In this document: in pieces, positions 1-45,476 of the stretch
How the letters are laid out: the number at the start of each line of letters is the position of its first letter
How positions within the stretch are numbered: the stretch's first letter is position 1
From: Escherichia phage vB_VIPECOTPH05A
Length of the DNA: 45,476 bases
Direction: 5' to 3' (one strand)
Sequence record: PQ429079.1
Position numbers and translations under genes: made by a program
The notes under the pieces: generated by a model
Seen by the model: the letters and a program-made list of their open reading frames with translations, nothing else
What the model was told of the DNA's origin: nothing
Database searches by the model: none

Positions 1-585
1 TCATTCCTCTACCTCACCCATGTTCGTTGTTACAATTTTACCTACAGGCTCCGCAACACTGAAAATAATCTCAGTCGGTGCCGTTTCTTCGGCGGATTCA
101 ACTGGTTTCTCTTTGCCAAGGCCAAGTTTCGCAGCGGCAAACGTAGCAGAGATACCTGCGGCCCCTGTCTCAGTGAAGTATGCCTCTTCCAATGCCTGTG
201 CTGTCTCATAGGCTTCGGCAAATGCGGGAATCTCACGCAGCCACAGCTTAATAATCGGGATAGTGACGCCGATGTGTAGGGCGAAGCGGGCCAGTGACGG
301 TGGCTTATCCTGAATCAGCGGGCGTTCGTCACCCTTAGACGTGGGCGCAAGTTCCCATGACGTGCGGTCGAAGAACTCGATTAACGCGTCGCAATAGTCC
401 GGGTCCCACAACGCGGCGGAATTACGGGACGATTGATAAAGGCTCTGTTTACCGCGCGGTCGTTTACGGCGACGGTTTGCGCTAACAGCTTCTTCATGTG
501 CAGCTTGCACCACCTCTGGCGATGGCTGCTTGAGTTTCAGCTTCATAGAATCCCCTTGCGTATGCGTCTGACCATCAGAGCGCAT
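1..585 (-). CDS. terS: terminase small subunit (putative)
   Basis: 194-aa ORF whose TGA stop sits at positions 1-3 and overlaps (ATGA) the start of the large-terminase ORF running off the other window edge; HTH-like segment PSLARFALHIGVTIPIIKLW; likely true start at internal Met (546..544) preceded by AAGGGGA RBS. Confidence 0.6.
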   Translation of the reverse strand: MRSDGQTHTQGDSMKLKLKQPSPEVVQAAHEEAVSANRRRKRPRGKQSLYQSSRNSAALWDPDYCDALIEFFDRTSWELAPTSKGDERPLIQDKPPSLARFALHIGVTIPIIKLWLREIPAFAEAYETAQALEEAYFTETGAAGISATFAAAKLGLGKEKPVESAEETAPTEIIFSVAEPVGKIVTTNMGEVEE

Positions 586-611
586 CAGACGCGCCCTACG
601 CGTCTAAAGGG

Positions 612-641
612 ATTATATAGGGGGATTGGGTGGGATGTACA
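612..641 (-). promoter_or_regulatory. sigma70-like promoter (TGTACA-N18-TATAAT) upstream of terS
   Basis: perfect TATAAT -10 on minus strand (612-617) with weak -35 (636-641), just downstream of a hairpin. Confidence 0.3.
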
Positions 642-644
642 GAA

Positions 645-664
645 AAGCCCTCCGTAGAGGGCTT
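645..664 (-). terminator. putative hairpin terminator
   Basis: stem AAGCCCTC/GAGGGCTT with 4-nt loop; flanking U-tract is weak. Confidence 0.3.
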
Positions 665-756
665 GTATCAGTTATACAGGCCGTGTCGTGGTGCTCTTTT
701 ACCATCGCCGCCGTAATGGTTGTTAGCTACAGCGATAGCCCAGACGTTAGGGATGA

Positions 757-999
757 TTAGTAGCCGCATTCGTTCTCCTCTTTAGCAATACGTTGCTCGG
801 TTTTAGTGATACCGCGGCGCGTGAATAACACCGGGCTTGTCTTAACGTGTGTCATTAGACGATTGTTATAAATTACATGGCGCTCACATTTCACGTCTTT
901 GCTGTACTTAGCAATCGTCATTTCGTTGAGGCCAGTTTGTCGGCATGTCTCCGCCATCGTGCCGAATTCTTTAATCAGGTTAGGAATGCTGGTAATCAT
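757..999 (-). CDS. small HTH DNA-binding protein
   Basis: ORF 757..1023; probable start MITSIPN at 999 (ATGA overlap with an upstream micro-ORF); HTH-like TMAETCRQTGLNEMTIAKYSKDV. Confidence 0.45.
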   Translation of the reverse strand: MITSIPNLIKEFGTMAETCRQTGLNEMTIAKYSKDVKCERHVIYNNRLMTHVKTSPVLFTRRGITKTEQRIAKEENECGY

Positions 1000-1168
1000 C
1001 CTAAGAAATTCCTCGTTGACCACATCGCATTCGGATATTTGTTATCCCGGTCCTGCACTACGGCAATCATGTTACCGCGTTGCACGAGGCAAAAGTGCCG
1101 CTGTTGCTCGCCGTTATAGCGCCGCCATATTGCTTCTTCGATTGCTGCGTTGATGTCACTGAACATAA

Positions 1169-1435
1169 TCACCCCACTACCTCATCGCCAAGCCACGCCG
1201 TTTCTCGTATATCACCGACCACACACGCGGCGTGCTCACGGCTAATTGCAAAAATGTAGAAGCTAAACTTCTTCCCGTCGGCGTCGATGTGGTTAACCGA
1301 GTAGGGTTTCCACAGGACGCCATCAATTACTACTGGCTTAGGCGACTCCATACGCTTCACCACATTTAATGCACGTGGCTCGATGTAACCCGCCAACCAC
1401 ATGTAAGTAGTAGTCATGCGCACAAGGCTTTTCAC
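1169..1435 (-). CDS. hypothetical protein
   Basis: 88-aa ORF with globular-looking sequence (VVIDGVLWKPYSVNHIDADGKKFSFYIFAISREHAACVVGD); overlaps 3' end of ORF 1338..1817 in another frame. Confidence 0.45.
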   Translation of the reverse strand: MKSLVRMTTTYMWLAGYIEPRALNVVKRMESPKPVVIDGVLWKPYSVNHIDADGKKFSFYIFAISREHAACVVGDIRETAWLGDEVVG

Positions 1436-1817
1436 CCTCTTTCAACTTATCAAGCAACAACTTAAATGCCTCCAGTTGAAACTCACCGTTAATCGACAGT
1501 TGCCCGCTTAACGTCTGTTTCTCCGGCTCAAGCACCAGAATACGGCGCTCGAGTGACGCGATTGTGATTTTAGGCATTATTCGGCCCCCCCCCTCATAAA
1601 AATCTCCATTTCGGTAATCCCCATCGAAATCGTCAGAAATAGCGCACCCCTTGTTCAGGTTGAAGCGGTTAATCAGTTCACGGCGAGTCTCGTAAAGCGA
1701 CTCTACCATTTGCTCCGCTACTGCGATTTTAGTATTCAGGACGTGCATCACGTGGCTTACGTCTACGCCGCCGTTAACGGCCTCTACCATCATCTTTTCG
1801 TATTCACGGTCAGTCAT
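1338..1817 (-). CDS. hypothetical protein (contains G9 homopolymer; may be two genes)
   Basis: 159-aa ORF; a 9-nt G run (plus-strand C9 at 1585-1593) lies in frame and also resembles an SD for an internal start MPKITIAS. Confidence 0.35.
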   Translation of the reverse strand: MTDREYEKMMVEAVNGGVDVSHVMHVLNTKIAVAEQMVESLYETRRELINRFNLNKGCAISDDFDGDYRNGDFYEGGGRIMPKITIASLERRILVLEPEKQTLSGQLSINGEFQLEAFKLLLDKLKEGEKPCAHDYYLHVVGGLHRATCIKCGEAYGVA

Positions 1818-2114
1818 TCTTTACGCTCTCCCCACATGCGATTGAGATACTTGTTCTTGTCCGGCCCCGGGAAACTGTTACGTTTCATCAGCTCCTCGCG
1901 TGTCGGGAACGGGGTGTGACTGACTTTACGGCCTACTCGTAACGGTTGGCTTACTTGACCTTGTTCGCTCATTTCTTCTCTCCTGCATACGCAGATTTCA
2001 GTGCCTTCATCGCTGCGGCCCAGAACGAATCCGCGGGAATGCTTCCACCCAGGTTACTAACGGCGATGCGTGCCATCAGTTGCGCGTCTTCGAATGCTTC
2101 GATATCTGTGATTT

Positions 2115-2303
2115 TCATTTTACATCCCCATAAAACGCCAGAACCTGCTCAACAATAGTCATAAAATCATCCAGGCTCATATTAACATTAGCTGATTCGT
2201 CGCTATCACCGTCGGTACAAGTTATAAGTAATGACCCGTCCCTGCACTTATCTATCTCCAGGAAATCGCCCCAATTATCGGTATGCTTAATCTTAGTCAC
2301 CAT
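2115..2303 (-). CDS. hypothetical protein
   Basis: 62-aa ORF; ATG at 2303 preceded by conserved leader AACGAGAGGAGAGACAGAGA and a TTGACT-N17-TATATT promoter. Confidence 0.5.
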   Translation of the reverse strand: MVTKIKHTDNWGDFLEIDKCRDGSLLITCTDGDSDESANVNMSLDDFMTIVEQVLAFYGDVK

Positions 2304-2335
2304 TCTCTGTCTCTCCTCTCGTTGTCGATGGAGTA

Positions 2336-2364
2336 AATATAATAGGTGTCAGAGTAATAGTCAA
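2336..2364 (-). promoter_or_regulatory. sigma70-like promoter (TTGACT-N17-TATATT)
   Basis: -35 at 2359-2364 and -10 at 2336-2341 on minus strand, upstream of ORF 2115..2303. Confidence 0.45.
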
Positions 2365-2382
2365 CTAGTCATTACAGAAAAT

Positions 2383-2418
2383 AGATAAAAAAAATCCCGG
2401 CTGGGTCAGGGCCGGGAG
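2383..2418 (-). terminator. rho-independent terminator
   Basis: GC stem TCCCGGC...GCCGGGA followed on minus strand by a U8 run (plus A8 at 2386-2393). Confidence 0.6.
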
Positions 2419-2488
2419 AAACAGAGAGCAGAGGGATGATACAGGAGGTTGGAGAAACCAGTATGCCTTTAGCGCCTGGTGCCGTCAA

Positions 2489-2526
2489 TGGGCAAAATAA
2501 AACCCGGATTCGCGGTCCGGGTTTCA
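2489..2526 (-). terminator. rho-independent terminator
   Basis: stem AAACCCGGA/TCCGGGTTT followed on minus strand by UUAUUUUG; lies downstream of the lysis cassette. Confidence 0.55.
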
Positions 2527-2562
2527 GGGTGGTGCAAGCACAAACAGCGTAGGGTAATTATA

Positions 2563-2655
2563 TCAACGGCCTTTCAACCCGTCAAAGCATCCCCAGAAGG
2601 CCCCAACCACCGCGCCAGCACCGATAGCCAATAAGATGAAATCAATCTCTGTCAT
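2563..2655 (-). CDS. 30-aa hydrophobic peptide (possible lysis accessory)
   Basis: MTEIDFILLAIGAGAVVGAFWGCFDGLKGR; start overlaps endolysin stop (ATGA); below ORF-track size cutoff. Confidence 0.3.
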   Translation of the reverse strand: MTEIDFILLAIGAGAVVGAFWGCFDGLKGR

Positions 2656-3137
2656 TTAACAGCCCTCCCGATAGCAACCGCCTCTTGCCACGGTTTACCG
2701 TCGAACAGTGCCAGACGCCCGGCGGTACGTCGGCGCAGTCCAAGTAACGGTTTACCATTCTGGTTGATGAACAGTGCCAGCTTAGCCCGTAGCGTCTGCG
2801 CATCACCAGCGCGCAGCGCCTTACCCGTTCCGGTAGTAGCTGCGATTACGCCAGCGCCCGCGTTAAACACCAGGTCGCACACCGCATCGAACTGACCCTG
2901 CGTCAGCGAGTGATGCGCTGCGGCGTCAACGGCAGATACGGCCTTAGCCATGTCACGATTGAGTAACAGGAGGCCCTGACCTGGCGTGATGGTCTGCCCT
3001 GGCTTAACATCAGCACCGTAATGCCCGTAGCCTATAGTCAGGTACTTCTCGTCCGGCGTAGCGCGATACGCAGTTCCGCGGAAGCCCTCGAACGCAGCGC
3101 AGAAATGCAGTCCATTATCTGAAATATTTCGAGACAC
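2652..3137 (-). CDS. endolysin, GH24 (T4/lambda-type) lysozyme
   Basis: catalytic pattern E..D..T in FEGFRGTAYRATPDEKYLTIGYGHY; likely GTG start at 3137 with GGAGG RBS 8 nt upstream; ORF track gives 2652..3188. Confidence 0.8.
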   Translation of the reverse strand: MSRNISDNGLHFCAAFEGFRGTAYRATPDEKYLTIGYGHYGADVKPGQTITPGQGLLLLNRDMAKAVSAVDAAAHHSLTQGQFDAVCDLVFNAGAGVIAATTGTGKALRAGDAQTLRAKLALFINQNGKPLLGLRRRTAGRLALFDGKPWQEAVAIGRAVK

Positions 3138-3387
3138 GCTTATGTCCTCCGTACGACAGCCACGCCTGACGAATCTGGCGCAGCGCAACTAATGTGATTA
3201 ATGTCTCAGGCAACGCAGGCGACATGCTGCCCTGTAACAGGTGGATACATCCGGCGGCGCAAACGATAGCTGTCAGGATATAGAGCACCCGACCAAATAG
3301 CCCGTCGTCCACACTGGGGTGGTATACGTTAAACAGCGATGCGCCCTCAATTGCGAGCATACCGCCAAACCAGAATAATTCATTCAT
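3115..3387 (-). CDS. holin/antiholin-like membrane protein
   Basis: ORF 3115..3480; start MNELFWFGGMLAIEG at 3387 with GGAGGTGG RBS; two hydrophobic segments; overlaps both neighbours. Confidence 0.5.
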   Translation of the reverse strand: MNELFWFGGMLAIEGASLFNVYHPSVDDGLFGRVLYILTAIVCAAGCIHLLQGSMSPALPETLITLVALRQIRQAWLSYGGHKRVSKYFR

Positions 3388-3688
3388 TACCACCTCCGCG
3401 ACGTGCGATGTATTCTCCGGCGACAATGCCAGAGAGACGGGAATAAATCGGCATCCAGAGAATAGCAATGATGAACCCAAGGCCTGCTATTTCGCGTTCA
3501 CCTGCGATACCGAACCATTGAGCGGCAAGAGGTGCACCGAATACGGCGCACGCAAATCCAGTGGCGAGAAAACAGAGAGCATCGACAGGACCAGTAATAG
3601 TGGCTTTGTGTTGTCGTAAGCCTATTACCCCGCCAGCTAGTGAGGCAGCCAGAAGCCAGCCCGTCACTGTTTCAGTAAATTTATCCAA
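3380..3688 (-). CDS. holin-like membrane protein
   Basis: 102 aa with three hydrophobic helices (WLLAASLAGGVIGL, FLATGFACAVFGAPLAA, GLGFIIAILWMPIY); immediately upstream of endolysin. Confidence 0.55.
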   Translation of the reverse strand: MDKFTETVTGWLLAASLAGGVIGLRQHKATITGPVDALCFLATGFACAVFGAPLAAQWFGIAGEREIAGLGFIIAILWMPIYSRLSGIVAGEYIARRGGGNE

Positions 3689-3747
3689 GATGAATCCTCC
3701 AGGTGCGTATTAAGTATGCAGTAACTGGAGGATACCACGGGTAGGAA

Positions 3748-4188
3748 TTATCCTAATAGTTGTTTGGTAATAATCTTGCCGCCGGTGTTAGTGTCGAACT
3801 TCGAGGCAACTGCTACCCCACCATGCGCCGAATACCCACATTCCATCGCCGCCAGTGCATAAGGAGAACCGGAACCTACGGCGGCAAAGCTATCAGCAAT
3901 CGGAATAACCGAACTTAGCGCACAATCCCATGATTTATAGAACGCGACTTTATACACCTGTTCGGTGTCTTTCACGAACACCAGGGCTTCGAAATTGAAG
4001 TCGTAAGGCTGTGGTCGAAGAATACCCGGGCAATCGATAAGCATAGTGCCTGCCCCCGCATCACCAGCCACCCCGATAACAGCAAAATCATTCTCGTATA
4101 TCTTTGTGTCTGTGTTGTAGCAGTTACTCCCGCACACAACACGGGTGTCACAGGCCATTGTCTTTCCGTCAAACGCGATAGTAGTCAT
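3748..4188 (-). CDS. Ntn-hydrolase, proteasome beta/HslV-like peptidase
   Basis: N-terminus MTTIAFDG (Thr directly after Met, as in HslV TTIV) and AVGSGSPYALAAMECG resembling HslV GSGGxYALAAA. Confidence 0.5.
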   Translation of the reverse strand: MTTIAFDGKTMACDTRVVCGSNCYNTDTKIYENDFAVIGVAGDAGAGTMLIDCPGILRPQPYDFNFEALVFVKDTEQVYKVAFYKSWDCALSSVIPIADSFAAVGSGSPYALAAMECGYSAHGGVAVASKFDTNTGGKIITKQLLG

Positions 4189-4478
4189 TTGTGTCTCCAG
4201 ATGTATTGTCGTCTCTGCGGTTTTGTCGGAATATCATCGTACCCCAGCGATTTCCAGTAATTAAATAACCGATTAGCGATTGCTGCGCGTTCCTTTGTTT
4301 TAAACTCACCGAGGTTCACGGCCTTCCCATTCTGGAATCCACAGGCGCGGACAGCTTTGCGTCTGGCCTGAATCTCAGGGAACAGCGCATTACGGCGGCG
4401 CTTGTATATCTGTGTTTTAGCTCTCGGCGACAGCGGCGCAAGGCCGCTTCGTTTCAGGATGTCAGTTGCAAGGCTCAT
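4185..4478 (-). CDS. AP2-domain DNA-binding protein
   Basis: ORF 4185..4523; likely start MSLATD at 4478; GFQNGKAVNLGEFKTKERAAIANRLF resembles the AP2 domain found in homing endonucleases; no HNH motif. Confidence 0.4.
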   Translation of the reverse strand: MSLATDILKRSGLAPLSPRAKTQIYKRRRNALFPEIQARRKAVRACGFQNGKAVNLGEFKTKERAAIANRLFNYWKSLGYDDIPTKPQRRQYIWRHK

Positions 4479-4669
4479 ATTCCGAGAATCTCGCGGGCCA
4501 TTTCTTCTGTAACTTTCGAACAAGGTTCGTATATTACCTGTTCAGCGAATTCACGTAACTTTGCTTCCAGTTTAAGATAAGCGTCGTATTCTACATAATC
4601 GCCGTATGCGTACTCAGCCATCTCAGGCTCTGGCAGGCCCCATTTTTCCACCTCATACCTCTGTACCAT
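4475..4669 (-). CDS. hypothetical protein (MVQRY paralog A)
   Basis: ORF 4475..4714; likely start MVQRYEVEKWG at 4669; tandem paralog of the adjacent gene. Confidence 0.45.
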   Translation of the reverse strand: MVQRYEVEKWGLPEPEMAEYAYGDYVEYDAYLKLEAKLREFAEQVIYEPCSKVTEEMAREILGI

Positions 4670-4872
4670 CACTCCACCCCTTCCAAATGTGTAACTGACC
4701 CACAGTTCGCGCACTCTACGTAATCAGGGAACTGGTCTTTGTATTTCTGTAACTCGGCTTCAACTTCCAACAGCTTGTGGTCAAGATTCTGGTAGTCCTC
4801 AAACTTAACCCACGCCCCGTGACGGTCCCCGAAATGGTTGTCAGACCCATACTTAGAGTATCTCTGTACCAT
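4669..4872 (-). CDS. hypothetical protein (MVQRY paralog B)
   Basis: ORF 4669..4878; ATG at 4872 with AGGAG RBS; starts MVQRYSKYG. Confidence 0.45.
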   Translation of the reverse strand: MVQRYSKYGSDNHFGDRHGAWVKFEDYQNLDHKLLEVEAELQKYKDQFPDYVECANCGSVTHLEGVE

Positions 4873-4874
4873 AA

Positions 4875-5078
4875 TCACTTCTCCTGTTTACCAAGTCGCT
4901 TAGGTGAGCAGATAGCGCGTACCTCTGAGTCGTTGGGCTTGTCACCCTGAAACAGAAAGTGCGCGTTCTCTGCGGCGCGTGCCGCTGACTGGCACGCCTC
5001 CATCGAATAAAACGTTTCTGATGCCGCTAGCTGCATCTGGCCTGCGGACAATACCCAGATAAATAATATGCTGGTCAT
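4875..5078 (-). CDS. small protein with N-terminal signal-peptide-like segment
   Basis: ORF 4875..5093; likely start MTSILFIWVLSAGQMQLAAS at 5078 (GGGGTGA RBS). Confidence 0.4.
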   Translation of the reverse strand: MTSILFIWVLSAGQMQLAASETFYSMEACQSAARAAENAHFLFQGDKPNDSEVRAICSPKRLGKQEK

Positions 5079-5149
5079 TTGATCACCCCGCATTTAGAGC
5101 ACTGCTGTAAGTCGCTACACCACAGAACCAAACGATAGTCATGTTCACA

Positions 5150-5599
5150 TTACTGTGTGTCAATCTTGTATTCCACTATGTCTGCGTATGTTCCATCCCA
5201 AATCCACGACCGCTTTTCTGCTGCTACACTGTGTTTCGGCTCCTCCCCGTTGCGATACCGGATAAATACCATAGTCCCATCCGGAACAGGTTGTCGTGCA
5301 CCATAATGCGGCCTCCAGGCGTTGTACTGAGTATCTTCCTTACGGCAACCAGATTGCTCCGTGGCATCGATGTATTCTCCAATGTCACCGGTAGACTTAG
5401 CTATCTCTTTACGCAAACGAACGACGGTGCTATTGGCGATATCAAGTTCTTTCTGTAACTCAGCCACCAGCGCCGACGCATCACGTAACTGATTCTTGAG
5501 TGACAACACCTCGTGCGCCAGGTCTTCGCACCGGTTGCTAGTTACCTGCTGCCGTAGCTGGTCAATCAGGTACTCGAATACTTCGTTTTTGTTACTCAT
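5150..5599 (-). CDS. hypothetical protein (coiled-coil N-terminus)
   Basis: ORF 5150..5689; likely start MSNKNEVFEYLIDQLRQQ at 5599. Confidence 0.45.
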   Translation of the reverse strand: MSNKNEVFEYLIDQLRQQVTSNRCEDLAHEVLSLKNQLRDASALVAELQKELDIANSTVVRLRKEIAKSTGDIGEYIDATEQSGCRKEDTQYNAWRPHYGARQPVPDGTMVFIRYRNGEEPKHSVAAEKRSWIWDGTYADIVEYKIDTQ

Positions 5600-5810
5600 C
5601 TTCTGGCTCCTCCCCGTTATATTCTTCAAACACAAAGTCATCGTCTGCGGATAGCGCCCATCGACCATACCCCATGTAGTAGACATCAAGTTCAGTGCCG
5701 TTGTCGTCTATTACGTAGCAGCGGCTCTCGTCGCCGTCTTCTTTGAGGTGGTATAAGTCGTTTTTGGTCAGTGCCCAATAGTCATCATAGGATTTGCATT
5801 CCAGGAACAT
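5592..5810 (-). CDS. hypothetical acidic protein
   Basis: ORF 5592..5837; likely start MFLECKSYDDYW at 5810 preceded by conserved leader AACGAGAGGAGAGACAGAAG. Confidence 0.45.
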   Translation of the reverse strand: MFLECKSYDDYWALTKNDLYHLKEDGDESRCYVIDDNGTELDVYYMGYGRWALSADDDFVFEEYNGEEPEDE

Positions 5811-5829
5811 CTTCTGTCTCTCCTCTCGT

Positions 5830-6102
5830 TTACTCAACAGCGCCGGTTATCGCTATAAGCCCGGTATTACCACGGCGGCGATACTTACGAATCACAGTTT
5901 TAAGTTCTTCATTACTACTCTGATGCCCAAAAGTGATCGGCAACTCTTCGCCGCCGGACATCCCGAACTCAGTGTCTGTCGGTTTGTTCCTCCATCCCTG
6001 GATAAAACCTAAACGGTCGCGAGTTATATACCGGTAGTTGTTGGGGAGGGGCAGCTCCAGCCCCTCAAAATCAACGGTAACGGTGTAACTGTTAAAATTC
6101 AT
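5830..6102 (-). CDS. hypothetical protein
   Basis: ORF 5830..6108; likely ATG start MNFNSYTVTVDFEG at 6102. Confidence 0.45.
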   Translation of the reverse strand: MNFNSYTVTVDFEGLELPLPNNYRYITRDRLGFIQGWRNKPTDTEFGMSGGEELPITFGHQSSNEELKTVIRKYRRRGNTGLIAITGAVE

Positions 6103-6271
6103 AGTCAATTACCCCGAACTCGTTGATGATTTGCGCCTTGTAGAAGTTGCCGTTTGATGCCAGGTGATACGCCTGCGCCATAGTCATCTCGCGATAAGTT
6201 GCTGCGCTGTTTTCGAATTCCATAACCATCAAAGTAACCATCTTCTGTCTCTCCTCTCGTTTGTGTAAATG

Positions 6272-6300
6272 AATAGTAGCCTATTCTATCTTAGTGTGCA
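6272..6300 (-). promoter_or_regulatory. sigma70-like promoter (TTGCAC-N17-TACTAT)
   Basis: -35 at 6295-6300 and -10 at 6272-6277 on minus strand, followed by conserved leader AACGAGAGGAGAGACAGAAG-ATG. Confidence 0.5.
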
Positions 6301-6530
6301 AGTAAATTTTATTGGTGTTTTAACGATAATTGTTCACCGCGAATACAGTAGTACCTCGGGCGTCTCGCCCACTGACGCCATCGCATAACACGGTACTTGT
6401 TGCCGTCTGACGCAACAATAAGCCTGAATCGCTTTTCTCCGTTTCTACCAGTCCAGGTTACGATGTCATTCAGTTTCATTGTTGCATCTCCTGCAATAGT
6501 CGCTTCGATTGTTGCGTTTGGTGAAATAGA

Positions 6531-6570
6531 ACAAAAATGAGAAAAATGATACGCTGCTGTGTAGCAGCGT
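6531..6570 (-). terminator. rho-independent terminator
   Basis: stem ACGCTGCT/AGCAGCGT followed on minus strand by AUCAUUUUUCUCAUUUUU. Confidence 0.5.
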
Positions 6571-6612
6571 AAGTCACTCAGTAAAATCCCAAACTATTGT
6601 TACAATATAACA

Positions 6613-6813
6613 TCACACTTCTGACGGCTCTGGTAACGGCATCCAGTGTGTCACGTACTTATCATAGTGATTCCAGAACGGCTTTCTCCCGTCATCAGGA
6701 ACGATGTAATAGTCGTGCTGAACTGCGTTATTCAACGTTTCATACACCAGAAACTCTTTATCAGTACTTCCGTTACCTGGTAGCATCTCACTACACTTAA
6801 TCCACTCGCTCAT
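6613..6813 (-). CDS. DUF551-like phage protein
   Basis: 66 aa; C-terminal THWMPLPEPSEV matches the characteristic DUF551 ending. Confidence 0.5.
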   Translation of the reverse strand: MSEWIKCSEMLPGNGSTDKEFLVYETLNNAVQHDYYIVPDDGRKPFWNHYDKYVTHWMPLPEPSEV

Positions 6814-6967
6814 AAATCACCTCTCTTTTCGAATGCACCAGCCATTACATTCGCACCAGCTTTCCACGCCCGCCACGCGAGACGCGTCTTAACGTTCAGG
6901 TACTCTTTCTTTGGCCCCTTGTTAACCGGCAGACCCTCGACGATGGCCCACCGTTCGAATGCTTCTC

Positions 6968-7123
6968 TCATACCAGAACCTCGCATTCATCCCGATACAC
7001 GAACAATAACGACCCTTTGTACTCAATCATAAAACCATAATGGTTGCTGCTGAACGCCATAAAAACATCACCTACCGAGATACCGAAATCTACAAGCCCG
7101 CGGTCAGTTATACGGATTCTCAT
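6968..7123 (-). CDS. hypothetical protein (MRIRI paralog, 51 aa)
   Basis: not in ORF track (below cutoff); MRIRITDRGLVDFGISVGDVF... parallels the adjacent 66-aa protein. Confidence 0.4.
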   Translation of the reverse strand: MRIRITDRGLVDFGISVGDVFMAFSSNHYGFMIEYKGSLLFVYRDECEVLV

Positions 7124-7183
7124 ACCAACCCCCGCAACGCGTGCGCCACATAAACGGCGCTGATGATTAAAATGAACGGGTAA

Positions 7184-7384
7184 TTATTCATAGATAATCT
7201 CCGCCTCTCTGTTACGAATAAACAGTTCTTCACCATCCTTTTCTACAAGATACCCGTAGTCGTTGCGGTAAGTAATATCAAACTCATCGCCTATCGAAAC
7301 ACCAAAGTGGCGCAAAGAATGGTCACCATACCTCGGCGGCAGCACATAATCGACATCAATTATTCGAATTCTCATTAACGGCAA
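7184..7384 (-). CDS. hypothetical protein (MRIRI paralog)
   Basis: 66 aa; MRIRIIDVDYVLPPRYGDHSLRHFGVSIGDEF. Confidence 0.45.
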   Translation of the reverse strand: MPLMRIRIIDVDYVLPPRYGDHSLRHFGVSIGDEFDITYRNDYGYLVEKDGEELFIRNREAEIIYE

Positions 7385-7629
7385 CCTCCCTCAGAGTCGT
7401 CGGCACGAGCATCATGATTCGATGCCGTTCTGAATGTTACCGCTGGTGTGCCCAGGACATTCACGGTAAAGGCTTCACCATGTGATTGCTCTAAATCCCA
7501 CTCATCACCTTCCTCGTCTAAAACGTAGAGACGACCGTCGTAGTGTACTTTCAACGAATACTCGTTGCCTTTTATAAACCAACCGCCCATTTCTGCTTTA
7601 GACTCAATACAAATTAATTCTTCCATCAC
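7375..7629 (-). CDS. hypothetical protein
   Basis: 84-aa ORF in the early leftward operon, overlapping neighbours by a few nt. Confidence 0.4.
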   Translation of the reverse strand: MMEELICIESKAEMGGWFIKGNEYSLKVHYDGRLYVLDEEGDEWDLEQSHGEAFTVNVLGTPAVTFRTASNHDARADDSEGGCR

Positions 7630-7826
7630 TTCGCCCCTTTGAATTTAAAATTGTTGCCGATGAGCTTCATTTCATACTCTCGGTAATACGCCGTGGAACT
7701 TAACCCGTGCTCCCTGAGTAAGCTAACGACATAAGAACTTCGGTACACTGTCGATTTCTTTTCAATAATACCTAAGCTACCGTACATCGTTTTCACCAAC
7801 TGACCCTTCCTAAACATAACCCTCAC
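7626..7826 (-). CDS. hypothetical protein
   Basis: first ORF of leftward operon; GTG at 7826 or ATG at 7817; downstream of promoter at 7852-7880. Confidence 0.4.
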   Translation of the reverse strand: MRVMFRKGQLVKTMYGSLGIIEKKSTVYRSSYVVSLLREHGLSSTAYYREYEMKLIGNNFKFKGAK

Positions 7827-7851
7827 TCATCTGTCTCGTTTCGATAAGTGA

Positions 7852-7880
7852 ATAGTATCCTATTATGTTGGGGCGTGCAA
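7852..7880 (-). promoter_or_regulatory. sigma70-like promoter (TTGCAC-N17-TACTAT), leftward
   Basis: -35 at 7875-7880 and -10 at 7852-7857 on minus strand. Confidence 0.5.
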
Positions 7881-8251
7881 GAGAATAGTTACGTTGCCGT
7901 TGTGATTCTTCAGGTAGGGTTGTGCCTTTATTCTTATTACTTGGTAACTAAAGGGCAGGCCCTAAGCCTGCCCAATAATCGTTACATTTTTACGGTTGCG
8001 AATCTACGGCACATTAAGAAAATCAGATACTTAAGAGATATGCCGCCGATGAGAATATAGCTTGCCCAGGGCAACCGGAGATACTTAGGAAGGAAAGTTA
8101 CAATAATTCTCGTGTTCAGTAAGCCTGCTGCTTAACCCTTTGCTTAACGCACGGGTTAAGCATTCTTACAAGGTGAACAGGAATCAAAGTAACTAAGATA
8201 TAGAAGCATCTTAAACGAAGATTTTCATAATGTCAATAGGTGCAATTATGT

Positions 8252-8280
8252 TTGATTTCCCATTATTCGCAATGTATACT
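8252..8280 (+). promoter_or_regulatory. sigma70-like promoter (TTGATT-N17-TATACT), rightward
   Basis: in AT-rich divergent intergenic region 8061-8311; drives the plus-strand replication operon. Confidence 0.45.
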
Positions 8281-8311
8281 TTGTTTCGTTAACTGATAAT
8301 GGGGTTTGAGA

Positions 8312-8482
8312 ATGACGCAGAATGAGGTAGCTGAGCGCATCGGGGTTACCCGTCGCACGCTGAATAACTGGTTAAAGAGTGGGAAGTTCCCGGATTGTTG
8401 TATTCGCATTATGGGCCGTCGTCAGCCAGGTACGTTTGACCCGGAGAAAGTGGAAGCGTGGATTAAGGAGAATGTAAAATGA
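8312..8482 (+). CDS. small HTH DNA-binding protein (56 aa)
   Basis: MTQNEVAERIGVTRRTLNNWLKSGKFP is a clear helix-turn-helix; below ORF-track cutoff; stop overlaps next start (ATGA). Confidence 0.55.
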   Translation: MTQNEVAERIGVTRRTLNNWLKSGKFPDCCIRIMGRRQPGTFDPEKVEAWIKENVK

Positions 8483-8712
8483 CCGAGTTTCAGTCCCGCG
8501 TATTTACGGCTGTAGTTTCGTTAACGCGTAAAAAAGGGTCGTGCAGCGTTATGGACTTGCGCCGTAGTTATTTTAAGTACTATAGTTCCGCCATTATTGA
8601 AGGGTCGTTGAAGGTACTGGTTAAATCGGGTGTCGTGAAAAACGTTGGTGGGAAATATAGTGCTGTTGCTGAAGTTCGCGGAATGGCTGCTACTTTAGAA
8701 GACCTGGAATAA
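8479..8712 (+). CDS. hypothetical protein with acidic C-terminal tail ...LEDLE
   Basis: 77-aa ORF; C-terminus ends LEDLE like the primase/helicase-like protein and the exonuclease. Confidence 0.5.
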   Translation: MTEFQSRVFTAVVSLTRKKGSCSVMDLRRSYFKYYSSAIIEGSLKVLVKSGVVKNVGGKYSAVAEVRGMAATLEDLE

Positions 8713-8770
8713 AAGAAAGCCCCGACGCGGTGAACGCCGAGGCCAAATTACTTGCTGAAGGAAATACAAC

Positions 8771-11038
8771 ATGTCCGATGTAATTTTATCCTACTCGTGG
8801 TCACGTCGCAACGCGCGGGCGGAGAAAAAGGATATAAACGTCAGAACCACACACACGGCAACACTGGACGACCTGAAAGAGCTAATCCAGCCGCTCTATG
8901 CCGTTCGTGACGGGATTAACCCTAAGACCGCACCGGGGTATATCACCGCCGCGTGCGATTTGACACACAGCACCGTAAAAGACCCGGAAACCGGCGACTT
9001 TAAGCAAGCGCGTAAAGGCTTTTTCTATCGCTGCGACGCGTCTGTAAGCAAATCGTCGCTGGCGTACCTGGACTTCGACAGCGCAACACCGGAAGAGTAT
9101 CAGGAAGCTGTGCGCCTGGTTAAGCGCAGCCGCCTGGCTATGTGCCTCTACACCACGGCATCCCATACCGATGAGTCACCACGCTTTCGCGTCGTCATGC
9201 CGCTGGGCCGCCCGGTTGAAGGCGGAGACATCATCCGTGTTCGCCATGGATTGCTGGAACACTTCTTCAAAGGCATGGGCGCGGACCGCAGCGGTTTCAC
9301 TCTGTCGCAGCCTATGTACCTGCCGCCGGTTGGCTCTACCGTTATCTGGTCGCGCCGAAACGACCTGATTGACCCGGAAGAGTTACTGGAAGGCATCCCG
9401 GATTACGAGGTGAGCAGCGCATCTGACTACCAGATACCAGAAGAACTGCGTACCGCGTTTACTGATGCGTTTGAGGCGCTGGCGTTTGAGTACGGCGGTG
9501 TTATGACGCCCCGCGGCCTTAAGATGCCAGCTACGCCGGAACATGCAGAAAATTACAGCGACCCTACGCCGCGCCCGGACGACTTCCTGCTGTGCTTCCC
9601 GCGCGAGGGCTACGAAGCGCCGAACGTAACCATGATCCACGACACTGACATTACGGCAACCGAAGGCATGTCGCCGAAAGAGGTGTGGAAATATGCGTGC
9701 GATGCGACCGGGCTTCCGTTCAGTGAAGTTGCAGAGGCAATCGGTTGGGGTACGCGTGGGTCAGTTTCATGCAGCCTGGACGACCTGGAAGACGATGAGG
9801 ACTCAGAGGAGGGCGAGCTACCGGAACCGGTAAAGGCTGATTTCGTCGTTGAAGGGTACATGCCGTCGGATTGTATCTGGGATATCGTCGGGGAATCTGG
9901 CACGTACAAATCGTTCTATACGCTGGGGATGATGTATCTCAGCGCCGCCGGATACCGGTTTGCGGGGGCGGATACCCAGCGTTGCCATCACTTCTATATT
10001 GATGGTGAGGGTGGCGCGGCCACACGTACGCGTATTGACGCGCTCGCGGCTAAATACGGTGCGGAAGGTAAAGATTACGTACACGTCATCGATATGGGTG
10101 AAGTCGGCAAACTGAAAAGCCTGATTAAGTTGATGCGTGAAACTGCGGGCGATGAACCTATCGGCATGGTCGCGTTCGACACCCTTAACCAGACCCTGGC
10201 CCTGACGATTGATAAGTTTGACGAGAACAGTTCATCAACGGCAATCGGTATGGGTAAAGTTATCGCCATCCTGAAAGAAGTGCGTGACGCAACTAAAGCC
10301 GCGGTGGGCGTCGTTCACCATACGCCGAAGGGGGGAAAGAAAGCCCGTGGTAGTGGCGCTCTGTATGCGGGGGTCGATGTGGAACTGACAATCGAACGCG
10401 CCACCGACCGACAGATAAACGTATATCACTCGAAATTCAAGCACGGGCCTCAGCAGAAGACGGTTGGCATGGTACTGGAGTCTGTACAGTTCCGCGAAGC
10501 ACCACCTCCGAAAGAGTACCGCGCGGTTGAGTTCGTCGGTAACACAGAGGAATACGGCGCAATCGTAAACCTGGACCTGCCTGAGCCGCACAAGGCGCTT
10601 GTGCTGATGCCGTGGGGCTTCGAGCCGTTCAAAACTGACGAGGAGAAAGAGCGGGAAGAAGGGCTGACAAAAGAAGGTAAAGAAAACGTACGTAAAACCG
10701 TAGAGAACGCAGTCAATAGTTCAGAAGCCACGATACTTGCCGCGTTTGAACTGGCGGAAGGAACCTACAACGGCAACGAAGGTATCACGGTAGCCGCAGC
10801 GAATAAGCTGGCACGGTCCGACCCTAACGCGAAGGCGTTTAACTCCAAAGAAGCCATAGAACGCGGGAAGATTAAGAAAATGGTTGAGGCGGGGTATCTT
10901 GTGCCAGGGACCGACGAAAACAATCAGATAATACCTGGCCGCTACAGGCTTAACACCAGGATAACGGATAACAAGATTCCGAAGACAATATACGAGCCGA
11001 ATGAGATGCTGGTGGTGACAGAGGAGGATTTGGAATAG
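8771..11038 (+). CDS. primase/helicase-like replication protein (RecA-like AAA ATPase domain)
   Basis: 755 aa; Walker A GESGTYKS, Walker B-like MVAFD, arginine-finger region; N-terminal primase-like region; ends EEDLE. Confidence 0.65.
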   Translation: MSDVILSYSWSRRNARAEKKDINVRTTHTATLDDLKELIQPLYAVRDGINPKTAPGYITAACDLTHSTVKDPETGDFKQARKGFFYRCDASVSKSSLAYLDFDSATPEEYQEAVRLVKRSRLAMCLYTTASHTDESPRFRVVMPLGRPVEGGDIIRVRHGLLEHFFKGMGADRSGFTLSQPMYLPPVGSTVIWSRRNDLIDPEELLEGIPDYEVSSASDYQIPEELRTAFTDAFEALAFEYGGVMTPRGLKMPATPEHAENYSDPTPRPDDFLLCFPREGYEAPNVTMIHDTDITATEGMSPKEVWKYACDATGLPFSEVAEAIGWGTRGSVSCSLDDLEDDEDSEEGELPEPVKADFVVEGYMPSDCIWDIVGESGTYKSFYTLGMMYLSAAGYRFAGADTQRCHHFYIDGEGGAATRTRIDALAAKYGAEGKDYVHVIDMGEVGKLKSLIKLMRETAGDEPIGMVAFDTLNQTLALTIDKFDENSSSTAIGMGKVIAILKEVRDATKAAVGVVHHTPKGGKKARGSGALYAGVDVELTIERATDRQINVYHSKFKHGPQQKTVGMVLESVQFREAPPPKEYRAVEFVGNTEEYGAIVNLDLPEPHKALVLMPWGFEPFKTDEEKEREEGLTKEGKENVRKTVENAVNSSEATILAAFELAEGTYNGNEGITVAAANKLARSDPNAKAFNSKEAIERGKIKKMVEAGYLVPGTDENNQIIPGRYRLNTRITDNKIPKTIYEPNEMLVVTEEDLE

Positions 11039-11041
11039 GTA

Positions 11042-11066
11042 AAAAGAAAGGGGCGTTAAGCCCCTT
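11042..11066 (-). terminator. hairpin terminator between convergent genes
   Basis: stem AAGGGGC/GCCCCTT; U-run on minus-strand side only. Confidence 0.4.
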
Positions 11067-11271
11067 CACCGAACGCCAGCCACTTGGCGTCTACTTCCAG
11101 CACTTCCGCCAGCTTGAACAGCGTCACCGGGCGGACGTCCTGAGTTACCCCGAGCGCAAGCTGGTTAATTGCGCCCTGGGAAACTCCAGTCAGGACAGCC
11201 AGACGGCGCTGGGAGATGCCAAGTTCTTTACGGCGTTGTTCTACGCGAATGCCTAGTTCAGATGGTTGCAT
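11056..11271 (-). CDS. XRE-family HTH transcriptional regulator (Cro/CI-like)
   Basis: 71 aa; RKELGISQRRLAVLTGVSQGAINQLALG is a typical XRE HTH; opposite strand inside the replication module. Confidence 0.7.
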   Translation of the reverse strand: MQPSELGIRVEQRRKELGISQRRLAVLTGVSQGAINQLALGVTQDVRPVTLFKLAEVLEVDAKWLAFGEGA

Positions 11272-11335
11272 GCCAGTTACTCCTTAGTTAGTTGATATGT
11301 GAATAGTACCATATTAATTATTTTAGAAAAGCCCA

Positions 11336-11364
11336 TTGACACATGAATAGTTCGCTATTATAGT
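11336..11364 (+). promoter_or_regulatory. sigma70 consensus-like promoter (TTGACA-N17-TATAGT)
   Basis: followed by conserved leader AACGAGAGGAGAGAAACGT-ATG at 11396. Confidence 0.6.
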
Positions 11365-11395
11365 TAGCCCATACCAAACGAGAGGAGAGAAACGT

Positions 11396-11653
11396 ATGCG
11401 GTTAATTGACTTGCTGCTTAAAGAACTACCTAAGTATGGTGGTTGGCCTGCAGGCGCTACGGAATGTATTCGGTTTGTAGATGAAGCGACGATTGACTTC
11501 TACGACTCTACCGGAAACTGGCCGTACGATTGTGCAGAGATATATGGCGAGATAGCATCCGGTCTGGTGTGCGAGCCGTCTAGACCGCTTGAAAGTGAAG
11601 TAGTTTACTACGAAGACTATAAAAATGTGCTAAATAAACAGGAGAACAAATAA
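11396..11653 (+). CDS. hypothetical protein
   Basis: 85-aa ORF with strong RBS. Confidence 0.5.
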   Translation: MRLIDLLLKELPKYGGWPAGATECIRFVDEATIDFYDSTGNWPYDCAEIYGEIASGLVCEPSRPLESEVVYYEDYKNVLNKQENK

Positions 11654-12123
11654 TGTTAGAACAATTCTTAAAATTACTGGAACGTTTCGTAGTCGCACAT
11701 GAACAGATTGCTGCGAACAGCGAGAAACAGGTTGTCGTTGCTGAAACTGCAACAATCGCGCCTACTGTTGCAAAAGAAGCAACAAAAGAAATCCCGGTCG
11801 AAGGTGAAGACATCGTTGACACTAAACCAGCAGAAGAAGAGAAGCCGAAACGCAAGCCGCGTAAAGCTAAAGTAGAGGAACCGACAACAGAGCTGGAAGA
11901 AGAGAAGGAAGAGGTAGACTACCAGTCTCTGCGTGACCAGATTCGGGCTATCGACGATGCGATTAACGAAGGCCCGAGCGATGCCGCGTGCGACGATTCT
12001 GATGAACTTCTGGAAGAGTTCACCGGTAAGAAGATGAAGATTGCCGCGATTAAAGACGAAGACCTGGCTGAATACCTGGAACGCCTGACAGCAATCAAGA
12101 ACAAGTATTTCGAAGAAGAATAA
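11653..12123 (+). CDS. hypothetical acidic protein
   Basis: 156 aa, Glu/Lys-rich (EEEKPKRKPRKAKVEE...). Confidence 0.5.
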   Translation: MLEQFLKLLERFVVAHEQIAANSEKQVVVAETATIAPTVAKEATKEIPVEGEDIVDTKPAEEEKPKRKPRKAKVEEPTTELEEEKEEVDYQSLRDQIRAIDDAINEGPSDAACDDSDELLEEFTGKKMKIAAIKDEDLAEYLERLTAIKNKYFEEE

Positions 12124-12166
12124 TTACCCAGCGGCCTTCGGGCCGCTTTAACTGAGGGTCGGAATT

Positions 12167-12502
12167 ATGAACTACGAGAATTTAACAGACATAGAAATTA
12201 ATGCACGTGTCAGCCGCGCGCTATACGGTGATGTTTCGCGAGGGCATCAGATGGAATTGGCTTCTGGAATAGTAGACTATTGTAACCGTATAGATGACGC
12301 ATGGCCTATCATCACCGGTAACAACATCTCGATTGTAGCTACAGATTTAGAATGGATTGCTTTACCGGATAATGCGGTTATCGACGGTATTACCGGAGAC
12401 GCAACCAGTATGATTTACGTAGATGACTCATGTGTTATTGGTAAAAACCCTCTACGCGCCGCTATGATTGTCTTCTTGAGAACGCATGAGGTGGATAAAT
12501 GA
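12167..12502 (+). CDS. hypothetical protein
   Basis: 111-aa ORF. Confidence 0.45.
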   Translation: MNYENLTDIEINARVSRALYGDVSRGHQMELASGIVDYCNRIDDAWPIITGNNISIVATDLEWIALPDNAVIDGITGDATSMIYVDDSCVIGKNPLRAAMIVFLRTHEVDK

Positions 12503-12771
12503 TTTACCAACTCTACCGCGCCGTCGACAGGCGGGACAACACAGATGCACTATGGCTGTTGCGTGCGCCGTCAGGAGCGCACCAGATGGAAGAGATGGCG
12601 TACTTAGGCAAAGTACCGCGGCCTAAAGATATAGGCCGTCACGTGTCGCAGATTAAGCGCACGACTTTCGCCAAACCTGACTTTTATGTCTTCGAGTCGA
12701 TGTACGGGTGGGCCATGCATTGCCATCACCAGACACGACATTTAATTGACCAGTGGGGGAGCAGGGTATGA
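12499..12771 (+). CDS. hypothetical protein
   Basis: 90-aa ORF, ATGA-coupled to neighbours. Confidence 0.45.
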   Translation: MIYQLYRAVDRRDNTDALWLLRAPSGAHQMEEMAYLGKVPRPKDIGRHVSQIKRTTFAKPDFYVFESMYGWAMHCHHQTRHLIDQWGSRV

Positions 12772-13115
12772 CGGATAAATGGTGGCTTAATTTGCGCAGC
12801 GGTGACAAGGTTTACACCGTCGGTGACCGCAGAAAGAACAGCGGCGTAGCTACTGTGTTACAAAACGGCAAAAAGTACATCCACATTGCGCATGAAGCCC
12901 GGGCGCTCCGCGTGAATAAATCTTCTGGTAGGCTTGAGGATTACCTGAAAACATTAATATACAAAAGTGAAAAGCATCACATGGCCGCTGTTGACGCAAG
13001 ACGTCAGTTCGCAGGAATGTTGCAACAGTTAAGCGACTTACATCGCGATGATTCTTTCACCCCCTCAGAAGAACAGCTACAGGCATTAAACTTGTATTTG
13101 GAGAGTTTACGATGA
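12768..13115 (+). CDS. hypothetical protein
   Basis: ORF 12753..13115; likely ATG at 12768 overlapping previous stop. Confidence 0.45.
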   Translation: MTDKWWLNLRSGDKVYTVGDRRKNSGVATVLQNGKKYIHIAHEARALRVNKSSGRLEDYLKTLIYKSEKHHMAAVDARRQFAGMLQQLSDLHRDDSFTPSEEQLQALNLYLESLR

Positions 13116-14353
13116 TTCTAAAAGAACGCGGCGGCAATAACGATGTTCACGCCTTACTTTCGCCGTCAGGTGCTAAAAAATGGCTGTCATGCGCTGCATC
13201 ACTGGCCTGTGAAAAAGATATTCCTAACACGTCGGGTAAATCCGCCGTTACGGGGACAGCGTGCCACACCATAGCTGAAGTCCATCTCAACGCCTATATC
13301 CGCGGCACTGCGTTGCCGTTAGAGCGTGAAGTTGGCGCTTACGTGCCGGATGAGGGTAAAGGCCAGATTAAGGCGCTAATCAGCCCGATGAAAGGCGCGG
13401 TACTGATTACGGCGGACATGATTGAGCAGGTGCGCAAGTACACCGACTACTGCAAAGCGATTATAGACGTAGCGACTTATGCCAAGCTCGAGATGCGGGT
13501 AAATCTTACTGAGGTGTTGCATCCTGGTTACGAAGGCGTTGAGACGTTCGGAACCGCTGACCTTGTTGCCGTTCAGGAACTGGCAAACACTGGCGAGCAT
13601 ATGCTCCTTATCGGCGACCTTAAAACAGGACGGCATCGTGTTGAAGCGAAAGAAAACAAGCAGCTTATGCTCTACGCTCTCGGTGTTTATCGCCGACTCA
13701 AGAGACGTTATAACATCACCGCGGTTCGTCTGGCCATCTTTCAGCCATACGCTGGCGGCGCGTCGGAGTGGGACATCTCGGTTGAAGGTCTGGAACTGTT
13801 CGCTAAGTTTGCGCAGAAACGGGCGCTGTTAGCTCTTGATGCGTATTTCCGTGGTAAAAAGAACCTGAAAGCGTCGGACTTCAGGCCGTCTGTCGACGGT
13901 TGCCAATGGTGCCGTTTCTCAGAGCAGTGCGCCGCGCGTACAAAAACCGTCAACGCGGTGCTGGCGGAAGAACTGGAGGACGACTTTGCGCTGGAACTGA
14001 CGCCGGAGCAACTCGTCGCTGAGTATGAGAAGCTGCCGCTGTTGCGCCAGCACATCGATAAGGTTGAGAAAGCTATGGCTGCTGCGTTGCATTCCGGTAA
14101 GAAAGTTCCTGGGTACAAGCTGGTTGAAGGTAAGATGGGCAATCGTGCGTGGAAAGACGCGGAGAAAGTAACAGAACTCTACGGCGACAAGCTGACTAAA
14201 GAAGTGCTCATGACGCCAACCGAAGCTGTTAAAGTGATACCGGAAGAAGAACTGAAAGACTTCATCACACGTAAGCCAGGTGCCCCATGCATCACAACGG
14301 CAGACGACAAACGGCCTGAGTGGAATCAGGTTAGTGAAGAAGATTTGGAATAA
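13112..14353 (+). CDS. PD-(D/E)XK exonuclease, Cas4/RecB-like (DUF2800-type)
   Basis: N-terminal HALLSPSGAKKWLSCAASL, GDLKTG, C-terminal cysteine cluster CQWCRFSEQC; ends EEDLE. Confidence 0.6.
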   Translation: MILKERGGNNDVHALLSPSGAKKWLSCAASLACEKDIPNTSGKSAVTGTACHTIAEVHLNAYIRGTALPLEREVGAYVPDEGKGQIKALISPMKGAVLITADMIEQVRKYTDYCKAIIDVATYAKLEMRVNLTEVLHPGYEGVETFGTADLVAVQELANTGEHMLLIGDLKTGRHRVEAKENKQLMLYALGVYRRLKRRYNITAVRLAIFQPYAGGASEWDISVEGLELFAKFAQKRALLALDAYFRGKKNLKASDFRPSVDGCQWCRFSEQCAARTKTVNAVLAEELEDDFALELTPEQLVAEYEKLPLLRQHIDKVEKAMAAALHSGKKVPGYKLVEGKMGNRAWKDAEKVTELYGDKLTKEVLMTPTEAVKVIPEEELKDFITRKPGAPCITTADDKRPEWNQVSEEDLE

Positions 14354-14357
14354 AGTG

Positions 14358-14386
14358 TTGACACCTGAATAGTTAGCTATTATAGT
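14358..14386 (+). promoter_or_regulatory. sigma70 consensus-like promoter (TTGACA-N17-TATAGT)
   Basis: near-identical to the promoter at 11336. Confidence 0.6.
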
Positions 14387-14441
14387 TCTAATCACTGGCC
14401 GGGCAGCTCCCGGAGTAAACTGAAAACTGAGGAATCGAGAA

Positions 14442-15068
14442 ATGGGGCTGAAATTAAATCTGCGTAAAGTAAACACTGCCTGGGTTAACGTATTCGAACG
14501 CGAAAAAGACCGTGAAAATGATGATGGTTCAATCACTAAAGGTCAGTACAGTGCGACTATTATCCTGCCGTCCGACCACGCGCAAATCGACGCGCTCTAC
14601 GACACCGTTTACGCTGTAGTTGAAGAAGCGTTAGGTGCAGCCGCCGCTGAGAAGTGGATGAAGTCTAACTACGGCGAAGGTAAGCACATGGATAAATGTG
14701 CGATTAAAGACATTGCTGAGCGTGACAATCCGTTTGAAGACTTCCCGGAAGGCTTCTACTTCAAAGCGAAGGCACAGAAACAGCCGCTGATTGTTACCTC
14801 TAAAAAAGGTGAGACTCAGGTAGAGCAGGACTTCAATGTAGACGGCGAACAGATTGAAGGTGAACAAGTTTACAGCGGCTGCGTCGCTAACGTAAGCGTC
14901 GAAATCTGGTTCAGCCAGAAATACAAAGTCCTCGGCGTTAACCTGCTGGCTATTAAATACGTAGGCGAAGGTAAAGCGTTCGGCGGTTCTAAAGTCGCCG
15001 CAAGCGTCAATGACCTGGAAGATGACGAAGAAGATGAAGCACCGCGCCGCGAACGTCGCCGCCGCTAA
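14442..15068 (+). CDS. ssDNA-binding protein (DUF2815/T7 gp2.5-like, acidic C-terminus)
   Basis: 208 aa; C-terminal NDLEDDEEDE tail; sits between exonuclease and polymerase. Confidence 0.55.
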   Translation: MGLKLNLRKVNTAWVNVFEREKDRENDDGSITKGQYSATIILPSDHAQIDALYDTVYAVVEEALGAAAAEKWMKSNYGEGKHMDKCAIKDIAERDNPFEDFPEGFYFKAKAQKQPLIVTSKKGETQVEQDFNVDGEQIEGEQVYSGCVANVSVEIWFSQKYKVLGVNLLAIKYVGEGKAFGGSKVAASVNDLEDDEEDEAPRRERRRR

Positions 15069-15087
15069 TATCTGAATGAATTTAACT

Positions 15088-15110
15088 AAGGCCCTTCATT
15101 GGGCCTTTTT
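15088..15110 (+). terminator. rho-independent terminator
   Basis: stem AAGGCCC/GGGCCTT followed by TTTTT. Confidence 0.6.
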
Positions 15111-15122
15111 ACCGGAGTCAGA

Positions 15123-15596
15123 ATGGAACATATAAAAGATTTTCTTAGCTATAACCGAGAAACCGGAATATTCACATGGATACAACCTACATACAGACGA
15201 GGGAAACCTGGAGACATCGCAGGATGCATCAATAGTAGTGGATACTGGCGAATACCTTATATGGGTAGATATTACATGGCCCACAGGCTCGCTTGGTTTT
15301 TCGAGTACGGTGAATGGCCCGAGGGTCCTCTTGACCACATAAACCGTGACAGGTTAGACAATAGGATTTCTAACCTAAGGAAAGCAACCACCGCAGATAA
15401 TGTGCGAAACGCTAAAAATAAGGGGGCTAGAACGGGAGTTAAGGGAGTAGTTAAAACCGGCAACCGATTTTATGGGCGGGTACATTTTAACTACAAAAGT
15501 TATAATGCGGGTAGCTACGGAACTCTTGAAGAAGCAGAAAGCGCTGTAAAGAAATTAAGAGAAAAATTGCATAAGGAATTTTATTGCCATGGCTAG
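15123..15596 (+). CDS. HNH homing endonuclease with AP2 domain
   Basis: ORF 15099..15596; likely ATG at 15123; HNH motif LDHINRDRLDNRISNLR, AP2-like C-terminus; stop overlaps polymerase start. Confidence 0.75.
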   Translation: MEHIKDFLSYNRETGIFTWIQPTYRRGKPGDIAGCINSSGYWRIPYMGRYYMAHRLAWFFEYGEWPEGPLDHINRDRLDNRISNLRKATTADNVRNAKNKGARTGVKGVVKTGNRFYGRVHFNYKSYNAGSYGTLEEAESAVKKLREKLHKEFYCHG

Positions 15597-17787
15597 TTTA
15601 TTATACCTGGATACCGAGACATTCTCCGAAGCGGACTTAAAGAAAGTCGGGTCGTATGCGTATGCGGAGCACCCAACGACAGAGGTTATAATTTGTACAT
15701 ATGCCGTTGATGATGGCCCTGTAGAAATATGGGATTGCACTTCCGAACCTGTAATGCCGATAAGCCTCTGTGTGGCTCTCCGTAATGTTATGCGTGGGCG
15801 TATGAAAATCGTGGGCCATAACTTTTTAATGTTCGACAGGCTCGTCATGAAACACTGCTGGGGCTTTGATATTCCGGTAAGCAACACCATTGATACGATG
15901 ATTTGGGCGTTTCGTCACGCGCTGCCGGGTTCACTTGATGCCTTGTGCGAAGTGTTGGGCGTATCAGCAGACAATGCGAAAGATAAACGCGGCAAGGCGC
16001 TGATTCAGCGTTTCTCTAAACCGACGCCGAAGAACTACAAAATCCGCCGTTACACTGCCGAAACGCACCCGGACGAGTGGGCGCTGTTTATCAAATACGC
16101 CGTGAGCGACATCACTGCGATGCGTGAGGTCTTCCATAAGCTGCCGCGTTGGGGTAACTCAGAGTTCGAAGACCGTGTACTGGAACTGGACCAGTTAATC
16201 AACGACCGCGGGTTTAAGGTCGACGTTGCGCTGGCAGAAGCCGCGATTGAAGCCGTGGAGAAACACAAAGCGCAGTTACAAGAAGAAACCCAACGTAAAT
16301 ACGGTGGCTCTCTTACCGGTAAAGACTTTCTGCCGATTCTGCGTGAACTGGCGCCTGCGCATCGCATCCACAACGCGCAGAAGTCTACGCTTAACGACCT
16401 GCTGGCGGACGATGATTTACCGGACGACGCCCGCGCGATTATCGAAATGCGCCTTGGAGCCGCGTCGACAGCGTCTACGAAATATAACCCGCTGCTGCTG
16501 GGACGCTCGTCGGACGACCGCCGTCGTGGTTGCTTGCAGTACGGCGGGGCGAAACGCACTCTGCGATGGGCGGGTAAAGGCTTCCAGCCGCAGAACCTGG
16601 CACGCGGGTATTATCACGATGATGAGCTGGATAAAGGCATTTCTGCGTTACTTAAGGGTCGCGCTCATCGCCGTTTTGACGTAGCCAAACTAACGGCATC
16701 GACGGTTCGTAGCTGCATCATACCGGAAGCTGGGCACAAGTTTGTCGTCGCCGATTACTCTAACGTTGAAGGCCGTGGGCTTGCGTGGCTGGCGGGAGAA
16801 GAAACTGCGCTGGATACGTTCCGTGCAGGGCTGGATATTTACTGCGTAACCGCAGGTAAGATGTTCGGCATGGACCCCGACGATATTAAGAAAAACTTCA
16901 AGGAAATCAGACAGATAGGCAAGGCTTGCGAGCTTGGCCTCGGCTATGAGGGCGGAGTCGGAGCGTTCGTTACGTTCGCCAAAAACTTAGGTCTTGACCT
17001 TATTGAGATGGCAAAAACAATGGATGGTACATTCCCTGACCACATCTGGTCAGCCACCGCGAGAGGATATGAATGGGCGCGCATCCAGGAAGCCAAGCGA
17101 CCCCCGCATCCAGGTGAAAAGGACGACAGACCATCATATATTCTGGACAAGAAAGTGTGGCGCACATGCGACGCAATCAAACGTATGTGGCGTGAGTCAC
17201 ACCCTGAAACAGTAGCGTTCTGGCGTGACCTTAAAGACGGAATTTTAGCCGCTGTTCGTAATCCTGGTCGTGAATTTTGGGCGGGGGCGCACTTGCGCAG
17301 GAATGGGGAAAGGGCCATCCGCGTATGGCGTACGGTAGAATTTGATTCGTCGGGCAGGAAGGTTCCCGGTTGGTGGCTTTGTATGGAGTTGCCGTCAGGC
17401 CGTATCCTCTCGTATCCGGGAATCGGCGTTAGCGTGACAAAGGAAACCGACGAAGACGGACGGGTAAATACGAATGTGCGAATCAAGTATCAGGGCGAAA
17501 ACCAGTTAACCCGTCAGTGGACTACCCTGCACACACACGGCGGCAAAGCCTGTGAAAACCTGGTCCAAGCGCTGTGCCGTGATTTACTTGCGTATGCGAT
17601 GATTAACGTTGAGCGCGGTGGGTACCCTATCGTACTTTCGGTACATGATGAACTGGTATGTGAAACTCCAGATACGCCCGATTACACGGTACCTGATCTG
17701 GAAAAATTAATGTGTGCGTTGCCAGAGTGGGCGGAGGGGTTCCCTCTTGTAGCGGAAGGTAGCGAAATGTACAGATATGCTAAATGA
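15589..17787 (+). CDS. DNA polymerase, family A (T7-like) with 3'-5' exonuclease domain
   Basis: Exo motif YLDTETFS; pol motif A DYSNVEGR, motif B KACELGLGYEGG, motif C VHDELV. Confidence 0.85.
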   Translation: MASLLYLDTETFSEADLKKVGSYAYAEHPTTEVIICTYAVDDGPVEIWDCTSEPVMPISLCVALRNVMRGRMKIVGHNFLMFDRLVMKHCWGFDIPVSNTIDTMIWAFRHALPGSLDALCEVLGVSADNAKDKRGKALIQRFSKPTPKNYKIRRYTAETHPDEWALFIKYAVSDITAMREVFHKLPRWGNSEFEDRVLELDQLINDRGFKVDVALAEAAIEAVEKHKAQLQEETQRKYGGSLTGKDFLPILRELAPAHRIHNAQKSTLNDLLADDDLPDDARAIIEMRLGAASTASTKYNPLLLGRSSDDRRRGCLQYGGAKRTLRWAGKGFQPQNLARGYYHDDELDKGISALLKGRAHRRFDVAKLTASTVRSCIIPEAGHKFVVADYSNVEGRGLAWLAGEETALDTFRAGLDIYCVTAGKMFGMDPDDIKKNFKEIRQIGKACELGLGYEGGVGAFVTFAKNLGLDLIEMAKTMDGTFPDHIWSATARGYEWARIQEAKRPPHPGEKDDRPSYILDKKVWRTCDAIKRMWRESHPETVAFWRDLKDGILAAVRNPGREFWAGAHLRRNGERAIRVWRTVEFDSSGRKVPGWWLCMELPSGRILSYPGIGVSVTKETDEDGRVNTNVRIKYQGENQLTRQWTTLHTHGGKACENLVQALCRDLLAYAMINVERGGYPIVLSVHDELVCETPDTPDYTVPDLEKLMCALPEWAEGFPLVAEGSEMYRYAK

Positions 17788-17802
17788 TGAGGGGTGCGTA
17801 TT

Positions 17803-18301
17803 ATGAGAGACCTAATTAATTGGCACGACCATTTTCTACTACGAACCCGACACGGGGAAGATACGATGGAAGTATTCCCCGAGACACAGTATAAACGCCG
17901 GAGACGAAGCCGGCAGCCCAAGTAAGAGGGGCTACATCTGTATCGTCGTCAGAGGGGTTAGTTACAGGGCTAATCGCATCGCGTGGGAGATGCATAACAA
18001 TGAACGTTTAGGGACTGATGATGAAGTAGACCATATAAATCACATCCGGGATGATAATCGTGCATGCAACCTTCGTAAAGTATCTCGTACTGATAACAAC
18101 CGAAACGCATCTCGGAGAAAAGATAACAAATCAGGTCTCACAGGTGTGCACTGGAACGCACGGGCGGCTAAATGGAAAGCATGTATATTTGTTGGTGGTA
18201 AACTTATATTCCTGGGCCATCATGACAATATATTTGACGCGGCTTGTGCGCGGAAATCTGCGATTATTCGCTACGTCTTTCATGAGAATCACGGAGGTTA
18301 G
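17803..18301 (+). pseudogene. HNH homing endonuclease, apparently frameshift-disrupted
   Basis: ATG at 17803 opens a 39-aa frame; the HNH body (VDHINHIRDDNRACNLR) is in the +1 frame from about 17816 to 18301 with no start codon of its own. Confidence 0.55.
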
Positions 18302-18302
18302 A

Positions 18303-18434
18303 ATGCTAAGTAAACTGATTATCGCGGTACTGGCAGGATTCGCCGCCGGTGTCTACTGCCACGAGGGGCAATACGGCATGATTGTCGCCGTATTAGGTAT
18401 GTTCATCGCAATTTATCTGTGGGTGCTGGAATGA
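18303..18434 (+). CDS. small membrane protein (43 aa)
   Basis: MLSKLIIAVLAGFAAGVYCHEGQYGMIVAVLGMFIAIYLWVLE; ATGA-coupled. Confidence 0.35.
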   Translation: MLSKLIIAVLAGFAAGVYCHEGQYGMIVAVLGMFIAIYLWVLE

Positions 18435-18516
18435 AAATTTACTGGTTCTACGAAGAAGACCGCCGAATCTGTCCGCGCTGTGGGATTGAGCATACGAAAC
18501 GCGAGGGGTGCGTGTT

Positions 18517-18669
18517 ATGACAATGCTTGTATTTTGGACGATAGTAGCCATGCTCGCACTGTTACTCGGTGCAGGAATAGCCGCGATGTTCTGTTACGGC
18601 CTGTTCTTTAAGTTTGCCGGTGTCGCCGTTCTAGGCGGGGCTTTCATTACCTGGATTCTGCGCTCATGA
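18517..18669 (+). CDS. small membrane protein (50 aa)
   Basis: MTMLVFWTIVAMLALLLGAGIAAMFCYGLFFKF...; preceded by a 29-aa CxxC peptide ORF at 18431..18520. Confidence 0.35.
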   Translation: MTMLVFWTIVAMLALLLGAGIAAMFCYGLFFKFAGVAVLGGAFITWILRS

Positions 18670-18950
18670 CTAAAGAGGGGCGCATCCAGAAATACGCAAA
18701 AGAGCGATTCGAGGCTATCGGCGGCCTCGTTCGTAAGCTCTCCTACGAAGGACGTTCCGGCGCTCCTGACCTGCTGGTAATTCTCCCCGGCGGCATAGTC
18801 TGGTTCGTCGAGGTTAAGAAAGACGAAAACACGAAGCCGGACCCGCACCAGTTACGAGAGCACGAGCGTATGCGTAAACGTGGTGCTAATGTTTTTGTCG
18901 TTGGTTCGTTCAAACAGGTTGACGACCTAATAGCGAACTATTATAGTTAG
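18666..18950 (+). CDS. VRR-NUC domain nuclease
   Basis: PD-(D/E)XK core GAPDLLVILPGG...WFVEVKKDE. Confidence 0.65.
   Translation: MTKEGRIQKYAKERFEAIGGLVRKLSYEGRSGAPDLLVILPGGIVWFVEVKKDENTKPDPHQLREHERMRKRGANVFVVGSFKQVDDLIANYYS
18919..18947 (+). promoter_or_regulatory. sigma70 consensus-like promoter (TTGACG-N17-TATAGT)
   Basis: embedded in the 3' end of the VRR-NUC gene; same architecture as promoters at 11336 and 14358. Confidence 0.5.
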
Positions 18951-18980
18951 CCATACACCAACAATATAAGGAATTGAGAA

Positions 18981-19175
18981 ATGAAACACGAATATGACCG
19001 CAAGCCAGCACGTGACATCGTACCTGGCGACATGATTTTCAACGTTAAGACCCGCCAGCCTGTTGCCGTTGATACTGTGTTCGTCGAGTCAAACGGTAAA
19101 CTGGTTATCGAAGATGTAACAGGCAACGTTACTGCGTTCGGGCGTAAAGAGCTGGTACTCTACGTTAAGGATTGA
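18981..19175 (+). CDS. hypothetical protein
   Basis: 64-aa ORF with RBS AAGGAATTGAG. Confidence 0.45.
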   Translation: MKHEYDRKPARDIVPGDMIFNVKTRQPVAVDTVFVESNGKLVIEDVTGNVTAFGRKELVLYVKD

Positions 19176-21643
19176 ACATGTCTAAATTTATCCGTCGAGG
19201 GTACCAGAAGCTCATGACTTCGTTCATGCTGCAACACCCGCGCTGTAATATCTGGGCCAGTATGGGTAGCGGCAAGTGCCTGAAACGCGGGACTGAAGTT
19301 ATTATGTTTGACGGTACGACCAAGAAAGTAGAAGACGTCATCGTCGGTGACGTGCTTATGGGGCCGGATTCGACGCCTAGAAATGTACTGTCTCTCGGTA
19401 GAGGCCGGGAGATGATGTACGAGGTTAAACCGCGAAAAGGAGAGTCGTATACGGTCAACGAAAGCCATATATTATCCCTGCGAACTACTACAGGGATCGC
19501 AAAAGGTTCATGGCCAGATAATACCGTTTTCGACATAAGCGTCCGCGACTGGCTTAAGTTGCCGAAATATGTAACCGGACCTAATGGGTATCTTAAGGGT
19601 TGGCGGGTACCTGTCGATTTTACAAGGAAAGAGCAGGACGAGGCTTTATTGCCTCCGTACCTTATGGGGTTATGGCTGGGTGACGGTACTTCGTCGTCGG
19701 GGGCCATAACATCAGGAGAGAACGAAAAGGAAATAAGGGCTTATCTTGAGTCGTACGCAGCACGTAATGGGATGCAAATACGAAAAGAAGGACTTACATG
19801 GAGTATATCTTACGGCAACACAGGTCATAAGAAGCACGGGTTTACGCACGCGCTGAAATCGGCGGGTGTCCTGAACAATAAGCATATACCGCATAGTTAC
19901 AAATGCGGCGACCGGCGACAGCGGTTAGAATTGCTGGCGGGGCTTCTGGATAGTGATGGTTACTGCGATTTGTCTAAAGCGGGTTTTGACTGGATTTCGG
20001 TAAGCGAGCGACTTGCTGATGATTTTTGTTATCTATGCCGTTCTCTTGGTTTTGCTGCTTACAAGAAGAAAACTCGTAAGCGTTGCGCAAACACTGATGT
20101 TTGGGGTGACTACTTCCGTGTGTCGGTATCTGGCGATTTTTCTGAGGTACCTTTCGTGCGAGGACGCCACCAGAATTTACCGAAGCGTAATATTAATAAG
20201 AACGTGCTTAACGTTGGGATAGAATCCATAACCCCGGTCGGCGTAGATGATTATTTTGGCTTCACTATCGACGGTGACAGTAGGTTTTTATTGGGGGACT
20301 TCACTGTCACGCACAATACAAGCTCAACGTTGTGGGTTCTCAACCGCCTGTTCCGTAATGGGCAACTTAATGACGACGACCGCGTGTTAATCCTCGCCCC
20401 GTTGCGTGTTGCGTCTGGCACGTGGCCTGCGGAACAGGCACGTTGGGGTTTCCCGTGCCTGCGTGTCGTAGATGCAACTGGTTCAGAGAAGCGCCGCATC
20501 GCGGCGCTGGAGTCGGACGCTAACGTGGTGTGCACTAACTACGAAGTTATCGAATGGCTTATTGACTACTACGGCAAAGACGACTGGCCTTTTACAGTTA
20601 TTGTCGCCGATGAAAGCACGAAGCTGAAATCGTTTCGCAGCCGTTCAGGTGGTAGCAAGCGTGCAAAGGCGCTCAGCAAAGTGGCGTTTGGTAAGGTTAA
20701 GCGTTTTATCAACCTGACCGGTACGCCGTCACCAAACGGCCTCAAAGACTTGTGGGGGCAGAACTGGTTTATAGACGCAGGCGAGCGACTTGGTTCTTCG
20801 TACACGGCATTCACTGACCGCTGGTTTAACTCGGTGCAGAAAGGGAAGTCCGCGATGGCGCGCGAGTATCACGCACGACCGGGTGCAGATAATGAAATTC
20901 ATCAGAAGATGAAGGATATCAGTCTCACTATCGATGCCGCAGAGTGGTTCGGTTGCGAAGCGCCGATTATCGTTCCTGTTGAAATAGACCTGCCGAAGAA
21001 AGCGCGTCAGGCGTACATCGATATGGAGGAGAAGTTATTTGCGGAACTCGAGAGCGGAGAAGTCGAAGCGGCTAATGCCGCGGCGAAGACGTCGAAGTGT
21101 TTGCAGATTGCATCCGGTGCCGTATATGTGTCAGGGCCAGATGGCGAAGCAACAAAAGACTGGGAGAAAGTGCACGACACGAAACTGGATGCGCTCGAGT
21201 CGATTGTTGAGGAGTTACAGGGTGCGCCGTTACTGGTAGCCTATCAGTTTAAGCACGAACTGGAGCGTATCCTTAAGCGATTCCCGCAAGCGCAGGCGTT
21301 TGCCAAAGGCGCTAAGGGTAATAAGCAGATGGAAGCGTGGAACCGTGGGGGAATCGAAATCTTATGCGTTCACCCCGCGTCAGCGGGCCATGGTTTGAAT
21401 TTACAGGACGGTGGACATCATCTGGTATTCATATCGCAAGGCTGGAACCTTGAGCACTATTTGCAGGTTGTCGAGCGCATAGGCCCCGTACGCCAGAAAC
21501 AGGCGGGGCATGAGCGCCCGGTGTTCCTTTATCACATCGTTGCTAAAGACACGCTGGATGAGGTTGTTGCCGCGCGTACAGACGAGAAGAAATCGGTCCA
21601 GGAAGAGTTGCTTAATTACATGAAGAGACGAGGTAAGAAATGA
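19172..21643 (+). CDS. SNF2-family helicase, intein-containing
   Basis: extein has Walker A GSGK|T (split by intein), DEST box VADESTKL, LTGTPSPNGLKDLW, HPASAGHGLNLQ, Q..G...R. Confidence 0.75.
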   Translation: MNMSKFIRRGYQKLMTSFMLQHPRCNIWASMGSGKCLKRGTEVIMFDGTTKKVEDVIVGDVLMGPDSTPRNVLSLGRGREMMYEVKPRKGESYTVNESHILSLRTTTGIAKGSWPDNTVFDISVRDWLKLPKYVTGPNGYLKGWRVPVDFTRKEQDEALLPPYLMGLWLGDGTSSSGAITSGENEKEIRAYLESYAARNGMQIRKEGLTWSISYGNTGHKKHGFTHALKSAGVLNNKHIPHSYKCGDRRQRLELLAGLLDSDGYCDLSKAGFDWISVSERLADDFCYLCRSLGFAAYKKKTRKRCANTDVWGDYFRVSVSGDFSEVPFVRGRHQNLPKRNINKNVLNVGIESITPVGVDDYFGFTIDGDSRFLLGDFTVTHNTSSTLWVLNRLFRNGQLNDDDRVLILAPLRVASGTWPAEQARWGFPCLRVVDATGSEKRRIAALESDANVVCTNYEVIEWLIDYYGKDDWPFTVIVADESTKLKSFRSRSGGSKRAKALSKVAFGKVKRFINLTGTPSPNGLKDLWGQNWFIDAGERLGSSYTAFTDRWFNSVQKGKSAMAREYHARPGADNEIHQKMKDISLTIDAAEWFGCEAPIIVPVEIDLPKKARQAYIDMEEKLFAELESGEVEAANAAAKTSKCLQIASGAVYVSGPDGEATKDWEKVHDTKLDALESIVEELQGAPLLVAYQFKHELERILKRFPQAQAFAKGAKGNKQMEAWNRGGIEILCVHPASAGHGLNLQDGGHHLVFISQGWNLEHYLQVVERIGPVRQKQAGHERPVFLYHIVAKDTLDEVVAARTDEKKSVQEELLNYMKRRGKK
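19277..20317 (+). mobile_element. intein with LAGLIDADG homing endonuclease domain (347 aa)
   Basis: begins Cys (CLKRGTEVIMFDG) right after GSGK, ends ...THN followed by Thr; two LAGLIDADG-like blocks LMGLWLGDGT and LLAGLLDSDGY. Confidence 0.75.
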
Positions 21644-21777
21644 ACATCATAGCCCCGATTCCAGCATTGCAAAAACGTATCAAGGAACTCGAAGAAGAGG
21701 TTCTACGCCTTCGTCAGCAAAGAGACGCCGCTAATGTGCAACTGGCGTTTGTACTGGAGAAGTTAGCAGAAGAGTAG
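21640..21777 (+). CDS. hypothetical coiled-coil peptide (45 aa)
   Basis: ATGA overlap with helicase stop; below ORF-track cutoff. Confidence 0.3.
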   Translation: MNIIAPIPALQKRIKELEEEVLRLRQQRDAANVQLAFVLEKLAEE

Positions 21778-21809
21778 AGAAAAGGCCCCTTTCGGGGCCT
21801 TGTTTATTT
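21776..21809. terminator. bidirectional rho-independent terminator
   Basis: stem AGGCCCC/GGGGCCT flanked by A-run and T-run, at convergence of the replication and structural modules. Confidence 0.7.
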
Positions 21810-24144
21810 AACTGTTTGTCAGGGTAGCCACTAATGTCTCAAGCGCTATAATCCTTTTCTCTAACTGAGCTGCTTTACGTCGCTGTAACGCAGCCTCTAA
21901 TATCAATACCTCATCATAACGAATACCATACCGCTCCCCTGCCGCCGTAGCTTTTGTTAATACTTCCCCAGATTCCTCATCAATAATTTCCGGAGACGCT
22001 TCCCACTTATCGTAGCACAGGAAACCGTACTTAGTCGCGTCCAACCCGTGCCGGGTAAACGCCTCAATTGCTCGTTGGGCTACTACTCCAAAGTGCCACC
22101 TAGCTGCATCCTCCCCCTTCTCTGCAACCCTATCCAGGTACTTATATTGAACTAAATTAACTTCAGCCCAAGCGTCTAACATAGCGTCAGTTAATTCCAG
22201 GGGTAGTGTCTTGGCTCTCTCGTCAGACGTAACCGTAAACGCTGTTTGAGTGAATCCGCCGGACAAAGCGAGACTTGCCGACCCGATAGCGACGGTGTTT
22301 GCACTGGATGGTGTAATAGCCGTCGGTGCTATTTGAATATACGCCAATGTGTCAGAGGCTAAGCGTAAATTACCATTAACCAGAGAAATAGTTCGAGAAG
22401 TACCATTAGATGTGAGTAATTTTATCTGAGAGGTCGTACCTCCACCAATAGCCAAAGATGTAGCCCCATCGGAAATTAGTCTGAATTTATCAGCTGTCAC
22501 AAAACGCAATGCAGAAGTATCTATATACTTAGTGAACCACTCAAACCTACCGGACATGGACCCTATGTATTGTCCTATAGCGGGGGCGTGTACCACGTTA
22601 CTGGTGGTAGTACCATCAATGCTAGAGACCCCGGTTATAGTAGATAGTGAACTAAGAAGACTGTTCTTGGGTCCAGGGTGCTTTACTTCCACAAAGTTAC
22701 GGGTAGTCCCTGTCTCTAGTGTAACAACCCCGGAAGCACTATACATAGGGAAAACCGATGCGTAGTTATTACTAGCTCCGTCTAAAAACCTAATAGAAGT
22801 CGCGGTTTGCGTTTGCCCTAAACTATTAGTTCCGCTGCACCCAACCATTAGAATATTATCAGCGGCATTATAGTTGCCTTGTAATGTAACGCCGTGTGCT
22901 TGCGTGGCCTCGGAGGAGGAGTAATCAGCTACAACATTTGACACCAGATTACCTGAACCCTTGCCGGTGACCACAGCGGCGTACTTAGCGTTATTAGCAA
23001 CAACATTACTGATAATATTACTGCTAGGGGCATTGGTCGTCTCGGTGCCATTATAAACAACGTGCTGACAGCTTTGCCCAATGACGCCACTAACAACATT
23101 ACATTTAGCATCTGTTTTCAACTCAACCGCCCCGAATTGGGGGTAGTTTCGGGCGATAACATCGTTGATTATAGTATTACTTGCGGACTCAAACAGCACG
23201 CACCCCGCTGTTTTATTTGTAGCATACCCGGAGTAGTCGCCCCGTATGCCGCTTACAATGTATCCAGACGGACCCCCATCACTAGGGTATGCTATTAAAC
23301 TAAATCCAGTTCCCTTTGCATTTTTAAAATCAATACCTTTAATAGTAACGTCCTGCCCACCGGCGAAGGAAACCTGCTGACCCTGTGTGAAGTCCGTTGC
23401 CTTATTTCCTACAATACTCAGGGTGCTAAGTAGCCCTCCTGCAGGTTTATCAAAGATTAAGTGGTTTCCAGAATCGTTTGATTGTTTTAAAACCCCACCC
23501 CCTGTTCCGAATAGAGAGCATGTCGGGTGGGAGAGTAGCGACGTACTATACTCCCCTTGCGGTACAAGCACCCCGTTACTAGCTGTAAGCGCTCGGTTAA
23601 GGGCGTTTGTGTAATCAGGGTCAGTACCTAAATAGAAGTCCAGAACGGAAACTACTTCTCTATTTTTATCGTGTTGCGTCCTGCCGACAGCGTCGGTAAA
23701 TGGTTGTCGGACGCCGACCATGGCATCACCTAATGTCGCATTGTCTGTGCTGGATAAATCATTGCGCAAATCCGGGTCAGTACGCGGCTCCCAGTTAGCG
23801 TTACCTACGGGATTAAAACTCGCGGGAACTGTAACTGGTAACGTCCCCGCGTACGAGTACCACGTTTTACTTACAGGGTCGTACACCACTTTGTCGCGGT
23901 CATTAACTGTTAACGTACCGCCAGAGGAGAAATCCCACGATACAGGAGAAAAACCAGCATCACGCAACACGGCGGGTAACGTCTTCTGTGTCTGCCCTGT
24001 AACCTGGTTTGTTGCGTAATCAATATCGGCTCCGCCAGCGACACCGCCGGATTTGCCAGTGATAACCTCGGCTTCGAAAATCTGGTGTTTCTTGGCGGTT
24101 TGTAAATCCGCCAGGCTTAAAACGTCACCGCATCCGCTTGACAT
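21808..24144 (-). CDS. tailspike/tail fiber with beta-helix (depolymerase-like) domain and C-terminal intramolecular chaperone
   Basis: 778 aa; repetitive beta-helix-like middle; C-terminal region around TSDERAKT resembles the auto-cleaving chaperone (S74) domain. Confidence 0.7.
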   Translation of the reverse strand: MSSGCGDVLSLADLQTAKKHQIFEAEVITGKSGGVAGGADIDYATNQVTGQTQKTLPAVLRDAGFSPVSWDFSSGGTLTVNDRDKVVYDPVSKTWYSYAGTLPVTVPASFNPVGNANWEPRTDPDLRNDLSSTDNATLGDAMVGVRQPFTDAVGRTQHDKNREVVSVLDFYLGTDPDYTNALNRALTASNGVLVPQGEYSTSLLSHPTCSLFGTGGGVLKQSNDSGNHLIFDKPAGGLLSTLSIVGNKATDFTQGQQVSFAGGQDVTIKGIDFKNAKGTGFSLIAYPSDGGPSGYIVSGIRGDYSGYATNKTAGCVLFESASNTIINDVIARNYPQFGAVELKTDAKCNVVSGVIGQSCQHVVYNGTETTNAPSSNIISNVVANNAKYAAVVTGKGSGNLVSNVVADYSSSEATQAHGVTLQGNYNAADNILMVGCSGTNSLGQTQTATSIRFLDGASNNYASVFPMYSASGVVTLETGTTRNFVEVKHPGPKNSLLSSLSTITGVSSIDGTTTSNVVHAPAIGQYIGSMSGRFEWFTKYIDTSALRFVTADKFRLISDGATSLAIGGGTTSQIKLLTSNGTSRTISLVNGNLRLASDTLAYIQIAPTAITPSSANTVAIGSASLALSGGFTQTAFTVTSDERAKTLPLELTDAMLDAWAEVNLVQYKYLDRVAEKGEDAARWHFGVVAQRAIEAFTRHGLDATKYGFLCYDKWEASPEIIDEESGEVLTKATAAGERYGIRYDEVLILEAALQRRKAAQLEKRIIALETLVATLTNS

Positions 24145-24156
24145 ATAGAGTCCTCT

Positions 24157-26703
24157 TTAATTAAAACCATTGCTGAATCCGTCGGAGAAACCGCTACCGT
24201 ATGGAGCGACGCCGTCGTATTTATAGAATCCGTCGTCATAGTTGTAGCCTGTAATCTTGACCGTGCGGTCGTCGCCCGGGTCGATTGAAGAAACAACTAT
24301 CTTCTGTGCATTATGCCTTGCTTCGTTGCCGAATGAAAACTCAGTTTTTAGTGCGCTATTCCCCGTGTATATTGCTTCCCCCGGCGCGGAGAGCATAATC
24401 ACTTCGCGGTCGTGGTTTCCTTTGATAACAGAAATACTCTGCACGGAGCCATCGCGCTTCTTGAGGATGATGGAGTGGTCATCGCCGGGGGTAAACGTAA
24501 CCGGCTGTGACAGTGTCAGCGTAAGCCCATTAACGGCAACAACATAGCCATCCTGCGGCGCGATACGCGAGCCTTTAACGACACTGATTACGCCGCCCGG
24601 TGTAGCGAGTGCCCCCTCTTCGGTAGCTTCGAACTCTACGACAACTTTACTTAACGCATTGCGCTGATAGCGACGCCACGCCAGCCAGTACGCCTGCTGA
24701 TAGTTGCGCACGCCTTTCGATTCGTATTCCTCAGTGTTTGCACCGAGTTCTTCCGGGATATAAATAGTTTCCTGTACGTTTGTATCCGGGTCGATGTACG
24801 AGAACGACAGGCTATCGTAGGTAGTAGAATCGTTGAATGTGCGCGTCCATTTCTCTGTACCGGTAGTTTTACTGCGGTGGGTGAACACCATTTCAGGACC
24901 AGCAACCGGACGGTCGAAGCGCAACATAATATCCGCGCCTTTACGGTACGCGGTACAAAACACGGCTTCCGCTATGGTCTGAACAATGTCCTGCATCGTT
25001 GTATCATAATCATCAAACGTGTAGCAGAACTGCCCGGCTAACTCGCTGCCAAAATAGGACTCAATCTCTTCCTGCACAGCAAGTAACTTGTCCATGTTTG
25101 CGGTTGTCAGTTCTAAGTTACCTACCGCCGGGTCGCGGGCCAGTCGAATTAGTGATTGCACCGCCTGCGTATTAGGTGTCATTACCGTATCAAATACCCC
25201 ATTTCCGAGGTATTTGTAACACATCTCAGTCGCAATCATGCGCAGTTCAGGGTTGTCAATACTAGCGGCCCGCGGTGTCTGTTTACGGGCGCAATGTACT
25301 GTTGTCCGGTTGCCGTAGTGCGGGGTTGTGTCCAGAGACTGCCCGTACAGGTTGATGAATGTTATCTCATCGCTTACGGTACCGTCGTAGTCCTTATCAA
25401 AATTCGTTATACGACGCATACGGGCGCGGAAACGCGATGCAGTAGGCAATTGCCCGTAGATAGACGTGCCAACGTAATCCGTGCTATTACCGGTAACGGT
25501 GCCTTGTACGGTGTAGATATCACCAATCGGGTTACGCTGAGAATCTATCATCTGGTACTGGAGTTCTACGGTTACATTGGCTCGGCTATAACCGCCGTCG
25601 TATTTGTAGAGGCCGTTCTGCCCGGCAACGTTAGCAAGCACCCGGTCAACTTCTCCGCGCACCATGTAATACCAGTCGGTCAGGGATACGTCGTAGGTGT
25701 CTCTAGGACCAATGAAAGTATCAGAACGCTCTGTTAAGGTATACGTCTGCCCACTGGTTAACGCGTCCCAATTAGAAGCACCATTCACCGCCAGTCTTAC
25801 TTCGAAGTCATCGACATATAAAACCTCAAACGAGCCGTTAAGATTAGTGACGCCTGCAACGTCAAAGTTGCTCAGCACCGCGACATCACCGACGCTAAGA
25901 AACTCAGAAAAAGCGGAGTTACCCGACGGGTCATAGATGTAGCCGGTGTTTGAAATACGTTTCGCGGTGCCATCGGCGCTTGGGTTAGCCCCGATGTCGT
26001 TTGGCGCTTTCAGTACAATACCGTCAACGTCGTCGTTGGAGTATGTCACATAGAGTTTCTGGTCAATGACGTCCCCGATTTGTAGCTGCGGAGATGTGGT
26101 GTTGTTCGGGGAGGTATATGGCGCATACACGGCAACAGAGGAGCCTGTGATGTCACTTATCAGGGTATCGCCCTCTGTGACCCCATCAGCCTCAATATGT
26201 AGATGCCCTCGCCCGGCGTCATAGTACGAGTATTCTAGTAAATTCCCGATATTGTCGAACGCCTTATACGTCTGCATCAGGTCATTAGGGATTGTCTGCA
26301 CAGTCCCGCAGATGTCATAGGAGCGCTCGTAAGGACGCGGCTTGTTGGAGCGGTCAGTAAGGCTGTTATTAGCGGATTTTGCTTGGTTATTTGTCGCTGT
26401 TACCGCCAGATTCGGTTTCTTAGTTAGTAAAACCGTAGCCGCGACGACGACCAACGCAACAAGCGCACCTACTACAAGTGCACCCCCACCAGCTCCTTCT
26501 ACTATGTGATACACCGCGTCTTCGTCTTTAAGCGCTTCGAAGTCGTCCGTTACGTCTGTATCATCACCAATTTCGCCGAGGTAGACGCGCACCGGCACGC
26601 CGTCAGGAATACGGTTAACGACAAACTCCATCGGCATCCCGACGTGTTTTGTGCGGTCGAAAACACCGTTAGCATTTCGCGTGTAGTGCAGGATTATCGC
26701 CAA
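24157..26703 (-). CDS. tail tip/central fiber protein (lambda J-like)
   Basis: 848-aa protein directly after K/L/M-like genes; N-terminal hydrophobic stretch GAGGGALVVGALVALVVVAATVLL. Confidence 0.6.
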   Translation of the reverse strand: MAIILHYTRNANGVFDRTKHVGMPMEFVVNRIPDGVPVRVYLGEIGDDTDVTDDFEALKDEDAVYHIVEGAGGGALVVGALVALVVVAATVLLTKKPNLAVTATNNQAKSANNSLTDRSNKPRPYERSYDICGTVQTIPNDLMQTYKAFDNIGNLLEYSYYDAGRGHLHIEADGVTEGDTLISDITGSSVAVYAPYTSPNNTTSPQLQIGDVIDQKLYVTYSNDDVDGIVLKAPNDIGANPSADGTAKRISNTGYIYDPSGNSAFSEFLSVGDVAVLSNFDVAGVTNLNGSFEVLYVDDFEVRLAVNGASNWDALTSGQTYTLTERSDTFIGPRDTYDVSLTDWYYMVRGEVDRVLANVAGQNGLYKYDGGYSRANVTVELQYQMIDSQRNPIGDIYTVQGTVTGNSTDYVGTSIYGQLPTASRFRARMRRITNFDKDYDGTVSDEITFINLYGQSLDTTPHYGNRTTVHCARKQTPRAASIDNPELRMIATEMCYKYLGNGVFDTVMTPNTQAVQSLIRLARDPAVGNLELTTANMDKLLAVQEEIESYFGSELAGQFCYTFDDYDTTMQDIVQTIAEAVFCTAYRKGADIMLRFDRPVAGPEMVFTHRSKTTGTEKWTRTFNDSTTYDSLSFSYIDPDTNVQETIYIPEELGANTEEYESKGVRNYQQAYWLAWRRYQRNALSKVVVEFEATEEGALATPGGVISVVKGSRIAPQDGYVVAVNGLTLTLSQPVTFTPGDDHSIILKKRDGSVQSISVIKGNHDREVIMLSAPGEAIYTGNSALKTEFSFGNEARHNAQKIVVSSIDPGDDRTVKITGYNYDDGFYKYDGVAPYGSGFSDGFSNGFN

Positions 26704-27059
26704 AATTCAATCTCCGTGTACAGGTCGCTCAGGTCAACAAGCCGGTCTAGCCGTACCTGACGGGAGGCCATCTCGCAATGACTCACCATTCCGTCAAAGT
26801 AGACCCCGGCGTGCCACACGATTCTGCCGCCGCGGCGCCTACCCATAAGAACCGCGCACAAGTTCTCAGGCTTATCAATTTTCGTAAGCCCCTTCGTGTT
26901 GCGATGCCCTTCGTCAAACGCGTCGTTAATTGCCGTTGGGCTTGTAGCGTCGAACGCCGGTGTGGCTAACCCGGCATCCGCACGGACAATACGCACGTGA
27001 TGCCAGCAATTGCGTTTGCGAAAGTCGTAAGGTATCCCCGTGTAGTCGTTAATGTTCAT
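26694..27059 (-). CDS. tail assembly protein, NlpC/P60 domain (lambda K-like)
   Basis: 121 aa with Cys and His residues (NCWHHV...WHAGVY) in an arrangement consistent with NlpC/P60; position in the tip operon. Confidence 0.5.
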   Translation of the reverse strand: MNINDYTGIPYDFRKRNCWHHVRIVRADAGLATPAFDATSPTAINDAFDEGHRNTKGLTKIDKPENLCAVLMGRRRGGRIVWHAGVYFDGMVSHCEMASRQVRLDRLVDLSDLYTEIEFWR

Positions 27060-27586
27060 GTGATTAACAGGCCGCGTAATAAAGGTATCTCTTTAGGTGT
27101 CATGAGTATACCAGTGCTTCGTTGGTTAAGCATAGGTGTCCCTAAATTAGCGGAGAATCGCCCCTTGTCCTGAGCTATGGTCTGCGCCTCGTATGCCACA
27201 GGGCCGTCTGCCGGGTAAGACAGGTCGGTGCTGACATAACGGCGAAATATGAACTTCGGCAACTCAGTACTATCCATCGGAATATTATCCAGTTCATCGT
27301 CCAGTAAATTTCCGACGTCAGGAAGTGTAAACGTCGTCGTCTGGTCCATGTCGTTATTGTTAGCGGCTCCCGACGCTTCCATCGGTGTTGGCTCGAACGT
27401 GATTGTTTCGCCTGTCTCCAGTGTTGCCGTAAGTTCCTGTAGCCCTCGAACAAGATAGTACGTCTTCGACAGCAACGGGTGGCTGATTTGCAACGTGATG
27501 TAGTCCATCTCGCCGTCGGGATTCGAGGCCAGCTTACGGCGATAGGCGGCTTCTACTGATTCCTGGCTCATTGCATCGGGTCCCAA
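27056..27586 (-). CDS. minor tail protein (lambda L-like position)
   Basis: 176-aa ORF between M-like and K-like genes. Confidence 0.45.
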   Translation of the reverse strand: MGPDAMSQESVEAAYRRKLASNPDGEMDYITLQISHPLLSKTYYLVRGLQELTATLETGETITFEPTPMEASGAANNNDMDQTTTFTLPDVGNLLDDELDNIPMDSTELPKFIFRRYVSTDLSYPADGPVAYEAQTIAQDKGRFSANLGTPMLNQRSTGILMTPKEIPLLRGLLIT

Positions 27587-28068
27587 ATTCGTGGAAACGT
27601 TGATTGCGCGGTTCCGTAGGCTTTAAGGAAGCAATTAAGCCCGTCGCCATAACAACCATACAAATCCGGCAGATTGCTAACAAGGCACTGGTTATATTCA
27701 TCCTGGAACGGCGATTTCTCGGCGGTTGCCGTGAAGGTAATCGTCCAGTTAATGCCGTCTTCGGTGGACTCCGCGATGGTGGATGTAATTGTTACCTGGT
27801 AATCCTCAATGCCCATGCCGAAGTCGTGCGCCATCCAGAAACTTGAAGCACCACCATCGACTTTCTCAATGAACGACAGAAACGCCTGTCGCCCTAGTGC
27901 TGAGGTAATCAGGGTTACGCTTATCGGGAACACGTCGTAATACGTGTCACGGCCCTGACGCACCCCGCCACCGGCTAAATCTACACTCCAGACGTTGTTA
28001 CGTCTGGTCATTGAGTAGCCTTTTGATACCACCGGCTTAAGGCTACGTGGAAAGTATAAGTCGCTCAT
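27568..28068 (-). CDS. minor tail protein (lambda M-like)
   Basis: FLSFIEKVDGGASSFWM resembles lambda gpM ESFLEEHGGWKSFLW; follows tape measure. Confidence 0.5.
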   Translation of the reverse strand: MSDLYFPRSLKPVVSKGYSMTRRNNVWSVDLAGGGVRQGRDTYYDVFPISVTLITSALGRQAFLSFIEKVDGGASSFWMAHDFGMGIEDYQVTITSTIAESTEDGINWTITFTATAEKSPFQDEYNQCLVSNLPDLYGCYGDGLNCFLKAYGTAQSTFPRIWDPMQ

Positions 28069-30395
28069 TATTTAAACCCCGGCGCATTTCTTGTGGCCTT
28101 GCGGGCCTTGCTAATCTTACTGTTGCTGTTCTGCAAAGAGGCAGCCACCTGCTCTTCTATGATGATGCGCAAACGGCCTTCGTCATCCTGCTCGGTAGAT
28201 ACGTTGCCAATCTGACTCGATGTGTTATTTACAATGGTAACATTAGATGGGCCAGAAGAAGACCCATTTTGCCCCATAATTTCTTTCATCTGCTGCGCAG
28301 TTCGTACGCGCGATGCACCAGCAGGCATGATAACTTCTGGTTTACCGCGTTCGGCGATGGTGGAAGCCTGCCCCGCAGATAACTGACCGCCCTGTTCACG
28401 TGCGGACCTGATAGCGGAAACCTGCGCCATACCTGCCCCAACGGCAGCGGCAGCGGCTACAGGGGCCAGGAACGGGCCAACTACAGGGATAGCCGCCGTG
28501 GACTTGTATGCCTCAATAGCTGCGGTGTACGTGGCTATAGTGGCCTGTACGATAGCGAATGCCTTATACGCGCCAGAAGCCTCACCCAACGCAGACCCGA
28601 TGTTTGAGGCCATGTTGCCAAAGGCCGTTGCCGTTGCGTCGGCGCGCTTCGTAGCATACTGCTCATTGATAGCGTTAAGCGCCGCCTGATACTGTTCCTC
28701 GTTAATAAGCCCCTGTTCACGGTATTTATCTGCGACCGCCAGTTTCTGCTGTTCCTGGATGTCGAGAAGCTCAAGCTCAGCGGCGTTCTGGCCCATAATC
28801 TGAGCCATGAAGTCGTCGCCTTTCTGCTGCTTTTCCTGCTGCTCTTTTCTTTTCTTATCCAGTTCTTCCTGTCTGGCCTGCTCGGCTGTGAGCATAATTT
28901 GAGTTTTGGCGTTTTCATACTGCTGCTGGCTTATCGTTCCGGCGCGGTTGAACTCCTCCAGTTTCGCCAGTTTCTGTTCTTCTGCCGCCGTGATACGAGA
29001 AATTTCGTCTCCAGTAGTGCGGTCGACAGTAGCCAGGAAATCTTCGGCGGCTTTCTTCTGACGTTGCGCCGCCGTTTCTTCACGTTTGGCCTGCGCCGCC
29101 AGACGTTTCTCGTTCGATTTAGCCTCGCGGTCTGCCTTCGCTTTTTCGGTAGCGTCGATGCGGGCGATGTCTTGCTGCGCTTCCGCGTCACGGGCAGCGT
29201 TATACGCGGCTATCTGTTCTTTGGTGACAGCTTCACGTTTAGCGAACGCCTGCTTATCCAGTTCAGCTTGTGCCCGGATGCGCTCACGGTCGCTTAAGAT
29301 GGCAATTTGCTGATTCTTGACGATAGCTTCGTTCTGCTCCTGGAACCTCTGTGTGGTTGAGTTAACGTTACGTCCAAGATTCTTTTGGGCCTCTGCCGCC
29401 GCGTTTGCTGACTTCTCTGCGTTCTCCAGTGCCGTGGCGTTCTTATTGGCATTGTCAGTCAGGCGGATAAGTTCCGGGTTCAACTGTTTTGTGTTACCGA
29501 GCCAGTCGGTAAACACATCGGCGATACGACGGGCATTCTCGGCGGTTGGTTCTTTGTTAAACGCACTCTGCGCCGCTATCATCTCCAGCGCCTGGTCACG
29601 GTTAACTCCGAACTTACTGCTAAGCTCCGCGATATTCTGCGCCAGCATGTTGACGCCCACGATGTTACCTTCGTAAGTGCCGCCGAGTTTTTCTAACGTG
29701 TCGCCTACATCCGCACCCTTAGATACCAGTGCATCGTACTGACTAATAGCCGATGTCGTGGAGGCTTTCCACGTTTCCCACGATTCGGCATCTTCACGAA
29801 CAGCTTTAGCGGTTTGCTGTGCGATAAGGTCCGCGTTAGCCTTAGCCAGAGCAAGCTGAGTCTCCGCCGCCTCCCTACTGATTTGGGTAAGCTGGATAAG
29901 GCCGTCTGTCAGTTCGAGGGAGCCAGATGCCGTTTGCTGGAAAGTATCTTTTAACTGTTTCTGTGCGGCTTCGAGGTCTTTTGAACTGCCTTCTGCTTCG
30001 GTTAGCGATTTGTACAGTACCCCGCCAACAGCCGACGCTAGCGCGATTACCGCTCCAAGTACAGCACCCCCCGGTCCGAAGGCACCTGCAAGCTGGGAGC
30101 CTTGTTGCCCTATCGCTACGAATGCGGACGTGCCGGACTGCAACTGGACGACCATGTCCTGTACCTGGAAGCCCACCTGCCCGGCGGCGTTACGGAACTT
30201 GGCAAAACCGTCGGACGCGGCTTTAGAGGTAGCGGTGTTAACTTTATTAACATCCGGAGTTAGTTTGTTTACAGATGCGTCCGCCCGGTCTGCGGATGCC
30301 GCCATAGCGTCAAGCTGTTTGGCGGCGACGTCAGCCCCTTCAGTTTTTACTCTGGCGATTAGGGAAGCCGTATCAGCCATCTTCTCTGCCCTCAA
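28068..30395 (-). CDS. tail tape measure protein
   Basis: 775 aa, Ala/Gln/Glu-rich coiled-coil; C-terminal hydrophobic/Gly-rich region; downstream of G/GT chaperones. Confidence 0.8.
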   Translation of the reverse strand: MRAEKMADTASLIARVKTEGADVAAKQLDAMAASADRADASVNKLTPDVNKVNTATSKAASDGFAKFRNAAGQVGFQVQDMVVQLQSGTSAFVAIGQQGSQLAGAFGPGGAVLGAVIALASAVGGVLYKSLTEAEGSSKDLEAAQKQLKDTFQQTASGSLELTDGLIQLTQISREAAETQLALAKANADLIAQQTAKAVREDAESWETWKASTTSAISQYDALVSKGADVGDTLEKLGGTYEGNIVGVNMLAQNIAELSSKFGVNRDQALEMIAAQSAFNKEPTAENARRIADVFTDWLGNTKQLNPELIRLTDNANKNATALENAEKSANAAAEAQKNLGRNVNSTTQRFQEQNEAIVKNQQIAILSDRERIRAQAELDKQAFAKREAVTKEQIAAYNAARDAEAQQDIARIDATEKAKADREAKSNEKRLAAQAKREETAAQRQKKAAEDFLATVDRTTGDEISRITAAEEQKLAKLEEFNRAGTISQQQYENAKTQIMLTAEQARQEELDKKRKEQQEKQQKGDDFMAQIMGQNAAELELLDIQEQQKLAVADKYREQGLINEEQYQAALNAINEQYATKRADATATAFGNMASNIGSALGEASGAYKAFAIVQATIATYTAAIEAYKSTAAIPVVGPFLAPVAAAAAVGAGMAQVSAIRSAREQGGQLSAGQASTIAERGKPEVIMPAGASRVRTAQQMKEIMGQNGSSSGPSNVTIVNNTSSQIGNVSTEQDDEGRLRIIIEEQVAASLQNSNSKISKARKATRNAPGFK

Positions 30396-31151
30396 ATATT
30401 CCGTCTAAGCCCATGATAACCTCGGCTTCGAACAAACTTATGCCGTAACCGGCGACATCGCGAAACGCAGCCAAATCTTGCCATTTGAGCGCATCGCGCG
30501 GGATTATAACGATAGTATCATCTGTTTCGCGCTGTAGGAATTTAATGGCCCGGTATTTCTCGAACACGTCGATAAGAGAAACGGGGCATTCCGGCCCCGT
30601 CGCTTCTTTCATCTGCGGTTCTTTAATCACGCCCATTGCAATCAAAGCCGCCTGGTGTCCCGCCGCGATGTCGTCGAATTGCTTACGTTTGTGGCGGTCG
30701 ACAAAGCACCATTGCGCAAATTCATACAGCGCTTTTACTTTTCCGAGAGTTTCTCGCGGCTATCGGTGTGGTGCTTAACTACAGCCTCCGCCAACCCACT
30801 GTACTGGTCGAACAGGTTAGCCAGCGCCTCTTTACTGAACGGCTCATCGAAGGACCAACCGGTGACGATTTCCACGGCGAGCTGCTTGTTCAGGTCCATA
30901 ACCCGCCAGCCCTTCTCATCGTTATAGCGCGCCCAGTTATTCAATGCCTCACACTCTTTATCTAACGGCGCAAGTTCTTCCGTAAGGCGTCGAATTGCCG
31001 TTGTGTAGGCGCGGCCTGCTCGAACGCCCGCATCGCAATCGGGGCCAATGACCTGCAGCCATTCGCCAGAGTCTTTTCCGCTAGGCAGAAGGATTGGCAT
31101 TTTAGTACCGGCGGCGTGACGGTCGGCAAAATAGAAATCAGAAAGTTTCAT
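30373..31151 (-). CDS. tail assembly chaperone frameshift product (GT-like, via -1 frameshift near 30738)
   Basis: -1 frame is open from the G stop region through 30373; ORF-track 30373..30645 is its 3' part. Confidence 0.5.
30735..31151 (-). CDS. tail assembly chaperone (G-like)
   Basis: 138-aa ORF upstream of tape measure, ends ...SEK at slippery GAA-AAG-TAA. Confidence 0.6.
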   Translation of the reverse strand: MKLSDFYFADRHAAGTKMPILLPSGKDSGEWLQVIGPDCDAGVRAGRAYTTAIRRLTEELAPLDKECEALNNWARYNDEKGWRVMDLNKQLAVEIVTGWSFDEPFSKEALANLFDQYSGLAEAVVKHHTDSREKLSEK

Positions 31152-31258
31152 TCTTTAGTCCTTTGGTTAAGAGGTTACTGGTTATGGTTAATGCGCCAGG
31201 CGGGAACCACCCGCTTTTCGTGTGCGACACTAGGCGCAAACTTATTCTAACACACTAC

Positions 31259-31287
31259 TTGCACACCCCAATATAATAGGGTACTAT
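31259..31287 (+). promoter_or_regulatory. sigma70-like promoter (TTGCAC-N17-TACTAT) for opposite-strand island
   Basis: drives plus-strand genes from 31316 inside the minus-strand tail operon. Confidence 0.5.
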
Positions 31288-31315
31288 TCACCCGTAACTT
31301 ACTGAGGAAACAATT

Positions 31316-31642
31316 ATGCGTAAATTAGTATTAGCTCTGGGGTTTATGTCTTTTGCTACTTTTGGGACTCCGTGTGAACAGGTATTTAGCGAATCTGTTC
31401 TTATGACTTCTGGTGTGCTTGAGAAAGCCGACCCTACTATTGTAAAGGCATTTAAGGACTCTACCGTTCGCGAGTGTGAAGCCGCCGTAGAGGTTGGTAA
31501 ATCTGGTCTACCTCCGCAAGCAGTAACATACACGGTGATACGTTCGGTAGAGAAAAACGGAGACGCGTTTTACAGCCTGCTGACAGCCACCCGCCTGCAA
31601 ATGGTAATGGCTGGATGGGCGATAGGCGCGGAAAGTAAATAG
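31316..31642 (+). CDS. secreted/periplasmic small protein (signal peptide)
   Basis: N-terminus MRKLVLALGFMSFATFG is signal-peptide-like; RBS GAGGAAA. Confidence 0.55.
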   Translation: MRKLVLALGFMSFATFGTPCEQVFSESVLMTSGVLEKADPTIVKAFKDSTVRECEAAVEVGKSGLPPQAVTYTVIRSVEKNGDAFYSLLTATRLQMVMAGWAIGAESK

Positions 31643-31708
31643 TCGCCTTTATTTAAAGGAACGCACTGTGGTTAAATAGGACAAATCCTAAACGCGAGGA
31701 AGTAAAGC

Positions 31709-32839
31709 ATGGCCCAGATTAAAATAACCGACGAACAGTTACAGGAAGAATTGAACGCCGGAACAAAGATTATCGACATATCCCGTAAATACGGCATCTC
31801 AGACCGAGTTATTCGTATCCGTAAAGCGAAGCTGGCGAAGAAAGGCGTAGGTCACGGTCGTGACGTTAGCCATCTTGTCCCGGACGGCTACAAGATTAAA
31901 GGCACGTCGTCACTTGTTGACGAGTTCGGCAACACTAAACTGCAATGGGTTAAGACTGATACCGACGCCGAACGTCAGGTTGAATTGATGAAAGCCGTAA
32001 TTGAAGGCATGAAGTCAGAGATTACGCCCGTTGCGCCTGTTAAAGCTGTTCGCGCCAAACGCGACGACAAGCTACTCAATCTTTACACGGTATCTGATTT
32101 CCATCTCGGTATGCTGGCATGGGCTGATGAGAGCGGAGACGACTGGGACATGAAGATTGCAGAAGACCTGTTCTCCCGATGGTTCGACGCGGCGTTCCAG
32201 AAAGCACCGGATGCAGGAACAGGAGTTATTAACCTTCTGGGCGACCTCGCTCACTTCGATAGTCTGGATGCGGTTACACCTGCAAGTGGTCATGTTCTTG
32301 ACGCGGACACGCGCTATCAGAAACTTGTACGCTACATGATTCGTATGGTCCGCCGTGTCGTTGATATGGCTCTGGTTAAACATAAAAATGTTCGCTTGCT
32401 TATCGTGCAAGGGAATCACGACGAAAGTGGCATGATTTGGTTGGCTGAGATGTTCAGCACGCTGTACGACAATGAGCCGCGTGTGTTCGTCGATACGTCG
32501 CCGGATGTTTACAAGATGGTGCAACACGGCAAAACGACGCTGTTCTTCCATCACGGACATAAAGCACGCTTCGACGCTATCGAACCGGTTATGATTGCCA
32601 AGTTCCGCAAAGCGTTCGGCGAGAGCGTTTATAGCTACGCCCACGTAGGCCACCTGCACCACCAGAAAATTGTAGAAAGCCGTAACATGATTGTTGAGCA
32701 ACACCGCACCCTGGCGGCTAAAGACGCCTACGCCTCTCGCGGCGGATGGATGTCAGGTCGTAGTGCAAATGTAATTACTTATAGCGCCGAATATGGTGAG
32801 GTCGCACGTTTAACTATTTCACCGGAGATGCTGGGATGA
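31709..32839 (+). CDS. HTH-fused calcineurin-like metallophosphoesterase
   Basis: N-terminal HTH (IIDISRKYGISDRVIRIRKAK); phosphoesterase motifs SDFHLG, GDLAHFD, QGNHDE, HHGH, GHLHH. Confidence 0.6.
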   Translation: MAQIKITDEQLQEELNAGTKIIDISRKYGISDRVIRIRKAKLAKKGVGHGRDVSHLVPDGYKIKGTSSLVDEFGNTKLQWVKTDTDAERQVELMKAVIEGMKSEITPVAPVKAVRAKRDDKLLNLYTVSDFHLGMLAWADESGDDWDMKIAEDLFSRWFDAAFQKAPDAGTGVINLLGDLAHFDSLDAVTPASGHVLDADTRYQKLVRYMIRMVRRVVDMALVKHKNVRLLIVQGNHDESGMIWLAEMFSTLYDNEPRVFVDTSPDVYKMVQHGKTTLFFHHGHKARFDAIEPVMIAKFRKAFGESVYSYAHVGHLHHQKIVESRNMIVEQHRTLAAKDAYASRGGWMSGRSANVITYSAEYGEVARLTISPEMLG

Positions 32840-33036
32840 AAGACATGTATGAATGCACCGAGGTAAGTCCGTATGCAGAGAAAAATGGGTTCGAAGTAGG
32901 TGCGGTGTACGAAGGAGTCACCCTAGAGAATGGCGATGTAAGAATGTATTCGCCTAAATATCGCAGCTTCTTTGAAATAGGCAACATTAACGAGTCAGGC
33001 ATAGCCAGATTTAAGAGAGTTAACAGTGACAAATAA
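32836..33036 (+). CDS. hypothetical protein
   Basis: 66-aa ORF, ATGA-coupled to the phosphoesterase gene. Confidence 0.4.
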   Translation: MKDMYECTEVSPYAEKNGFEVGAVYEGVTLENGDVRMYSPKYRSFFEIGNINESGIARFKRVNSDK

Positions 33037-33256
33037 ATACAACCGCACAATGACAAACACCTACGGCAGCACTATGACTGTAGACGTTTACGATGTACTA
33101 CGCGCATTCGATATACGCGACCCGGCGTTACAGCACGCATTGAAGAAGTTATTGTGCATGGGTCTTCGCGGCCACAAAGATACCGGGACAGACTTAGCGG
33201 AAGCAATTGAAAGTCTGGAGAAGTTACGGGAGTACAGGAGTAATATTGATGAGTAA
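33026..33256 (+). CDS. hypothetical protein
   Basis: 76-aa ORF. Confidence 0.4.
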   Translation: MTNKYNRTMTNTYGSTMTVDVYDVLRAFDIRDPALQHALKKLLCMGLRGHKDTGTDLAEAIESLEKLREYRSNIDE

Positions 33257-33422
33257 GAATGTAATGAAAACAATATACATAATCCGCGTATACGACAAAG
33301 AATGGGACGAGTGGAATGATATCTATGCTGTAAGTAGCCGGGAAGATGCGTTAGATGAATATTCACGGCTTCGGGATAAAGGAGAACTCGTTAACTTCTA
33401 CCCTATGCAATTGAAGGAATAA
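33249..33422 (+). CDS. hypothetical protein (57 aa)
   Basis: ORF 33207..33422; likely ATG at 33249 with AGGAG RBS. Confidence 0.4.
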   Translation: MSKNVMKTIYIIRVYDKEWDEWNDIYAVSSREDALDEYSRLRDKGELVNFYPMQLKE

Positions 33423-33452
33423 GAAAAAGGCCCCGTTAGGGGCCTTAGTTTT
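33422..33452. terminator. bidirectional rho-independent terminator
   Basis: stem AGGCCCC/GGGGCCT flanked by A5 and T-rich runs, between island and major tail gene. Confidence 0.7.
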
Positions 33453-34617
33453 ATACGTAACTAATACGTTGAATTACGATGGACGACTGGTACTGATTGC
33501 CTGTGGACTGTCCTTCTATGCTCTGAGTGATTGACTCAGGCCCGCCAATCTCTGGCGTAACCGCCGTAAGTTCCGCACGTTTCAAACTGAAAGACATAGC
33601 CCCGTTTACCCCCGCCAGAATAGAGTTAATCTCTACCTGCTGTTCGTTGATAAACTTCTGAATCATCACCATGTCGTACAGCTTGCCGGAGATAGAGAAG
33701 GTGTTAGCCGCGCGTCCACGTTCCACGAACGCCACGCTACTGTTGCCGAGTTCGAACTGCGCGGATGCGCTGTTGTCGTTGGTGATGGTCAGAGTATCGC
33801 AACGCAACGGCGTAGAACCGTCGAACACAGACACATCTACGGATGAGAACGGCTCGTCACCAAACGTAACAGAGGAGAAGTCGGAACCAGACGGCGCCGC
33901 GGTAAGAATCTCCTGGCTGCGCCCGATGAACGGGAAGCTGCCCGTCACCATCGCGTTAACGGCCTGTTCAACAGTGAAACCAGAAACTTCCACGCCTTTG
34001 GTAAGCGTGTACGCGTCTGTCCCGCCGCACTGGCCCTTGTACCAGGTGAGAATAGAGAACGTCTTACACTGGCTGCCTGTTTCCAGTTTGTCGCCGGTCT
34101 TAGCCGCGGTAGTAGCAGTCTCGGTGATCAGAGTGTGTTGAATACCTGCACCAGTTACCACCAGTGCCTCTACCGCAGTAACAATAAACGGTTTAGCGTT
34201 ATCGCCGGTTAAGCCAGTAAACGCAATCAGGTCGCCTACTTCCACACCGTCAGTAATAAAGCTACCTTCGGCACGGGTGAACGTCTTGCCCACCGGTGCG
34301 ACGGTAATCGACAGCCCCGACAGAGAAACACCGGATTGCCACGTAGAGCCTAAAGCACCCGCCAGCCAGTCGTCCTGGCTTTTAGAGCTAAGCTCGACCG
34401 CGTATTCACCGCTAACCTGTTTGTTACCGGTTCGAATGGATGTAGTTTCACGGCTGCCGTCGAGTTCGTTGGAGGTCAGCGCATCGCGGGTTACCGCAGG
34501 AACACCGCCCGTATTGCGCAGCGGCGACCAGGCAGGGTTGGCTGGGGTTACGCCCGGGGTCACTTCCGCCACATAGAATTGCGCTGTATTCGCGCCCTTA
34601 AAAGGAGTTGTAGCCAT
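33451..34617 (-). CDS. major tail protein
   Basis: 388-aa Thr/Ser/Gly-rich protein between tail-terminator-like and chaperone genes. Confidence 0.6.
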   Translation of the reverse strand: MATTPFKGANTAQFYVAEVTPGVTPANPAWSPLRNTGGVPAVTRDALTSNELDGSRETTSIRTGNKQVSGEYAVELSSKSQDDWLAGALGSTWQSGVSLSGLSITVAPVGKTFTRAEGSFITDGVEVGDLIAFTGLTGDNAKPFIVTAVEALVVTGAGIQHTLITETATTAAKTGDKLETGSQCKTFSILTWYKGQCGGTDAYTLTKGVEVSGFTVEQAVNAMVTGSFPFIGRSQEILTAAPSGSDFSSVTFGDEPFSSVDVSVFDGSTPLRCDTLTITNDNSASAQFELGNSSVAFVERGRAANTFSISGKLYDMVMIQKFINEQQVEINSILAGVNGAMSFSLKRAELTAVTPEIGGPESITQSIEGQSTGNQYQSSIVIQRISYV

Positions 34618-34619
34618 AT

Positions 34620-35036
34620 TTACAGCCTCTTGGTGAATGCAATAAAGTTAATTGACAATGGTCGTTTGGCCCATCCGTTTTCTACAATCAGCGGCCCCAG
34701 GCTTACCGATTGAACCTCGGCGCAGATGTCGTTACGTGAAAATGACTTACCTGCTTTAAATGCCGTGTTAAGTAAGTCTGCCATTTTATTGATTGGCGCG
34801 CTACCTTTCACCGATGCGTAGTTAATGTCGACCTGATAAACACCTGAGCGTTGTTCTGTGAAGAACAAATCCGCCTGTTCTGTATCCGCAAGTAACATGT
34901 AACTTGCCAGATACGGCGTATCGGTTGACGTCGGCGCGTCGATGTTTTCAAGCGAGACCTTGATGCCGTTGGTTGTTCCGAAGGCTACCAGCGGCACATC
35001 AAATGCTTTGGTTAAGTCCTCAAAGTAGCCCATCAT
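34620..35036 (-). CDS. tail terminator / tail completion protein (putative)
   Basis: 138-aa ORF immediately upstream of major tail protein (gene order). Confidence 0.45.
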   Translation of the reverse strand: MMGYFEDLTKAFDVPLVAFGTTNGIKVSLENIDAPTSTDTPYLASYMLLADTEQADLFFTEQRSGVYQVDINYASVKGSAPINKMADLLNTAFKAGKSFSRNDICAEVQSVSLGPLIVENGWAKRPLSINFIAFTKRL

Positions 35037-35428
35037 TTCACCTTGTTGGCTTCTTCGTTAATGAGTTGCTGGAAGCGGGACACATTCACCCGGACAAATC
35101 CTTGTGGCGCTTGCTGCGACCAGCCATACTCCAGCCGTTGTGCATACGGCAGATTATTTGTCAGCGTGAACTCGTGCCAGTCTGCGGCTTTCAGTACGAA
35201 ACTTGTAGCGTTTCCGGTTGCCGTGTTTCCTGATTTATCCGTAGCATCTGTAACCCCGGAAGCAGGAGTACCGCCAGATGCCATCCAGTTCATACGAAAG
35301 CGGCCTGTATCTACCGGACTCGCCTTTATGATAGCGGAAAACAGCTTAATAGACACCTGACGCATCACCTTCTCAGGATTCTTCTTCGCCTTTTCCACGA
35401 ACTTAGAGACATCAAGCGCGAAACTCAT
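35033..35428 (-). CDS. neck protein, HK97 gp10-like
   Basis: PVDTGRFRMNW matches the HK97 gp10-family signature. Confidence 0.55.
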   Translation of the reverse strand: MSFALDVSKFVEKAKKNPEKVMRQVSIKLFSAIIKASPVDTGRFRMNWMASGGTPASGVTDATDKSGNTATGNATSFVLKAADWHEFTLTNNLPYAQRLEYGWSQQAPQGFVRVNVSRFQQLINEEANKVK

Positions 35429-35784
35429 TTTCTCACCTGAATAAAATACGCCACGACATCATCGTTAACCATCTTCTTCTCGATACCTACGACAGACCAT
35501 TGCTCGCCGCCGAATTGTACCTTGTCTTCCATCTTCGGTACGACGCTGCAATCGGCTTTAACAATCACGTCTCCCGCCTGAATCGTCGTACCGTTCACCA
35601 GTCCTGCGTTAACAGGAACCGGAACAGCTTTCAACGGCAGCACTTCATCCGCGGACCGGACATACTCCCCGAGAACTTCATCCCACACTTTCGAGCCAGC
35701 GCGAACAAGAGATACCGTGCTACCGAATTTGGTTAGCAGGCGTGTACCGACGCCTTGCATACGTTTACTGAAAGCGGTGCTCAT
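35425..35784 (-). CDS. head closure / head-tail adaptor protein (putative)
   Basis: ORF 35425..35865; likely start MSTAFSK at 35784 with AAGAGGTG RBS. Confidence 0.45.
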   Translation of the reverse strand: MSTAFSKRMQGVGTRLLTKFGSTVSLVRAGSKVWDEVLGEYVRSADEVLPLKAVPVPVNAGLVNGTTIQAGDVIVKADCSVVPKMEDKVQFGGEQWSVVGIEKKMVNDDVVAYFIQVRK

Positions 35785-35878
35785 TTTAGCACCTCTTGCA
35801 GCGTCAAAAGAACACCGTAACTGTGCAAGGCTACCGCGGTAAGAAAACCAAAAACTACACCACATGTGAACTTATTCA

Positions 35879-36493
35879 TCAGGCGGCCTCCAGTCTCGAA
35901 ATAACCAATAGCGCGGACGGCGCTGTACCCCATGCAGTTACGGTAGCGGCTTGTGGGTATACGCCGCCGAAGTTACTCCCGGCGCTATCCCGCATAATCT
36001 GAACGGCAAACGTCTGGCCTGCGGTCGGGTTAATAGCAACACGAGACTCAATAGGAATTGTAGTATCCGCGCTTACCAGTTTCGTAGCGGCTGGCGAGCC
36101 GTATTGTGCGCCATTAACCACAATACGCGATAGCAAGATAGAGGTTCCGCTAGCACCAGTGCGGCCTGCCTGTAACTTGATGCGAACGGCGTAGTTACCC
36201 GCGGTGTTGAACGTAACCGACCCCGCAGCATTAATCATTACCGGGTCAGATGCACTACCCTGAGCAGAGCCGAACGATACCTGCAACGCCGTATCTACTG
36301 CGGTAGGCGCTTGCGCTACTGTCGACGCAGCGCGGAGAACTTCAACCTCTTTAACACCCGGAGTGGCGTAAATAGGTGAGTCAGCCATCTGGGTTAATAC
36401 CCCGCGCAACTTCGCAGGCGTAATAAGTCCGGTCGTGTTGTCCGGTAGCTCGGAACCGATTAGCGTGAATATCTCTGATTTAGTCTTCGCCAT
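35879..36493 (-). CDS. hypothetical structural protein
   Basis: 204-aa Ala/Thr/Gly-rich protein in the head-neck region. Confidence 0.45.
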   Translation of the reverse strand: MAKTKSEIFTLIGSELPDNTTGLITPAKLRGVLTQMADSPIYATPGVKEVEVLRAASTVAQAPTAVDTALQVSFGSAQGSASDPVMINAAGSVTFNTAGNYAVRIKLQAGRTGASGTSILLSRIVVNGAQYGSPAATKLVSADTTIPIESRVAINPTAGQTFAVQIMRDSAGSNFGGVYPQAATVTAWGTAPSALLVISRLEAA

Positions 36494-36495
36494 TT

Positions 36496-37008
36496 TTAAC
36501 CCCGGTACACGTTAAACGAGAAACCATTGTTAAGACCACCACACAATAACGGGCGTAAAGCGTCGTCAGCAGCGGTAATCGCGGTCGTAGCGCCACTGTT
36601 GCCATTGTTGAAGTAGGTCACTGTTACCGCACCCTCGACACGCTCAGTCTGCACGGCGCGGCCGTCTGAGTTAGCCCGGACTTCGGTGCCCTCGCCATAT
36701 GTAGCGGCAGCGATTACCTGCGCAAGAATCACCTGTTTCGGAATGGCGTTGTTGGCCACCGGGAACCCGTTTAACGTAACGCCGGTGCGGGGGTATGCAA
36801 GAGACTGTTCGGCGGATACTCGACGACCGCACATCTGCGGTTCTGCAAGCCCTACATAAGTAGCACCGTTGCGTAAGGCCACCTCTGCTGCGGTATCGTC
36901 TTCCGGCAGCTCAAGGCCATAATTAGCCGCTAACGCGCGGGCGTCAGCCAGACTAATGTAACTGTCGGCATTTGGGACGATCACCCCAGTTTCCACGATT
37001 AGCGGCAT
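36496..37008 (-). CDS. head-tail connector protein (gp6-like, putative)
   Basis: 170-aa ORF downstream of capsid cluster (gene order). Confidence 0.45.
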   Translation of the reverse strand: MPLIVETGVIVPNADSYISLADARALAANYGLELPEDDTAAEVALRNGATYVGLAEPQMCGRRVSAEQSLAYPRTGVTLNGFPVANNAIPKQVILAQVIAAATYGEGTEVRANSDGRAVQTERVEGAVTVTYFNNGNSGATTAITAADDALRPLLCGGLNNGFSFNVYRG

Positions 37009-37227
37009 AAATTATTCCTCTGACTTACGGCGACGACGCTTAGTACCACCGCCGTTGTTGTGCGCTTCTTCGTTGTCCGGTTGAGCCGCAACCAGTTCAT
37101 CCGCTTCTACAACACCGCGAACCGGCATTACCTGACCGTCAACAACATCAACGTGGGTGTATTTTTCGCGGATTACATAATTATCTGCCATGACCTTTCC
37201 TTATTACGGCCCCGAAGGGCCGTCGCA

Positions 37228-37581
37228 TTAAGACACAGTTGCTACAGTGCTGCTGGAGATAATATTACCATATACATCCTGAACAACCACTTTATACGTA
37301 CCAGAATCGGTAGATGCGACAGTGGTAGATTTGGTGTACGTAGCTGCGGTAGCGCCTGCGATGGCGTTGTTATCCTTGAACCACTGATAGGAGTACGGTT
37401 CGGCCCCGCCGGTTACCGCAACGGTCAGGGTCAATGCCGCGGGTGCGGTAACAGCGGTAGTAGCCGCCAGCACGGAAGAGAAAGATGCTGGAGAAATATT
37501 CTCCATATCGATTTCTACCTGCCCATCAGCAGGAGAATCATCAGACACACCTACAATACGACGTTTGATTACATCAACCAT
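37228..37581 (-). CDS. Ig-like domain protein (possible capsid decoration)
   Basis: YSYQWFKDNNAIAGATAATYTKSTTVASTDSGTYKVVVQD looks like a bacterial Ig-like domain. Confidence 0.5.
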   Translation of the reverse strand: MVDVIKRRIVGVSDDSPADGQVEIDMENISPASFSSVLAATTAVTAPAALTLTVAVTGGAEPYSYQWFKDNNAIAGATAATYTKSTTVASTDSGTYKVVVQDVYGNIISSSTVATVS

Positions 37582-37591
37582 TTTAATCCCC

Positions 37592-37846
37592 TTATGATTC
37601 GATTACACCAGCGGCGCGGAGTTGCGCCAGAAGTGCGTTTAGTTTAGTGCCTACGGCGTTAACCGCAGTCTGTGCGGACGTAGCAACCGCGGCGGCGTCT
37701 TCACCCGTAACGGTTTGCGAGCCGATATTGGTTACCGCAGCACCTTTCTTAACCAGTCCAGCGGTTTCTGCCGTTGTGTCAGGCACAACACTACTGAAAT
37801 CGGTGTTCTCAAGGCTGCGAGGCAAGCCTTTTCCGGTCTTAGCCAT
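37592..37846 (-). CDS. hypothetical protein
   Basis: 84-aa ORF directly downstream of the capsid terminator. Confidence 0.4.
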   Translation of the reverse strand: MAKTGKGLPRSLENTDFSSVVPDTTAETAGLVKKGAAVTNIGSQTVTGEDAAAVATSAQTAVNAVGTKLNALLAQLRAAGVIES

Positions 37847-37855
37847 AATTTACCT

Positions 37856-37889
37856 CTTAGTAAAAGAAAAGAGGGACCGAAGTCCCTCT
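37856..37889 (-). terminator. rho-independent terminator downstream of capsid gene
   Basis: stem AGAGGGAC/GTCCCTCT followed on minus strand by UUUCUUUUAC. Confidence 0.6.
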
Positions 37890-37905
37890 CGATTATAGCT
37901 TAACC

Positions 37906-38955
37906 TTAAGCACCGACACCAGTTACCAGGAAGGCAATCGGTACATGCTTACGCTCAACAACGCGGTTCCAGTTGGAGGCGTTCGCCAGGTCCTGCCATG
38001 AAGCAGAACGTGCGACGGTCTCGGTGCCGTTACCGGTGATTACTGCGCTGGTAAAGCTGTAGCCCAGTGGGTGCAGCAACCAGGTCTTACGGGTCCACAG
38101 GGTTTCTACCCCACCGCCGTTGCCGCGAGACGCTTCGCGCTCGTATTCCAACGGGTTGGACGGAGAACCTTCACCGTAACCGATAGCGCCGTTACCGAAG
38201 ATAATGGAGATGAACTTACGGCTAGAGTCGGTGCTGACTACGGTCATGCTGTCGTCAACAATCACGCGGTAACCCTGGTAGGTGGCGAACAGTGTGTCGT
38301 TGTCGGCGTCTTTGATGAAGTCAATAAGCTGCTGCTTACGGGCCTGCGCATAAACGAAGCTGTGCATCGCGATAGCACCCAGCACTTCTCCGCCGTTGCC
38401 CATCAGCGCATCACCCATAGTCTGGGTGGCGTCGATGAACGCACCTGCGTCGAAGCCCAGAGTAGCAGACACGTCTACAACCATGTCATTCTGCTCGTGG
38501 TATGCGTCGGTAGCGGCTACGTTGTCATTGTACAGACCGAGCGCGGTAGCGATCAGACGGCGTTGCGCCTGGCGCTGCCAGAAGTTATCCAGACGGGACG
38601 CTACGGATTGCAGCGGGTTCTGGCTGGTCAGTTCGACAGTCAGGTCCGCCTGGCCAAAACCTTCGTTCAGGTATGCAACGCGCGCCATCATCTCGCCGGT
38701 TTGCACGTTACGCGGGGTAGCGATGTCCTGGTATACGTCGTTCGAGTAGTTAGGCTCGATAGAAGTATCAATCGCTTTCCAGAAAGGAATGTTAGCGACG
38801 TTGGACGGGCCGCGGGCAATCTCGGCGGCGTACGGAGTAGGGGTAAGAATACCGGACTGGAAGAACGCGGTTTTTTCTACCGGGTCCTCGGTCATATAAG
38901 ACGCCAGGACCGGGATGTTGCCAGTTACGATATCGCCGATAGTGGTAATTGCCAT
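37906..38955 (-). CDS. major capsid protein
   Basis: 349-aa protein immediately after the scaffold gene and followed by a strong terminator. Confidence 0.7.
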   Translation of the reverse strand: MAITTIGDIVTGNIPVLASYMTEDPVEKTAFFQSGILTPTPYAAEIARGPSNVANIPFWKAIDTSIEPNYSNDVYQDIATPRNVQTGEMMARVAYLNEGFGQADLTVELTSQNPLQSVASRLDNFWQRQAQRRLIATALGLYNDNVAATDAYHEQNDMVVDVSATLGFDAGAFIDATQTMGDALMGNGGEVLGAIAMHSFVYAQARKQQLIDFIKDADNDTLFATYQGYRVIVDDSMTVVSTDSSRKFISIIFGNGAIGYGEGSPSNPLEYEREASRGNGGGVETLWTRKTWLLHPLGYSFTSAVITGNGTETVARSASWQDLANASNWNRVVERKHVPIAFLVTGVGA

Positions 38956-38957
38956 TA

Positions 38958-39659
38958 TTATTTCCTCAGGGCTTTAAGTTGCCGTTCAAATTCGGCAGGG
39001 TTCGATTTATACAGAGCTAAACGCTCCGCTTCACTCATGTCTTTAAACGCTGGTGCGGCCCCGCCGCCTTTGCCACCGGAAGCCCCGCCGCCGGAAGCTG
39101 CATTTGCTTTAATCAAATGCGAAAACGCTTTGTGTTCGCGCAGGTATTTGCGGAACTGTTCAGGGTCAGTCGTGATTACACCGCCGTCTGGCCCAACAAA
39201 CTTAGTAACCACATCATCACCTTCGAACTCAGTCTTAACGAACGGAGCAAGAATGTCTACTGCTTCCGGGGTAATAAAGTCACCTGCGAAAGAGCCTAAC
39301 ACCGCTTTACGTTCGCTGCCGAGGATGCGCTCAGCCATTTTGGTTATGCGACCATCTTTCTCGGCTAACACCGGGTCATACTGGCTACGAATCGTCTTTT
39401 CGAACTCGTCCATCTTGCCGGCGGCTTTTAGCGCCTCCTGGTGCGCACGCTGACGTTCCTCTTCGGCCTCTTTTGCTTTACGGGCGGCTTCTTTCTTCTC
39501 CGCCAGCAATGCTTCCTGATTGGCCTTAAGTCCGGCAACTTCTTTCTCAATCATCGCCTGAACTTCTTCAGCGGTGAACATTTTTGGAGCGTCGCCACCG
39601 CTAGATTTATCTTCTGCCCCAGCTTCTTCCTGGAACGGATAGTGTAAAAAACGATTCAT
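38958..39659 (-). CDS. scaffolding protein
   Basis: ORF 38958..39713; likely start MNRFLHY at 39659; long Ala/Glu/Lys coiled-coil and Gly-rich C-terminus. Confidence 0.6.
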   Translation of the reverse strand: MNRFLHYPFQEEAGAEDKSSGGDAPKMFTAEEVQAMIEKEVAGLKANQEALLAEKKEAARKAKEAEEERQRAHQEALKAAGKMDEFEKTIRSQYDPVLAEKDGRITKMAERILGSERKAVLGSFAGDFITPEAVDILAPFVKTEFEGDDVVTKFVGPDGGVITTDPEQFRKYLREHKAFSHLIKANAASGGGASGGKGGGAAPAFKDMSEAERLALYKSNPAEFERQLKALRK

Positions 39660-39741
39660 AGTCAGTATGTCCCCTGGACGTTGGAATCCGGGCCTCCCGG
39701 ATTTACATGTCAAGAATAAATTATTCCAACATGCAAGGCAA

Positions 39742-40005
39742 CTATTCCAGAATATTCCTCACGTAATCCTGCAACATGAACACTTTCAGTCTCAGTTGCC
39801 GTACACATTCGGCGTTCTGAACGTCGATAGCTAAATCCTCGTCTGCGTCGCTACTTGGCAGTGCCAGTTTGCACGGCGGCTGCATCATCGGCATACCCGG
39901 GGATGGAATTGGCGTTTGCGACGGCGCGGGACTTGAGCTGCACCCGCTCAGGGTCAAAAGTGCACACGCTGCGGCCAGGCGTTTTAATGTACTTAACGAC
40001 TTCAC
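39742..40005 (-). CDS. outer-membrane spanin lipoprotein (Rz1-like)
   Basis: lipobox LTLSGC, Pro-rich mature region; overlaps Rz-like gene in another frame. Confidence 0.6.
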   Translation of the reverse strand: MKSLSTLKRLAAACALLTLSGCSSSPAPSQTPIPSPGMPMMQPPCKLALPSSDADEDLAIDVQNAECVRQLRLKVFMLQDYVRNILE

Positions 40006-40237
40006 GGGTTATCACCTCTGATTTCGTTTTGCCTTCGTTGTCAGCGGCGGCGGCCTTTGATTCATCCTGCTGCTGCCGTTGTGTTTTCTTCGCGAACTCA
40101 GCCTGTGCTTTCTGCTGTTGCTGCGAAACGAGATTAGCACGGCCTTCACCCCAGCCGCTGCGGTATTGATAGATGCCGTGTGCGTAGGCCAGGACGACGA
40201 AACATGCTCCGGCTACGACAGTTGCTTTAAGATTCAT
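39851..40237 (-). CDS. inner-membrane spanin (Rz-like)
   Basis: N-terminal TMD ATVVAGACFVVLAYA followed by Gln/Ala/Lys-rich predicted helix. Confidence 0.6.
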   Translation of the reverse strand: MNLKATVVAGACFVVLAYAHGIYQYRSGWGEGRANLVSQQQQKAQAEFAKKTQRQQQDESKAAAADNEGKTKSEVITREVVKYIKTPGRSVCTFDPERVQLKSRAVANANSIPGYADDAAAVQTGTAK

Positions 40238-40488
40238 GTTTCCCCTTTCTCGATAAGTAAAGCCCCGCCTTAAAGCGGGGCGCTAGTCCTTATCATTTAA
40301 ACATAGAAACGGCGTAATCTCAGTAAACCAGTTACTTTTTACACAAGCAATAGAGTATGGCCCTTCCGAACGCGTCAGCGTAACTACACTCAGGACTTAC
40401 GTCCCGCTCCGTTACCTGCCCGCGCCGCGGTCGCTTGTTCATACTTCACAAGCTCAGGTGGAGCTTATCATATTTTCAGTGAAAAGTC

Positions 40489-40504
40489 AACTATTCGAAT
40501 AGTT
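40489..40504. promoter_or_regulatory. perfect 16-bp palindrome AACTATTCGAATAGTT (operator-like)
   Basis: exact inverted repeat about 55 bp upstream of promoter at 40557; half-site ACTATTC recurs in -10/start regions of other promoters. Confidence 0.45.
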
Positions 40505-40556
40505 TATTCCAACGTTTACAATTGAGTGGAATAACTGGAATACGTAAATAAATAGT

Positions 40557-40585
40557 TTGCGCGCACCAACATAATAGGGTACTAT
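40557..40585 (+). promoter_or_regulatory. sigma70-like promoter (TTGCGC-N17-TACTAT)
   Basis: same -10/start context (GGGTACTATTCA) as promoter at 31259. Confidence 0.5.
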
Positions 40586-40612
40586 TCAGTTAACTTAAAC
40601 AGGAGATGAGAA

Positions 40613-41134
40613 ATGATTACTACAGTAATTACTTTCCCTGCGTATGTAGGGGCGAAAATATGCAGGGCTAAAAATGATGTGCGCTACTATTTGAACGCTT
40701 TTTACATAGACCCTGAAGGATTGATAGTGTCTACGGACGGTCATAGATTGTTCTGCGACAATGTGAAGACCAACGTTGAGAAAGGGACTCTCATAGACAT
40801 CAAAGGGAGAGAGCCTTCTAAATTTAACTACGCGGAGGTAAACCACGACAACGGCAGTGTATCTTTCTATGACGATAATCGTGCGCTTATATGTACACTT
40901 CCGGTAGATGTTGTAGAAGGAAACTTTCCTGACTGGAGACGCGTGGTGCACATCACACCGGGTGTTGTCGATAGTATAGGGTTCACTCTGCGCTATTTGG
41001 CAGACGCGTACAAGATTTCTAAGGCATACAAAAATGAAATTGCTCGTTTCGATTTCCAGGACCAAACCAGAGGATGCAAAATACAATTTTCAAACACGGC
41101 CTTTATGGTGTTAATGCCCGCGCGATTTAAATAA
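40613..41134 (+). CDS. hypothetical protein (opposite-strand moron)
   Basis: 173-aa ORF with AGGAG RBS, own promoter and terminator; possible PD-(D/E)XK-like pattern STDGHRL...IDIKGRE (weak). Confidence 0.55.
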   Translation: MITTVITFPAYVGAKICRAKNDVRYYLNAFYIDPEGLIVSTDGHRLFCDNVKTNVEKGTLIDIKGREPSKFNYAEVNHDNGSVSFYDDNRALICTLPVDVVEGNFPDWRRVVHITPGVVDSIGFTLRYLADAYKISKAYKNEIARFDFQDQTRGCKIQFSNTAFMVLMPARFK

Positions 41135-41137
41135 AAC

Positions 41138-41166
41138 TAAGGCCCCATATGGGGCCTTTTATCATT
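41138..41166. terminator. bidirectional rho-independent terminator
   Basis: stem AAGGCCCC/GGGGCCTT with T4 run. Confidence 0.7.
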
Positions 41167-41623
41167 CTGGTTTAGAGACCTTCGCCGCTTTGCTTACGGC
41201 CTCTGCACCATCGGCATCGGTAACTTTAACGAAGTATTCGCCCGCCGCATTAACCGTCAGAGACAGCGCCTCTTCAGGGGCATTTACCACTTCCTTCCCG
41301 TCTTTGTACCAGGTCAGTACATACGGCGCTTTACCCGCCTTAACTTCGACGGTGATGGTGGCGCTACCGTCGACCAGCTCGGTGTCTTTCGGCTGCACAG
41401 AGAAATACACATCACCAGCGTCCGCCAGATACGGAATCTCATAAAGCATACCCGCCGCGGGTAACGCAATACCGGTTTTATCTGCAAATGGCATATCATC
41501 CACTGGTGTACCGAGTACACTTTCATCTCCAATAAACACCACGTTCTCGCCGGAACCAGACACTCGGGCGTACTGGACTACTCGACGTGACGGTACATCA
41601 GTTACTTTGAAAAAGCCCATCAT
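41162..41623 (-). CDS. Ig-like domain protein (putative structural/decoration)
   Basis: C-terminal PYVLTWYKDGKEVVNAPEEALSLTVNAAGEYFVKVTD resembles an Ig-like domain. Confidence 0.45.
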   Translation of the reverse strand: MMGFFKVTDVPSRRVVQYARVSGSGENVVFIGDESVLGTPVDDMPFADKTGIALPAAGMLYEIPYLADAGDVYFSVQPKDTELVDGSATITVEVKAGKAPYVLTWYKDGKEVVNAPEEALSLTVNAAGEYFVKVTDADGAEAVSKAAKVSKPE

Positions 41624-42699
41624 TATTCCCCTTTCAGATAATCAGCAACACGTTTATCGAGTTCCGCCATCTGCTTAAGCGTGAGCGGATTCCCGAAACC
41701 ATCTACAGATATTACGCGAAACTCTTCCGGCGATATACCGCTGTTACGGAAAATCTTACCGCGGGTCGGCCCGAGTGCTTCGTCCACGAACCACGCCGGT
41801 TGTTGTTCCAGGAACTCGTAGTAAGTGGTGTCTGCGCTTACCTGAGTACCTCCGTCCGCGCCCTTAGCCGCACGTTTTGCACCTTTATCGAGGAAGTCGA
41901 ACTCTGAACTGATTACAGGTGCCGTGGTACTTCGGCACCCAAAATGGGCCGGGGGTATCGGCCCCTTACCGATTTCCCACGTCATTCCGTCTCTGGCCCT
42001 ACAAATCGTACTGGTACGGCTGTCTAGCGTTGACACCCACTCGTACTTCTCGATGATGTCGTCGTTCTGGCGGTACGTCTCGTTACGGGCCTCGTTGGAT
42101 ACATGAGACAGCGCGGTGCGGATTACCGTAGCTGCGTTACGCTCGGAGATGTCCGCCAAACCACCAGCACCAACAACATTCTTAACAATCTGCCGTGTTG
42201 TCTTACCCTGAACAAAGCCCATCTTAACGCCGGTTACGAGACGTGCTACTTCGGTTTCGCCCCATCCCGACATCAGCTTAGTGAAATCAACAGGCTTGTC
42301 GCTTAATGATAAGGGTTGAAACTCGGCAGCGGACCACACCTGTTCGGCGGTAGGCGTAACAAATTCCGCATCTACGTTGGTGGTCAGTGTCTTTACATTC
42401 CACTCGGCCTCATACGCCGCCAGTTCCATAAGGTCTTCTGTCAGCTTTGTTTGCCAGTCACCGGTAAGCGCGGTAAGTGCTTCTTCAAGGTCGCGTAACA
42501 GTTTATTCAGTCGCGCGGTGCTTCGCCCGTCGTCGCCGAATAACAGCACCTGCCGTTTTATTTCGTCCCGCATCTCCTTAATGAACGGCGCGAGGTCTTT
42601 CACCTCACCGGATGCAGTGCGTTGCAGCCATATCTGGTGGCTGATTAGAGATGTAAGTAAGCTCATAGATAAACCCTGTGGCGCTAAAGTTAATAGCAT
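41623..42699 (-). CDS. head morphogenesis protein (SPP1 gp7 / Mu F-like)
   Basis: WVSTLDSRTSTICRARDGMTWEIGKGPIPPAHFGCRSTT fits that family; real start may be Met at 42666. Confidence 0.65.
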   Translation of the reverse strand: MLLTLAPQGLSMSLLTSLISHQIWLQRTASGEVKDLAPFIKEMRDEIKRQVLLFGDDGRSTARLNKLLRDLEEALTALTGDWQTKLTEDLMELAAYEAEWNVKTLTTNVDAEFVTPTAEQVWSAAEFQPLSLSDKPVDFTKLMSGWGETEVARLVTGVKMGFVQGKTTRQIVKNVVGAGGLADISERNAATVIRTALSHVSNEARNETYRQNDDIIEKYEWVSTLDSRTSTICRARDGMTWEIGKGPIPPAHFGCRSTTAPVISSEFDFLDKGAKRAAKGADGGTQVSADTTYYEFLEQQPAWFVDEALGPTRGKIFRNSGISPEEFRVISVDGFGNPLTLKQMAELDKRVADYLKGE

Positions 42700-42735
42700 A
42701 CTATAAGAAAGCCCCTTTCGGGGCTATATGTGAAC

Positions 42736-44217
42736 TTACTGCTGAGTGACATCTTGTTGCTGCGCCGACTGCGGAATCTCTCCTGCCACCTGAGTAACCG
42801 CACCTAACGGCAGAGGTGCGCCCTCAATAGCGTTCTGAATATCCTCGTCGGTCCAGTCAGTCACCCCTGCTTTACGCAACGCGGAGTAGTATGCGGTCGC
42901 TGGCAGCAGACCGGCATTAATGTCCGCCATCCACTGAGCGCGGTCCTGAGCGGTCATCGGTTGCAGGAAGAACTCCATGTTAAGTTTGAACTCAATCTCT
43001 GTGCCTTCACGCAACCCTAGCATCGCAGCCACCCAGCGCAACGCATCGGTATACGCCATGCTTACGTTACGTGCGATTGTCGCCATAACGGACGTGTCAG
43101 CACCACGTTGCAGGCGGGCCGATTCAGCGGTGATTTGCTGCGTCGGGGTGATAAGCTGCGCACCAATCTGGATGGCCTGATTCTCTTTATCCAGCATGTT
43201 CTGCTTGGCCAGGTTATTCTCTCCGGCCTGGACCAGAAACGCATTGCCGCCGTAGCCGATGTTATGACCTGAACGCGACCCCATGCGCACACCGTGTGGG
43301 TTAGCCTCTTTCCACTGTTCCATGCTCATGTTCTCACCCGGGGCGATGAACAGAGTTGGCTGACCTACAACGAAGCTGGATTCCTCATTGTCTGCGCTGT
43401 TGCGGAAATGCCCGATATTAAGCTCGGCCAACGGCAGCAAAGGCGCATCGTCAATGGTCGCGTCGTTATTGCTTGCGCCGATAAACGTGAACGGGATTTT
43501 GCCGCGCAACTGTTCGCCAAGTTCCGGGAATATTTCGATTACTTCATCCTGGGCACCACCTTCGGCATCGAAGCGGTAAATGCGCTGGCGGTAGCGCCCA
43601 TCAATCAGGTCAAGGACGCGGTATTGCTCGCCGAACTTTGTTTCGAACTCTGCACCAGGTTCTGAGTATTCCCATATCTCACGTAATACAACCATCGTCA
43701 CGCGGTTCACTGAACCGACGCGAGCCAGTCGCCAGTTGATGATGTTCTCCGCGGTATAGAATGCGATGACCGGGTTTAATAGCCCTGCGTTCTGCTCGGC
43801 TGCCGTTGCTGCAGCTGTCTCAGGGGCATCCACCAGCAACCCGCCGCGGCCCACCGAATCAATCTCCATCAGCGTATCCTGCGCGTGCTGCCACAGCCCG
43901 ACACCGGAACCGTCGGCATTACGTAACAGGTACTCAAGTTCAGGCGGGATAATCTGCTCTGGGTCTTTGCACATCACTGACCCAACCATCCCCGCCAGGG
44001 TACGTTTGGTGAAGTTGTAGCAGATAGCGCCGTTCTCGTATTCTTCCTGGCGCTGGTCTGCGTATTTCTGGTCTGGCTCATTCTTCCCGACATTTCGAAG
44101 ATAGCGAATAAGGTCGCCTTCCAGCGCGTGGCGCACCTTCTGCCATTTATTGAAGTGATGCAGCCATTCCCGGTGTTTTGTCTTAACACCCTGATTCTGA
44201 CCGTTCATAGTTAACAT
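42736..44217 (-). CDS. portal protein
   Basis: 493-aa protein between large terminase and head morphogenesis genes. Confidence 0.7.
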   Translation of the reverse strand: MLTMNGQNQGVKTKHREWLHHFNKWQKVRHALEGDLIRYLRNVGKNEPDQKYADQRQEEYENGAICYNFTKRTLAGMVGSVMCKDPEQIIPPELEYLLRNADGSGVGLWQHAQDTLMEIDSVGRGGLLVDAPETAAATAAEQNAGLLNPVIAFYTAENIINWRLARVGSVNRVTMVVLREIWEYSEPGAEFETKFGEQYRVLDLIDGRYRQRIYRFDAEGGAQDEVIEIFPELGEQLRGKIPFTFIGASNNDATIDDAPLLPLAELNIGHFRNSADNEESSFVVGQPTLFIAPGENMSMEQWKEANPHGVRMGSRSGHNIGYGGNAFLVQAGENNLAKQNMLDKENQAIQIGAQLITPTQQITAESARLQRGADTSVMATIARNVSMAYTDALRWVAAMLGLREGTEIEFKLNMEFFLQPMTAQDRAQWMADINAGLLPATAYYSALRKAGVTDWTDEDIQNAIEGAPLPLGAVTQVAGEIPQSAQQQDVTQQ

Positions 44218-44229
44218 TGAATAATCCTC

Positions 44230-45476
44230 TTAAAGTGCGAAAGTTACCGGGATGTTGATTACTGGTTTAACCACCGGCATCTCATAAACTACAGGATAGC
44301 CGAGAGCATCCGCCATATGGTCAATGACGCCGTCTTTAGCAGGCTCTCCGTTATCATCATATGCCTGCTGCTCCAGCGTCTTCGCTATCTCAGGGCATAA
44401 GTGGTCGTTAACCCACAGCTTACCTTTTTCCAGCGCGGTATTCACGGCTAAAACACGGTCTTTAACCGGTGGGTTGGCGGATTTAGCGCGAACATCAAAA
44501 CCAGCCTGCTGTAGTAAGGCGATATCGGAGATTGATGCTGAGTTGGTTTTGCGGTTCTTGCCGCTGGCGTCCGGGTAAACGACGATGCGGTGGCCTTGCG
44601 ACTTCCACTTCTCGGTAATCACACGCACGGTATCTGGCGTATCGAACAGGCCCTTCAGTTCTGCTACCGCGTGCCAGCCGTCTTTACGTTGCACATACAC
44701 GGCGCTGGCGTTCTTCGTAACGTTGAAGTCCTGCCCGATGTACAGCGTGTCGCCCGGTTGGATTGTCTCTTTGCTGCGATGCTTACGTCGGTCGTAGGCG
44801 TAGTATACGCTGCCGGATGTCAGGTTAACGAACTCCCCATTCAGGTACGCGTTAATCAGTTGCGCTGGGTAAGTCTCGGTCAGCGAGCTAATGTAGTCAG
44901 GCGGCAGGAATCGCGCGTTCTCGTGGGTGGAAGCCTGCACCATTGAGTAACTCGGTGTCGGGTTCTCTTTGAACTTGGCGTAGACGAACTTGAACCCTTC
45001 CGGCGTCGTGGTGACGGAGATGTGGTTGGTTACACCAGGGATAACCAGACGCATACGGGCGACGATTTTGTTCCATGCCAGTTCAGCTTTTTCTCGGCTC
45101 AGTACGTCCAGTTCATCCACGACCGCGGCGGCGATTTTGAAACCCACAATCGAACCGGGGTTATCCATAGAACGACAGATAACCGTTCCGAGCACCGTCT
45201 TACCGCGAGTAACCACGACCTCTTTGTCTCCGGATTTAACCAGCACATCAAGGCCGAGCAGGTTAGCCGCTTCCTCGAATGTCGGGTAGAAGATGTCACG
45301 GATGGCGGGATAGGTGGGGCCGAAGTAGCCCAGGCGCGTACCGGGATGCTTGAGCATAAACGTAAGCAGGTCAAGGCAGCCGACAAACGTCTTGCCACTA
45401 CCGAAGCCGCCTACGTAGGCCTTGTATTTGTTGTCACAATTCAGGAACAGTGCCTGCGGCGCGGATAGCTGAATAC
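44230..45476 (-). CDS. terL: terminase large subunit (5' end at/through window edge)
   Basis: Walker A YVGGFGSGKTF near the window end; frame stays open to the edge and, if circular, joins an ATG at positions 4..2. Confidence 0.8.
   Translation of the reverse strand, partial: IQLSAPQALFLNCDNKYKAYVGGFGSGKTFVGCLDLLTFMLKHPGTRLGYFGPTYPAIRDIFYPTFEEAANLLGLDVLVKSGDKEVVVTRGKTVLGTVICRSMDNPGSIVGFKIAAAVVDELDVLSREKAELAWNKIVARMRLVIPGVTNHISVTTTPEGFKFVYAKFKENPTPSYSMVQASTHENARFLPPDYISSLTETYPAQLINAYLNGEFVNLTSGSVYYAYDRRKHRSKETIQPGDTLYIGQDFNVTKNASAVYVQRKDGWHAVAELKGLFDTPDTVRVITEKWKSQGHRIVVYPDASGKNRKTNSASISDIALLQQAGFDVRAKSANPPVKDRVLAVNTALEKGKLWVNDHLCPEIAKTLEQQAYDDNGEPAKDGVIDHMADALGYPVVYEMPVVKPVINIPVTFAL

Follow-up and report, generated by a model that had tools for sequence, protein, structure and literature searches.

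The window analysed here is the whole 45,476-nucleotide sequence of Escherichia phage vB_VIPECOTPH05A (PQ429079.1), which is a Kagunavirus (Guernseyvirinae) genome. Between its tail-tube gene and its tail-assembly-chaperone (TAC) genes, all on the minus strand, lie five closely packed plus-strand genes encoding proteins of 108, 376, 66, 76 and 57 aa (Table 1). Three of the gene junctions overlap, the first as an ATGA stop/start at 32836-32839 and the next two by 11 nt and 8 nt, and such overlapping start and stop codons are the pattern expected of a single operon. Both ends of the block have a GC content of 0.43-0.47, against 0.52-0.58 in the flanks, and that of the gene for the 376-aa metallophosphoesterase (MPE), at 0.50-0.52, is similar to the genome at large. 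Judging from codon comparisons with relatives, all five genes appear to be under purifying selection, with dN/dS values of 0.03 (MPE), 0.04 (P66 and P76) and 0.05 (P108), and of about 0.3 for P57, which is based on just two pairs. The ORFs, the flanks and these ratios confirm the five-gene block that a preliminary description had placed inside the tail operon. The same description took the chaperone and tube genes to be normally adjacent, and in the relatives L047 and L048 the tube and TAC genes are indeed separated by 94 bp, with nothing between them; its view of the block as a separate opposite-strand transcription unit holds as well, at a junction where some relatives have the two tail genes side by side.

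Table 1. Coordinates of the cassette, its putative control elements and the neighbouring tail genes in the window.
Feature	Position	Strand	Remarks
Tape-measure (TMP) gene	28068-30395	-	
TAC-T	30373-30645	-	PF23812
TAC-G	30735-31151	-	PF08748
TAC-G, TAC-T and tape-measure block	28068..31151	-	allele type completely linked to slot-1 type
Divergent control region, TAC-G start to first cassette gene	31152..31315		alignment of six phages
Four GGTTA repeats (TAACC on the minus strand)	31165..31190		directly upstream of the TAC-G ribosome-binding site
Hairpin GCGGG-AACCA-CCCGC, then TTTT on the plus strand	31200..31214		single copy in the window, invariant in six phages
Putative cassette promoter, TTGCAC-17 nt-TACTAT (31259-31287) in 32-nt phage-specific motif	31259..31290	+	motif TTGCRCRCNCCAAYATAATAGGRTACTATTCA
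P108, slot 1, 108 aa, secreted (predicted)	31316-31642	+	phrog_14165, E=9e-56
HTH-fused MPE, 376 aa	31709-32839	+	phrog_704, E=9e-165
P66, slot 2, 66 aa, acidic, pI 5.0	32836-33036	+	
P76, slot 2, 76 aa, GTG start	33026-33256	+	
P57, slot 2, 57 aa, acidic, pI 4.8	33249-33422	+	longest ORF from 33207, 71 aa
Hairpin terminator common to cassette (+) and tail-tube transcript (-)	33427..33446		called on both strands
Tail-tube gene, right-hand cassette boundary	33451-34617	-	PF18906, E=2e-36
Tail terminator gene	34620-35036	-	
Second exact motif copy, upstream of a lone 173-aa DNA-metabolism ORF (40613-41134, +)	40557..40588	+	
Third exact motif copy, heading a small-ORF array divergent from replication genes	7849..7880	-	
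Diverged motif copy	6273-6301	-	6 mismatches

The control region between the chaperone genes and the cassette has a mean column identity of 83% with long invariant runs in the six-phage alignment, and it is kept across Kagunavirus and Jerseyvirus though the genes on either side are swapped: in phages of the Imm type (see below) the flanking TAC-G is just ~50% identical and the first cassette gene is unrelated. The GGTTA repeats are invariant in the same alignment, three or more of them within 30 bp occur nowhere else in the window, and in L047, which has no island, TAC is likewise preceded by a TAACC-rich leader, so that the repeats probably belong to the leader of the chaperone mRNA and not to the cassette. 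As for the promoter that had been proposed for the block, we infer that the 32-nt motif serves this purpose, since three exact copies occur in the window against none in 100 shuffles, with a fourth copy carrying the mismatches, and since the -35 and -10 hexamers and their 17-nt spacing are preserved in Salmonella phage SETP7; a generic sigma-70 scan made no call at 31259-31287, where the -35 fits just 3/6 positions. Two of the four copies in this motif family (29-32 nt) head small-ORF arrays beside the replication module, and another precedes a lone ORF that is embedded among minus-strand lysis and head genes. The small ORFs behind two of the copies would be early-type genes and the motif an early-type promoter. 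The sole Kagunavirus RNA-seq study (PMC12645636), which sampled coarsely, put the Imm gene in a 'late' class that included methylase and DNA-polymerase genes, with capsid and tail genes apart; this class membership points to regulation apart from the tail genes and gives no support for early timing. At the other end, the bidirectional terminator of the preliminary description corresponds to a GC-rich hairpin with a stem of 8 bp, six of them GC pairs, and a better T-run on the minus strand. Five phages have the identical stem sequence (AAGGCCCC/GGGGCCTT) with differing loops (GTTA, TTTC, AAAC, GAAA).

The MPE is the core gene of the cassette, and its product consists of an N-terminal three-helix HTH-like domain, for which a weak GerE HTH match was found (E=0.085), a beta-hairpin/helix linker and the MPE core at residues 119-376. 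While its scores against Pfam Metallophos_2 and Metallophos fall under the gathering cut-offs, the motifs DxH, GD, GNH, H and GHxH are complete: 44 sequences (31-49% identity) show no variation at D130, H132, G178, D179, N236, H237, H282, G314 and H317, and almost none at H315. The AF2 model (pLDDT 90.6) shows a confident MPE fold, which Foldseek matched to Rv0805 (best single match), Mre11, PolD DP1, YfcE and GpdQ at TM 0.3-0.45 and 10-16% identity, that is to nucleases (Mre11, PolD DP1) and to phosphodiesterases of small molecules or cyclic nucleotides (Rv0805, YfcE, GpdQ) about equally. Homology to the T1 gene 16/phrog_704 'DNA repair exonuclease' family is full-length, HTH-like domain included, and this family carries the same complete motif set; the window protein is 41-48% identical to those of Drexlerviridae, e.g., KP36 gp63, likened to T1p16 in the KP36 annotation, and 76% to that of Dhillonvirus. 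In the literature searched, no phrog_704 member with a tested function was found. The family is phage-specific, with 2,043 phage records (tblastn) in DNA-metabolism or late-early regions, and it includes T1-like phages in which the gene lies among DNA-metabolism genes. In KP36 the MPE gene lies downstream of helicase and Dam genes and has genes for a HAD-PNK phosphatase and for a dNMP kinase beside it, and the same trio recurs in K1H-type Kagunaviruses. In Drexlerviridae and Dhillonvirus it occupies a DNA-metabolism or lysis-proximal region and is co-oriented with its neighbours, whereas in the window it stands inside the tail operon, on the strand opposite to it, without either the phosphatase or the kinase.

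Two further comparisons bear on the enzyme. Mre11/SbcD (and T4 gp47) have the same binuclear metallophosphoesterase fold and, from sequence, a common motif flavour (D-x-H-L-G, G-D-L-x-H, G-N-H-D, G-H-x-H), but sequence comparison gives no significant match (E=0.3-0.4), TM-scores reach just 0.36-0.45, no gene for a Rad50/SbcC-type ATPase partner is present, and the HTH-like N-terminus replaces the capping and partner-binding architecture. Mycobacteriophage A10ZJ24 gp48 (PMC12287305), an MPE with all five motifs for which early expression and damage to host genomic DNA are reported, is a functional precedent for a phage MPE acting on host DNA; any homology to the window protein would be at superfamily level, no HTH fusion is reported for it and its genomic context is different. 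The ten genera listed for the 2,043 matches do not include Mycobacterium; another 53 genera lie outside that list.

Slot 1, on the chaperone side, is occupied here by P108, which is present in 98 phage records, every one Guernseyvirinae, and has no match in Pfam, NCBIfam or PADLOC-DB. It has a predicted signal peptide (a hydrophobic N-terminus, then S-F-A) and conserved cysteines C20 and C54, and its AF2 model (pLDDT 78) is an all-helical bundle without a fold match in the PDB, Spackle structures included. At 33/33 close loci the slot holds either P108 or a protein of the T4 Imm family (PF14373), never both, and the GenBank counts agree, with 350 Imm records (~78% of relatives) and 98 P108 records summing to 448 against 449 records that match the region; Snoke and SETP7, for instance, have a PF14373 match in the slot of P108. 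Since about 350 relatives have a PF14373 protein in this position, an exclusion reading is reasonable for the slot, and P108 is a candidate superinfection-exclusion factor. T4 Spackle is small, secreted and helical, with a disulfide; P108 resembles it in being small and, as predicted, secreted and helical, with a probable disulfide. P108 has no detectable sequence or fold similarity to any solved protein, nor to Imm, Spackle, Cor or Llp.

The content of slot 1 is completely linked to the type of the neighbouring tail genes. At all nine P108 loci, identity to the window amounts to 97-100% for TAC and 95-99% for the TMP N-terminus; at all 24 Imm loci it is ~50% for TAC, and no TMP N-terminus of this type is detectable. 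The tail tube is 89-96% identical in both classes alike. The window's TMP type (80% or more) was found in 97 GenBank records and P108 in 98, and phage names coincide among the matches listed, all of these linkage counts being phylogenetically non-independent. The linkage spans two genera, with P108 down to 58% and TMP down to 83%, and the same dimorphism separates phage P from phages G and L (PMC5582158). P108 and the tape measure may be linked by mere physical adjacency, with ~160 bp of homology between two diverged blocks. The complete linkage also suggests, by analogy, a coupling of P108 to tape-measure type like that of HK97 gp15. This moron is a superinfection exclusion gene in the tail cluster that reportedly acts on tape-measure-dependent DNA entry (Cumby et al. 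2012). Both are small envelope-targeted genes that a siphovirus carries next to its chaperone and tape-measure genes; they differ in that no sequence relationship exists, gp15 is an inner-membrane protein and P108 predicted to be periplasmic and encoded on the opposite strand, and HK97 is temperate, its prophage expressing gp15, while Kagunaviruses are regarded as virulent.

Slot 2, on the tube side, is far more variable, and 34 loci show the variants 76 aa, 66+76, 76+57 and a split polynucleotide-kinase phosphatase plus dNMP kinase, the HAD-PNK and dNMP-kinase pair taking the place of P76 in relatives. P66, without a family match in profile searches or PADLOC-DB, is cleanly inserted by comparison with Bas73 and SETP7 and occurs in 25 of 50,697 phage records, all of them Kagunavirus-type E. 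coli phages (92-100% identity). P57 occurs in 22 of the 50,697 (21 Escherichia/Kagunavirus, one Shigella; 50-100% identity), is patchy and fast-evolving, and co-occurs with either kind of slot-2 content. P76 carries a widespread phage domain of ~55 aa (core DVYDVL.AF...QHALKK.LC.GLRGHKD..DL.EAI), is found in 773 phage records from many families, and aligns to the C-terminal part of the ~235-253-aa PHROGs 2452, 17613 and 18443; its metagenomic homologs are mostly standalone. Similarity of P76 to DUF3310 was not detectable in the comparison.

Given this distribution, we consider it unlikely that the entire 2.3-kb block is recent moron-type cargo for anti-defence, exclusion or host takeover, dispensable for the lytic cycle, which is how the preliminary description had seen it. 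That view would account for the block's own promoter and terminator, its opposite strand, its lower GC at both ends, the empty junction of L047 and L048, the Cornellvirus of the same subfamily that lacks the MPE, the patchiness of P66 and P57 and the Imm-family genes in slot 1 of relatives. Against it, the MPE is in place at the tail junction in 34/34 close IMG/VR relatives (tube identity at least 89%, junction present), the block region has DNA-level matches in 449 GenBank records, and the MPE and P76 families are as widespread as described; the MPE also exceeds the tube gene in cross-genus conservation (88-89% identity in sampled Salmonella Jerseyviruses, where the tube protein is at ~70%), is under strong purifying selection, has genome-like GC and belongs to a family that T1-like phages carry in DNA-metabolism regions. 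It keeps the same position in relatives, a structural role was not found for it, and its complete absence from FSL SP-031 marks it as an added module, not a part of tail assembly. No cassette gene received an anti-defence assignment; the cassette genes had no match in PADLOC-DB, a result that is uninformative because the models in this database describe defence systems and not anti-defence. The preliminary view is partly supported: superinfection exclusion is a reasonable reading for slot 1, and P66 and P57 are patchy. A non-exclusion role for P108, as a periplasmic protein in lysis timing, envelope remodelling or TMP-type assembly, or a TMP linkage due to hitch-hiking, is a real possibility that we nevertheless rate below the exclusion reading: the missing similarity to known exclusion or solved proteins, the short homology between diverged blocks, across which recombinants would be rare anyway, and the non-independent counts all fit it. 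On the other side, P108 and a bona fide Imm-family gene replace each other cleanly in the slot, every distant relative with cargo has a small envelope-targeted protein at the junction, the linkage persists over the two genera, and the opposite strand and early-type promoter contrast with assembly factors.

Other tasks can be imagined for the MPE. It could heal RNA ends as a 2',3'-cyclic phosphodiesterase and 3'-phosphatase, mending tRNAs cut by host anticodon nucleases in the manner of the bacterial Pnkp MPE domain or lambda phosphatase, with the split polynucleotide kinase-phosphatase of relatives as its partner. T4 Pnk and Rnl1 counteract PrrC, Clostridium thermocellum Pnkp has a binuclear MPE as its phosphatase domain, and in K1H-type Kagunaviruses and Drexlerviridae the MPE is directly followed by a HAD_PNKP phosphatase (PF25109, E=7e-20) and then a P-loop kinase. 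We find this quite unlikely, since no relative inspected has an RNA ligase in or beside the cassette, the P-loop protein falls in a dNMP-kinase PHROG and not a polynucleotide-kinase PHROG, the N-terminal HTH points to DNA, and the window keeps the MPE without either partner. Very unlikely, in our view, is an anti-defence enzyme that degrades a nucleotide pool or an immune signal carried by a small molecule (cyclic nucleotides or oligonucleotides, NAD-derived), although the top Foldseek match is the cyclic-nucleotide phosphodiesterase Rv0805, YfcE and GpdQ were also matched, and a CPT annotation note gives HHpred similarity to the MJ0936 phosphodiesterase: the fold matches are superfamily-generic, nucleases score equally, and the HTH-like fusion and the DNA and nucleotide enzymes nearby suit nucleic-acid work better.

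The reading that we favour, with moderate confidence, is that of a non-structural transcription unit made of three layers of different age, which runs against the tail genes and sits where their series naturally breaks, behind the major tail gene. Its transcription would start at the phage's own early-type promoter motif and stop at the hairpin shared with the tail-tube transcript. The first layer would be the chaperone-side slot for a small envelope-targeted protein, older than the diversification of the subfamily; in more distant relatives the junction holds one such gene alone (P108-like, signal-peptide two-Cys or YebO-like TM) or nothing but the 94-bp gap. Its occupant, a secreted, probably disulfide-bonded helical protein here and a T4-Imm-family membrane protein in most relatives, may block genome entry of superinfecting phages, with a specificity that, from the complete linkage of slot content with tape-measure type, could be matched to the latter. 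The second layer would be the conserved HTH-fused binuclear MPE of the T1p16/phrog_704 family with its full catalytic motif set, predicted to be a Mn2+-dependent phosphodiesterase held on DNA by its N-terminal HTH and engaged in host-DNA breakdown with nucleotide salvage, or in DNA-end processing, tasks that would explain the 3'-phosphatase and dNMP kinase directly behind it in relatives. The third layer would consist of the hypervariable small genes P66, P76 and P57, gained and lost at gene junctions.

The cassette is an old mosaic feature of the phage subfamily and not a recent island, and P66 and P57 are its sole truly patchy 'accessory' genes. It is otherwise ordinary in kind, and the linkage between slot 1 and the tape measure is the single fresh lead that it offers.

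The opposite-strand block inside the tail operon is an established, mosaic cassette of the subfamily, built around a conserved enzyme, with two slots whose content is exchangeable. The genome is that of a Kagunavirus-like siphophage (Guernseyvirinae), and in a DNA-level search the stretch 30300-34700 matched 449 phage records, with E. coli phage hz69 (91%) at the top. As the preliminary description had stated, five plus-strand ORFs lie between the minus-strand genes for the tail tube and the tail assembly chaperones (TAC-G and TAC-T); they encode a 376-aa metallophosphoesterase (MPE) and four proteins which we name by length. The ORF overlaps at MPE/P66, P66/P76 and P76/P57 are 4, 11 and 8 nt. 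When compared with relatives, dN/dS was 0.05 for P108, 0.03 for MPE, 0.04 for P66, 0.04 for P76 and ~0.3 for P57, the last from two pairs only, and all five ORFs behave like real genes. At either end of the cassette the GC content drops to 0.43-0.47; it is 0.50-0.52 across MPE, which is near that of the genome at large, and 0.52-0.58 in the flanks.

Features of the cassette and the adjoining tail genes
Feature	Position	Strand	Call
TAC-T	30373-30645	-	PF23812
TAC-G	30735-31151	-	PF08748
P108	31316-31642	+	ORF
MPE, 376 aa	31709-32839	+	ORF
P66	32836-33036	+	ORF
P76	33026-33256	+	ORF
P57	33249-33422	+	ORF
Terminator (GC-rich hairpin)	33427-33446	both	terminator call, sequence-based
Tail tube	33451-34617	-	PF18906

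To describe the junction among relatives, 54 IMG/VR loci were fetched with the tube protein and typed by local tblastn, and the 34 with a tube identity of at least 89% and the junction present were taken as close relatives. MPE occupies the tube/TAC junction, on the opposite strand, in all 34. The position next to TAC (slot 1) holds P108 in nine loci, a PF14373 Imm-family gene in 24 and other content in one, with P108 and Imm never found together. The content behind MPE (slot 2) is combinatorial, ranging from P76, P66 with P76, or P76 with P57, to extra inserts, or a HAD-PNK phosphatase (PF25109) and dNMP kinase (phrog_139) with or without P57. This last pair is the alternative slot-2 content in K1H and in 16 of the 34 close relatives; no HAD 3'-phosphatase and P-loop kinase genes (a polynucleotide kinase-phosphatase end-healing module) were found in the window. 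Gene gains fall cleanly at gene junctions. GenBank counts agree with the IMG/VR loci, the tube being found at an identity of at least 60% in 493 records, Imm in 350, P108 in 98, P66 in 25 and P57 in 22.

Among more distant relatives (tube identity 64-70%) the junction differs in content. Two of the fetched loci, L047 and L048, carry no cargo and have only 94 bp between tube and TAC, and a lone P108-like gene (phrog_14165) sits at the junction in contigs that include the Serratia phage Eta type. Cornellvirus FSL SP-031 has a 120-aa signal-peptide protein with two cysteines there, and MPE is absent from its entire genome; Klebsiella phage VLCpiS11a has an 84-aa YebO-like membrane peptide, and other loci have a Rha/ANT protein or proteins homologous to an early ORF of the window itself (7626-7826). 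The junction has therefore long served as a landing site for early-type cargo on the opposite strand. The states seen in the distant relatives are the older ones, the first occupant is a small envelope protein, and the MPE module joined in the Jerseyvirus/Kagunavirus lineage.

The preliminary description had taken the block for a moron-type accessory island, placed between genes that are normally adjacent, a reading that is partly supported. The adjacency is borne out by the cargo-free loci L047 and L048, and among close relatives P108, P66, P76 and P57 do vary in presence, but MPE does not. P66 and P57, which are acidic, patchy and confined to Kagunavirus-type phages, are the only parts of the cassette to which the description of a moron-like accessory gene applies in full. 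In comparisons of E. coli with Salmonella phages, MPE is 88-89% identical at the amino acid level and P76 92%, with the adjacent tube at ~70%; furthermore, a second MPE allele, of ~55% identity, is present in some Jerseyviruses. Conservation of MPE across genera where the tube has diverged this far is a poor fit to disposable cargo. Conservation of MPE and P76 beyond the tube, together with the second allele, hints that the cassette has been exchanged between genera.

The cassette was also said to have its own promoter and a bidirectional terminator, and both stand, as features recognised in sequence. A generic promoter scan did not call the proposed promoter, but the site falls inside a 32-nt motif, TTGCRCRCNCCAAYATAATAGGRTACTATTCA, of which the window holds three exact copies (31259 +, 40557 +, 7880 -) compared with none in 100 shuffles. 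There is also a fourth copy, which has diverged, on the minus strand at 6301 (6273-6301), and the motif core TTGCAY-17-TAYTAT is kept in Salmonella phage SETP7. In the terminator hairpin the loop varies among five phages and the stem is invariant. We infer that the promoter class of the cassette is non-structural and probably early. In the one Kagunavirus RNA-seq study found, the slot-1 Imm gene was grouped with methylase and polymerase genes, apart from the capsid and tail genes (PMC12645636). The same study labels this class 'late', although its timing classes for K1B4 are coarse and were derived from coarse sampling.

The minus-strand copies at 7849-7880 and 6273-6301 stand in front of arrays of small ORFs, of 49-92 aa and then 179 aa, which diverge from replication genes that start near 8306 and look like an early-gene block. 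The copy at 40557 heads a lone plus-strand 173-aa DNA-metabolism ORF among minus-strand lysis (spanin) and head genes, forming a second opposite-strand insertion (40557-41134). This ORF matches phrog_3007 ('RusA-like resolvase') and, weakly, polymerase processivity factors. Nearby, by the head genes, is an Rz/Rz1-type spanin pair (39742-40237, minus strand) comprising a 128-aa i-spanin and an overlapping 87-aa lipoprotein ORF; the Rz1 ORF is only partly embedded and runs past the Rz stop.

The control region of ~160 bp between TAC-G and slot 1 is itself conserved. Directly upstream of the TAC-G ribosome-binding site are four GGTTA repeats (31165-31190; TAACC on the chaperone strand), invariant in six phages, and a similar TAACC-rich leader precedes TAC in the cassette-less L047 (7215-7240). 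Since the leader is found there too, the repeats may belong to a conserved part of the mRNA leader for the chaperones and the tape measure (TMP). At 31200-31214 is a hairpin, GCGGG-AACCA-CCCGC, that is conserved, has TTTT after it on the plus strand and occurs once in the window. At 31244-31252 on the minus strand is a possible extended -10 promoter (TGTTAGAAT) directed at TAC and TMP, with its TG and TA positions kept in SETP7; if real, the tail operon would comprise two transcription units. The same region has entered an annotation in phage Snoke (L003 2563-2892), in which the first ~33 codons of a 109-aa 'superinfection immunity protein' are translated conserved promoter region. The PF14373 domain starts at residue 61, and the homolog in SETP7 has a length of 59 aa; the annotated start in Snoke is probably too far upstream. 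Apparent Imm matches in P108-type loci are not genuine; they are this intergenic promoter region in translation, which the over-long Snoke annotation includes.

MPE is a member of the T1p16-type phage family phrog_704 (E=8.8e-165; residues 5-375 align with positions 3-389 of the 390-position profile), and full-length homologs were found in 2,043 phage records, from Guernseyvirinae, Drexlerviridae and Dhillonvirus to Vibrio, Campylobacter and roseobacter phages. The nearest 120 homologs were all 97-99% identical, and the diversity for modelling came from a 50%-representative search. In an alignment of 44 sequences (31-49% identity) all five MPE motifs are present (D-x-H, G-D, G-N-H-[DE], H, G-H-x-H), with D130, H132, G178, D179, N236, H237, H282, G314 and H317 invariant and H315 kept in at least 90%. 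With all metal-binding and catalytic motifs kept, the enzyme is probably active. Its scores fall under the Pfam gathering cut-offs for PF00149 (18.9 against 21.5 bits) and PF12850 (21.6 against 27 bits), which places it in a divergent clade of the calcineurin-like binuclear metallophosphoesterase superfamily. The AlphaFold2 model (pLDDT 90.6) has a three-helix N-terminal domain, a beta-hairpin with a helix, and an MPE core of four-layer alpha/beta-beta/alpha fold; it had 132 PDB matches at E<=0.001, nearly all from the MPE superfamily among the 50 matches listed. The N-terminus weakly resembled GerE/LuxR HTHs when a profile of 44 homologs was searched against the PDB (E=0.085).

Direct PDB sequence searches with MPE, P76 and P108 gave no significant match, Foldseek matched MPE to Rv0805, Mre11, PolD DP1, YfcE and GpdQ with similar and low TM-scores, and against viral models (BFVD) only uncharacterised phage homologs were matched. 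The motifs of PPP-type (lambda phosphatase-like) protein phosphatases, GDxHG, GDxVDRG and GNHE, are replaced by SDFHLG, GDLAHFD and GNHDE, and no RG follows motif II. The motif flavour (DxHLG, GDLxH, GNHD) is Mre11-like; however, the profile match to Mre11/SbcD in the PDB is weak (E=0.33-0.38, no passing stretch) with fold matches at TM 0.36-0.45, and no gene for a Rad50/SbcC-type ATPase partner was found in the cassette or beside the homologs in K1H, KP36, Bas85 and SETP7. In KP36, MPE is downstream of helicase, VRR-NUC and Dam genes and is followed by the HAD-PNK and dNMP kinase genes, directly before the lysis genes, and in Bas85 it comes after the lysis genes. Because MPE is fused to an HTH, lies among DNA-metabolism genes and repeatedly has a phosphatase and a dNMP kinase as partners, we favour a DNA phosphodiesterase. 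Its role would be in breaking down and salvaging host DNA, or in processing ends. For such an activity a mycobacteriophage MPE reported to degrade host DNA (PMC12287305) serves as a precedent rather than a homolog. No study testing the function of phrog_704-type MPEs directly was found in the literature searched, and the family plays no part in the Metis, retron and Borvo escape papers.

The ~55-aa domain of P76 occurs in 773 phage records, at times as the C-terminus of proteins of ~250 aa. One example is the Nonagvirus JenP1 (L009 1913-2674), in which the domain ends a protein of 253 aa; its gene lies between those for QueE and QueC, within the cluster for 7-deazaguanine DNA modification. The idea that P76 is what remains of the C-terminus of the K1H ATP-binding protein was rejected, as the two show zero similarity and P76 is conserved as a gene of its own in Bas73 and SETP7. 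Its motif pattern, the label of one GenBank record and a Cornellvirus 'nucleotide kinase' in a similar context had suggested DUF3310 or a T7 gp1.7-like protein. This is not supported, as HMMER gave no match to PF11753 in 16 family members at E<=5, and hhalign gave a 0.1% probability against FSL SP-031 gp20, a bona fide DUF3310 protein (E=8e-20 to PF11753). None of the five cassette proteins matched NCBIfam or PADLOC-DB, the latter holding models of defence systems and not of anti-defence.

P108 has a short, hydrophobic, tripartite N-terminus ending in S-F-A, consistent with the signal peptide predicted previously, two conserved cysteines (C20 and C54) and an all-helical model. It had no match in Pfam, including PF14373 (T4 Imm superinfection immunity), nor in NCBIfam, PADLOC-DB or the PDB; the slot-1 alleles of Snoke and SETP7 do match PF14373 (E=3e-13 and 5e-15). 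A signal peptide, a small helical mature protein and a disulfide characterise T4 Spackle, and going by its N-terminus, model and cysteines P108 may have them too; Foldseek of the model against the PDB, solved Spackle structures included, gave nothing at E<=0.001 and a best match of E=2.3, to unrelated helical proteins.

The allele in slot 1 is completely linked to the tape-measure type. In all nine P108 loci, TAC-G and TAC-T are 97-100% and the TMP N-terminus 95-99% identical to the window, whereas in all 24 Imm loci the chaperones are ~50% identical and the TMP N-terminus is undetectable by tblastn. TAC-G, TAC-T and the TMP N-terminus (28068-31151, compared with loci L010-L063) fall into two classes of alleles that have diverged deeply, in tail modules that otherwise are ~90-99% identical; both classes show ~90-99% identity for tube, terminator protein and MPE, except for one Imm locus with MPE at 60%. 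The same dimorphism between Smith-Huggins phages P and phages G and L has been noted without interpretation (PMC5582158). In GenBank, the window's TMP type (at least 80%) occurs in 97 records and P108 in 98, and the phage names, from E. coli and Salmonella, coincide among the matches listed.

This linkage is a new observation and one testable lead. The exclusion factor gp15 of HK97 is matched to the genome-delivery machinery, and by analogy the linkage would fit exclusion factors matched in this way; plain hitch-hiking of neighbouring alleles also fits it. A more specific model, which we consider unlikely, is that the slot-1 gene and the tape-measure/chaperone block are a co-adapted pair and that Guernseyvirinae fall into two 'injection classes', TMP A with periplasmic P108 (as in Bas70, Bas73 and Bas75) and TMP B with an Imm-family membrane protein (as in Bas74). 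Each exclusion factor would then shut genome entry of its own TMP type, and P108 would be a new periplasmic superinfection-exclusion family whose specificity determinant is the tape measure.

Across hundreds of phage genomes from Salmonella and E. coli the labels given to the block disagree, with 'DNA polymerase II small subunit', 'DNA repair exonuclease', 'phosphatase', 'glycoprotein precursor' and 'phosphodiesterase' all in use, and this analysis clarifies it. Three layers can be set apart, namely a stable MPE, a swappable putative exclusion slot, and freely exchanged small genes or a phosphatase and kinase behind MPE. As many of these phages are under development for therapy or serve as synthetic-biology chassis, the division between stable and swappable parts bears on genome minimisation and on the design of phage cocktails, in which two phages that match in slot 1 and tape measure may exclude one another. 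The phrog_704 family, present in ~2,000 phage genomes, is a target for functional work, and the linkage between slot 1 and TMP bears on whether exclusion specificity tracks the tape measure.

What the first reader, a model, noticed from the sequence alone, without database searches (positions are those of the whole stretch)
31316..31642. Signal-peptide protein heading the accessory island
The first island gene encodes a 108-aa protein with an N-terminal hydrophobic signal-like sequence (MRKLVLALGFMSFATFG) and no obvious enzymatic motif, so it is probably periplasmic. Phage-encoded periplasmic proteins often act in superinfection exclusion or receptor masking.
Basis: inference. Interest (0 to 1): 0.45.

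Follow-up and report, generated by a model that had tools for sequence, protein, structure and literature searches.

The report
Secreted phage protein replacing Imm gene
This small gene of an E. coli phage encodes a protein that is almost certainly exported to the periplasm, and it occupies the exact position where most related phages carry a known gene that blocks entry of a second phage, so it is probably a new, untested kind of entry-blocking protein.

Summary
The ORF (31316..31642, +, 108 aa) is real. It has an ATG start and a GAGGA ribosome-binding site, occurs in 98 GenBank phages, and shows dN/dS 0.04-0.10. All homologues keep a Sec-type signal peptide ending at a small-residue cleavage site, followed by a helical domain of about 91 aa with two invariant cysteines. 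It is not a lipoprotein. No Pfam, NCBIfam or PDB relative exists; the only match is phrog_14165 (function unknown).

The new finding is contextual. The gene is a precisely bounded cassette (31293..31675) behind a conserved promoter-like spacer. In about 350 of 448 related Guernseyvirinae records, the same position holds a T4 Imm-type superinfection-immunity gene (PF14373). A third allele, seen once, encodes a single-pass membrane protein. All occupants found in close relatives are small envelope proteins, and none of the 45 allele-fetched or 50 tube-anchored loci carries two.

The allele co-segregates with the adjacent tail assembly chaperone and the N-terminal two-thirds of the tape measure (32/32 in Kagunavirus). 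Two exceptions exist elsewhere.

Best reading: a periplasmic superinfection-exclusion protein, with the incoming tape measure as a speculative target. The function is untested.

The parts
31316..31642 (+). SP108 gene: 108 codons plus a TAG stop; member of phrog_14165
31316..31366 (+). Predicted Sec signal peptide (residues 1-17; predicted cleavage TFG|TPCE)
   Evidence: n-h-c layout and the -3/-1 rule, conserved across the family; pLDDT <50 for residues 1-14
31367..31639 (+). Mature all-helical domain of about 91 aa, pI about 5.0. Invariant Cys20 (31373-31375) and Cys54 (31475-31477); conserved C-terminal motif SLLxATRxxxxxxGWxxGxE
31304..31308 (+). Shine-Dalgarno sequence GAGGA, 7 nt upstream of the ATG
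   Evidence: sequence
31259..31287 (+). Promoter-like element TTGCAC-17 nt-TACTAT. Jerseyvirus keeps the same layout (TTGCAT-17-TATTAT). It ends 5 nt before the cassette junction
   Evidence: Only 7/12 consensus matches, so the automatic scan did not call it; its function is inferred
31293..31675 (+). Exchangeable cassette (5' leader, ORF and 3' tail). In other phages it is replaced, with identical junctions, by two Imm-type variants or by a single-pass membrane-protein gene
31130..31291 (.). Conserved 162-bp spacer between the chaperone gene and the cassette, about 93-95% identical in both module types. It groups by genus, not by module type. It contains a conserved hairpin (GCGGG-AACCA-CCCGC-TTTT, 31200-31218)
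28932..31129 (-). Type-specific part of the co-segregating module: tape measure residues 1 to about 488, and the tail assembly chaperone G/T genes (TMP 28068..30395; T extension 30373..30645; chaperone 30735..31151)
31709..32839 (+). Downstream metallophosphoesterase / DNA repair exonuclease (phrog_704). Its 5' leader forms the conserved 3' junction of the cassette. Probably co-transcribed
33427..33446 (.). Bidirectional terminator-like hairpin that closes the + strand island

Best explanation
SP108 is a small Sec-exported periplasmic protein made by a virulent Kagunavirus-type siphophage.

What the sequence shows, with the predicted steps marked: after predicted cleavage around residue 17, an acidic all-helical domain of about 91 residues is released. 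It probably carries a Cys20-Cys54 disulfide (inferred).

Shown by comparison: the gene is a precisely delimited cassette placed directly behind a conserved promoter-like element. It is one of several mutually exclusive occupants of that position. The commonest alternative is a T4 Imm-family superinfection-immunity protein.

Inferred: SP108 does the same job as Imm. Once the cell is infected, it prevents a second phage of the same kind from delivering its DNA, acting in the periplasm rather than within the inner membrane.

More speculative: its target is the tape measure protein, or the channel it forms, of the incoming virion. This idea rests on two points. First, the cassette travels with a particular version of the tape measure (N-terminal two-thirds) and its chaperone. 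Second, the tape measure is the only product of that module that a periplasmic protein could ever meet.
For: Gene is real and under purifying selection: dN/dS 0.04-0.10.

Export:
- Signal peptide and both cysteines conserved down to 28% identity.
- Confident helical model with a disordered N-terminus: pLDDT 83.6, pTM 0.75.

Same position as Imm:
- Snoke, VIPECOMC04 and about 350 other records carry a PF14373 Imm gene (51.6 bits) at this position.
- The cassette junctions are identical to the nucleotide for SP108, two Imm variants and a third membrane-protein allele.

Either/or occupancy:
- Per-genus counts add up exactly: Salmonella 64+263=327, Escherichia 29+73=102, Kagunavirus 3+8=11.
- 0 of 45 allele-fetched loci and 0 of 50 tube-anchored loci carry both.
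- 33 of 34 Kagunavirus-level loci carry one of the two. The remaining one carries another small membrane protein.

Position conserved in distant lineages: homologues at 27-48% identity, and a remote Serratia phage homologue, sit at the same place next to the chaperone gene even though the rest of the island differs.

Linkage to the tape measure and chaperone:
- In Kagunavirus, 32/32 A-type chaperone records are the 32 SP108 records.
- The near-isogenic phage L024 differs from the window only in TMP (34%), chaperone (48-53%) and this gene.
- The spacer between them groups by genus while both flanks group by type.

Precedents:
- HK97 gp15 is an exclusion moron lying between the chaperone and tape measure genes, and its action depends on the incoming tail (PMC3594210).
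- TP-J34 Ltp binds the incoming tape measure and works as a soluble secreted protein (PMC3952083).
Against: - No experiment exists. The function rests on position and on the nature of the alternative alleles.
- There is no sequence or fold similarity to any known exclusion protein.
- The TMP link is not absolute. SETP3 pairs an A-type TMP/chaperone with Imm, and L020 pairs an SP108-family gene with a C-type TMP. At the level of independent lineages the association gives Fisher p of about 0.05.
- Physical adjacency alone could produce the linkage.
- SP108 divergence does not track TMP divergence: L015 has SP108 32% / TMP 88%; L016 has SP108 48% / TMP 38%.
- The TMP C-terminal third, expected to contact the membrane first, is shared by both module types.
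- Both mature SP108 and TMP residues 1-488 are acidic, so there is no Ltp-like charge complementarity.
- Some distant relatives have no island at all, so the function is dispensable.
Confidence: 0.5

Rival explanations
1. SP108 is an exported accessory (moron-type) protein with some other envelope function. Examples: tuning lysis timing as a periplasmic antiholin like T4 RI, protecting the infected cell from lysis-from-without, inhibiting a host periplasmic enzyme, or countering an envelope-located defence. Under this reading the position is simply a hotspot for small envelope genes.
For: - No homology to any exclusion protein.
- The island behind it is a variable region with unrelated cargo, and homing endonucleases in some relatives.
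- A transcriptome paper on a Kagunavirus classed the Imm-type gene as late and linked it to lysis (PMC12645636).
- A third allele of unknown function exists.
Against: - A complete lysis set (two holins, endolysin, Rz/Rz1) lies far away in the close relative Bas70.
- The commonest alternative allele is a bona fide Imm-family protein.
- The either/or pattern across 448 records suggests one shared function rather than random cargo.
- A protein made after infection cannot protect the phage's own DNA entry.
Confidence: 0.28
2. The N-terminal hydrophobic segment is not cleaved. It acts as a signal anchor or a releasable SAR-type anchor, so the helical domain works tethered to the outer face of the inner membrane, next to the DNA-entry site, like a membrane exclusion protein.
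For: - The hydrophobic core is rich in Gly/Ala/Ser/Thr/Phe.
- The Kagunavirus c-region (TFG|TP) is less canonical than AXA.
- Both other alleles at this position are membrane-embedded.
Against: - The core is only 13-14 residues, short for a stable transmembrane helix. The mean Kyte-Doolittle hydropathy over 19 residues is about 1.1.
- Distant homologues have textbook AXA cleavage sites at the aligned position.
Confidence: 0.12
3. SP108 masks or inactivates an outer-membrane or surface receptor, as T5 Llp and phi80/N15 Cor do. This would prevent adsorption of further phages or loss of progeny on cell debris.
For: This is a common role for exported proteins of virulent siphophages (general knowledge; Cor is described in PMC3594210).
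Against: - No lipobox: the residue before Cys20 is Pro/Val/Thr/Gln, and the Cys lies at +3 of the predicted mature protein.
- The allele is independent of the tailspike and tail-tip genes, which vary freely in both allele groups.
- These phages recognise glycans through tailspikes (10.1101/2024.09.12.612763).
Confidence: 0.07
4. SP108 is a structural or assembly factor of the tail, because it sits inside the tail gene cluster and co-segregates with the tape measure and its chaperone.
For: Tight linkage to the TMP/chaperone type. Position between the tail tube and chaperone genes.
Against: - It is transcribed divergently from the tail genes.
- An exported protein cannot take part in cytoplasmic tail assembly.
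- It is replaceable by Imm in near-isogenic phages (L024) and absent from some relatives.
Confidence: 0.03

Closest known systems
T4 Imm (Pfam PF14373, Imm_superinfect; phrog_1039)
   Same: A small envelope-targeted protein of a virulent phage. In Guernseyvirinae it occupies exactly the same cassette position, behind the same promoter-like spacer, and is mutually exclusive with SP108.
   Different: No sequence relationship. Imm is a two-helix inner-membrane protein of about 63 aa here. SP108 is a soluble secreted helical domain with two cysteines.
T4 Spackle (Sp, gp61.3)
   Same: A precursor of about 100 aa with a Sec signal peptide and two cysteines, annotated 'spackle periplasmic' in the T4 record. 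It is known as a helical protein and as the partner of Imm in T4 exclusion (established knowledge).
   Different: - hhalign aligns only the signal peptide (probability 2.5%).
- Spackle inhibits the gp5 tail lysozyme, and no lysozyme or peptidase domain was detected in this phage's tail proteins.
TP-J34 Ltp (Streptococcus thermophilus phage)
   Same: An extracytoplasmic helical exclusion protein that binds the tape measure of the incoming phage. A secreted soluble form is active (PMC3952083).
   Different: Ltp is a lipoprotein of a temperate Gram-positive phage. Its negatively charged repeats bind a basic TMP C-terminus. SP108 has no lipobox, and the type-specific TMP region here is acidic. No homology was tested or detected.
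HK97 gp15 moron
   Same: A small exclusion gene inserted beside the chaperone and tape measure genes. Exclusion depends on the tail of the incoming phage (PMC3594210).
   Different: gp15 is an inner-membrane YebO-like protein expressed from a prophage. It lies between the chaperone and TMP genes on the same strand. SP108 is secreted, is encoded by a virulent phage and is transcribed divergently.
T5 Llp / phi80-N15 Cor
   Same: Exported proteins of siphophages that prevent reinfection.
   Different: They are outer-membrane lipoproteins that block the protein receptor, and they are genetically coupled to the receptor-binding protein. SP108 has no lipobox and is uncoupled from the tailspike and tail tip.

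Membership tests
phrog_14165 (unknown function) | Full-length match to the family profile | tested here: met
   E = 8.6e-56 over residues 1-108. Distant homologues also match, E 1e-11 to 1e-19.
Sec-dependent (SPase I) secreted proteins | Positively charged n-region, hydrophobic h-region of 10-15 residues, and a c-region with small residues at -3/-1 | tested here: met
   R2, K3; L4-F16; T-F-G|T in the window; S-F-A|H, A-L-A|S and A-I-A|G in homologues. This is a heuristic test; SignalP was not available.
Sec-dependent (SPase I) secreted proteins | Actual export and cleavage | not testable with these tools
   Needs PhoA/Bla fusions or N-terminal sequencing.
Bacterial lipoproteins (as in the exclusion proteins Llp, Cor, Ltp) | Lipobox [LVI][ASTVI][GAS]C at the end of the signal peptide | tested here: not met
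   The sequences before the Cys are FGTP-C, FAHP-C, LASP-C, AGPV-C and SDKV-C. None fits.
T4 Imm family (PF14373) | Match to the Imm_superinfect profile; two transmembrane helices | tested here: not met
   No Pfam hit at E<=10. The alternative allele scores 51.6 bits. SP108 has no segment of transmembrane strength besides the signal peptide.
T4 Spackle (gp61.3) | Sequence or fold homology to Spackle | tested here: not met
T4 Spackle (gp61.3) | A virion-borne lysozyme as target | tested here: not met
   Pfam finds no lysozyme or peptidase domain in the TMP, tail tip, DUF1833 protein or small tail proteins. A relative's annotation of the 121-aa tail protein as a peptidoglycan hydrolase is not supported by Pfam.
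DUF3718 (annotation of the orthologue in Salmonella phage S4lw) | Match to the Pfam or NCBIfam model | tested here: not met
   No hit for 19 + 7 family members in Pfam, nor for 8 members in NCBIfam, at E<=10.
Phage moron (Hendrix/Juhala sense) | Own promoter | tested here: inconclusive
   A promoter-like TTGCAC-17-TACTAT is conserved in two genera and ends 5 nt before the cassette. It has only 7/12 consensus matches and was not called by the scan.
Phage moron (Hendrix/Juhala sense) | Own terminator and deviant base composition | tested here: not met
   No terminator lies between the ORF and the phosphoesterase gene; the first strong one is at 33427-33446. Cassette GC is 46% against 51% for the window, similar to the rest of the island.
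Superinfection-exclusion proteins (functional class) | Expression blocks infection by a second phage after adsorption | not testable with these tools
   Only positional and allelic evidence is available.

The most novel reading that the evidence does not exclude
The tape measure (N-terminal two-thirds), its chaperone and the divergently transcribed envelope gene form a co-adapted injection/exclusion module with several variants: A with SP108, B and C with Imm, and a fourth with a single-pass membrane protein. Under this reading SP108 is a soluble periplasmic protein of a new fold family. It recognises the matching tape measure of incoming virions and aborts channel formation. The module variants would then define exclusion groups among otherwise near-identical phages.
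Probability: 0.2. Interest if true: 0.75.

Novelty: new variant of a known kind. Interest (0 to 1): 0.55.

Why it matters
Only a handful of superinfection-exclusion proteins from virulent phages of Gram-negative bacteria are understood. Soluble periplasmic ones are essentially limited to T4 Spackle. SP108 would add an unrelated protein family to that list.

It would also offer a natural experiment. Near-isogenic phages differ only in the tape measure, chaperone and exclusion module. SP108-carrying phages Bas70-76 are in the public BASEL collection and grow on an engineered E. coli K-12.

This makes two questions directly testable: how DNA entry of small siphophages can be blocked from the periplasm, and whether exclusion specificity is tied to the tape measure.

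There is a practical side too. Kagunavirus and Jerseyvirus phages are widely proposed for therapy and biocontrol cocktails, where mutual exclusion between cocktail members matters.

Tried and rejected
- **Existing annotations of orthologues.** 'Glycoprotein precursor' (Henuyfy11N, phiSD1) and 'DUF3718 domain-containing protein' (S4lw) have no support in Pfam or NCBIfam.
- **T4 Spackle homology.** Rejected by profile comparison and fold search.
- **PDB sequence search.** Nothing meaningful.
- **P0029.** The 744-aa protein with six matched stretches is a repetitive Ig-like protein and a spurious hit.
- **Genome-contig scan.** The two 'Salmonella enterica' database entries lie on 42-43 kb phage-sized contigs.
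- **phiEB49 gp19 (Drexlerviridae).** It has the same signal-peptide and two-cysteine layout, but hhalign probability is only 3% and it shares no PHROG. It stays a resemblance only.
- **My early inference.** I first inferred that the chaperone gene is conserved between alleles. That was wrong, because the query held only 17 chaperone codons. It was corrected.
- **Co-divergence of SP108 with TMP.** No correlation.
- **Ltp-like charge complementarity.** Not present.
- **Lysis role by proximity.** Lysis genes are elsewhere.
- **AlphaFold co-folding of SP108 with TMP fragments.** Not attempted.

Full report
**Observation**

The ORF is exactly as described: 31316..31642 on the + strand, ATG start, 108 codons. 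It begins MRKLVLALGFMSFATFG and has a GAGGA ribosome-binding site 7 nt upstream.

The window is a Kagunavirus-type (Guernseyvirinae) E. coli siphophage. The gene is the first of a + strand island (31316..33422). That island is wedged between the - strand tail assembly chaperone (30735..31151, PF08748) and the tail tube gene (33451..34617).

The gene is real. 98 GenBank phage records encode it. Against ten Kagunavirus orthologues, dN/dS is 0.04-0.10 at dS 0.17-0.43.

**The protein**

No Pfam or NCBIfam model matches any family member, even at E<=10. The only assignment is phrog_14165, function unknown.

The family is very narrow:
- 22 clusters at 90% identity.
- About nine genuine clusters among 1.84 billion representatives in an exhaustive profile search.
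- 16 further divergent members found with a second profile.

Every member has a basic n-region, a 13-20 residue hydrophobic core and a small-residue cleavage site placed just before x-(P/V)-C-E. In the window this is TFG|TPCE. In others it is SFA|HPCE, ALA|SPCE or AIA|GPVCE.

The residues C20, E26, S32, C54, G61, G64, L88, W101 and G104 are invariant down to 28% identity. No sequence has a lipobox.

AlphaFold2 gives a confident model (pLDDT 83.6, pTM 0.75). Residues 1-14 are disordered, and the rest is an all-helical domain (helices 19-25, 28-31, 40-63, 68-76, 84-106).

The C-terminal helix is the best conserved segment. It is not hydrophobic enough for a membrane span.

I conclude with high confidence that this is a Sec-exported, probably disulfide-bonded, soluble periplasmic protein. 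The mature form is about 91 aa with pI about 5.0.

**The cassette**

Aligning the region with relatives shows that window 31293..31675 is replaced by unrelated DNA in many phages, while both flanks stay 91-95% identical.

In Snoke, VIPECOMC04 and many others the replacement encodes a 63-aa two-helix protein. It is a bona fide member of the T4 Imm family (PF14373, 51.6 bits; phrog_1039).

The junctions are identical to the nucleotide for four unrelated inserts: SP108, two Imm variants and a third gene type.
- 5' junction: right after ...TACTATTCAC.
- 3' junction: right before (T)ATAGGACAAATCCTAAAC, the leader of the phosphoesterase gene.

The 5' junction lies 5 nt after a promoter-like element, TTGCAC-17-TACTAT. 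Jerseyvirus keeps the same layout (TTGCAT-17-TATTAT). The match to consensus is weak (7/12), and the automatic scan did not call it. Its role as a promoter is therefore inferred.

**Census**

| Record name begins with | SP108 | Imm-type | Sum | Region match |
|---|---|---|---|---|
| Salmonella | 64 | 263 | 327 | 327 |
| Escherichia | 29 | 73 | 102 | 102 |
| Kagunavirus | 3 | 8 | 11 | 11 |

Overall, 448 GenBank phage records match the region, 98 have SP108, and 381 have the Imm-type gene (some of these lie outside the subfamily). The exact sums imply that each record has one gene or the other, but this rests on counts per first word of the record name, not on per-record lists.

Among 45 IMG/VR loci fetched by either gene, none has both.

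In a sample anchored on the tail tube gene, which is blind to the allele, 50 loci contained a chaperone gene. Of these, 24 had Imm, 16 had SP108-family genes, 0 had both and 10 had neither.

Nine of the ten 'neither' loci are distant phages (tube 64-69% identical). They either lack the island or carry other genes.

The tenth, L093, has a Kagunavirus backbone and a third allele at the same junctions. This allele is a 97-aa single-pass membrane protein with no GenBank phage match.

So in close relatives every occupant found at this position is a small envelope-targeted protein.

**Conservation of position**

Homologues at 27-48% identity sit at the same place, first or second gene diverging from the chaperone gene. 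This holds in metagenomic Guernseyvirinae-like phages (L015-L020) and in phage MirsaeidiM_Esher4. The rest of the island differs or lacks the phosphoesterase.

In Serratia phage Tsm2 the whole island is a single 108-aa gene encoding a signal peptide plus a two-cysteine protein. It is a remote homologue (hhalign probability 77%, E 2e-5; Foldseek probability 0.99).

**Linkage to the tape measure module**

I compared every gene within 10 kb across loci of both alleles.

| Gene | Identity to window, SP108 loci | Identity to window, Imm loci (Kagunavirus) |
|---|---|---|
| Chaperone G | 99-100% | 43-51% |
| Chaperone T extension | 96-98% | 47-54% |
| Tape measure (full-length loci) | 91-99% | 30-39% |

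The tailspike, tail tip, DUF1833 protein, phosphoesterase, tube and capsid genes vary independently of the allele.

L024 is 96-100% identical to the window in its tail, phosphoesterase, connector and capsid genes. It differs in TMP (34%), chaperone (48-53%) and this gene.

At the DNA level, homology is lost from 28932 to 31129. This covers TMP residues 1 to about 488 and the chaperone G/T genes. Homology is lost again from 31292 to 31675. The two gaps are separated by a conserved 162-bp spacer.

The TMP C-terminal ~290 residues are shared by both types.

In GenBank, the 32 records with an A-type chaperone (>=95%) are the same 32 with a Kagunavirus-type SP108. In Jerseyvirus, 67 records have the A'-type chaperone and about 65 have SP108.

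The spacer groups by genus (82-91% within Kagunavirus, ~65-71% between genera). The chaperone groups by module type (B versus B 92-93% across genera; A versus B ~47%). Recombination has therefore occurred at the spacer, yet the pairing persists.

The linkage is not absolute, for four reasons.
- SETP3 pairs an A-type TMP/chaperone with Imm, and L020 pairs an SP108-family gene with a C-type TMP.
- Counting independent lineages gives roughly 8:1 versus 1:3, Fisher p of about 0.05.
- SP108 divergence does not mirror TMP divergence.
- Adjacency alone could explain much of the pattern.

Baig et al. 2017 independently listed 'tail assembly chaperone' and 'superinfection immunity protein' among the few genes separating K1 phage P from phages G and L. 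They did not interpret this (PMC5582158).

**Interpretation**

The best-supported reading is that SP108 is the functional counterpart of Imm. It would be a superinfection-exclusion protein made after infection, here acting as a soluble periplasmic factor.

The evidence is allelic and positional, not experimental.

The most specific mechanistic hypothesis is interference with the incoming tape measure. It rests on three things:
- the linkage described above;
- the point that TMP is the only product of the linked module that can enter the periplasm;
- two precedents, HK97 gp15 (PMC3594210) and TP-J34 Ltp (PMC3952083).

I rate exclusion at about 0.5 and the TMP-specific version at about 0.2.

Alternatives:
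- A lysis-control role is unlikely, because a full lysis set lies elsewhere in the genome of the close relative Bas70.
- Receptor masking is unlikely, because there is no lipobox and no coupling to the receptor-binding genes.
- A Spackle-type lysozyme inhibitor is not supported. There is no homology, and no tail lysozyme domain was detected.

**Novelty**

No paper found in the searchable library describes this gene or the cassette polymorphism.

It is best classed as a new variant of a known kind: a phage exclusion cassette built on an uncharacterised protein family, with an unusual and testable genetic coupling to the tape measure module.

Noticed in passing
window 28068..31675: The tape measure (N-terminal ~63%), the chaperone G/T genes and the envelope-protein cassette swap together between near-isogenic phages. 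At least four module variants exist: A with SP108, B and C with Imm, and a fourth in L093. The tape measure C-terminal third reassorts separately.
   Followed up: yes
L093 9071-9364 (- strand): Third allele at the same cassette junctions: a 97-aa single-pass membrane protein (MFELLIAAVVVLAIQTAFLFIVISKASRANEQIQLL...). It has only a weak phrog_5031 match and no GenBank phage match. Relatives occur elsewhere in the islands of L120 and L121.
   Followed up: partly
window 19172..21643 (+): The SNF2-type DNA helicase gene carries an intein near its N-terminus (Hom_end_hint at aa 36-110, E 2e-21, plus LAGLIDADG at aa 250-307). The Bas70 helicase is much shorter (1425 nt), consistent with an intein-free allele.
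   Followed up: no
window 31200..31218: A small hairpin followed by a T-run (GCGGG-AACCA-CCCGC-TTTT) lies in the spacer. It is identical in Kagunavirus and Jerseyvirus although the surrounding spacer is only ~65-71% identical between the genera. It could be a regulatory element of the divergent chaperone/TMP or island transcripts.
   Followed up: no
L001 1563-1892 (Snoke CPT_Snoke_025): The deposited Imm CDS of Snoke (109 aa) starts inside the conserved promoter spacer. The likely true protein is the 63-aa product annotated in VIPECOMC04. The same over-extension appears as a 169-aa ORF in L093.
   Followed up: partly
L023 8094-8417 (phiEB49 gp19), and relatives in Drexlerviridae: Another orphan 107-aa phage protein has the same layout: signal peptide, a Cys just after the cleavage site, and a second Cys in a xCExA motif 35 residues later. 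It gives a weak Foldseek hit to the SP108 model. This may be a wider class of secreted two-cysteine helical phage proteins. Homology is not established (hhalign probability 3%).
   Followed up: partly
L069 3124-3450 (Serratia phage Tsm2), L108 (Serratia phage Eta): In these Serratia Guernseyvirinae the whole island between the tail tube and chaperone genes is reduced to the single remote SP108-like gene. This is a minimal version of the locus.
   Followed up: yes
window 32836..33422, and islands of L015-L021, 590B, NTEC3: The rest of the island is highly variable cargo: small ORFs, a phrog_2452 protein annotated as DUF3310 in one relative, HNH homing endonucleases in some relatives, and the phosphoesterase present or absent. 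It ends at a bidirectional terminator (33427-33446).
   Followed up: partly
window 27568..28068 versus L071 17462-18862 (Bas70_0029): The 166-aa tail gene just downstream of the tape measure gene in the window corresponds to a 466-aa gene in Bas70. This suggests an extra domain on a distal tail protein in some Kagunaviruses.
   Followed up: no
window 21808..24144 (-): The tailspike has a C-terminal Peptidase_S74 intramolecular chaperone domain of the endosialidase type. Its receptor-binding part is the most variable gene among relatives (8-97% identity).
   Followed up: no

Follow-up and report, generated by a model that had tools for sequence, protein, structure and literature searches.

A widespread HTH-fused calcineurin-like metallophosphoesterase in the tail region of Escherichia phage vB_VIPECOTPH05A is probably a DNA nuclease

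The gene and its locus

The window analysed here is a 45,476-nucleotide stretch of DNA from Escherichia phage vB_VIPECOTPH05A (sequence record PQ429079.1). Its plus strand carries, at positions 31709-32839, a complete open reading frame with an ATG start that encodes a helix-turn-helix (HTH)-metallophosphoesterase (MPE) of 376 aa, a homologue of T1 gp16, at exactly the position given in a preliminary description made from the sequence alone. A Shine-Dalgarno-like GAGGAAG (31696-31702, plus strand) can be read directly in the sequence 6 nt 5' of the ATG. The protein matches PHROG 704, annotated as "DNA repair exonuclease", with an E-value of 8.8e-165, residues 5-375 aligning to profile positions 3-389 of 390, and the dN/dS of the whole gene against its relatives is about 0.05 (0.04-0.08). 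Because of this full-length match and these dN/dS values, the gene is real far beyond chance, and the reading frame is confirmed as a genuine gene with an intact active site. Of the separate parts, the MPE domain gives a dN/dS of 0.01-0.035 and the HTH one of 0.08-0.26. A scan of the upstream region found no canonical sigma-70 promoter 5' of the gene, a lone TATAAT at 31272-31277 being devoid of a -35 element, and no convincing operator-like repeats.

The ORF map and the corresponding loci of relatives place the gene in an opposite-strand island (31316-33422, plus strand) within the minus-strand tail operon. The island encodes, in order, a 108-aa secreted protein, the MPE, and ORFs of 66, 76 and 71 aa. 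A terminator scan revealed a bidirectional intrinsic terminator, AAGGCCCCGTTAGGGGCCTT (33427-33446, both strands), with an 8-bp stem containing six GC pairs and T-runs on each strand, which is common to the island on the plus strand and the tail-tube gene on the minus strand. In every related Kagunavirus/Jerseyvirus locus examined, a comparison that included vB_VIPECOMC04 and templet, the MPE is the constant anchor and the flanking genes vary; the variable island genes include superinfection-immunity-type proteins. Neither the MPE nor the four other island proteins matched PADLOC at E<=0.01. A translationally coupled small downstream partner or inhibitor was considered and rejected, as the 66-aa ORF of the window is unrelated to Dhillonvirus gp12 and no recurring cluster was found.

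The phage is of the virulent type and lacks an integrase. Its MPE gene sits in the tail-module island and not beside the lysis cassette, 8.7-21.6 kb from the replication/recombination module. The phage encodes other nucleases as well (a phrog_69 exonuclease, an endonuclease and RusA), and their presence counts against assigning the MPE a nuclease function.

Domain architecture

AlphaFold2 (AF2) modelling of the protein resolves three parts. The N-terminal three-helix HTH (residues 8-44; 31730-31840, plus strand) comprises helices 8-16, 21-28 and 32-44, with a pLDDT of about 90. It is also recognizable in sequence comparisons of the family, whose profile matches GerE at E=0.03, and individual homologues match Sigma70_r4_2 (1.5e-9), GerE (2.4e-8), HTH_8 (2.6e-7) and HTH_1 (4e-6), though the HTH of the window protein alone reached no Pfam HTH model. 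The fused HTH is found in nearly all PHROG 704-family members, which are 370-420 aa long. An HTH could equally serve gene regulation, a point that counts against a nuclease.

The HTH is followed by a family-specific long β-hairpin (residues 61-85) and a helix (residues 87-104), together spanning 31889-32020 on the plus strand and supported by the AF2 model and by conservation. The hairpin residues G74 and W80 are conserved in at least 90% of homologues, and the sister family phrog_284 also covers the hairpin region, from residue 74. The remainder of the chain (residues 119-376; 32063-32836, plus strand) is predicted to form the four-layer α/β-sandwich of a metallophosphoesterase catalytic domain (two AF2 models, pLDDT 92.3 and 90.8), and Foldseek relates it to over 100 MPE structures with a probability of 1.00. 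A separate capping domain is absent from the AF2 models, in which the chain ends with the sandwich strands 353-370.

Active site and its conservation

Conservation of the active site was assessed in 117 diverse representative homologues of 31-50% identity. All five motifs lie on the plus strand. The metal ligands of motif I, D130-x-H132 (32096-32104), are invariant in 117/117 sequences. In motif II, G178-D179-L-A-H182 (32240-32254), G178 and D179 are invariant and H182 is kept in 112/117, and in motif III, G235-N236-H237-D238-E239 (32411-32425), N236 and H237 are invariant and D238 is conserved in at least 90%. Motif IV, H281-H282-G283-H284 within FHHGHK (32549-32560), has an invariant H282, with G283 and H284 conserved in at least 90%, and motif V, G314-H315-L-H317 (32648-32659), has G314 and H317 invariant and H315 in 112/117. 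The residues D130, H132, G178, D179, N236, H237, H282, G314 and H317 are thus invariant across all 117 homologues, and the metal-ligand residues are retained on alignment, invariant with the exception of H315. The invariance of the catalytic residues, taken with the lowest dN/dS being that of the MPE domain, speaks for catalysis as the function under selection. The motifs, the AF2 fold and the support for the HTH agree with each other, and they uphold the preliminary description of an HTH-fused calcineurin-like metallophosphoesterase bearing this motif series.

H182 occupies the position three residues after the metal-ligand Asp, as do His81 of the Pseudomonas putida MPE and the His of Mre11 "GDLFH", and in the profile alignment the GDLAH of motif II is paired with GDLLH of TmMre11. 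In the P. putida enzyme, His81 is needed for DNase activity but not for bis-pNPP hydrolysis, and His113 of the GNH motif, the counterpart of H237, is essential for DNA cleavage (PMC7826289). Both of these nuclease-specific His, which the P. putida enzyme can do without in generic diesterase activity, are kept in the family (H182 in 112/117 and H237 in 117/117), and H237 is the candidate general acid. The GNH histidine is also common in many non-nuclease MPEs, and its wide occurrence there counts against a nuclease.

Placement within the superfamily

The Pfam MPE models PF00149 and PF12850 score below their gathering cut-offs (21.6 against 27 bits and 18.9 against 21.5 bits, respectively), so that membership in the calcineurin-like superfamily rests on the motifs and the fold. 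The family is divergent as a whole, with 29/117 and 19/117 members matching Pfam Metallophos and Metallophos_2, respectively, at E<=0.01. Among solved MPE-superfamily structures, the catalytic-domain profile matched only Thermotoga maritima Mre11/SbcD (0.066) and the P. putida MPE (1.6) at E<=10, with alignments that span motif I and GDxLH. This similarity to Mre11/SbcD/MPE (E=0.07-1.6) is statistically non-significant, which likewise counts against a nuclease. Rv0805, CpdA and GpdQ are not matched by this profile, even with a cut-off as loose as E<=10, and PPP-type phosphatases are not among its matches.

In Foldseek searches, the best structural match of the catalytic domain alone is PolD DP1 (PDB identifier 5ihe; E=1.6e-8, TMq 0.56-0.57), and Mre11 is matched by the two models with E=1.6e-8 and 1e-7 (TMq 0.53). 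Rv0805 (E=4-5e-8, TMq 0.44-0.49) is about equal to the nucleases, and GpdQ has a TMq of 0.53; that these two resemble the domain almost as well as the nucleases do counts against a nuclease. None of the best 50 fold matches of either AF2 model is a PPP-type protein phosphatase. Since nucleases and small-molecule diesterases interleave in this ranking, the fold alone does not decide the substrate.

Family breadth and annotation

The protein is 99.5% identical to a "DNA repair exonuclease" of vB_VIPECOMC04 and 45% identical over 377 aa to gp16 (ST16) of coliphage T1. Full-length homologues occur in about 1,957 phage records, and the family spans 4,619 clusters at 50% identity. In Drexlerviridae the gene is persistent in 508/522 genomes (2026 paper, PMC13164509), and it is present throughout Guernseyvirinae and occurs in Dhillonvirus and in prophages. 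It is therefore no orphan, but a catalogued core gene that T1-like and Jersey-like phages share with many others. The preliminary description had regarded it as a phage moron, and one moron-like trait is indeed present, viz., a separate plus-strand unit inserted among minus-strand tail genes. Sporadic presence in close relatives and atypical composition are both missing (the GC content is 0.504 for the gene and 0.509 for the genome), and the constancy of the gene in the islands of relatives and its breadth in phage records and Drexlerviridae speak against the term.

The name "exonuclease" given to the family is an automated pipeline label only, so that the homology to a housekeeping phage nuclease, anticipated in the preliminary description as a possible outcome, stands as homology to a core gene whose nuclease activity is only annotated. 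The labels on relatives include "DNA polymerase II small subunit", which reflects the fold likeness to PolD DP1. Literature searches returned no functional study for any PHROG 704-family member, no functional work on Guernseyvirinae/Drexlerviridae phosphoesterases or on T1 host-DNA-degradation genes, and no escape mutants mapped to the MPE gene. A PUA-Cal-HAD preprint was set aside as a precedent, as its calcineurin-like enzyme is a bacterial effector.

Gene neighbourhoods

Neighbourhoods were surveyed in 35 viral and 43 bacterial (prophage) lineages, 78 in all, and the related-locus search was seeded with a 10-sequence alignment. In four independent viral lineages the gene at +1 of the MPE gene is in every case a HAD_PNKP 3'-phosphatase and that at +2 a dNMP kinase; the cassette-bearing lineages include Kagunaviruses with a 97-99% identical MPE. 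The same order of MPE, 3'-phosphatase and dNMP kinase has been reported in Drexlerviridae (PMC13164509). A dATP/dGTP pyrophosphohydrolase lies within four genes on either side in six viral lineages, and the dNMP kinase and pyrophosphohydrolase recur near the MPE in the independent set of 43 prophage lineages. The 3'-phosphatase/dNMP-kinase synteny is limited to about 4-6/35 viral lineages and is missing in the window phage, a restriction that counts against the reading preferred below. Further neighbours in some lineages are NinB/Orf, YbcO, a Ref-like nuclease, VRR-NUC, SSB and Dam, and the MPE gene frequently borders on genes for packaging, lysis or structural proteins.

The neighbour labelled "polynucleotide kinase" consists of a HAD phosphatase domain only (PF25109, about 1e-20), and neither the cassette nor the window phage contains a 5'-kinase domain or a ligase. 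A split "Pnkp" RNA-repair cassette of MPE plus kinase was rejected on these grounds. The 78 lineages revealed no obligate partner gene of the MPE and no recurrent large ATPase neighbour, and the complete genome of the 99.5%-identical relative contains no Rad50/SbcC ATPase.

Proposed function

Based on these observations, we suggest that the HTH-phosphoesterase is probably a DNA nuclease. DNA processing is favoured over signal degradation because of the DNA-binding domain, the nuclease-type His, the confinement of profile matches to nucleases, and the DNA- and nucleotide-metabolism neighbours. Of the two roles put forward in the preliminary description, DNA processing is thereby strengthened and degradation of a host nucleotide signal becomes the less favoured, despite the fold match to Rv0805 at E=4e-8. 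The specific reading that we prefer, albeit tentatively and at somewhat less than even confidence, is that of a stand-alone metal-dependent DNA phosphodiesterase of the Mre11/SbcD/PolD-DP1/MPE type, held on DNA by its HTH and engaged in the breakdown of host DNA for nucleotides. There is a precedent in A10ZJ24 Gp48, a stand-alone phage MPE of another kind, which breaks down the genomic DNA of the host both in vivo and in vitro (PMC12287305).

In such an enzyme, the HTH would bind duplex DNA, with the β-hairpin possibly assisting, and a binuclear metal centre made up of D130, H132, D179, N236, H282, H315 and H317 would activate a bridging water that attacks the backbone phosphodiester. H237 would protonate the leaving group, and H182 may position H237 or contact a neighbouring phosphate. 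In place of an ATPase partner, the fused N-terminal HTH would keep the nuclease on DNA. Encoded by a non-structural core gene whose transcription is separate from that of the late operon, the enzyme would most likely serve in DNA breakdown or processing, most plausibly of the host chromosome to supply deoxynucleotides. In many relatives, the Pnkp-type HAD 3'-phosphatase would clean 3'-phosphate ends or 3'-nucleotides and the dNMP kinase at +2 would recycle 5'-dNMPs; the window phage perhaps lost or never had these two and keeps the MPE alone. No means by which the phage would spare its own DNA is evident, and this counts against the preferred reading.

A broader generalization, which we consider rather less probable than the reading for this single protein, holds that the PHROG 704/T1 gp16 family is an unrecognised clade of partner-independent, HTH-guided MPE nucleases that dismantle the host chromosome and feed 3'-phosphatase/dNMP-kinase salvage. 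If true, siphoviruses of the T1-like, Jersey-like and Dhillon-like types, along with many marine and prophage ones, would use an HTH-guided MPE nuclease, the gene responsible for the classical degradation of host DNA by T1 could be identified, and blunted expression of host defences might follow as a side effect, as for mycobacteriophage Gp48.

Alternative explanations

The foremost alternative, to which we give roughly one chance in a handful, is a nuclease that acts on the phage's own DNA, i.e., a Mre11/SbcD-like end-processing or structure-specific enzyme tethered by its HTH without Rad50/SbcC and serving recombination-dependent replication, the processing of concatemers or branches ahead of packaging, or repair. 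The evidence from structure and sequence that favours a nuclease applies to it as it does to the preferred reading, and it also draws on the recombination neighbours in some lineages (NinB/Orf, YbcO, the Ref-like nuclease, VRR-NUC and SSB), the frequent bordering on packaging, lysis or structural genes, and the core-gene status in Drexlerviridae. The cluster-A mycobacteriophage MPE Bxb1 gp47, which is required for phage DNA replication, is likewise in its favour. Against it are the absence of Rad50/SbcC from the complete close relative and from the vicinity of the gene in 78 lineages, the absence of a capping domain, the distance of 8.7-21.6 kb from the replication/recombination module in the window, and the most reproducible neighbours being nucleotide-pool enzymes and not recombinases.

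Two further readings are improbable to a similar degree. According to one, the protein is a phosphodiesterase of cyclic mono-, di- or oligonucleotides that destroys the immune messengers of CBASS, Pycsar, Thoeris or type III CRISPR. Consistent with this are the presence of Rv0805, a class III cNMP phosphodiesterase, among the top fold matches, with GpdQ close, and a separately transcribed island whose other genes are variable and include superinfection-immunity-type proteins. But motif II is of the nuclease-like GDxxH type, whereas class III PDEs generally have GDLxxxG and are not known to carry the +3 His, and a fused DNA-binding HTH would have no obvious use on a small-molecule substrate. 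The failure of Rv0805, CpdA and GpdQ to match the profile at E<=10, the absence of a PADLOC match and the DNA/dNTP-metabolism genes as neighbours also disfavour it, and near-universal presence in phage families and prophages, whatever the host, suggests a housekeeping role.

The other is nucleic-acid end-healing, in which a 2',3'-cyclic phosphodiesterase or 3'-phosphatase would repair RNA or DNA cut by host ribotoxins or nucleases. The Pnkp-type HAD 3'-phosphatase, a recurrent immediate neighbour, lends itself to this reading, and 2',3'-cyclic phosphodiesterase activity is reported for the MPE domains of Clostridium thermocellum Pnkp (CthPnkp) and λ-Pase (PMC2190708). That neighbour is a HAD phosphatase domain only, with no 5'-kinase or ligase in the cassette or the window phage, two adjoining 3'-end phosphatases would be redundant, and the +2 gene encodes a deoxynucleotide kinase. 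Moreover, motif II reads GDLAHFD, and the λ-Pase/CthPnkp type is GDxVDRG.

Slightly less likely again is a DNA-binding regulator or architectural factor, of the repressor/activator or recombination-directionality type, with the MPE domain acting as a sensor or being secondary. The HTH does resemble the regulatory HTHs of Sigma70 region 4, GerE, Fis and LysR-type proteins, and phage MPEs can moonlight, Bxb1 gp47 being a non-enzymatic recombination directionality factor. Yet the catalytic residues are all invariant and dN/dS is lowest in the MPE domain (0.01-0.035), the window phage, being of the virulent type, lacks an integrase, and repeated operator-like sites are not seen upstream. Finally, a Ser/Thr/Tyr protein phosphatase that reprograms host or phage phosphoproteins, akin to the λ-PPase encoded by phage lambda and plausible insofar as the superfamily is the same and the binuclear site intact, is very improbable, given GDLAHFD and GNHDE in place of the PPP-family signatures GDxVDRG and GNHE, no PPP structure in the top 50 fold matches of either model or in the profile matches, and an HTH fusion and nucleic-acid-metabolism context that do not fit.

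Significance

Comprising some 4,600 clusters when grouped at 50% identity, the family is among the most widespread phage enzymes of predicted function, and it occurs in tractable model phages, including T1 (gp16) and Bas70-76, the Kagunaviruses of the BASEL collection. Should the protein be an HTH-tethered MPE nuclease that works alone, it would represent a new architecture for the Mre11/SbcD/MPE nuclease group and would explain deoxynucleotide supply or DNA processing in small virulent siphophages devoid of an SbcCD-type complex. Three mis-annotations would also be corrected, viz., "DNA polymerase II small subunit", "phosphatase" and the neighbour's "polynucleotide kinase". If signalling nucleotides are hydrolysed instead, the family would form a new class of anti-defence enzyme, and an extremely common one.

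Comparison with known systems

The class III cNMP PDEs (Rv0805/CpdA) and GpdQ are nearly as close in fold as the nucleases and have no DNA-binding domain. Archaeal PolD DP1, a 3'-5' proofreading exonuclease (PDB identifier 5ihe), resembles the catalytic domain in fold at 10-12% identity, but has an OB-fold and works within the PolD heterodimer, whereas the phage has a family-A-type DNA polymerase encoded elsewhere. Mre11/SbcD proteins (T. maritima Mre11, PDB identifiers 4o43/2q8u; T4 gp47) have in common with it the binuclear MPE fold, the GDxxH of motif II and the GNHD of motif III, at 11-14% identity and with a best profile E-value of 0.066 over motifs I-II only; in place of their capping domain and Rad50/SbcC partner, the window protein has an N-terminal HTH and hairpin. 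T4 gp46/47 takes part in breaking host DNA down to nucleotides.

The P. putida MPE (PdeM; PDB identifier 6nvo), an ssDNA endonuclease, is monomeric with no capping domain and no partner, and its His81 and His113 correspond to H182 and H237. The window protein stays far below the cut-off of NCBIfam TIGR04123, the model of the ligase-associated DNA damage response endonuclease (11 bits against 150, E=0.2), and PdeM itself lacks an HTH and belongs to a Lhr-Core/ligase repair operon. The β-sandwich topology of the P. putida MPE differs from that of Mre11 (PMC7826289). The cluster-A mycobacteriophage MPEs A10ZJ24 Gp48 and Bxb1 gp47 are likewise stand-alone phage MPEs and provide a functional precedent, Gp48 showing DNase activity on host DNA together with a counter-defence phenotype (PMC12287305). 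They are proteins of about 255 aa from temperate actinophages, with motif I at residue 10 and no HTH or hairpin, and orthology with them was rejected, as Bxb1 gp47 matches PHROG 221 and not 704 or 284, and an hhalign comparison of the two families gave a probability of 2.9%.

The closest system is T1 gp16 and the "DNA repair exonuclease" proteins of Drexlerviridae, Guernseyvirinae and Dhillonvirus. The window gene stands apart in its tail-module island and has no 3'-phosphatase/dNMP kinase downstream, but its product differs in no way in kind from these proteins and belongs to the same family, with the same full-length architecture.

Genomic setting of the metallophosphoesterase gene

The window is from a Kagunavirus-type (Guernseyvirinae) siphophage of E. 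coli, with ~91% nucleotide identity to phages hz69 and fFiEco02; its calcineurin-like metallophosphoesterase (MPE) is 99.5% identical to a vB_VIPECOMC04 gene product. Head and tail genes occupy the minus strand, whereas the plus strand carries, at ~8.7-21.6 kb, a T7-like module for replication and recombination (helicase-primase, exonuclease, Gp2.5-like SSB, DNA polymerase and helicase). Belonging to neither, the MPE gene (31709-32839, plus strand) sits in an island of 2.1 kb on the plus strand (31316-33422), with the tail-assembly chaperone gene on one side and the tail-tube gene on the other. The island closes at a strong bidirectional terminator (33427-33446, both strands), which it has in common with the convergent tail-tube gene; this is a perfect 8-bp GC-rich hairpin, AAGGCCCCGTTAGGGGCCTT, with T-runs on either strand. 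Consequently, the downstream tail genes must be read antisense through the island or re-initiated. No canonical sigma-70 promoter was found.

Directly 5' of the MPE gene, 31316-31642 (plus strand) encodes a 108-aa protein with a signal-peptide-like N-terminal segment (phrog_14165, function unknown), which has no Pfam or PADLOC match; in many relatives this slot holds a ~60-aa 'superinfection immunity' membrane protein (phrog_1039). Three small ORFs of 66, 76 and 71 aa follow on the 3' side (32836-33422, plus strand). The start of the 66-aa ORF overlaps the MPE stop codon (ATGA); its product has no PHROGs or Pfam homologue and no relation to Dhillonvirus gp12, which is coupled in a similar way. 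For the 76-aa protein, matches are confined to the C-terminal part of longer families, phrog_2452 among them. No island protein matched the PADLOC defence models.

A RusA-like Holliday-junction resolvase gene (40613-41134, plus strand) within the minus-strand head-morphogenesis module is a second small opposite-strand DNA-metabolism insertion among structural genes. The tail-assembly chaperone (30373-31151, minus strand) is encoded by two overlapping ORFs of 138 and 90 aa, one matching the N-terminal and the other the C-terminal half of a single PHROG (15027), as is usual for the programmed frameshift that precedes the tape-measure gene. The 823-aa SNF2-type helicase (19172-21643, plus strand; SNF2-rel 385-534, Helicase_C 671-771) is interrupted near its N-terminus by an intein that contains a homing endonuclease (Hom_end_hint 36-110, E=2e-21; LAGLIDADG_3 250-307), and its orthologue in the close relative vB_VIPECOMC04 has only 475 aa. 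A 375-aa ORF (44230-45357, minus strand), 'hypothetical' (phrog_38319) in a relative, comprises the N and C domains of the terminase large subunit (Terminase_6N 9e-14, Terminase_6C 3e-11). The terminase region appears rearranged or interrupted, given a further 'terminase' fragment at the window start (1-585, minus strand) and a homing endonuclease adjoining this gene in the same relative.

A widespread core gene

The MPE matches PHROG 704 ('DNA repair exonuclease') end to end (E=8.8e-165), an already catalogued family with annotations in GenBank. Using tblastn, 2,043 phage records were retrieved, 1,957 of them full-length, including phages of Escherichia, Klebsiella (Webervirus), Salmonella (Jerseyvirus), Vibrio, Campylobacter, Flavobacterium and Rhodobacter, and N4-like roseophages. 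An exhaustive HMMER search, with sequences grouped at 50% identity, yielded 4,619 clusters; 1,144 have E<1e-30, and across the set lengths are almost always 370-420 aa. Coliphage T1 gp16 (ST16) is a full-length homologue (45% identical), and prophages of many Proteobacteria carry the family, with integrase and endolysin nearby in 43 lineages. Among Drexlerviridae it is reported as a persistent gene, in 508 of 522 genomes (PMC13164509). In Kagunavirus and Jerseyvirus loci the MPE is constant within the island while the genes on either side vary. Its GC content (0.504) matches that of the window (0.509). Against relatives, dN/dS is 0.04-0.08 overall, with 0.01-0.035 in the MPE domain, 0.02-0.17 in the hairpin-helix and 0.08-0.26 in the HTH; these ratios are approximate as dS nears saturation. 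Thus, the gene is a core gene and not a moron, as the preliminary description had labelled it.

In 8 of 35 viral lineages, HNH homing endonucleases lie directly beside the MPE gene (for example, loci L011, 42028-42510; L007, 5171-5671; L021 and L089-L091), and in some phages the protein is split into ~100-aa and ~300-aa pieces (BFVD entries, Salmonella phage 36, Roseobacter phage RDJL Phi 1). Together, these suggest that the conserved MPE gene is a homing target.

Domain architecture

The ORF begins with ATG, 6 nt after a GAGGAAG ribosome-binding site, and encodes 376 aa with the motifs D130-F-H132, G178-D179, G235-N-H-D-E239, H282 and G314-H-L-H317. In an alignment with 116 homologues, each standing for a different 50%-identity cluster and 31-50% identical to the window protein, D130, H132, G178, D179, N236, H237, H282, G314 and H317 are invariant among the 117 sequences; conservation is 90% or more at H315, H182, D184, T190, L197, D198, R202, D238, R258 and further positions. 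With this alignment, AlphaFold2 modelled the full-length protein (pLDDT 92.3, pTM 0.80) as three short N-terminal helices (residues 8-16, 21-28, 32-44) and a linker, a long β-hairpin (61-85), a helix (87-104) and an α/β sandwich (119-376). The helical N-terminus is a helix-turn-helix (HTH): the family profile aligned to GerE (E=0.03), and many individual members match Sigma70_r4_2 (1.5e-9), GerE (2.4e-8), Fis-type HTH_8 (2.6e-7) or LysR HTH_1 (4e-6). Both Pfam MPE models score the window protein slightly under their gathering cut-offs, and the family is therefore divergent. The full-length and catalytic-domain models (the latter with pLDDT 90.8, pTM 0.90) each match more than 100 solved MPE structures at Foldseek probability 1.00. 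The HTH and MPE motif series first described from sequence at this locus are hence borne out in coordinates, strand, motifs and fold.

No solved structure was similar at the sequence level in a single-protein search. At E<=10, the catalytic-domain profile found only two PDB sequences, both of nucleases and both non-significant: P. putida MPE (E=1.6) and T. maritima Mre11/SbcD (E=0.066), the alignment with the latter spanning motif I and GDxLH. Protein phosphatases, cNMP phosphodiesterases, purple acid phosphatases, LpxH and YfcE were absent; these sequence matches only indicate a direction. The fold matches of the catalytic-domain model rank from the PolD DP1 proofreading exonuclease (E 1.6e-8, TMq 0.56-0.57) through Rv0805 (E 4e-8, TMq 0.44-0.49) and T. 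maritima Mre11 (E 1e-7, TMq 0.53) to GpdQ (TMq 0.53), with purple acid phosphatases, YfcE, LpxH and Vps29 ranked lower; the full-length model gave the same picture. The modelled fold indicates a phosphodiesterase-type MPE but does not separate nucleases from small-molecule diesterases.

Gene neighbourhood

Across 91 viral loci (35 lineages at <70% MPE identity) and 79 bacterial-genome loci (43 lineages), no neighbour is universal. No Rad50/SbcC-like ATPase is encoded near the MPE in these loci, or anywhere in one complete close relative. A neighbour annotated 'polynucleotide kinase' has only the HAD 3'-phosphatase domain of Pnkp (PF25109, ~1e-20), without the kinase domain, and the next gene encodes a dNMP kinase. 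Whenever present, they are at +1 and +2 of the MPE. The four lineages concerned cover MPE identities of 41-100%: Kagunavirus (7 of 17 loci), an environmental group, Yersinia phage vB_YenM_22 and Webervirus. In T1, both genes lie elsewhere in the genome. An independent study reports the same gene order in Drexlerviridae (PMC13164509). Six further lineages, Vibrio and N4-like phages among them, have a dATP/dGTP pyrophosphohydrolase no more than about four genes away, and among prophages the dNMP kinase recurs in five lineages and the pyrophosphohydrolase in three. HAD-only genes (loci L013, 9128-9616; L004, 6172-6663; L008, 5220-5678; T1 ST64) are widely labelled as kinases in genomes of Kagunavirus, Webervirus, Yersinia phage and T1-like types, apparently through the propagation of a mis-annotation. 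The window phage has neither this phosphatase nor the dNMP kinase. Dam, VRR-NUC, NinB/Orf, YbcO, a Ref-like nuclease, SSB, ThyX and dCMP deaminase are further neighbours of the MPE gene.

Proposed function and comparison with known systems

On the most economical reading, the MPE would be a DNA phosphodiesterase (nuclease) that works alone, anchored to DNA through its HTH, and may act in DNA breakdown or processing coupled to deoxynucleotide supply. We infer its substrate, polarity, target and biological role; we found no phenotype in the literature for any family member. That it cuts DNA, in salvage or in phage-DNA processing, is moderately probable; salvage of host DNA and nucleotides, suggested by the dNMP kinase and pyrophosphohydrolase neighbours, we hold tentatively. 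Processing of phage DNA ends or recombination is rather unlikely, as in the window the gene stands outside the recombination module. Of the two functions first suggested, DNA processing is better supported than degradation of a nucleotide signal; the fold would suit a cyclic-nucleotide phosphodiesterase, a role that seems improbable with none among the profile matches. Equally doubtful is an end-healing enzyme, as the HAD 3'-phosphatase adjacent in some relatives might suggest. A regulator, to which the HTH could point, has little likelihood beside the invariant metal-site motifs. A protein phosphatase is very improbable, with no PPP-type enzyme in the top 50 fold matches of the catalytic-domain model.

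This very large family belongs to the core genes of several phage groups and has members in model phages. A precedent for a phage MPE acting on DNA is the HTH-less Gp48 of mycobacteriophage A10ZJ24, whose degradation of host DNA, seen both in vivo and in vitro, blunts the defences of the host (PMC12287305); it belongs to another family (PHROG 221, hhalign probability 2.9%) and is ruled out as an orthologue. In P. putida MPE, DNA cleavage requires two histidines that bis-pNPP hydrolysis does not need, namely His81, three residues past Asp78 (the metal ligand of motif II), and His113 of GNH (PMC7826289); they correspond to H182 (112/117) and H237 (117/117) of the window protein, whose motif-II 'GDxxH' aligns with GDLLH of Mre11. 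We propose that in mode of working it most resembles Mre11/SbcD, DP1 or P. putida MPE, but it belongs to none of these groups: the window protein has no significant sequence similarity to them, lacks a capping domain and a Rad50/SbcC partner, and scores 11 bits on the PdeM model against a cut-off of 150. It belongs to the MPE superfamily and to PHROG 704 and, given these differences, is best seen as a distinct variant among MPE phosphodiesterases, fused to an HTH and without a partner.

Follow-up and report, generated by a model that had tools for sequence, protein, structure and literature searches.

A predicted Jersey-family spanin pair among the head genes of a Kagunavirus-like coliphage, and the conserved putative control region that precedes it

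Introduction

The closest described relatives of the gene pair examined here form the overlapped "Jersey" spanin family, which Kongari et al. defined in 2018 from 27 phages, including Jersey, SETP3, K1G, K1H and K1ind1-3 (BMC Bioinformatics 19:326, PMC6139136). In phage Jersey itself the two spanin genes overlap by 155 bp, and the invariant o-spanin cysteines of the family occupy positions 45 and 67. For the i-spanin of the family, the same authors predict two helices with a linker containing two strands between them (PMC6139136). The genome paper of phage Schulenberg reported a spanin pair that is genetically separate from the holin, antiholin and endolysin genes (PMC6763661), and unlinked spanins are also known from T4 (PMC6139136). 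Assignment of the Jersey family in the literature is itself bioinformatic (PMC6139136, PMC6763661), and our literature search retrieved no experiment on it.

Other known systems are arranged differently. In lambda, Rz1 is wholly embedded in Rz, and both genes directly follow S and R on a single late transcript. The T4 genes PseT.3 and PseT.2 belong to the separated (non-overlapping) class and lie away from the holin (t) and endolysin (e) genes (Kongari et al., PMC6139136), whereas the overlapped LysB and LysC genes of P2 are located inside the lysis cassette.

A first-pass annotation made from the letters of a coliphage genome had proposed an Rz/Rz1-type spanin pair within the head gene cluster, far from the holin and endolysin genes. 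We analysed this locus and its surroundings. With a probability of roughly 0.9, positions 39742-40237 encode a two-component spanin of the Jersey family, its function being assigned by inference. Both the spanin pair and the split lysis layout are already known, since they have been annotated and published.

Genome context of the spanin locus

The window, i.e., the whole 45,476-nt stretch of DNA that was analysed, is the complete closed genome (~45.5 kb, opened arbitrarily) of a Kagunavirus-like (Guernseyvirinae) coliphage. The gene coding for the terminase large subunit spans the window ends, starting at 4..2 (-) and continuing from the other end; the genome is therefore closed and can be measured around the circle. 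A query of 2.3 kb spanning the spanin locus matched 483 phage records, the best of which were vB_EcoS_fPoEco01 (97.9%) and Ivi (97.8%), followed by fFiEco02, Snoke and Schulenburg (96.2%). These best-matching Escherichia phages are ~44-kb siphophages of the Kagunavirus/Guernseyvirinae group, and the locus is 96-98% identical to its counterparts in fPoEco01, Ivi, Snoke and Schulenburg. Comparisons among relatives were carried out on 48 related contigs from IMG/VR. The genes surrounding the pair and the lysis genes are the following.

37906-38955: capsid gene
38958-39659: scaffold gene, next to the spanin pair
40613-41134, plus strand: clamp-like gene, 173 aa
Beyond the hairpin at 41139-41158, which separates it from the clamp-like gene: Hoc-like gene, 462 bp
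2652..3688, minus strand: holin, second holin/antiholin and endolysin, ~7.9 kb upstream of the spanins around the circle and on the same strand
3380-3688 and 3115-3387, minus strand: the two holins (PHROG holin families, E = 7.7e-29 and 3.1e-32)
2652-3137, minus strand: endolysin (PHROG, E = 5.5e-44; Pfam Phage_lysozyme, E = 1.1e-27)

The neighbours named in the first-pass annotation were borne out, the spanin pair lying between the scaffold gene (38958-39659) and the clamp-like gene (40613-41134), and the distance of about 8 kb that it gave between the spanins and the holin and endolysin genes agrees with the ~7.9 kb measured on the closed genome.

Databases conflict on the name of the clamp-like gene (40613-41134, plus strand), RusA-like resolvase in one case and sliding clamp/beta-clamp domain in the other. 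Its product matches PHROG 3007 (RusA-like resolvase, E = 1.7e-36), PHROG 947 (E = 2.4e-9) and, over residues 19-112, NCBIfam dnaN (E = 1e-4); Pfam matches fall below the cut-off, and GenBank records name it sliding clamp/beta-clamp domain. The gene is oriented opposite to the spanin genes and was found in only 9 of the 48 relatives. From one relative to another, the Hoc-like start and the i-spanin start are 776 to 1579 bp apart; the interval between the Hoc-like gene and the spanins is a variable insertion spot. In relatives devoid of an inserted gene, a hairpin with a T run closes the Hoc-like gene, and the conserved region comes directly next. A repeated element of ~32 bp, TTGCGCGCACCAACATAATAGGGTACTATTCA (read toward the downstream gene), occurs at 40557-40588 (plus strand), 7849-7880, 31268-31290, 11300-11316 and 6270-6285. 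The element is sigma-70 promoter-like, with a spacer that is conserved, and the copy located before the clamp-like gene is predicted to drive that gene.

Architecture of the gene pair

The locus comprises two genes read in different frames of the minus strand.

39851..40237, minus strand: i-spanin gene, 128 aa, ATG start, RBS AAGGGG, with Cys12 and Cys92 (ORF list and its translation)
40169..40225, minus strand: i-spanin TM segment, residues 5-23, Kyte-Doolittle 19-residue maximum 1.69 (ATVVAGACFVVLAYAHGIY)
39742..40005, minus strand: o-spanin gene, coding for a lipoprotein precursor of 87 aa, read from a GTG start in the +1 frame with respect to the i-spanin gene
39940..39951, minus strand: lipobox L-S-G-C, residues 19-22, Cys22 being the predicted lipidated first mature residue
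39851..40005, minus strand: dual-coding overlap of 155 bp, encoding the i-spanin C-terminus together with the o-spanin signal peptide and Pro-rich linker

Residues 5-23 are the sole hydrophobic segment of the i-spanin in the Kyte-Doolittle profile, as for a protein with a single N-terminal membrane helix. A single-sequence AlphaFold model of this protein (mean pLDDT 56.5) contains one helix, residues 3-62, within which the TM segment lies; residues 68-128 have a pLDDT < 50 and are without confident structure in this model.

The GTG start of the o-spanin gene is preceded by a strong RBS, GAGGTGAT. The signal peptide, MKSLSTLKRLAAACALLTLSG, is directly followed by the lipobox cysteine, and the mature protein begins with CSSS, i.e., with Ser and not Asp at position +2. 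Its mature part of 66 aa contains 9 Pro in the N-terminal half, which form a Pro-rich linker, as well as Cys45 and Cys67. According to a six-frame lipobox scan, this is the only credible lipoprotein ORF of the genome, and the scan returned no other lipoprotein or unimolecular-spanin candidate. Three other lipobox candidates were poor: a 38-aa ORF inside a tail gene, an antisense ORF and an internal start inside a holin gene. A narrow lipobox pattern leaves out the LNGC found in Jerseyviruses, which is taken in by a broader pattern with any uncharged residue at -2.

Both genes of the first-pass annotation were recovered, the inner-membrane spanin-like gene with an N-terminal TMD at 39851-40237 (minus strand; hydropathy peaking at 1.69 over residues 5-23) and the out-of-frame, Pro-rich lipoprotein gene at 39742-40005 (minus strand; lipobox LSGC, Cys22, 9 Pro). 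Of the helical periplasmic domain that it had also described, the AlphaFold model shows a helix as far as residue 62. Lipoprotein and TM prediction, which it had put forward as a check, detected the LSGC lipobox and one N-terminal membrane segment.

Family assignment and comparison with known spanins

The i-spanin matches PHROG 2536 (E = 8.4e-55) and the o-spanin matches PHROG 5672 (E = 2.5e-30) and PHROG 1267 (E = 1.1e-18), all of which are Rz-like spanin families. GenBank annotates the first gene as i-spanin in phages Ivi, Snoke and Schulenburg and the second as o-spanin in the records of near-identical phages, in which the genes measure 387 and 264 bp and overlap by 155 bp, the same lengths as here. 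A homologue is present in 665 phage records, many of them naming it spanin. By tblastn, the spanin of SETP3 is 61% identical and those of Kagunavirus-type coliphages, some named spanin, are 90-96% identical; many Guernseyvirinae records label one or both genes "hypothetical protein".

A Pfam search at E <= 1 matched neither protein to the lambda Rz or Rz1 families (Phage_lysis, Rz1), the best hits being DUF2514 (E = 0.022) and DUF6491 (E = 0.14), both below cut-off, and NCBIfam P2_Rz1 scored 16.7 bits against the o-spanin for a cut-off of 27. Since no curated Pfam or NCBIfam family exceeds its cut-off for either protein, family membership rests on the PHROGs, the GenBank annotation and the literature. 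The same three sources (Rz-like PHROG families, i-spanin/o-spanin annotation and published Jersey family membership) uphold the spanin reading of the first-pass annotation. Its qualifier "Rz/Rz1-type" applies to the architecture and the presumed function; it does not extend to the families, for want of a lambda Rz/Rz1 Pfam match, nor to the gene arrangement, which is overlapped and not embedded as in lambda.

The pair shares with the Jersey family its gene order, +1 frame, 155-bp overlap, o-spanin Cys45 and Cys67, host group and phage subfamily. We found no substantive difference, and the pair constitutes one more member of this family. The lipobox is LSGC here, while LSAC or MLASC is found in most close relatives. 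With the spanins of Schulenberg/Schulenburg (QEG06797 and QEG06798; MK931438; PMC6763661), for which the 2.3-kb region is 96.2% identical and the neighbours are shared, there are only point differences. The likeness to lambda Rz/Rz1 consists of an N-terminally anchored inner-membrane protein encoded with a small Pro-rich outer-membrane lipoprotein in the +1 frame, of periplasmic Cys residues and, by analogy, of a presumed role in outer-membrane disruption, although the genes are overlapped here. T4 PseT.3/PseT.2 share the remoteness from the lysis genes but are unrelated in sequence and do not overlap. P2 LysB/LysC share the overlapped architecture, and the o-spanin has weak similarity to NCBIfam P2_Rz1, albeit under the family cut-off; unlike the pair described here, the P2 genes reside within a lysis cassette.

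Conservation of the split layout

All 48 contigs present the same order, namely Hoc-like decoration gene, variable gap, i-spanin, o-spanin, scaffold and capsid, save that no capsid gene was detected in a few contigs whose scaffold is divergent. Relative spacing is conserved as well: the o-spanin start lies at +232 in nearly all contigs and the scaffold start at +578 to +580 in most. Wherever the contigs reach far enough, the holins and endolysin are encoded on the same strand, 7.6-10 kb upstream. This layout is shared by Serratia phage Tsm2, and in Dhillonvirus Over9000 (one genome) the spanin pair is located between a head-morphogenesis gene and the scaffold/major-head genes. Position conservation in relatives, another check suggested by the first-pass annotation, was thus found in 48/48 contigs, and the separation from the holin and endolysin genes that it had pointed out is real and conserved. 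Genetic linkage to these genes, which is absent here (7.9 kb), is usual but not required for two-component spanins, as T4 illustrates. The split layout is real, old and conserved; it is not new.

Both ORFs, the lipobox Cys and the other Cys residues are maintained in 48/48 contigs, with i-spanin identity going down to 61%; i-spanin Cys92 and o-spanin Cys45 and Cys67 are retained. Lipobox variants among these loci are LSAC, LSGC, MLASC (shifted by one residue) and LNGC. Two lipobox registers are found among loci L014-L031, ...LLTLSAC (Cys22) and ...LSTMLASC (Cys23), with the same mature length and the same Cys45 and Cys67.

A differing spanin allele was detected in one Kagunavirus-like contig (L037, 10001-10700) whose flanks are 92-98% identical to the window. 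It encodes an i-spanin of 118 aa and an o-spanin of 81 aa with the lipobox ITGC, the overlap being of just 14 bp, and is similar to the near-separated FSL_SP-031 type that Kongari et al. discuss (PMC6139136). This suggests a cassette replacement inside a conserved frame. More generally, among loci L002-L048 the spanins diverge much faster (61-73% identity between the coliphage and Salmonella-phage types) than the scaffold (87-89%) and the capsid (89-93%). The non-coding leader just upstream of the spanins is 95-99% identical in many of the same phages with diverged spanins.

Proposed function of the spanin pair

While gene structure, targeting signals, dual coding, family and position were observed, spanin function is what we infer for the pair. 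By analogy with lambda Rz/Rz1, the N-terminal helix of the 128-aa i-spanin would anchor this protein in the inner membrane, the remainder extending into the periplasm. The 87-aa o-spanin would be exported, lipidated at Cys22 and, because it bears Ser and not Asp at position +2, sorted to the outer membrane. The two proteins would then join across the periplasm in a complex probably stabilised by homotypic disulfides involving Cys92 of the i-spanin and Cys45/Cys67 of the o-spanin. Such complexes would build up harmlessly in late infection because the peptidoglycan mesh would keep them apart. Lysis would be completed when, after the holins (3115-3688) have let out the endolysin (2652-3137) and the wall has been degraded, the complexes fuse or disrupt the outer membrane.

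The layout of this genome counts against the proposed function inasmuch as the spanins are not adjacent to the holin and endolysin genes and their local context therefore lends no support. The unmatched lambda Rz/Rz1 families in Pfam, the P2_Rz1 score under its cut-off and the low-confidence model of the C-terminal half of the i-spanin also weigh against it. A more telling context was found in Klebsiella phage Kp4865-4 (L051, 2214-3460), an unannotated record in which four genes in a row make up a full canonical lysis cassette. The first encodes a P21-type holin (Pfam, E = 5.8e-34) and the second a lysozyme (Pfam, E = 6.4e-47) with a hydrophobic N-terminal segment, a predicted SAR endolysin. 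The third, directly after it, encodes an i-spanin homologue (39% identity, E = 2e-24) and is overlapped by the gene of an o-spanin homologue with its own lipobox (45% identity, E = 1e-18). The Kp4865-4 cassette provides the strongest independent support for spanin function.

It could be argued that the pair is instead an envelope system, e.g., for superinfection exclusion or receptor masking in the manner of T5 Llp or Cor, outer-membrane disruption being achieved by something else or not needed. Such a role would suit genes that are located among head genes and not with the lysis genes, and the literature we searched contains no functional test of the family. Yet a membrane-anchored periplasmic protein obligately paired with an overlapping lipoprotein gene is a signature of spanins, homologues of both subunits occur in the canonical holin-endolysin cassette of Kp4865-4, and the genome offers no other spanin candidate despite its Gram-negative host and its holin-endolysin system. 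We consequently hold an envelope function to be very unlikely.

Slightly less probable still is an added role in head assembly or packaging, the two proteins being partly structural or morphogenetic. The position between a head-decoration/head-morphogenesis gene and the scaffold gene is invariant in 48/48 loci, and one Dhillonvirus genome presents a comparable position. However, shared late transcription alone can explain a conserved gene order, the export and membrane signals on both products misfit a cytoplasmic head assembly, and the same family is also found outside head clusters. We thus retain the two-component spanin as the function of the pair.

Coding capacity of the two overlapping frames

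Nucleotide diversity was compared between codon positions in 39 distinct relatives. In the part encoding only the i-spanin, third positions exhibit a diversity of 0.243 against 0.087-0.112 at the other positions. In the part encoding only the o-spanin, third positions reach 0.243 against 0.029-0.085, second positions (0.029) being nearly invariant. Within the 155-bp overlap, the third position of the i-spanin frame is the most variable. Third positions being the most variable in each gene's own non-overlapped frame, both frames are real coding sequence, and we regard both ORFs as genuine. That the out-of-frame lipoprotein ORF arose by chance in and after a single real gene, as its GTG start and the abundance of short overlapping ORFs in a mechanical ORF list might insinuate, is effectively refuted by the strong RBS GAGGTGAT, the persistence of the ORF, its lipobox and its two Cys in 48/48 loci, the codon-position diversity of the o-spanin-only part (0.029 at second and 0.243 at third positions), the PHROG match (E = 2.5e-30) and the homology to the Kp4865-4 o-spanin (E = 1e-18).

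Transcription units and candidate signals

Putative transcription signals flank the stretch that runs from the spanins to the capsid gene.

41139..41158, bidirectional: terminator-like hairpin in the interval from the Hoc-like to the clamp-like gene, setting the spanin block apart from the upstream late genes
40462..40490, minus strand: promoter-like site TTGACT - 17 nt - (TGn)TAAGCT, oriented toward the spanin, scaffold and capsid genes, read from conservation
37869..37890, minus strand: strong terminator-like hairpin downstream of the capsid gene, where the spanin-scaffold-capsid unit probably ends

The promoter-like site is conserved across Kagunavirus-type loci, and Jerseyvirus loci have T(A/T)GACT - 17 - TACGCT at the same place. 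In the sigma-70 scan, the site at 40462-40490 falls below the threshold because its -10 hexamer, TAAGCT, matches at 3/6 positions. The spanins are probably at the front of their own late unit, made up of the promoter-like site, a structured leader, the spanin, scaffold and capsid genes and the hairpin at 37869-37890, and this unit would probably be separate from the one carrying the holin and endolysin genes. The division of the lysis genes between two transcription units, as proposed in the first-pass annotation, accordingly fits the predicted signals, together with the opposite orientation of the clamp-like gene, and keeps the status of a prediction.

Directly downstream of the endolysin gene, the minus strand of 2336-2585 contains two strong sigma-70-like sites, TTGACG-17-TATAAT with TG (11/12) and TTGACT-17-TATATT. 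Their presence suggests that the lysis cassette ends one unit and that a new one starts before the terminase genes.

A conserved putative control region upstream of the spanins

The ~310 nt that precede the i-spanin gene are 95-99.7% identical in 170-odd phage records, including phages whose i-spanin protein is only 73% identical. On the minus strand, this region contains in order GGAATA/TATTCC repeats with a palindrome, the promoter-like site, a GC-rich element and a hairpin; a further hairpin follows the spanin genes.

40350..40461, minus strand: structured leader element (small hairpin and long three-part hairpin, ACCG...CGGAAGG), matched by a covariance model (R1)
40262..40281, minus strand: GC-rich hairpin ~20 nt upstream of the i-spanin RBS, terminator-like here, with the tail TTTACTTAT
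39685..39703, minus strand: hairpin in the intercistronic stretch that separates the o-spanin stop from the scaffold RBS, without a T tail

GGAATA/TATTCC repeats lie at 40462-40550 and 39714-39760, with a perfect palindrome, CTATTCGAATAG, by the TTGACT-17-TAAGCT site. The repeats are conserved in Jerseyvirus loci, and a further copy of GTTGGAATAA immediately precedes a TTGACA located between the o-spanin and scaffold genes. A longer repeated motif, GGAATANNCTGGAATA, was rejected since just one exact copy exists, but the shorter 7-mer TATTCCA/TGGAATA does cluster, 5 of its 11 genome copies being found within 820 bp (39722-40542). The repeats and the palindrome may be a candidate binding site for a phage-encoded DNA-binding regulator.

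The covariance model of the GC-rich element was built from 12 sequences with a hand-derived structure. It yields one match per genome, at 110-143 bits in Kagunavirus-type loci and 38-44 bits (E about 1e-9) in Jerseyvirus-type loci, and no second match in the window. The model gave no leader match in Tsm2, TS6, SE1, Kp4865-4 or a Dhillonvirus; inspection by eye shows structured leaders of another kind in TS6 and Tsm2. In the model-based alignment, which is fitted to the model and thus favours the structure, 97.9% of the cells of the 28 base pairs are paired and 15/28 pairs have changed on both sides. When the partners were slid by 1-3 columns as a control, 28-41% of the cells were paired and the covariation score, 0.278 for the unslid pairs, did not exceed 0.046. 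Compensating changes are also legible directly in the raw sequences, and the long hairpin recurs in the unconstrained single-sequence MFE fold (z = -2.9). When both phage groups were aligned with plain MAFFT, RNAalifold retrieved the outer helix only, the inner helices requiring model-based realignment. Searches of Rfam (E <= 1) and with ARAGORN returned nothing in or near the locus, leader included.

Both hairpins outside the leader element vary in a compensated manner. The stem at 40262-40281 occurs as GCCCCGC, GCCCTGC, GCCCGGC or GCCCGAC, each with a matching change in the other arm, and is followed in Jerseyviruses by a non-T tail, TTAGCGTATAAAG. At 39685-39703, the arms read AATCCGGG/CCCGGATT in this genome and ACACCGGG/CCCGGTGT in Jerseyvirus-type loci, both sides having changed; this hairpin may be an mRNA processing or stabilising element.

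The succession of a promoter, a ~200-nt leader, a terminator-like hairpin and late genes recalls the lambda pR'-6S RNA-tR' order. By this likeness, the leader could act in antitermination, in RNase processing/mRNA stabilisation or in translational control. Possible roles of the elements of this region include processing or stabilisation sites, an attenuator/antitermination module and a regulator binding site. Taken together, these sequence features lead us to propose, tentatively and at somewhat less than even odds, that the spanin, scaffold and capsid genes of Kagunaviruses and Jerseyviruses constitute a separate late operon preceded by an undescribed regulatory module consisting of the repeats, the promoter-like site with its weak -10, the ~110-nt leader and the hairpin.

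Conclusions

The gene pair is one further member of a spanin family that was catalogued in 2018 and is annotated in hundreds of records. Its description is useful for the annotation of the Guernseyvirinae records that still bear "hypothetical protein" labels. The novel content lies in the putative control region rather than in the spanin pair, and this upstream region is the sole part of the locus that might repay more work, being the better target for studies of late-gene control in a widely used group of therapeutic phages. If the proposed module is real, the leader could set the dose and timing of the spanins independently of the holin and endolysin.

Follow-up and report, generated by a model that had tools for sequence, protein, structure and literature searches.

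What does the lone opposite-strand gene in the head module of Escherichia phage vB_VIPECOTPH05A encode, and what might its product do? A sequence-only reading of the window (the whole stretch of 45,476 nucleotides analyzed here, record PQ429079.1) had described a single plus-strand gene of 173 amino acids, and the list of open reading frames matches that gene exactly (Table 1). The same reading found no function evident, which is inaccurate: the records of close relatives carry the label "DNA polymerase III sliding clamp". We conclude that the 173-residue protein, referred to below as the mini-clamp, is almost certainly a truncated, ring-incompetent homologue of the beta clamp.

Table 1. Positions of the cassette, its flanks and related promoter elements in the window
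Feature	Position	Strand	Basis or remark
Mini-clamp gene, 173 aa, ATG start	40613-41134	+	ORF list; almost certainly a truncated beta-clamp homologue
Ribosome-binding site AGGAG, 7 nt 5' of the ATG	40601-40605	+	Sequence reading
Predicted promoter, TTGCGC (-35, 40557-40562), N17, TACTAT (-10, 40580-40585)	40557-40585	+	Sequence reading
18-bp near-palindrome TGAATAGTACCCTATTAT (AATAG-N4-CTATT), overlapping the -10; putative operator	40571-40588	-	Motif count
Bidirectional intrinsic terminator	41139-41158	both	8-bp GC-rich stem, 4-nt loop, T-runs
Cassette (promoter, 5'UTR, mini-clamp gene, terminator)	40546-41160	+	Megablast limits, boundary alignments
Hoc-like head-decoration gene, 153 aa	41162-41623	-	Right-hand neighbour of the mini-clamp gene
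Head-morphogenesis gene	41623-42699		Next after the Hoc-like gene
Ultraconserved island, a separate unit outside the cassette	40206-40505	-	Identity across relatives
Promoter-like TTGACT-N17-TAAGCT of the island	40485-40490 (TTGACT), 40462-40467 (TAAGCT)	-	TG before TAAGCT
36-aa ORF in the ~200-nt leader of the island	40332-40442	-	
Intrinsic terminator of the island	40262-40281	-	Terminator scan; directly before the i-spanin start (40237)
Identical 18-bp motif copy, heading the other plus-strand cassette	31273-31290	-	Motif scan and block comparison
108-aa ORF of the other plus-strand cassette	31316-31642	+	
SbcD-like exonuclease gene of the other plus-strand cassette	31709-32839	+	
XRE/Cro-type HTH protein, 71 aa	11056-11271	-	ORF; a relative's annotation (transcriptional regulator, phrog_5823)

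The structural model of the mini-clamp, built as a monomer, is compact and of very high confidence. Fold searches with it, a check proposed alongside the sequence-only reading, returned clamps as the sole matches, and the model contains the beta-alpha-beta-beta-beta repeats of the clamp fold. Alignment to E. coli beta covers only residues 144-253 and 312-365 of the latter. As modeled, the mini-clamp consists of domain II, minus one of the two inner helices, and the C-terminal half of domain III, and these two pieces keep the relative geometry that they have in bacterial clamps. The missing helix is the second inner one of domain II, which a longer relative does have; of the DNA-facing helices, one is deleted and the other shortened. 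Beta residues 254-311 have no counterpart, and therefore only a link of a few residues joins the FPDWRRV motif to the half-domain. DnaN (Pfam DNA_pol3_beta_2/_3, TIGR00663) has three domains and approximately 366 residues. The mini-clamp, with 173 residues, is missing domain I, the first half of domain III, every residue of the dimer interface and one helix of domain II, and its scores lie far below the curated family thresholds (21.4 versus a cut-off of 137.65 for TIGR00663; 17.2 versus 27 for PF02767).

Could such a protein form a ring? The head-to-tail interface of beta is built from elements of domain I (I78, R103, F106) and of domain III (I272, L273, E298, E304), and none of these seven residues has a counterpart in the mini-clamp. 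Since the regions that carry the interface, domain I and the first half of domain III, are gone, the canonical ring is impossible. The mini-clamp may nevertheless oligomerize through a non-canonical interface and have a DNA-encircling or DNA-binding role.

The portion retained coincides precisely with the region that, in DnaN, shapes the hydrophobic cleft where clamp-binding motifs dock. Using the residue lists for subsites I and II of a review (PMC11139829), we find that 15 of the 18 pocket residues are identical to those of E. coli beta, including all 12 of subsite I, as compared to 26% identity outside the pocket (binomial P 6e-7). The three differences, N320T, V344T and M364A, lie in subsite II. 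Likewise, the invariant or near-invariant columns of the family alignment (61 sequences) are the pocket positions RYY, TDGHR, PDWRR, Y128 and MPxR; the mini-clamp residues TDGHRL correspond to E. coli beta T172-L177, which are part of the peptide-binding pocket. Judged by these identities, the pocket for clamp-binding motifs of the QL[S/D]LF type appears to be intact. Its retention could partly reflect structural inertia, because the same residues are the most conserved ones in beta clamps generally. A monomeric variant of beta still binds its partners, and its binding to delta is about 50-fold tighter than that of the dimer (PMC11139829).

How is the gene embedded in the phage genome? The sequence-only reading placed it between the spanin and head-morphogenesis genes; on the right, a Hoc-like gene intervenes. 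It also began the unit at position 40288, and here phages that have the cassette at another site shift the boundary: megablast against fBC-Eco01, phage 26, Shashou and Sciku aligns query positions 259-873 only (window 40546-41160), boundary alignments agree with limits of approximately 40546-41160, and the segment from 40288 to about 40545 lies outside. Base composition changes as well, with a GC content of 37-45% in the cassette versus 50-56% in the flanks and a flip in the sign of the GC skew. The AGGAG ribosome-binding site was confirmed, and one is annotated at the equivalent position in phage Schulenburg. The terminator was confirmed as bidirectional: its stem is perfect (AAGGCCCC-ATAT-GGGGCCTT), T-runs lie beyond it on either strand, the terminator scan was positive on both strands, and the records of Schulenburg and fBC-Eco01 carry a terminator annotated on both strands. 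At every site that the cassette occupies, this stem is kept at its right end.

Among relatives, the cassette is found at three different intergenic sites of the head module. In fBC-Eco01, phage 26, Shashou and Sciku it lies between the head-morphogenesis and portal genes, and two sites other than that of the window are represented among fBC-Eco01, phage 26, Shashou and SE1. The same slot and promoter can also hold other cargo, for example an adenine methyltransferase gene in Jerseyvirus S100 and, in fEg-Eco06, a 67-aa ORF. Like Hendrix-type morons of lambdoid phages, the cassette is an extra gene with its own terminator, a predicted promoter, a deviating base composition and a patchy distribution, and it separates genes that are neighbours in related phages. 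It differs from them in that it resides in a virulent phage, in that its predicted promoter is part of a regulon found throughout the phage and was not imported, and in that promoter and terminator form a reusable slot whose cargo varies between phages. The description of the unit as an opposite-strand moron is thus largely right, in the sense of an accessory cassette resembling a moron in a Kagunavirus phage, with the qualification that the promoter is not foreign.

The promoter had been predicted at 40557-40585. It matches the sigma-70 consensus at 7 of 12 positions, and a generic promoter scan made no call; what speaks for it is recurrence. The 18-bp motif that overlaps its -10 element has seven copies in the window with at most three mismatches, versus 0.01 expected, and each copy occupies a promoter-like position 5' of genes. 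One copy heads the other plus-strand cassette, and the remaining ones, at 6270, 7849, 11300, 11344 and 14366, precede early and replication genes. The promoter architecture itself recurs at 31273 on the plus strand and at 6270 and 7849 on the minus strand. In relatives, a block of approximately 55 bp comprising the promoter and 5'UTR is kept upstream of differing cargo genes, a "phage promoter" called by PHIRE is annotated 5' of the slot with other cargo in fBC-Eco01, and the published consensus tgAATAGTa-ccTATTat-T fits the motif. We take the cassette promoter to be one of seven phage-wide promoter/operator copies. The gene for the 71-aa HTH protein directly adjoins the motif copies at 11300-11317 and 11344-11361, which makes this protein a candidate regulator. 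Expression of the mini-clamp probably starts from this phage-regulon promoter, and because the operator-like palindrome over its -10 element is shared with the promoters of replication genes, we propose that the mini-clamp gene is an early or middle gene. Both the promoter and the timing are read from sequence motifs.

The mini-clamp belongs to a large and apparently uncharacterized family of short phage clamps of 170-230 residues. At E<=1e-30, a profile search recovered 421 cluster representatives, and among the 150 best listed nearly every one falls within that length range; clusters at 50% identity that keep the truncated architecture number in the hundreds, and 233 phage records from many genera show it as well. 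The papers searched report neither experiments on a member of PHROG 3007 nor a characterized short, truncated or decoy clamp in phages. The Kagunavirus proteins are the minimal version of the family: they are without the second inner helix of domain II and without the C-terminal tail, with its [LAV]PxW motif and frequent ...AA ending, that most members of 190-230 residues possess. In the AF2 model of one tail-bearing relative, P0046, the tail looks ordered (pLDDT 74-83). An LPEW sequence near the C-terminus of the phage PolA resembles this tail motif; by analogy with the C-terminus of E. coli Pol I, LPEW presumably belongs to the conserved polymerase core, and we therefore treat the resemblance as coincidence. 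Among plasmids, a family member used as query recovered chiefly full-length dnaN genes, which told us little.

Shigella phage EP23 gp08, Sodalis phage SO-1 gp7 and Serratia phage Eta gp10 are uncharacterized "DNA polymerase III beta-like" members of the same PHROG 3007 family, with 30-44% identity to the mini-clamp and the same length. BFVD models of such relatives superimpose with TM scores of 0.81-0.87, and their genes, like that of the mini-clamp, often stand as a lone opposite-strand gene within the structural module. Closer to home, the presence/absence comparison suggested with the sequence-only reading shows that approximately 26-30 of at least 180 related Guernseyvirinae records (about 15%) carry the gene. 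Elsewhere, the neighbours of family members include ParB-like, anti-restriction, DUF932, methyltransferase/SSB and primase-helicase genes, and the domain is fused into polyvalent proteins (P0208, together with LPD29, and a 1394-aa BFVD entry). The patchy presence, the methyltransferase swap in the slot, the neighbours and the polyvalent fusions give the gene an accessory, host-interaction flavour. The polyvalent-protein paper nowhere mentions a clamp domain, and the phages covered in the CRISPRi-ART paper carry no mini-clamp gene.

We propose that this moron-like cassette encodes a ring-less mini beta clamp that acts through its docking pocket on proteins bearing clamp-binding motifs. We hold this with slightly more belief than doubt, a judgment that covers the whole statement including the pocket-binding mechanism; that the protein is a clamp homologue is, on its own, close to certain. 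The mini-clamp would be a soluble, off-DNA copy of the docking site of the host clamp, and we infer that it binds the clamp-binding-motif peptides of host DNA-metabolism proteins or of phage proteins. Candidate host partners are the clamp-loader delta subunit, Pol III alpha and epsilon, Pol II, IV and V, MutS and MutL, Hda and others. Partners bound in this way might be sequestered, or they might be redirected to the DNA metabolism of the phage. Searches of anti-defence-system libraries (PADLOC) gave no match for the mini-clamp.

Is the mini-clamp instead a genuine processivity or replisome accessory factor? It would then form a ring or arc through a new interface, or work in the manner of the herpesvirus factors UL42/UL44, whose clamp fold does not close into a ring, and its task would be to keep a polymerase, either the family-A enzyme of the phage or recruited host Pol III, attached to DNA or to the phage helicase-primase. 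In many other phages, members of the family do lie within replication modules, adjoining primase-helicases, and this neighbourhood fits a replisome accessory role and a decoy equally well. However, about 85% of the related Guernseyvirinae have the same replication module and no such gene, so the replisome does not need the mini-clamp. Both canonical interface elements are missing, the DNA-facing helices are reduced as described above, and monomeric beta, which retains DNA binding, cannot support processive synthesis (PMC11139829). Furthermore, a motif scan found no canonical clamp-binding motif in the polymerase, helicase-primase, exonuclease or SSB of the phage, a result that counts against the pocket-binding proposal as well; the only QADLF in the phage proteins is internal to a 138-aa ORF (34620-35036, minus strand), which a relative's annotation makes a probable tail terminator. 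We consider a processivity role unlikely.

The other readings fare worse. A decaying, functionless remnant of a captured dnaN would account for a truncated form of a cellular gene that is not universal in the genus, but decay is hard to reconcile with the purifying selection on the gene (dN/dS 0.10-0.24 in 21 pairwise comparisons of seven orthologues), with the compact, confidently predicted model, with a truncated architecture that recurs throughout the family, or with a dedicated ribosome-binding site, terminator and predicted promoter; we think it very improbable. We give still less credence to the label of RusA-like Holliday-junction resolvase, which PHROG 3007 bears and which has been copied into several GenBank/RefSeq records and many phage records. 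The match to phrog_3007 is full length (E 1.7e-36; residues 13-172 to profile positions 12-186 of 190), but the same proteins are labelled Pol III beta in other records, relatives match PF02767 above threshold, the mini-clamp itself has no Pfam RusA match at E<=1, and its fold is that of a beta clamp. The label looks like an annotation error spread by pipeline. Equally negligible is a small nuclease of the PD-(D/E)xK type, which the sequence-only reading had raised from a weak D...(D/E)xK-like pattern (STDGHRL...IDIKGRE). The resemblance is a loose one: the D lies within the clamp motif TDGHRL, the IDIKGRE columns are unconserved, and no nuclease fold occurs among the structural matches.

The ring-less mini beta clamp that we favour has analogues among known clamps. 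The E. coli beta I272A/L273A monomer and the short form beta* are likewise ring-less or shortened and keep the docking pocket. These are laboratory or host-encoded proteins with a complete domain III, and I272A/L273A also keeps domain I, whereas the mini-clamp is a smaller, naturally evolved and virus-encoded module. Beta*, attributed to Skaliter, Paz-Elizur and Livneh (1996), is reportedly an internally initiated dnaN product whose N-terminus lies close to the start of domain II. The herpesvirus factors UL42, UL44, BMRF1 and PF-8 contain two full PCNA-type domains, use a basic face to bind DNA directly and are subunits that the replisome cannot do without; the mini-clamp, in contrast, is of the beta-clamp type, has one and a half domains and is accessory. 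More broadly, and only tentatively, we suggest that ring-incompetent clamp-pocket mimics, minimal pieces of DnaN reduced to the peptide-docking cleft, are widespread in phages and in the polyvalent proteins of mobile elements and serve as decoys or adaptors for host proteins with clamp-binding motifs. If this were true, such mimics could titrate delta, Hda, translesion polymerases, mismatch repair or clamp-dependent nucleases off the host clamp, or could instead recruit host polymerase to phage primase-helicases, and they would represent an undescribed strategy of host takeover or counter-defence through molecular mimicry of a replication hub.

Finally, we note that the segment to the left of the cassette is unusual in its own right. 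The island at 40206-40505 is an element of its own, oriented divergently from the cassette. A search of Rfam gave no family at the gathering threshold and only chance-level matches at E<=5, no tRNA or tmRNA was found in the island, and the z-score of its minimum free energy of folding is only -1.1. An alignment of five phages has three variable positions between the -10 element of the island and the i-spanin start, too little variation for covariation analysis. In comparison with Jerseyvirus S100, the island is 96-100% identical, whereas 75-nt bins in the genes for the major capsid protein, scaffold and spanin reach 63-96% and the aligned stretch as a whole 83.2%; at least 95.8% identity to the island is seen in 179 of 180 records.

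What is the 173-aa product of the plus-strand gene set among the minus-strand head genes of Escherichia phage vB_VIPECOTPH05A? We are nearly certain that it is a truncated, ring-incompetent homologue of the beta sliding clamp (DnaN), hereafter the mini-clamp. Sub-threshold profile matches point to the central domain of Pol III beta (Pfam) and to dnaN (NCBIfam). In a phmmer search of PDB sequences, residues 16–117 align to E. coli beta 144–253 (domain II through the FPDYRRV linker) and residues 117–171 to beta 312–365, which is the final beta-alpha-beta-beta-beta unit of domain III and ends in VVMPMR. Structure prediction, which the sequence-only reading of this locus had proposed as a check, yielded a very confident AF2 model (61 homologues; pLDDT 95.3, pTM 0.91) composed of three units of beta-alpha-beta-beta-beta type, the middle one without its helix. 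Since the rmsd is low across both aligned pieces, the predicted fold means that half of domain III packs against domain II as in the real clamp. The small nuclease suspected in that reading is wrong: its STDGHRL element is the TDGHRL pocket motif of the clamp, and its IDIKGRE element maps exactly to the lost helix and is not conserved.

The PHROGs profile matched over the full length, phrog_3007 (E 1.7e-36), is labelled 'RusA-like resolvase'; a weaker second match is to a processivity-factor family. We rejected a RusA-like Holliday junction resolvase, as there is no match to a RusA profile and the fold is that of a beta clamp. The 'RusA-like Holliday junction resolvase' label is widespread on this short clamp family, in PHROG 3007 and in RefSeq/GenBank (e.g., NC_031918.1 and PQ423993.1), and looks like a propagated annotation error. 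Sliding-clamp homology as such is already in database annotations, where the labels 'sliding clamp' and 'RusA-like resolvase' mask the ring-less, minimised nature of the mini-clamp.

Which parts of the clamp have been kept? Pocket and interface residues listed in a 2024 review (PMC11139829) were mapped through the HMMER alignment. All 12 subsite I residues are identical to those of beta (R152, L155, T172, G174, H175, R176, L177, P242, R246, V247, V360, and M362), as are 15 of the 18 pocket residues overall, the changes being N320T, V344T, and M364A; identity outside the pocket is 26% (binomial P about 6e-7). These positions are invariant or near-invariant columns of the family alignment, and the peptide-docking cleft is the most conserved feature of the mini-clamp. 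None of seven dimer-interface residues (I78, R103, F106, I272, L273, E298, and E304) has a counterpart. Beta 254–311 also lacks one, and the FPDWRRV motif is therefore joined to the half-domain by only a few residues. The Kagunavirus subgroup has lost the second inner, DNA-facing helix of domain II, which a longer relative keeps. The mini-clamp is a stable, selected 1.5-domain fragment without the parts for a canonical ring: a naturally minimised, ring-less clamp that retains the docking pocket and is one member of a large phage family that is uncharacterised.

When 1.84 billion representatives were searched with a profile, 421 clusters scored at E<=1e-30, and almost all of the best 150 listed are 170–230 aa long. 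With tblastn, the gene was found in 233 phage records, including Kagunavirus, Dhillonvirus, Saltrevirus, Gorganvirus, and Serratia phage Eta as well as Klebsiella, Vibrio, Acinetobacter, and Burkholderia phages; short BFVD models also match (TM 0.81–0.87). A literature search found no experimental study of any family member. Most relatives of 190–230 aa (within the set P0042–P0215) extend past MPxR in a tail that bears a conserved [L/A/V]PxW motif, with ...AA as a common ending. The Kagunavirus mini-clamps lack the tail and end in MPARFK (compare MPMRL in E. coli beta). In the AF2 model of one relative, P0046, the tail (pLDDT 74–83) may dock on the body. The 680-aa relative P0208 joins an N-terminal mini-clamp module to an LPD29 'large polyvalent protein' domain, and a 1394-aa polyvalent protein (BFVD A0A6J7W9M3) matches structurally, though less well (TMq 0.54); both link the family to proteins thought to be active in early invasion. 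ParB-like genes lie upstream of the mini-clamp gene in Serratia phage Eta (adjacent, with a helicase downstream), ZCKP8, and 64795_sal3, the last of which also has an anti-restriction gene. A Vibrio phage has a methyltransferase and SSB nearby, and the neighbours in metagenomic phages include DUF932, DUF6378, or DUF5906/VapE-type primase-helicases. In several siphophage lineages, the mini-clamp gene is the lone opposite-strand gene within the head or tail module.

The region 40288–41166 is matched by 180 phage records; the best matches are Kagunavirus phages (Guernseyvirinae) of Escherichia, among them vB_VIPECOMC04, fFiEco02, and Schulenburg (97.5–98.6% identity). The ORF list and the annotation of close Kagunavirus relatives gave the local gene order (see table). 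The mini-clamp ORF was found as first described, with its AGGAG RBS at 40601–40605, and the bidirectional terminator also held up: the hairpin at 41139–41158 is called as a terminator in both directions. Purifying selection acts on the gene (dN/dS 0.10–0.24, dS at most 0.48, seven orthologues), and the overlapping antisense ORF 40595–41086 is therefore a shadow.

Coordinates of the genes around the mini-clamp, listed in minus-strand order, and of the copies of TGAATAGTACCCTATTAT
Feature	Position	Strand	Remark
Terminase		-	First in local order, ahead of portal
Portal	42736-44217	-	
Head morphogenesis	41623-42699	-	
Hoc-like decoration protein	41162-41623	-	
Mini-clamp gene, 173 aa	40613-41134	+	Between Hoc-like and spanin genes
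i-spanin and embedded o-spanin	39851-40237	-	
Scaffold	38958-39713	-	
Major capsid protein	37906-38955	-	
TGAATAGTACCCTATTAT copies	6270-6287, 7849-7866, 11300-11317, 11344-11361, 14366-14383, 31273-31290, 40571-40588		

Several observations identify the gene with its predicted promoter and its terminator as a mobile cassette. In fBC-Eco01, phage 26, Shashou, and Sciku, the match is limited to query positions 259–873 (window 40546–41160), and the cassette separates the head-morphogenesis gene from the portal gene; Salmonella phage SE1 has a 66.5%-identical copy between the scaffold and spanin genes. The slot occupied in the window holds an adenine methyltransferase in Jerseyvirus S100 and a 67-aa ORF in fEg-Eco06. 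The same ~55-bp promoter/5'UTR block precedes the cargo in both, and also the window's other plus-strand cassette, at 31273, and boundary alignments place the cassette's right end at the GC-rich hairpin in every case. Cassette GC is 0.37–0.45 versus 0.50–0.56 in the flanks, and GC skew is inverted. The comparison of presence and absence found the gene in about 26–30 of at least 180 Guernseyvirinae records, at three intergenic sites. Given the alternate sites, other cargo, composition, and patchy carriage, the label 'moron' is essentially right for this mobile, AT-rich unit, except that its promoter and terminator form a slot reused by the phages and are not imported DNA.

The other opposite-strand cassette with an identical promoter/operator block (31273–32839, plus strand) encodes a 376-aa SbcD-like DNA repair exonuclease and a 108-aa protein whose N-terminus resembles a signal peptide; the shorter ORF that a relative has at the position of the 108-aa ORF carries the annotation superinfection immunity protein. 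Selfish insertions evidently concentrate in the head module. Insertions of the homing type set close relatives apart from the window (PQ423993.1 at 38038–38544 and 43020–44399; PQ141284.1 at 3520–5328): an HNH endonuclease lies between the two spanin genes, a homing endonuclease beside the portal gene, and an intein in the minor head protein.

How might a ring-less clamp act? All known beta partners dock in the peptide cleft of beta, and beta in monomeric form remains able to bind partners, with an affinity for delta about 50-fold higher than that of the dimer, but cannot support processive synthesis (PMC11139829). We infer that the mini-clamp, off the ring, would offer a copy of the docking site to proteins with clamp-binding motifs, and we give slightly better than even credence to peptide binding in the conserved pocket as its mode of action. 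The outcome would be either sequestration, with the mini-clamp as a decoy, or recruitment, with the mini-clamp as an adaptor to phage DNA metabolism; either one, taken singly, is at best a doubtful proposition. The replication module of the genus can do without the mini-clamp. A role in host interaction is somewhat favoured by the accessory status of the mini-clamp, the methyltransferase swap in its slot, the polyvalent fusions, and the ParB-like and anti-restriction neighbours, and a replisome-adaptor role by the primase-helicases found nearby in other phages. No canonical clamp-binding motif was found in the phage's own replication proteins. The helicase-primase (8771–11038) and exonuclease (13112–14353) have the same acidic C-terminal tail, ...EEDLE, reminiscent of the acidic C-terminal tails of the T7 replisome, which suggests that the two may share a docking partner.

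The proposed promoter of the mini-clamp gene, TTGCGC-N17-TACTAT (40557–40585), matches the consensus at just 7 of 12 positions and was missed by a generic promoter scan. Its −10 falls within the 18-bp near-palindrome TGAATAGTACCCTATTAT (AATAG-N4-CTATT), of which the window holds seven copies versus 0.01 expected. Four copies have a TTGC(A/G)C-N17-TACTAT layout (6270 and 7849 leftward; 31273 and 40571 rightward), and at least two more (11344 and 14366) lie between consensus TTGACA and TATAGT ahead of exonuclease, SSB, and DNA polymerase genes. At promoter-like sites of early, replication, and accessory genes, at least six of the copies extend across the spacer and −10, as would be expected of a putative operator. 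The same motif has been reported as a repeated PHIRE 'phage promoter' in the published description of fBC-Eco01. Given this recurrence, placement, and report, the predicted promoter is plausible as part of a phage-wide regulon, which TGAATAGTACCCTATTAT probably marks as under a dimeric phage regulator. A candidate repressor is the 71-aa XRE/Cro-type HTH protein encoded at 11056–11271 (minus strand), divergent from and immediately next to the 11300 and 11344 copies.

Finally, an ultraconserved island (40206–40505, minus strand), between the i-spanin gene and the cassette, is a separate object. It is 96–100% identical to Jerseyvirus S100, whereas the flanking capsid, scaffold, and spanin genes are 63–96% identical per 75-nt bin (83.2% over the whole aligned stretch), and over 263 nt, identity reaches at least 95.8% in 179 of 180 Guernseyvirinae records. 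Searches for Rfam families and tRNAs gave no match, and the predicted RNA fold is not unusually stable. A 36-aa ORF (40332–40442) within it has only two substitutions among five phages, both non-synonymous. The minus strand carries a promoter-like TTGACT-N17-TAAGCT with a preceding TG, followed by a ~200-nt leader that contains the 36-aa ORF and then a strong terminator (40262–40281) immediately ahead of the i-spanin RBS. This layout recalls lambda PR'-6S RNA-tR', in which a late promoter and leader precede a terminator read through by an antiterminator, and we offer only as an idea that the island might be a similar late-operon leader or antitermination site, or a small RNA. A perfect 16-bp palindrome, AACTATTCGAATAGTT (40489–40504), contains the AATAG/CTATT half-sites of TGAATAGTACCCTATTAT in inverted order and overlaps the −35 of the island's promoter-like site.
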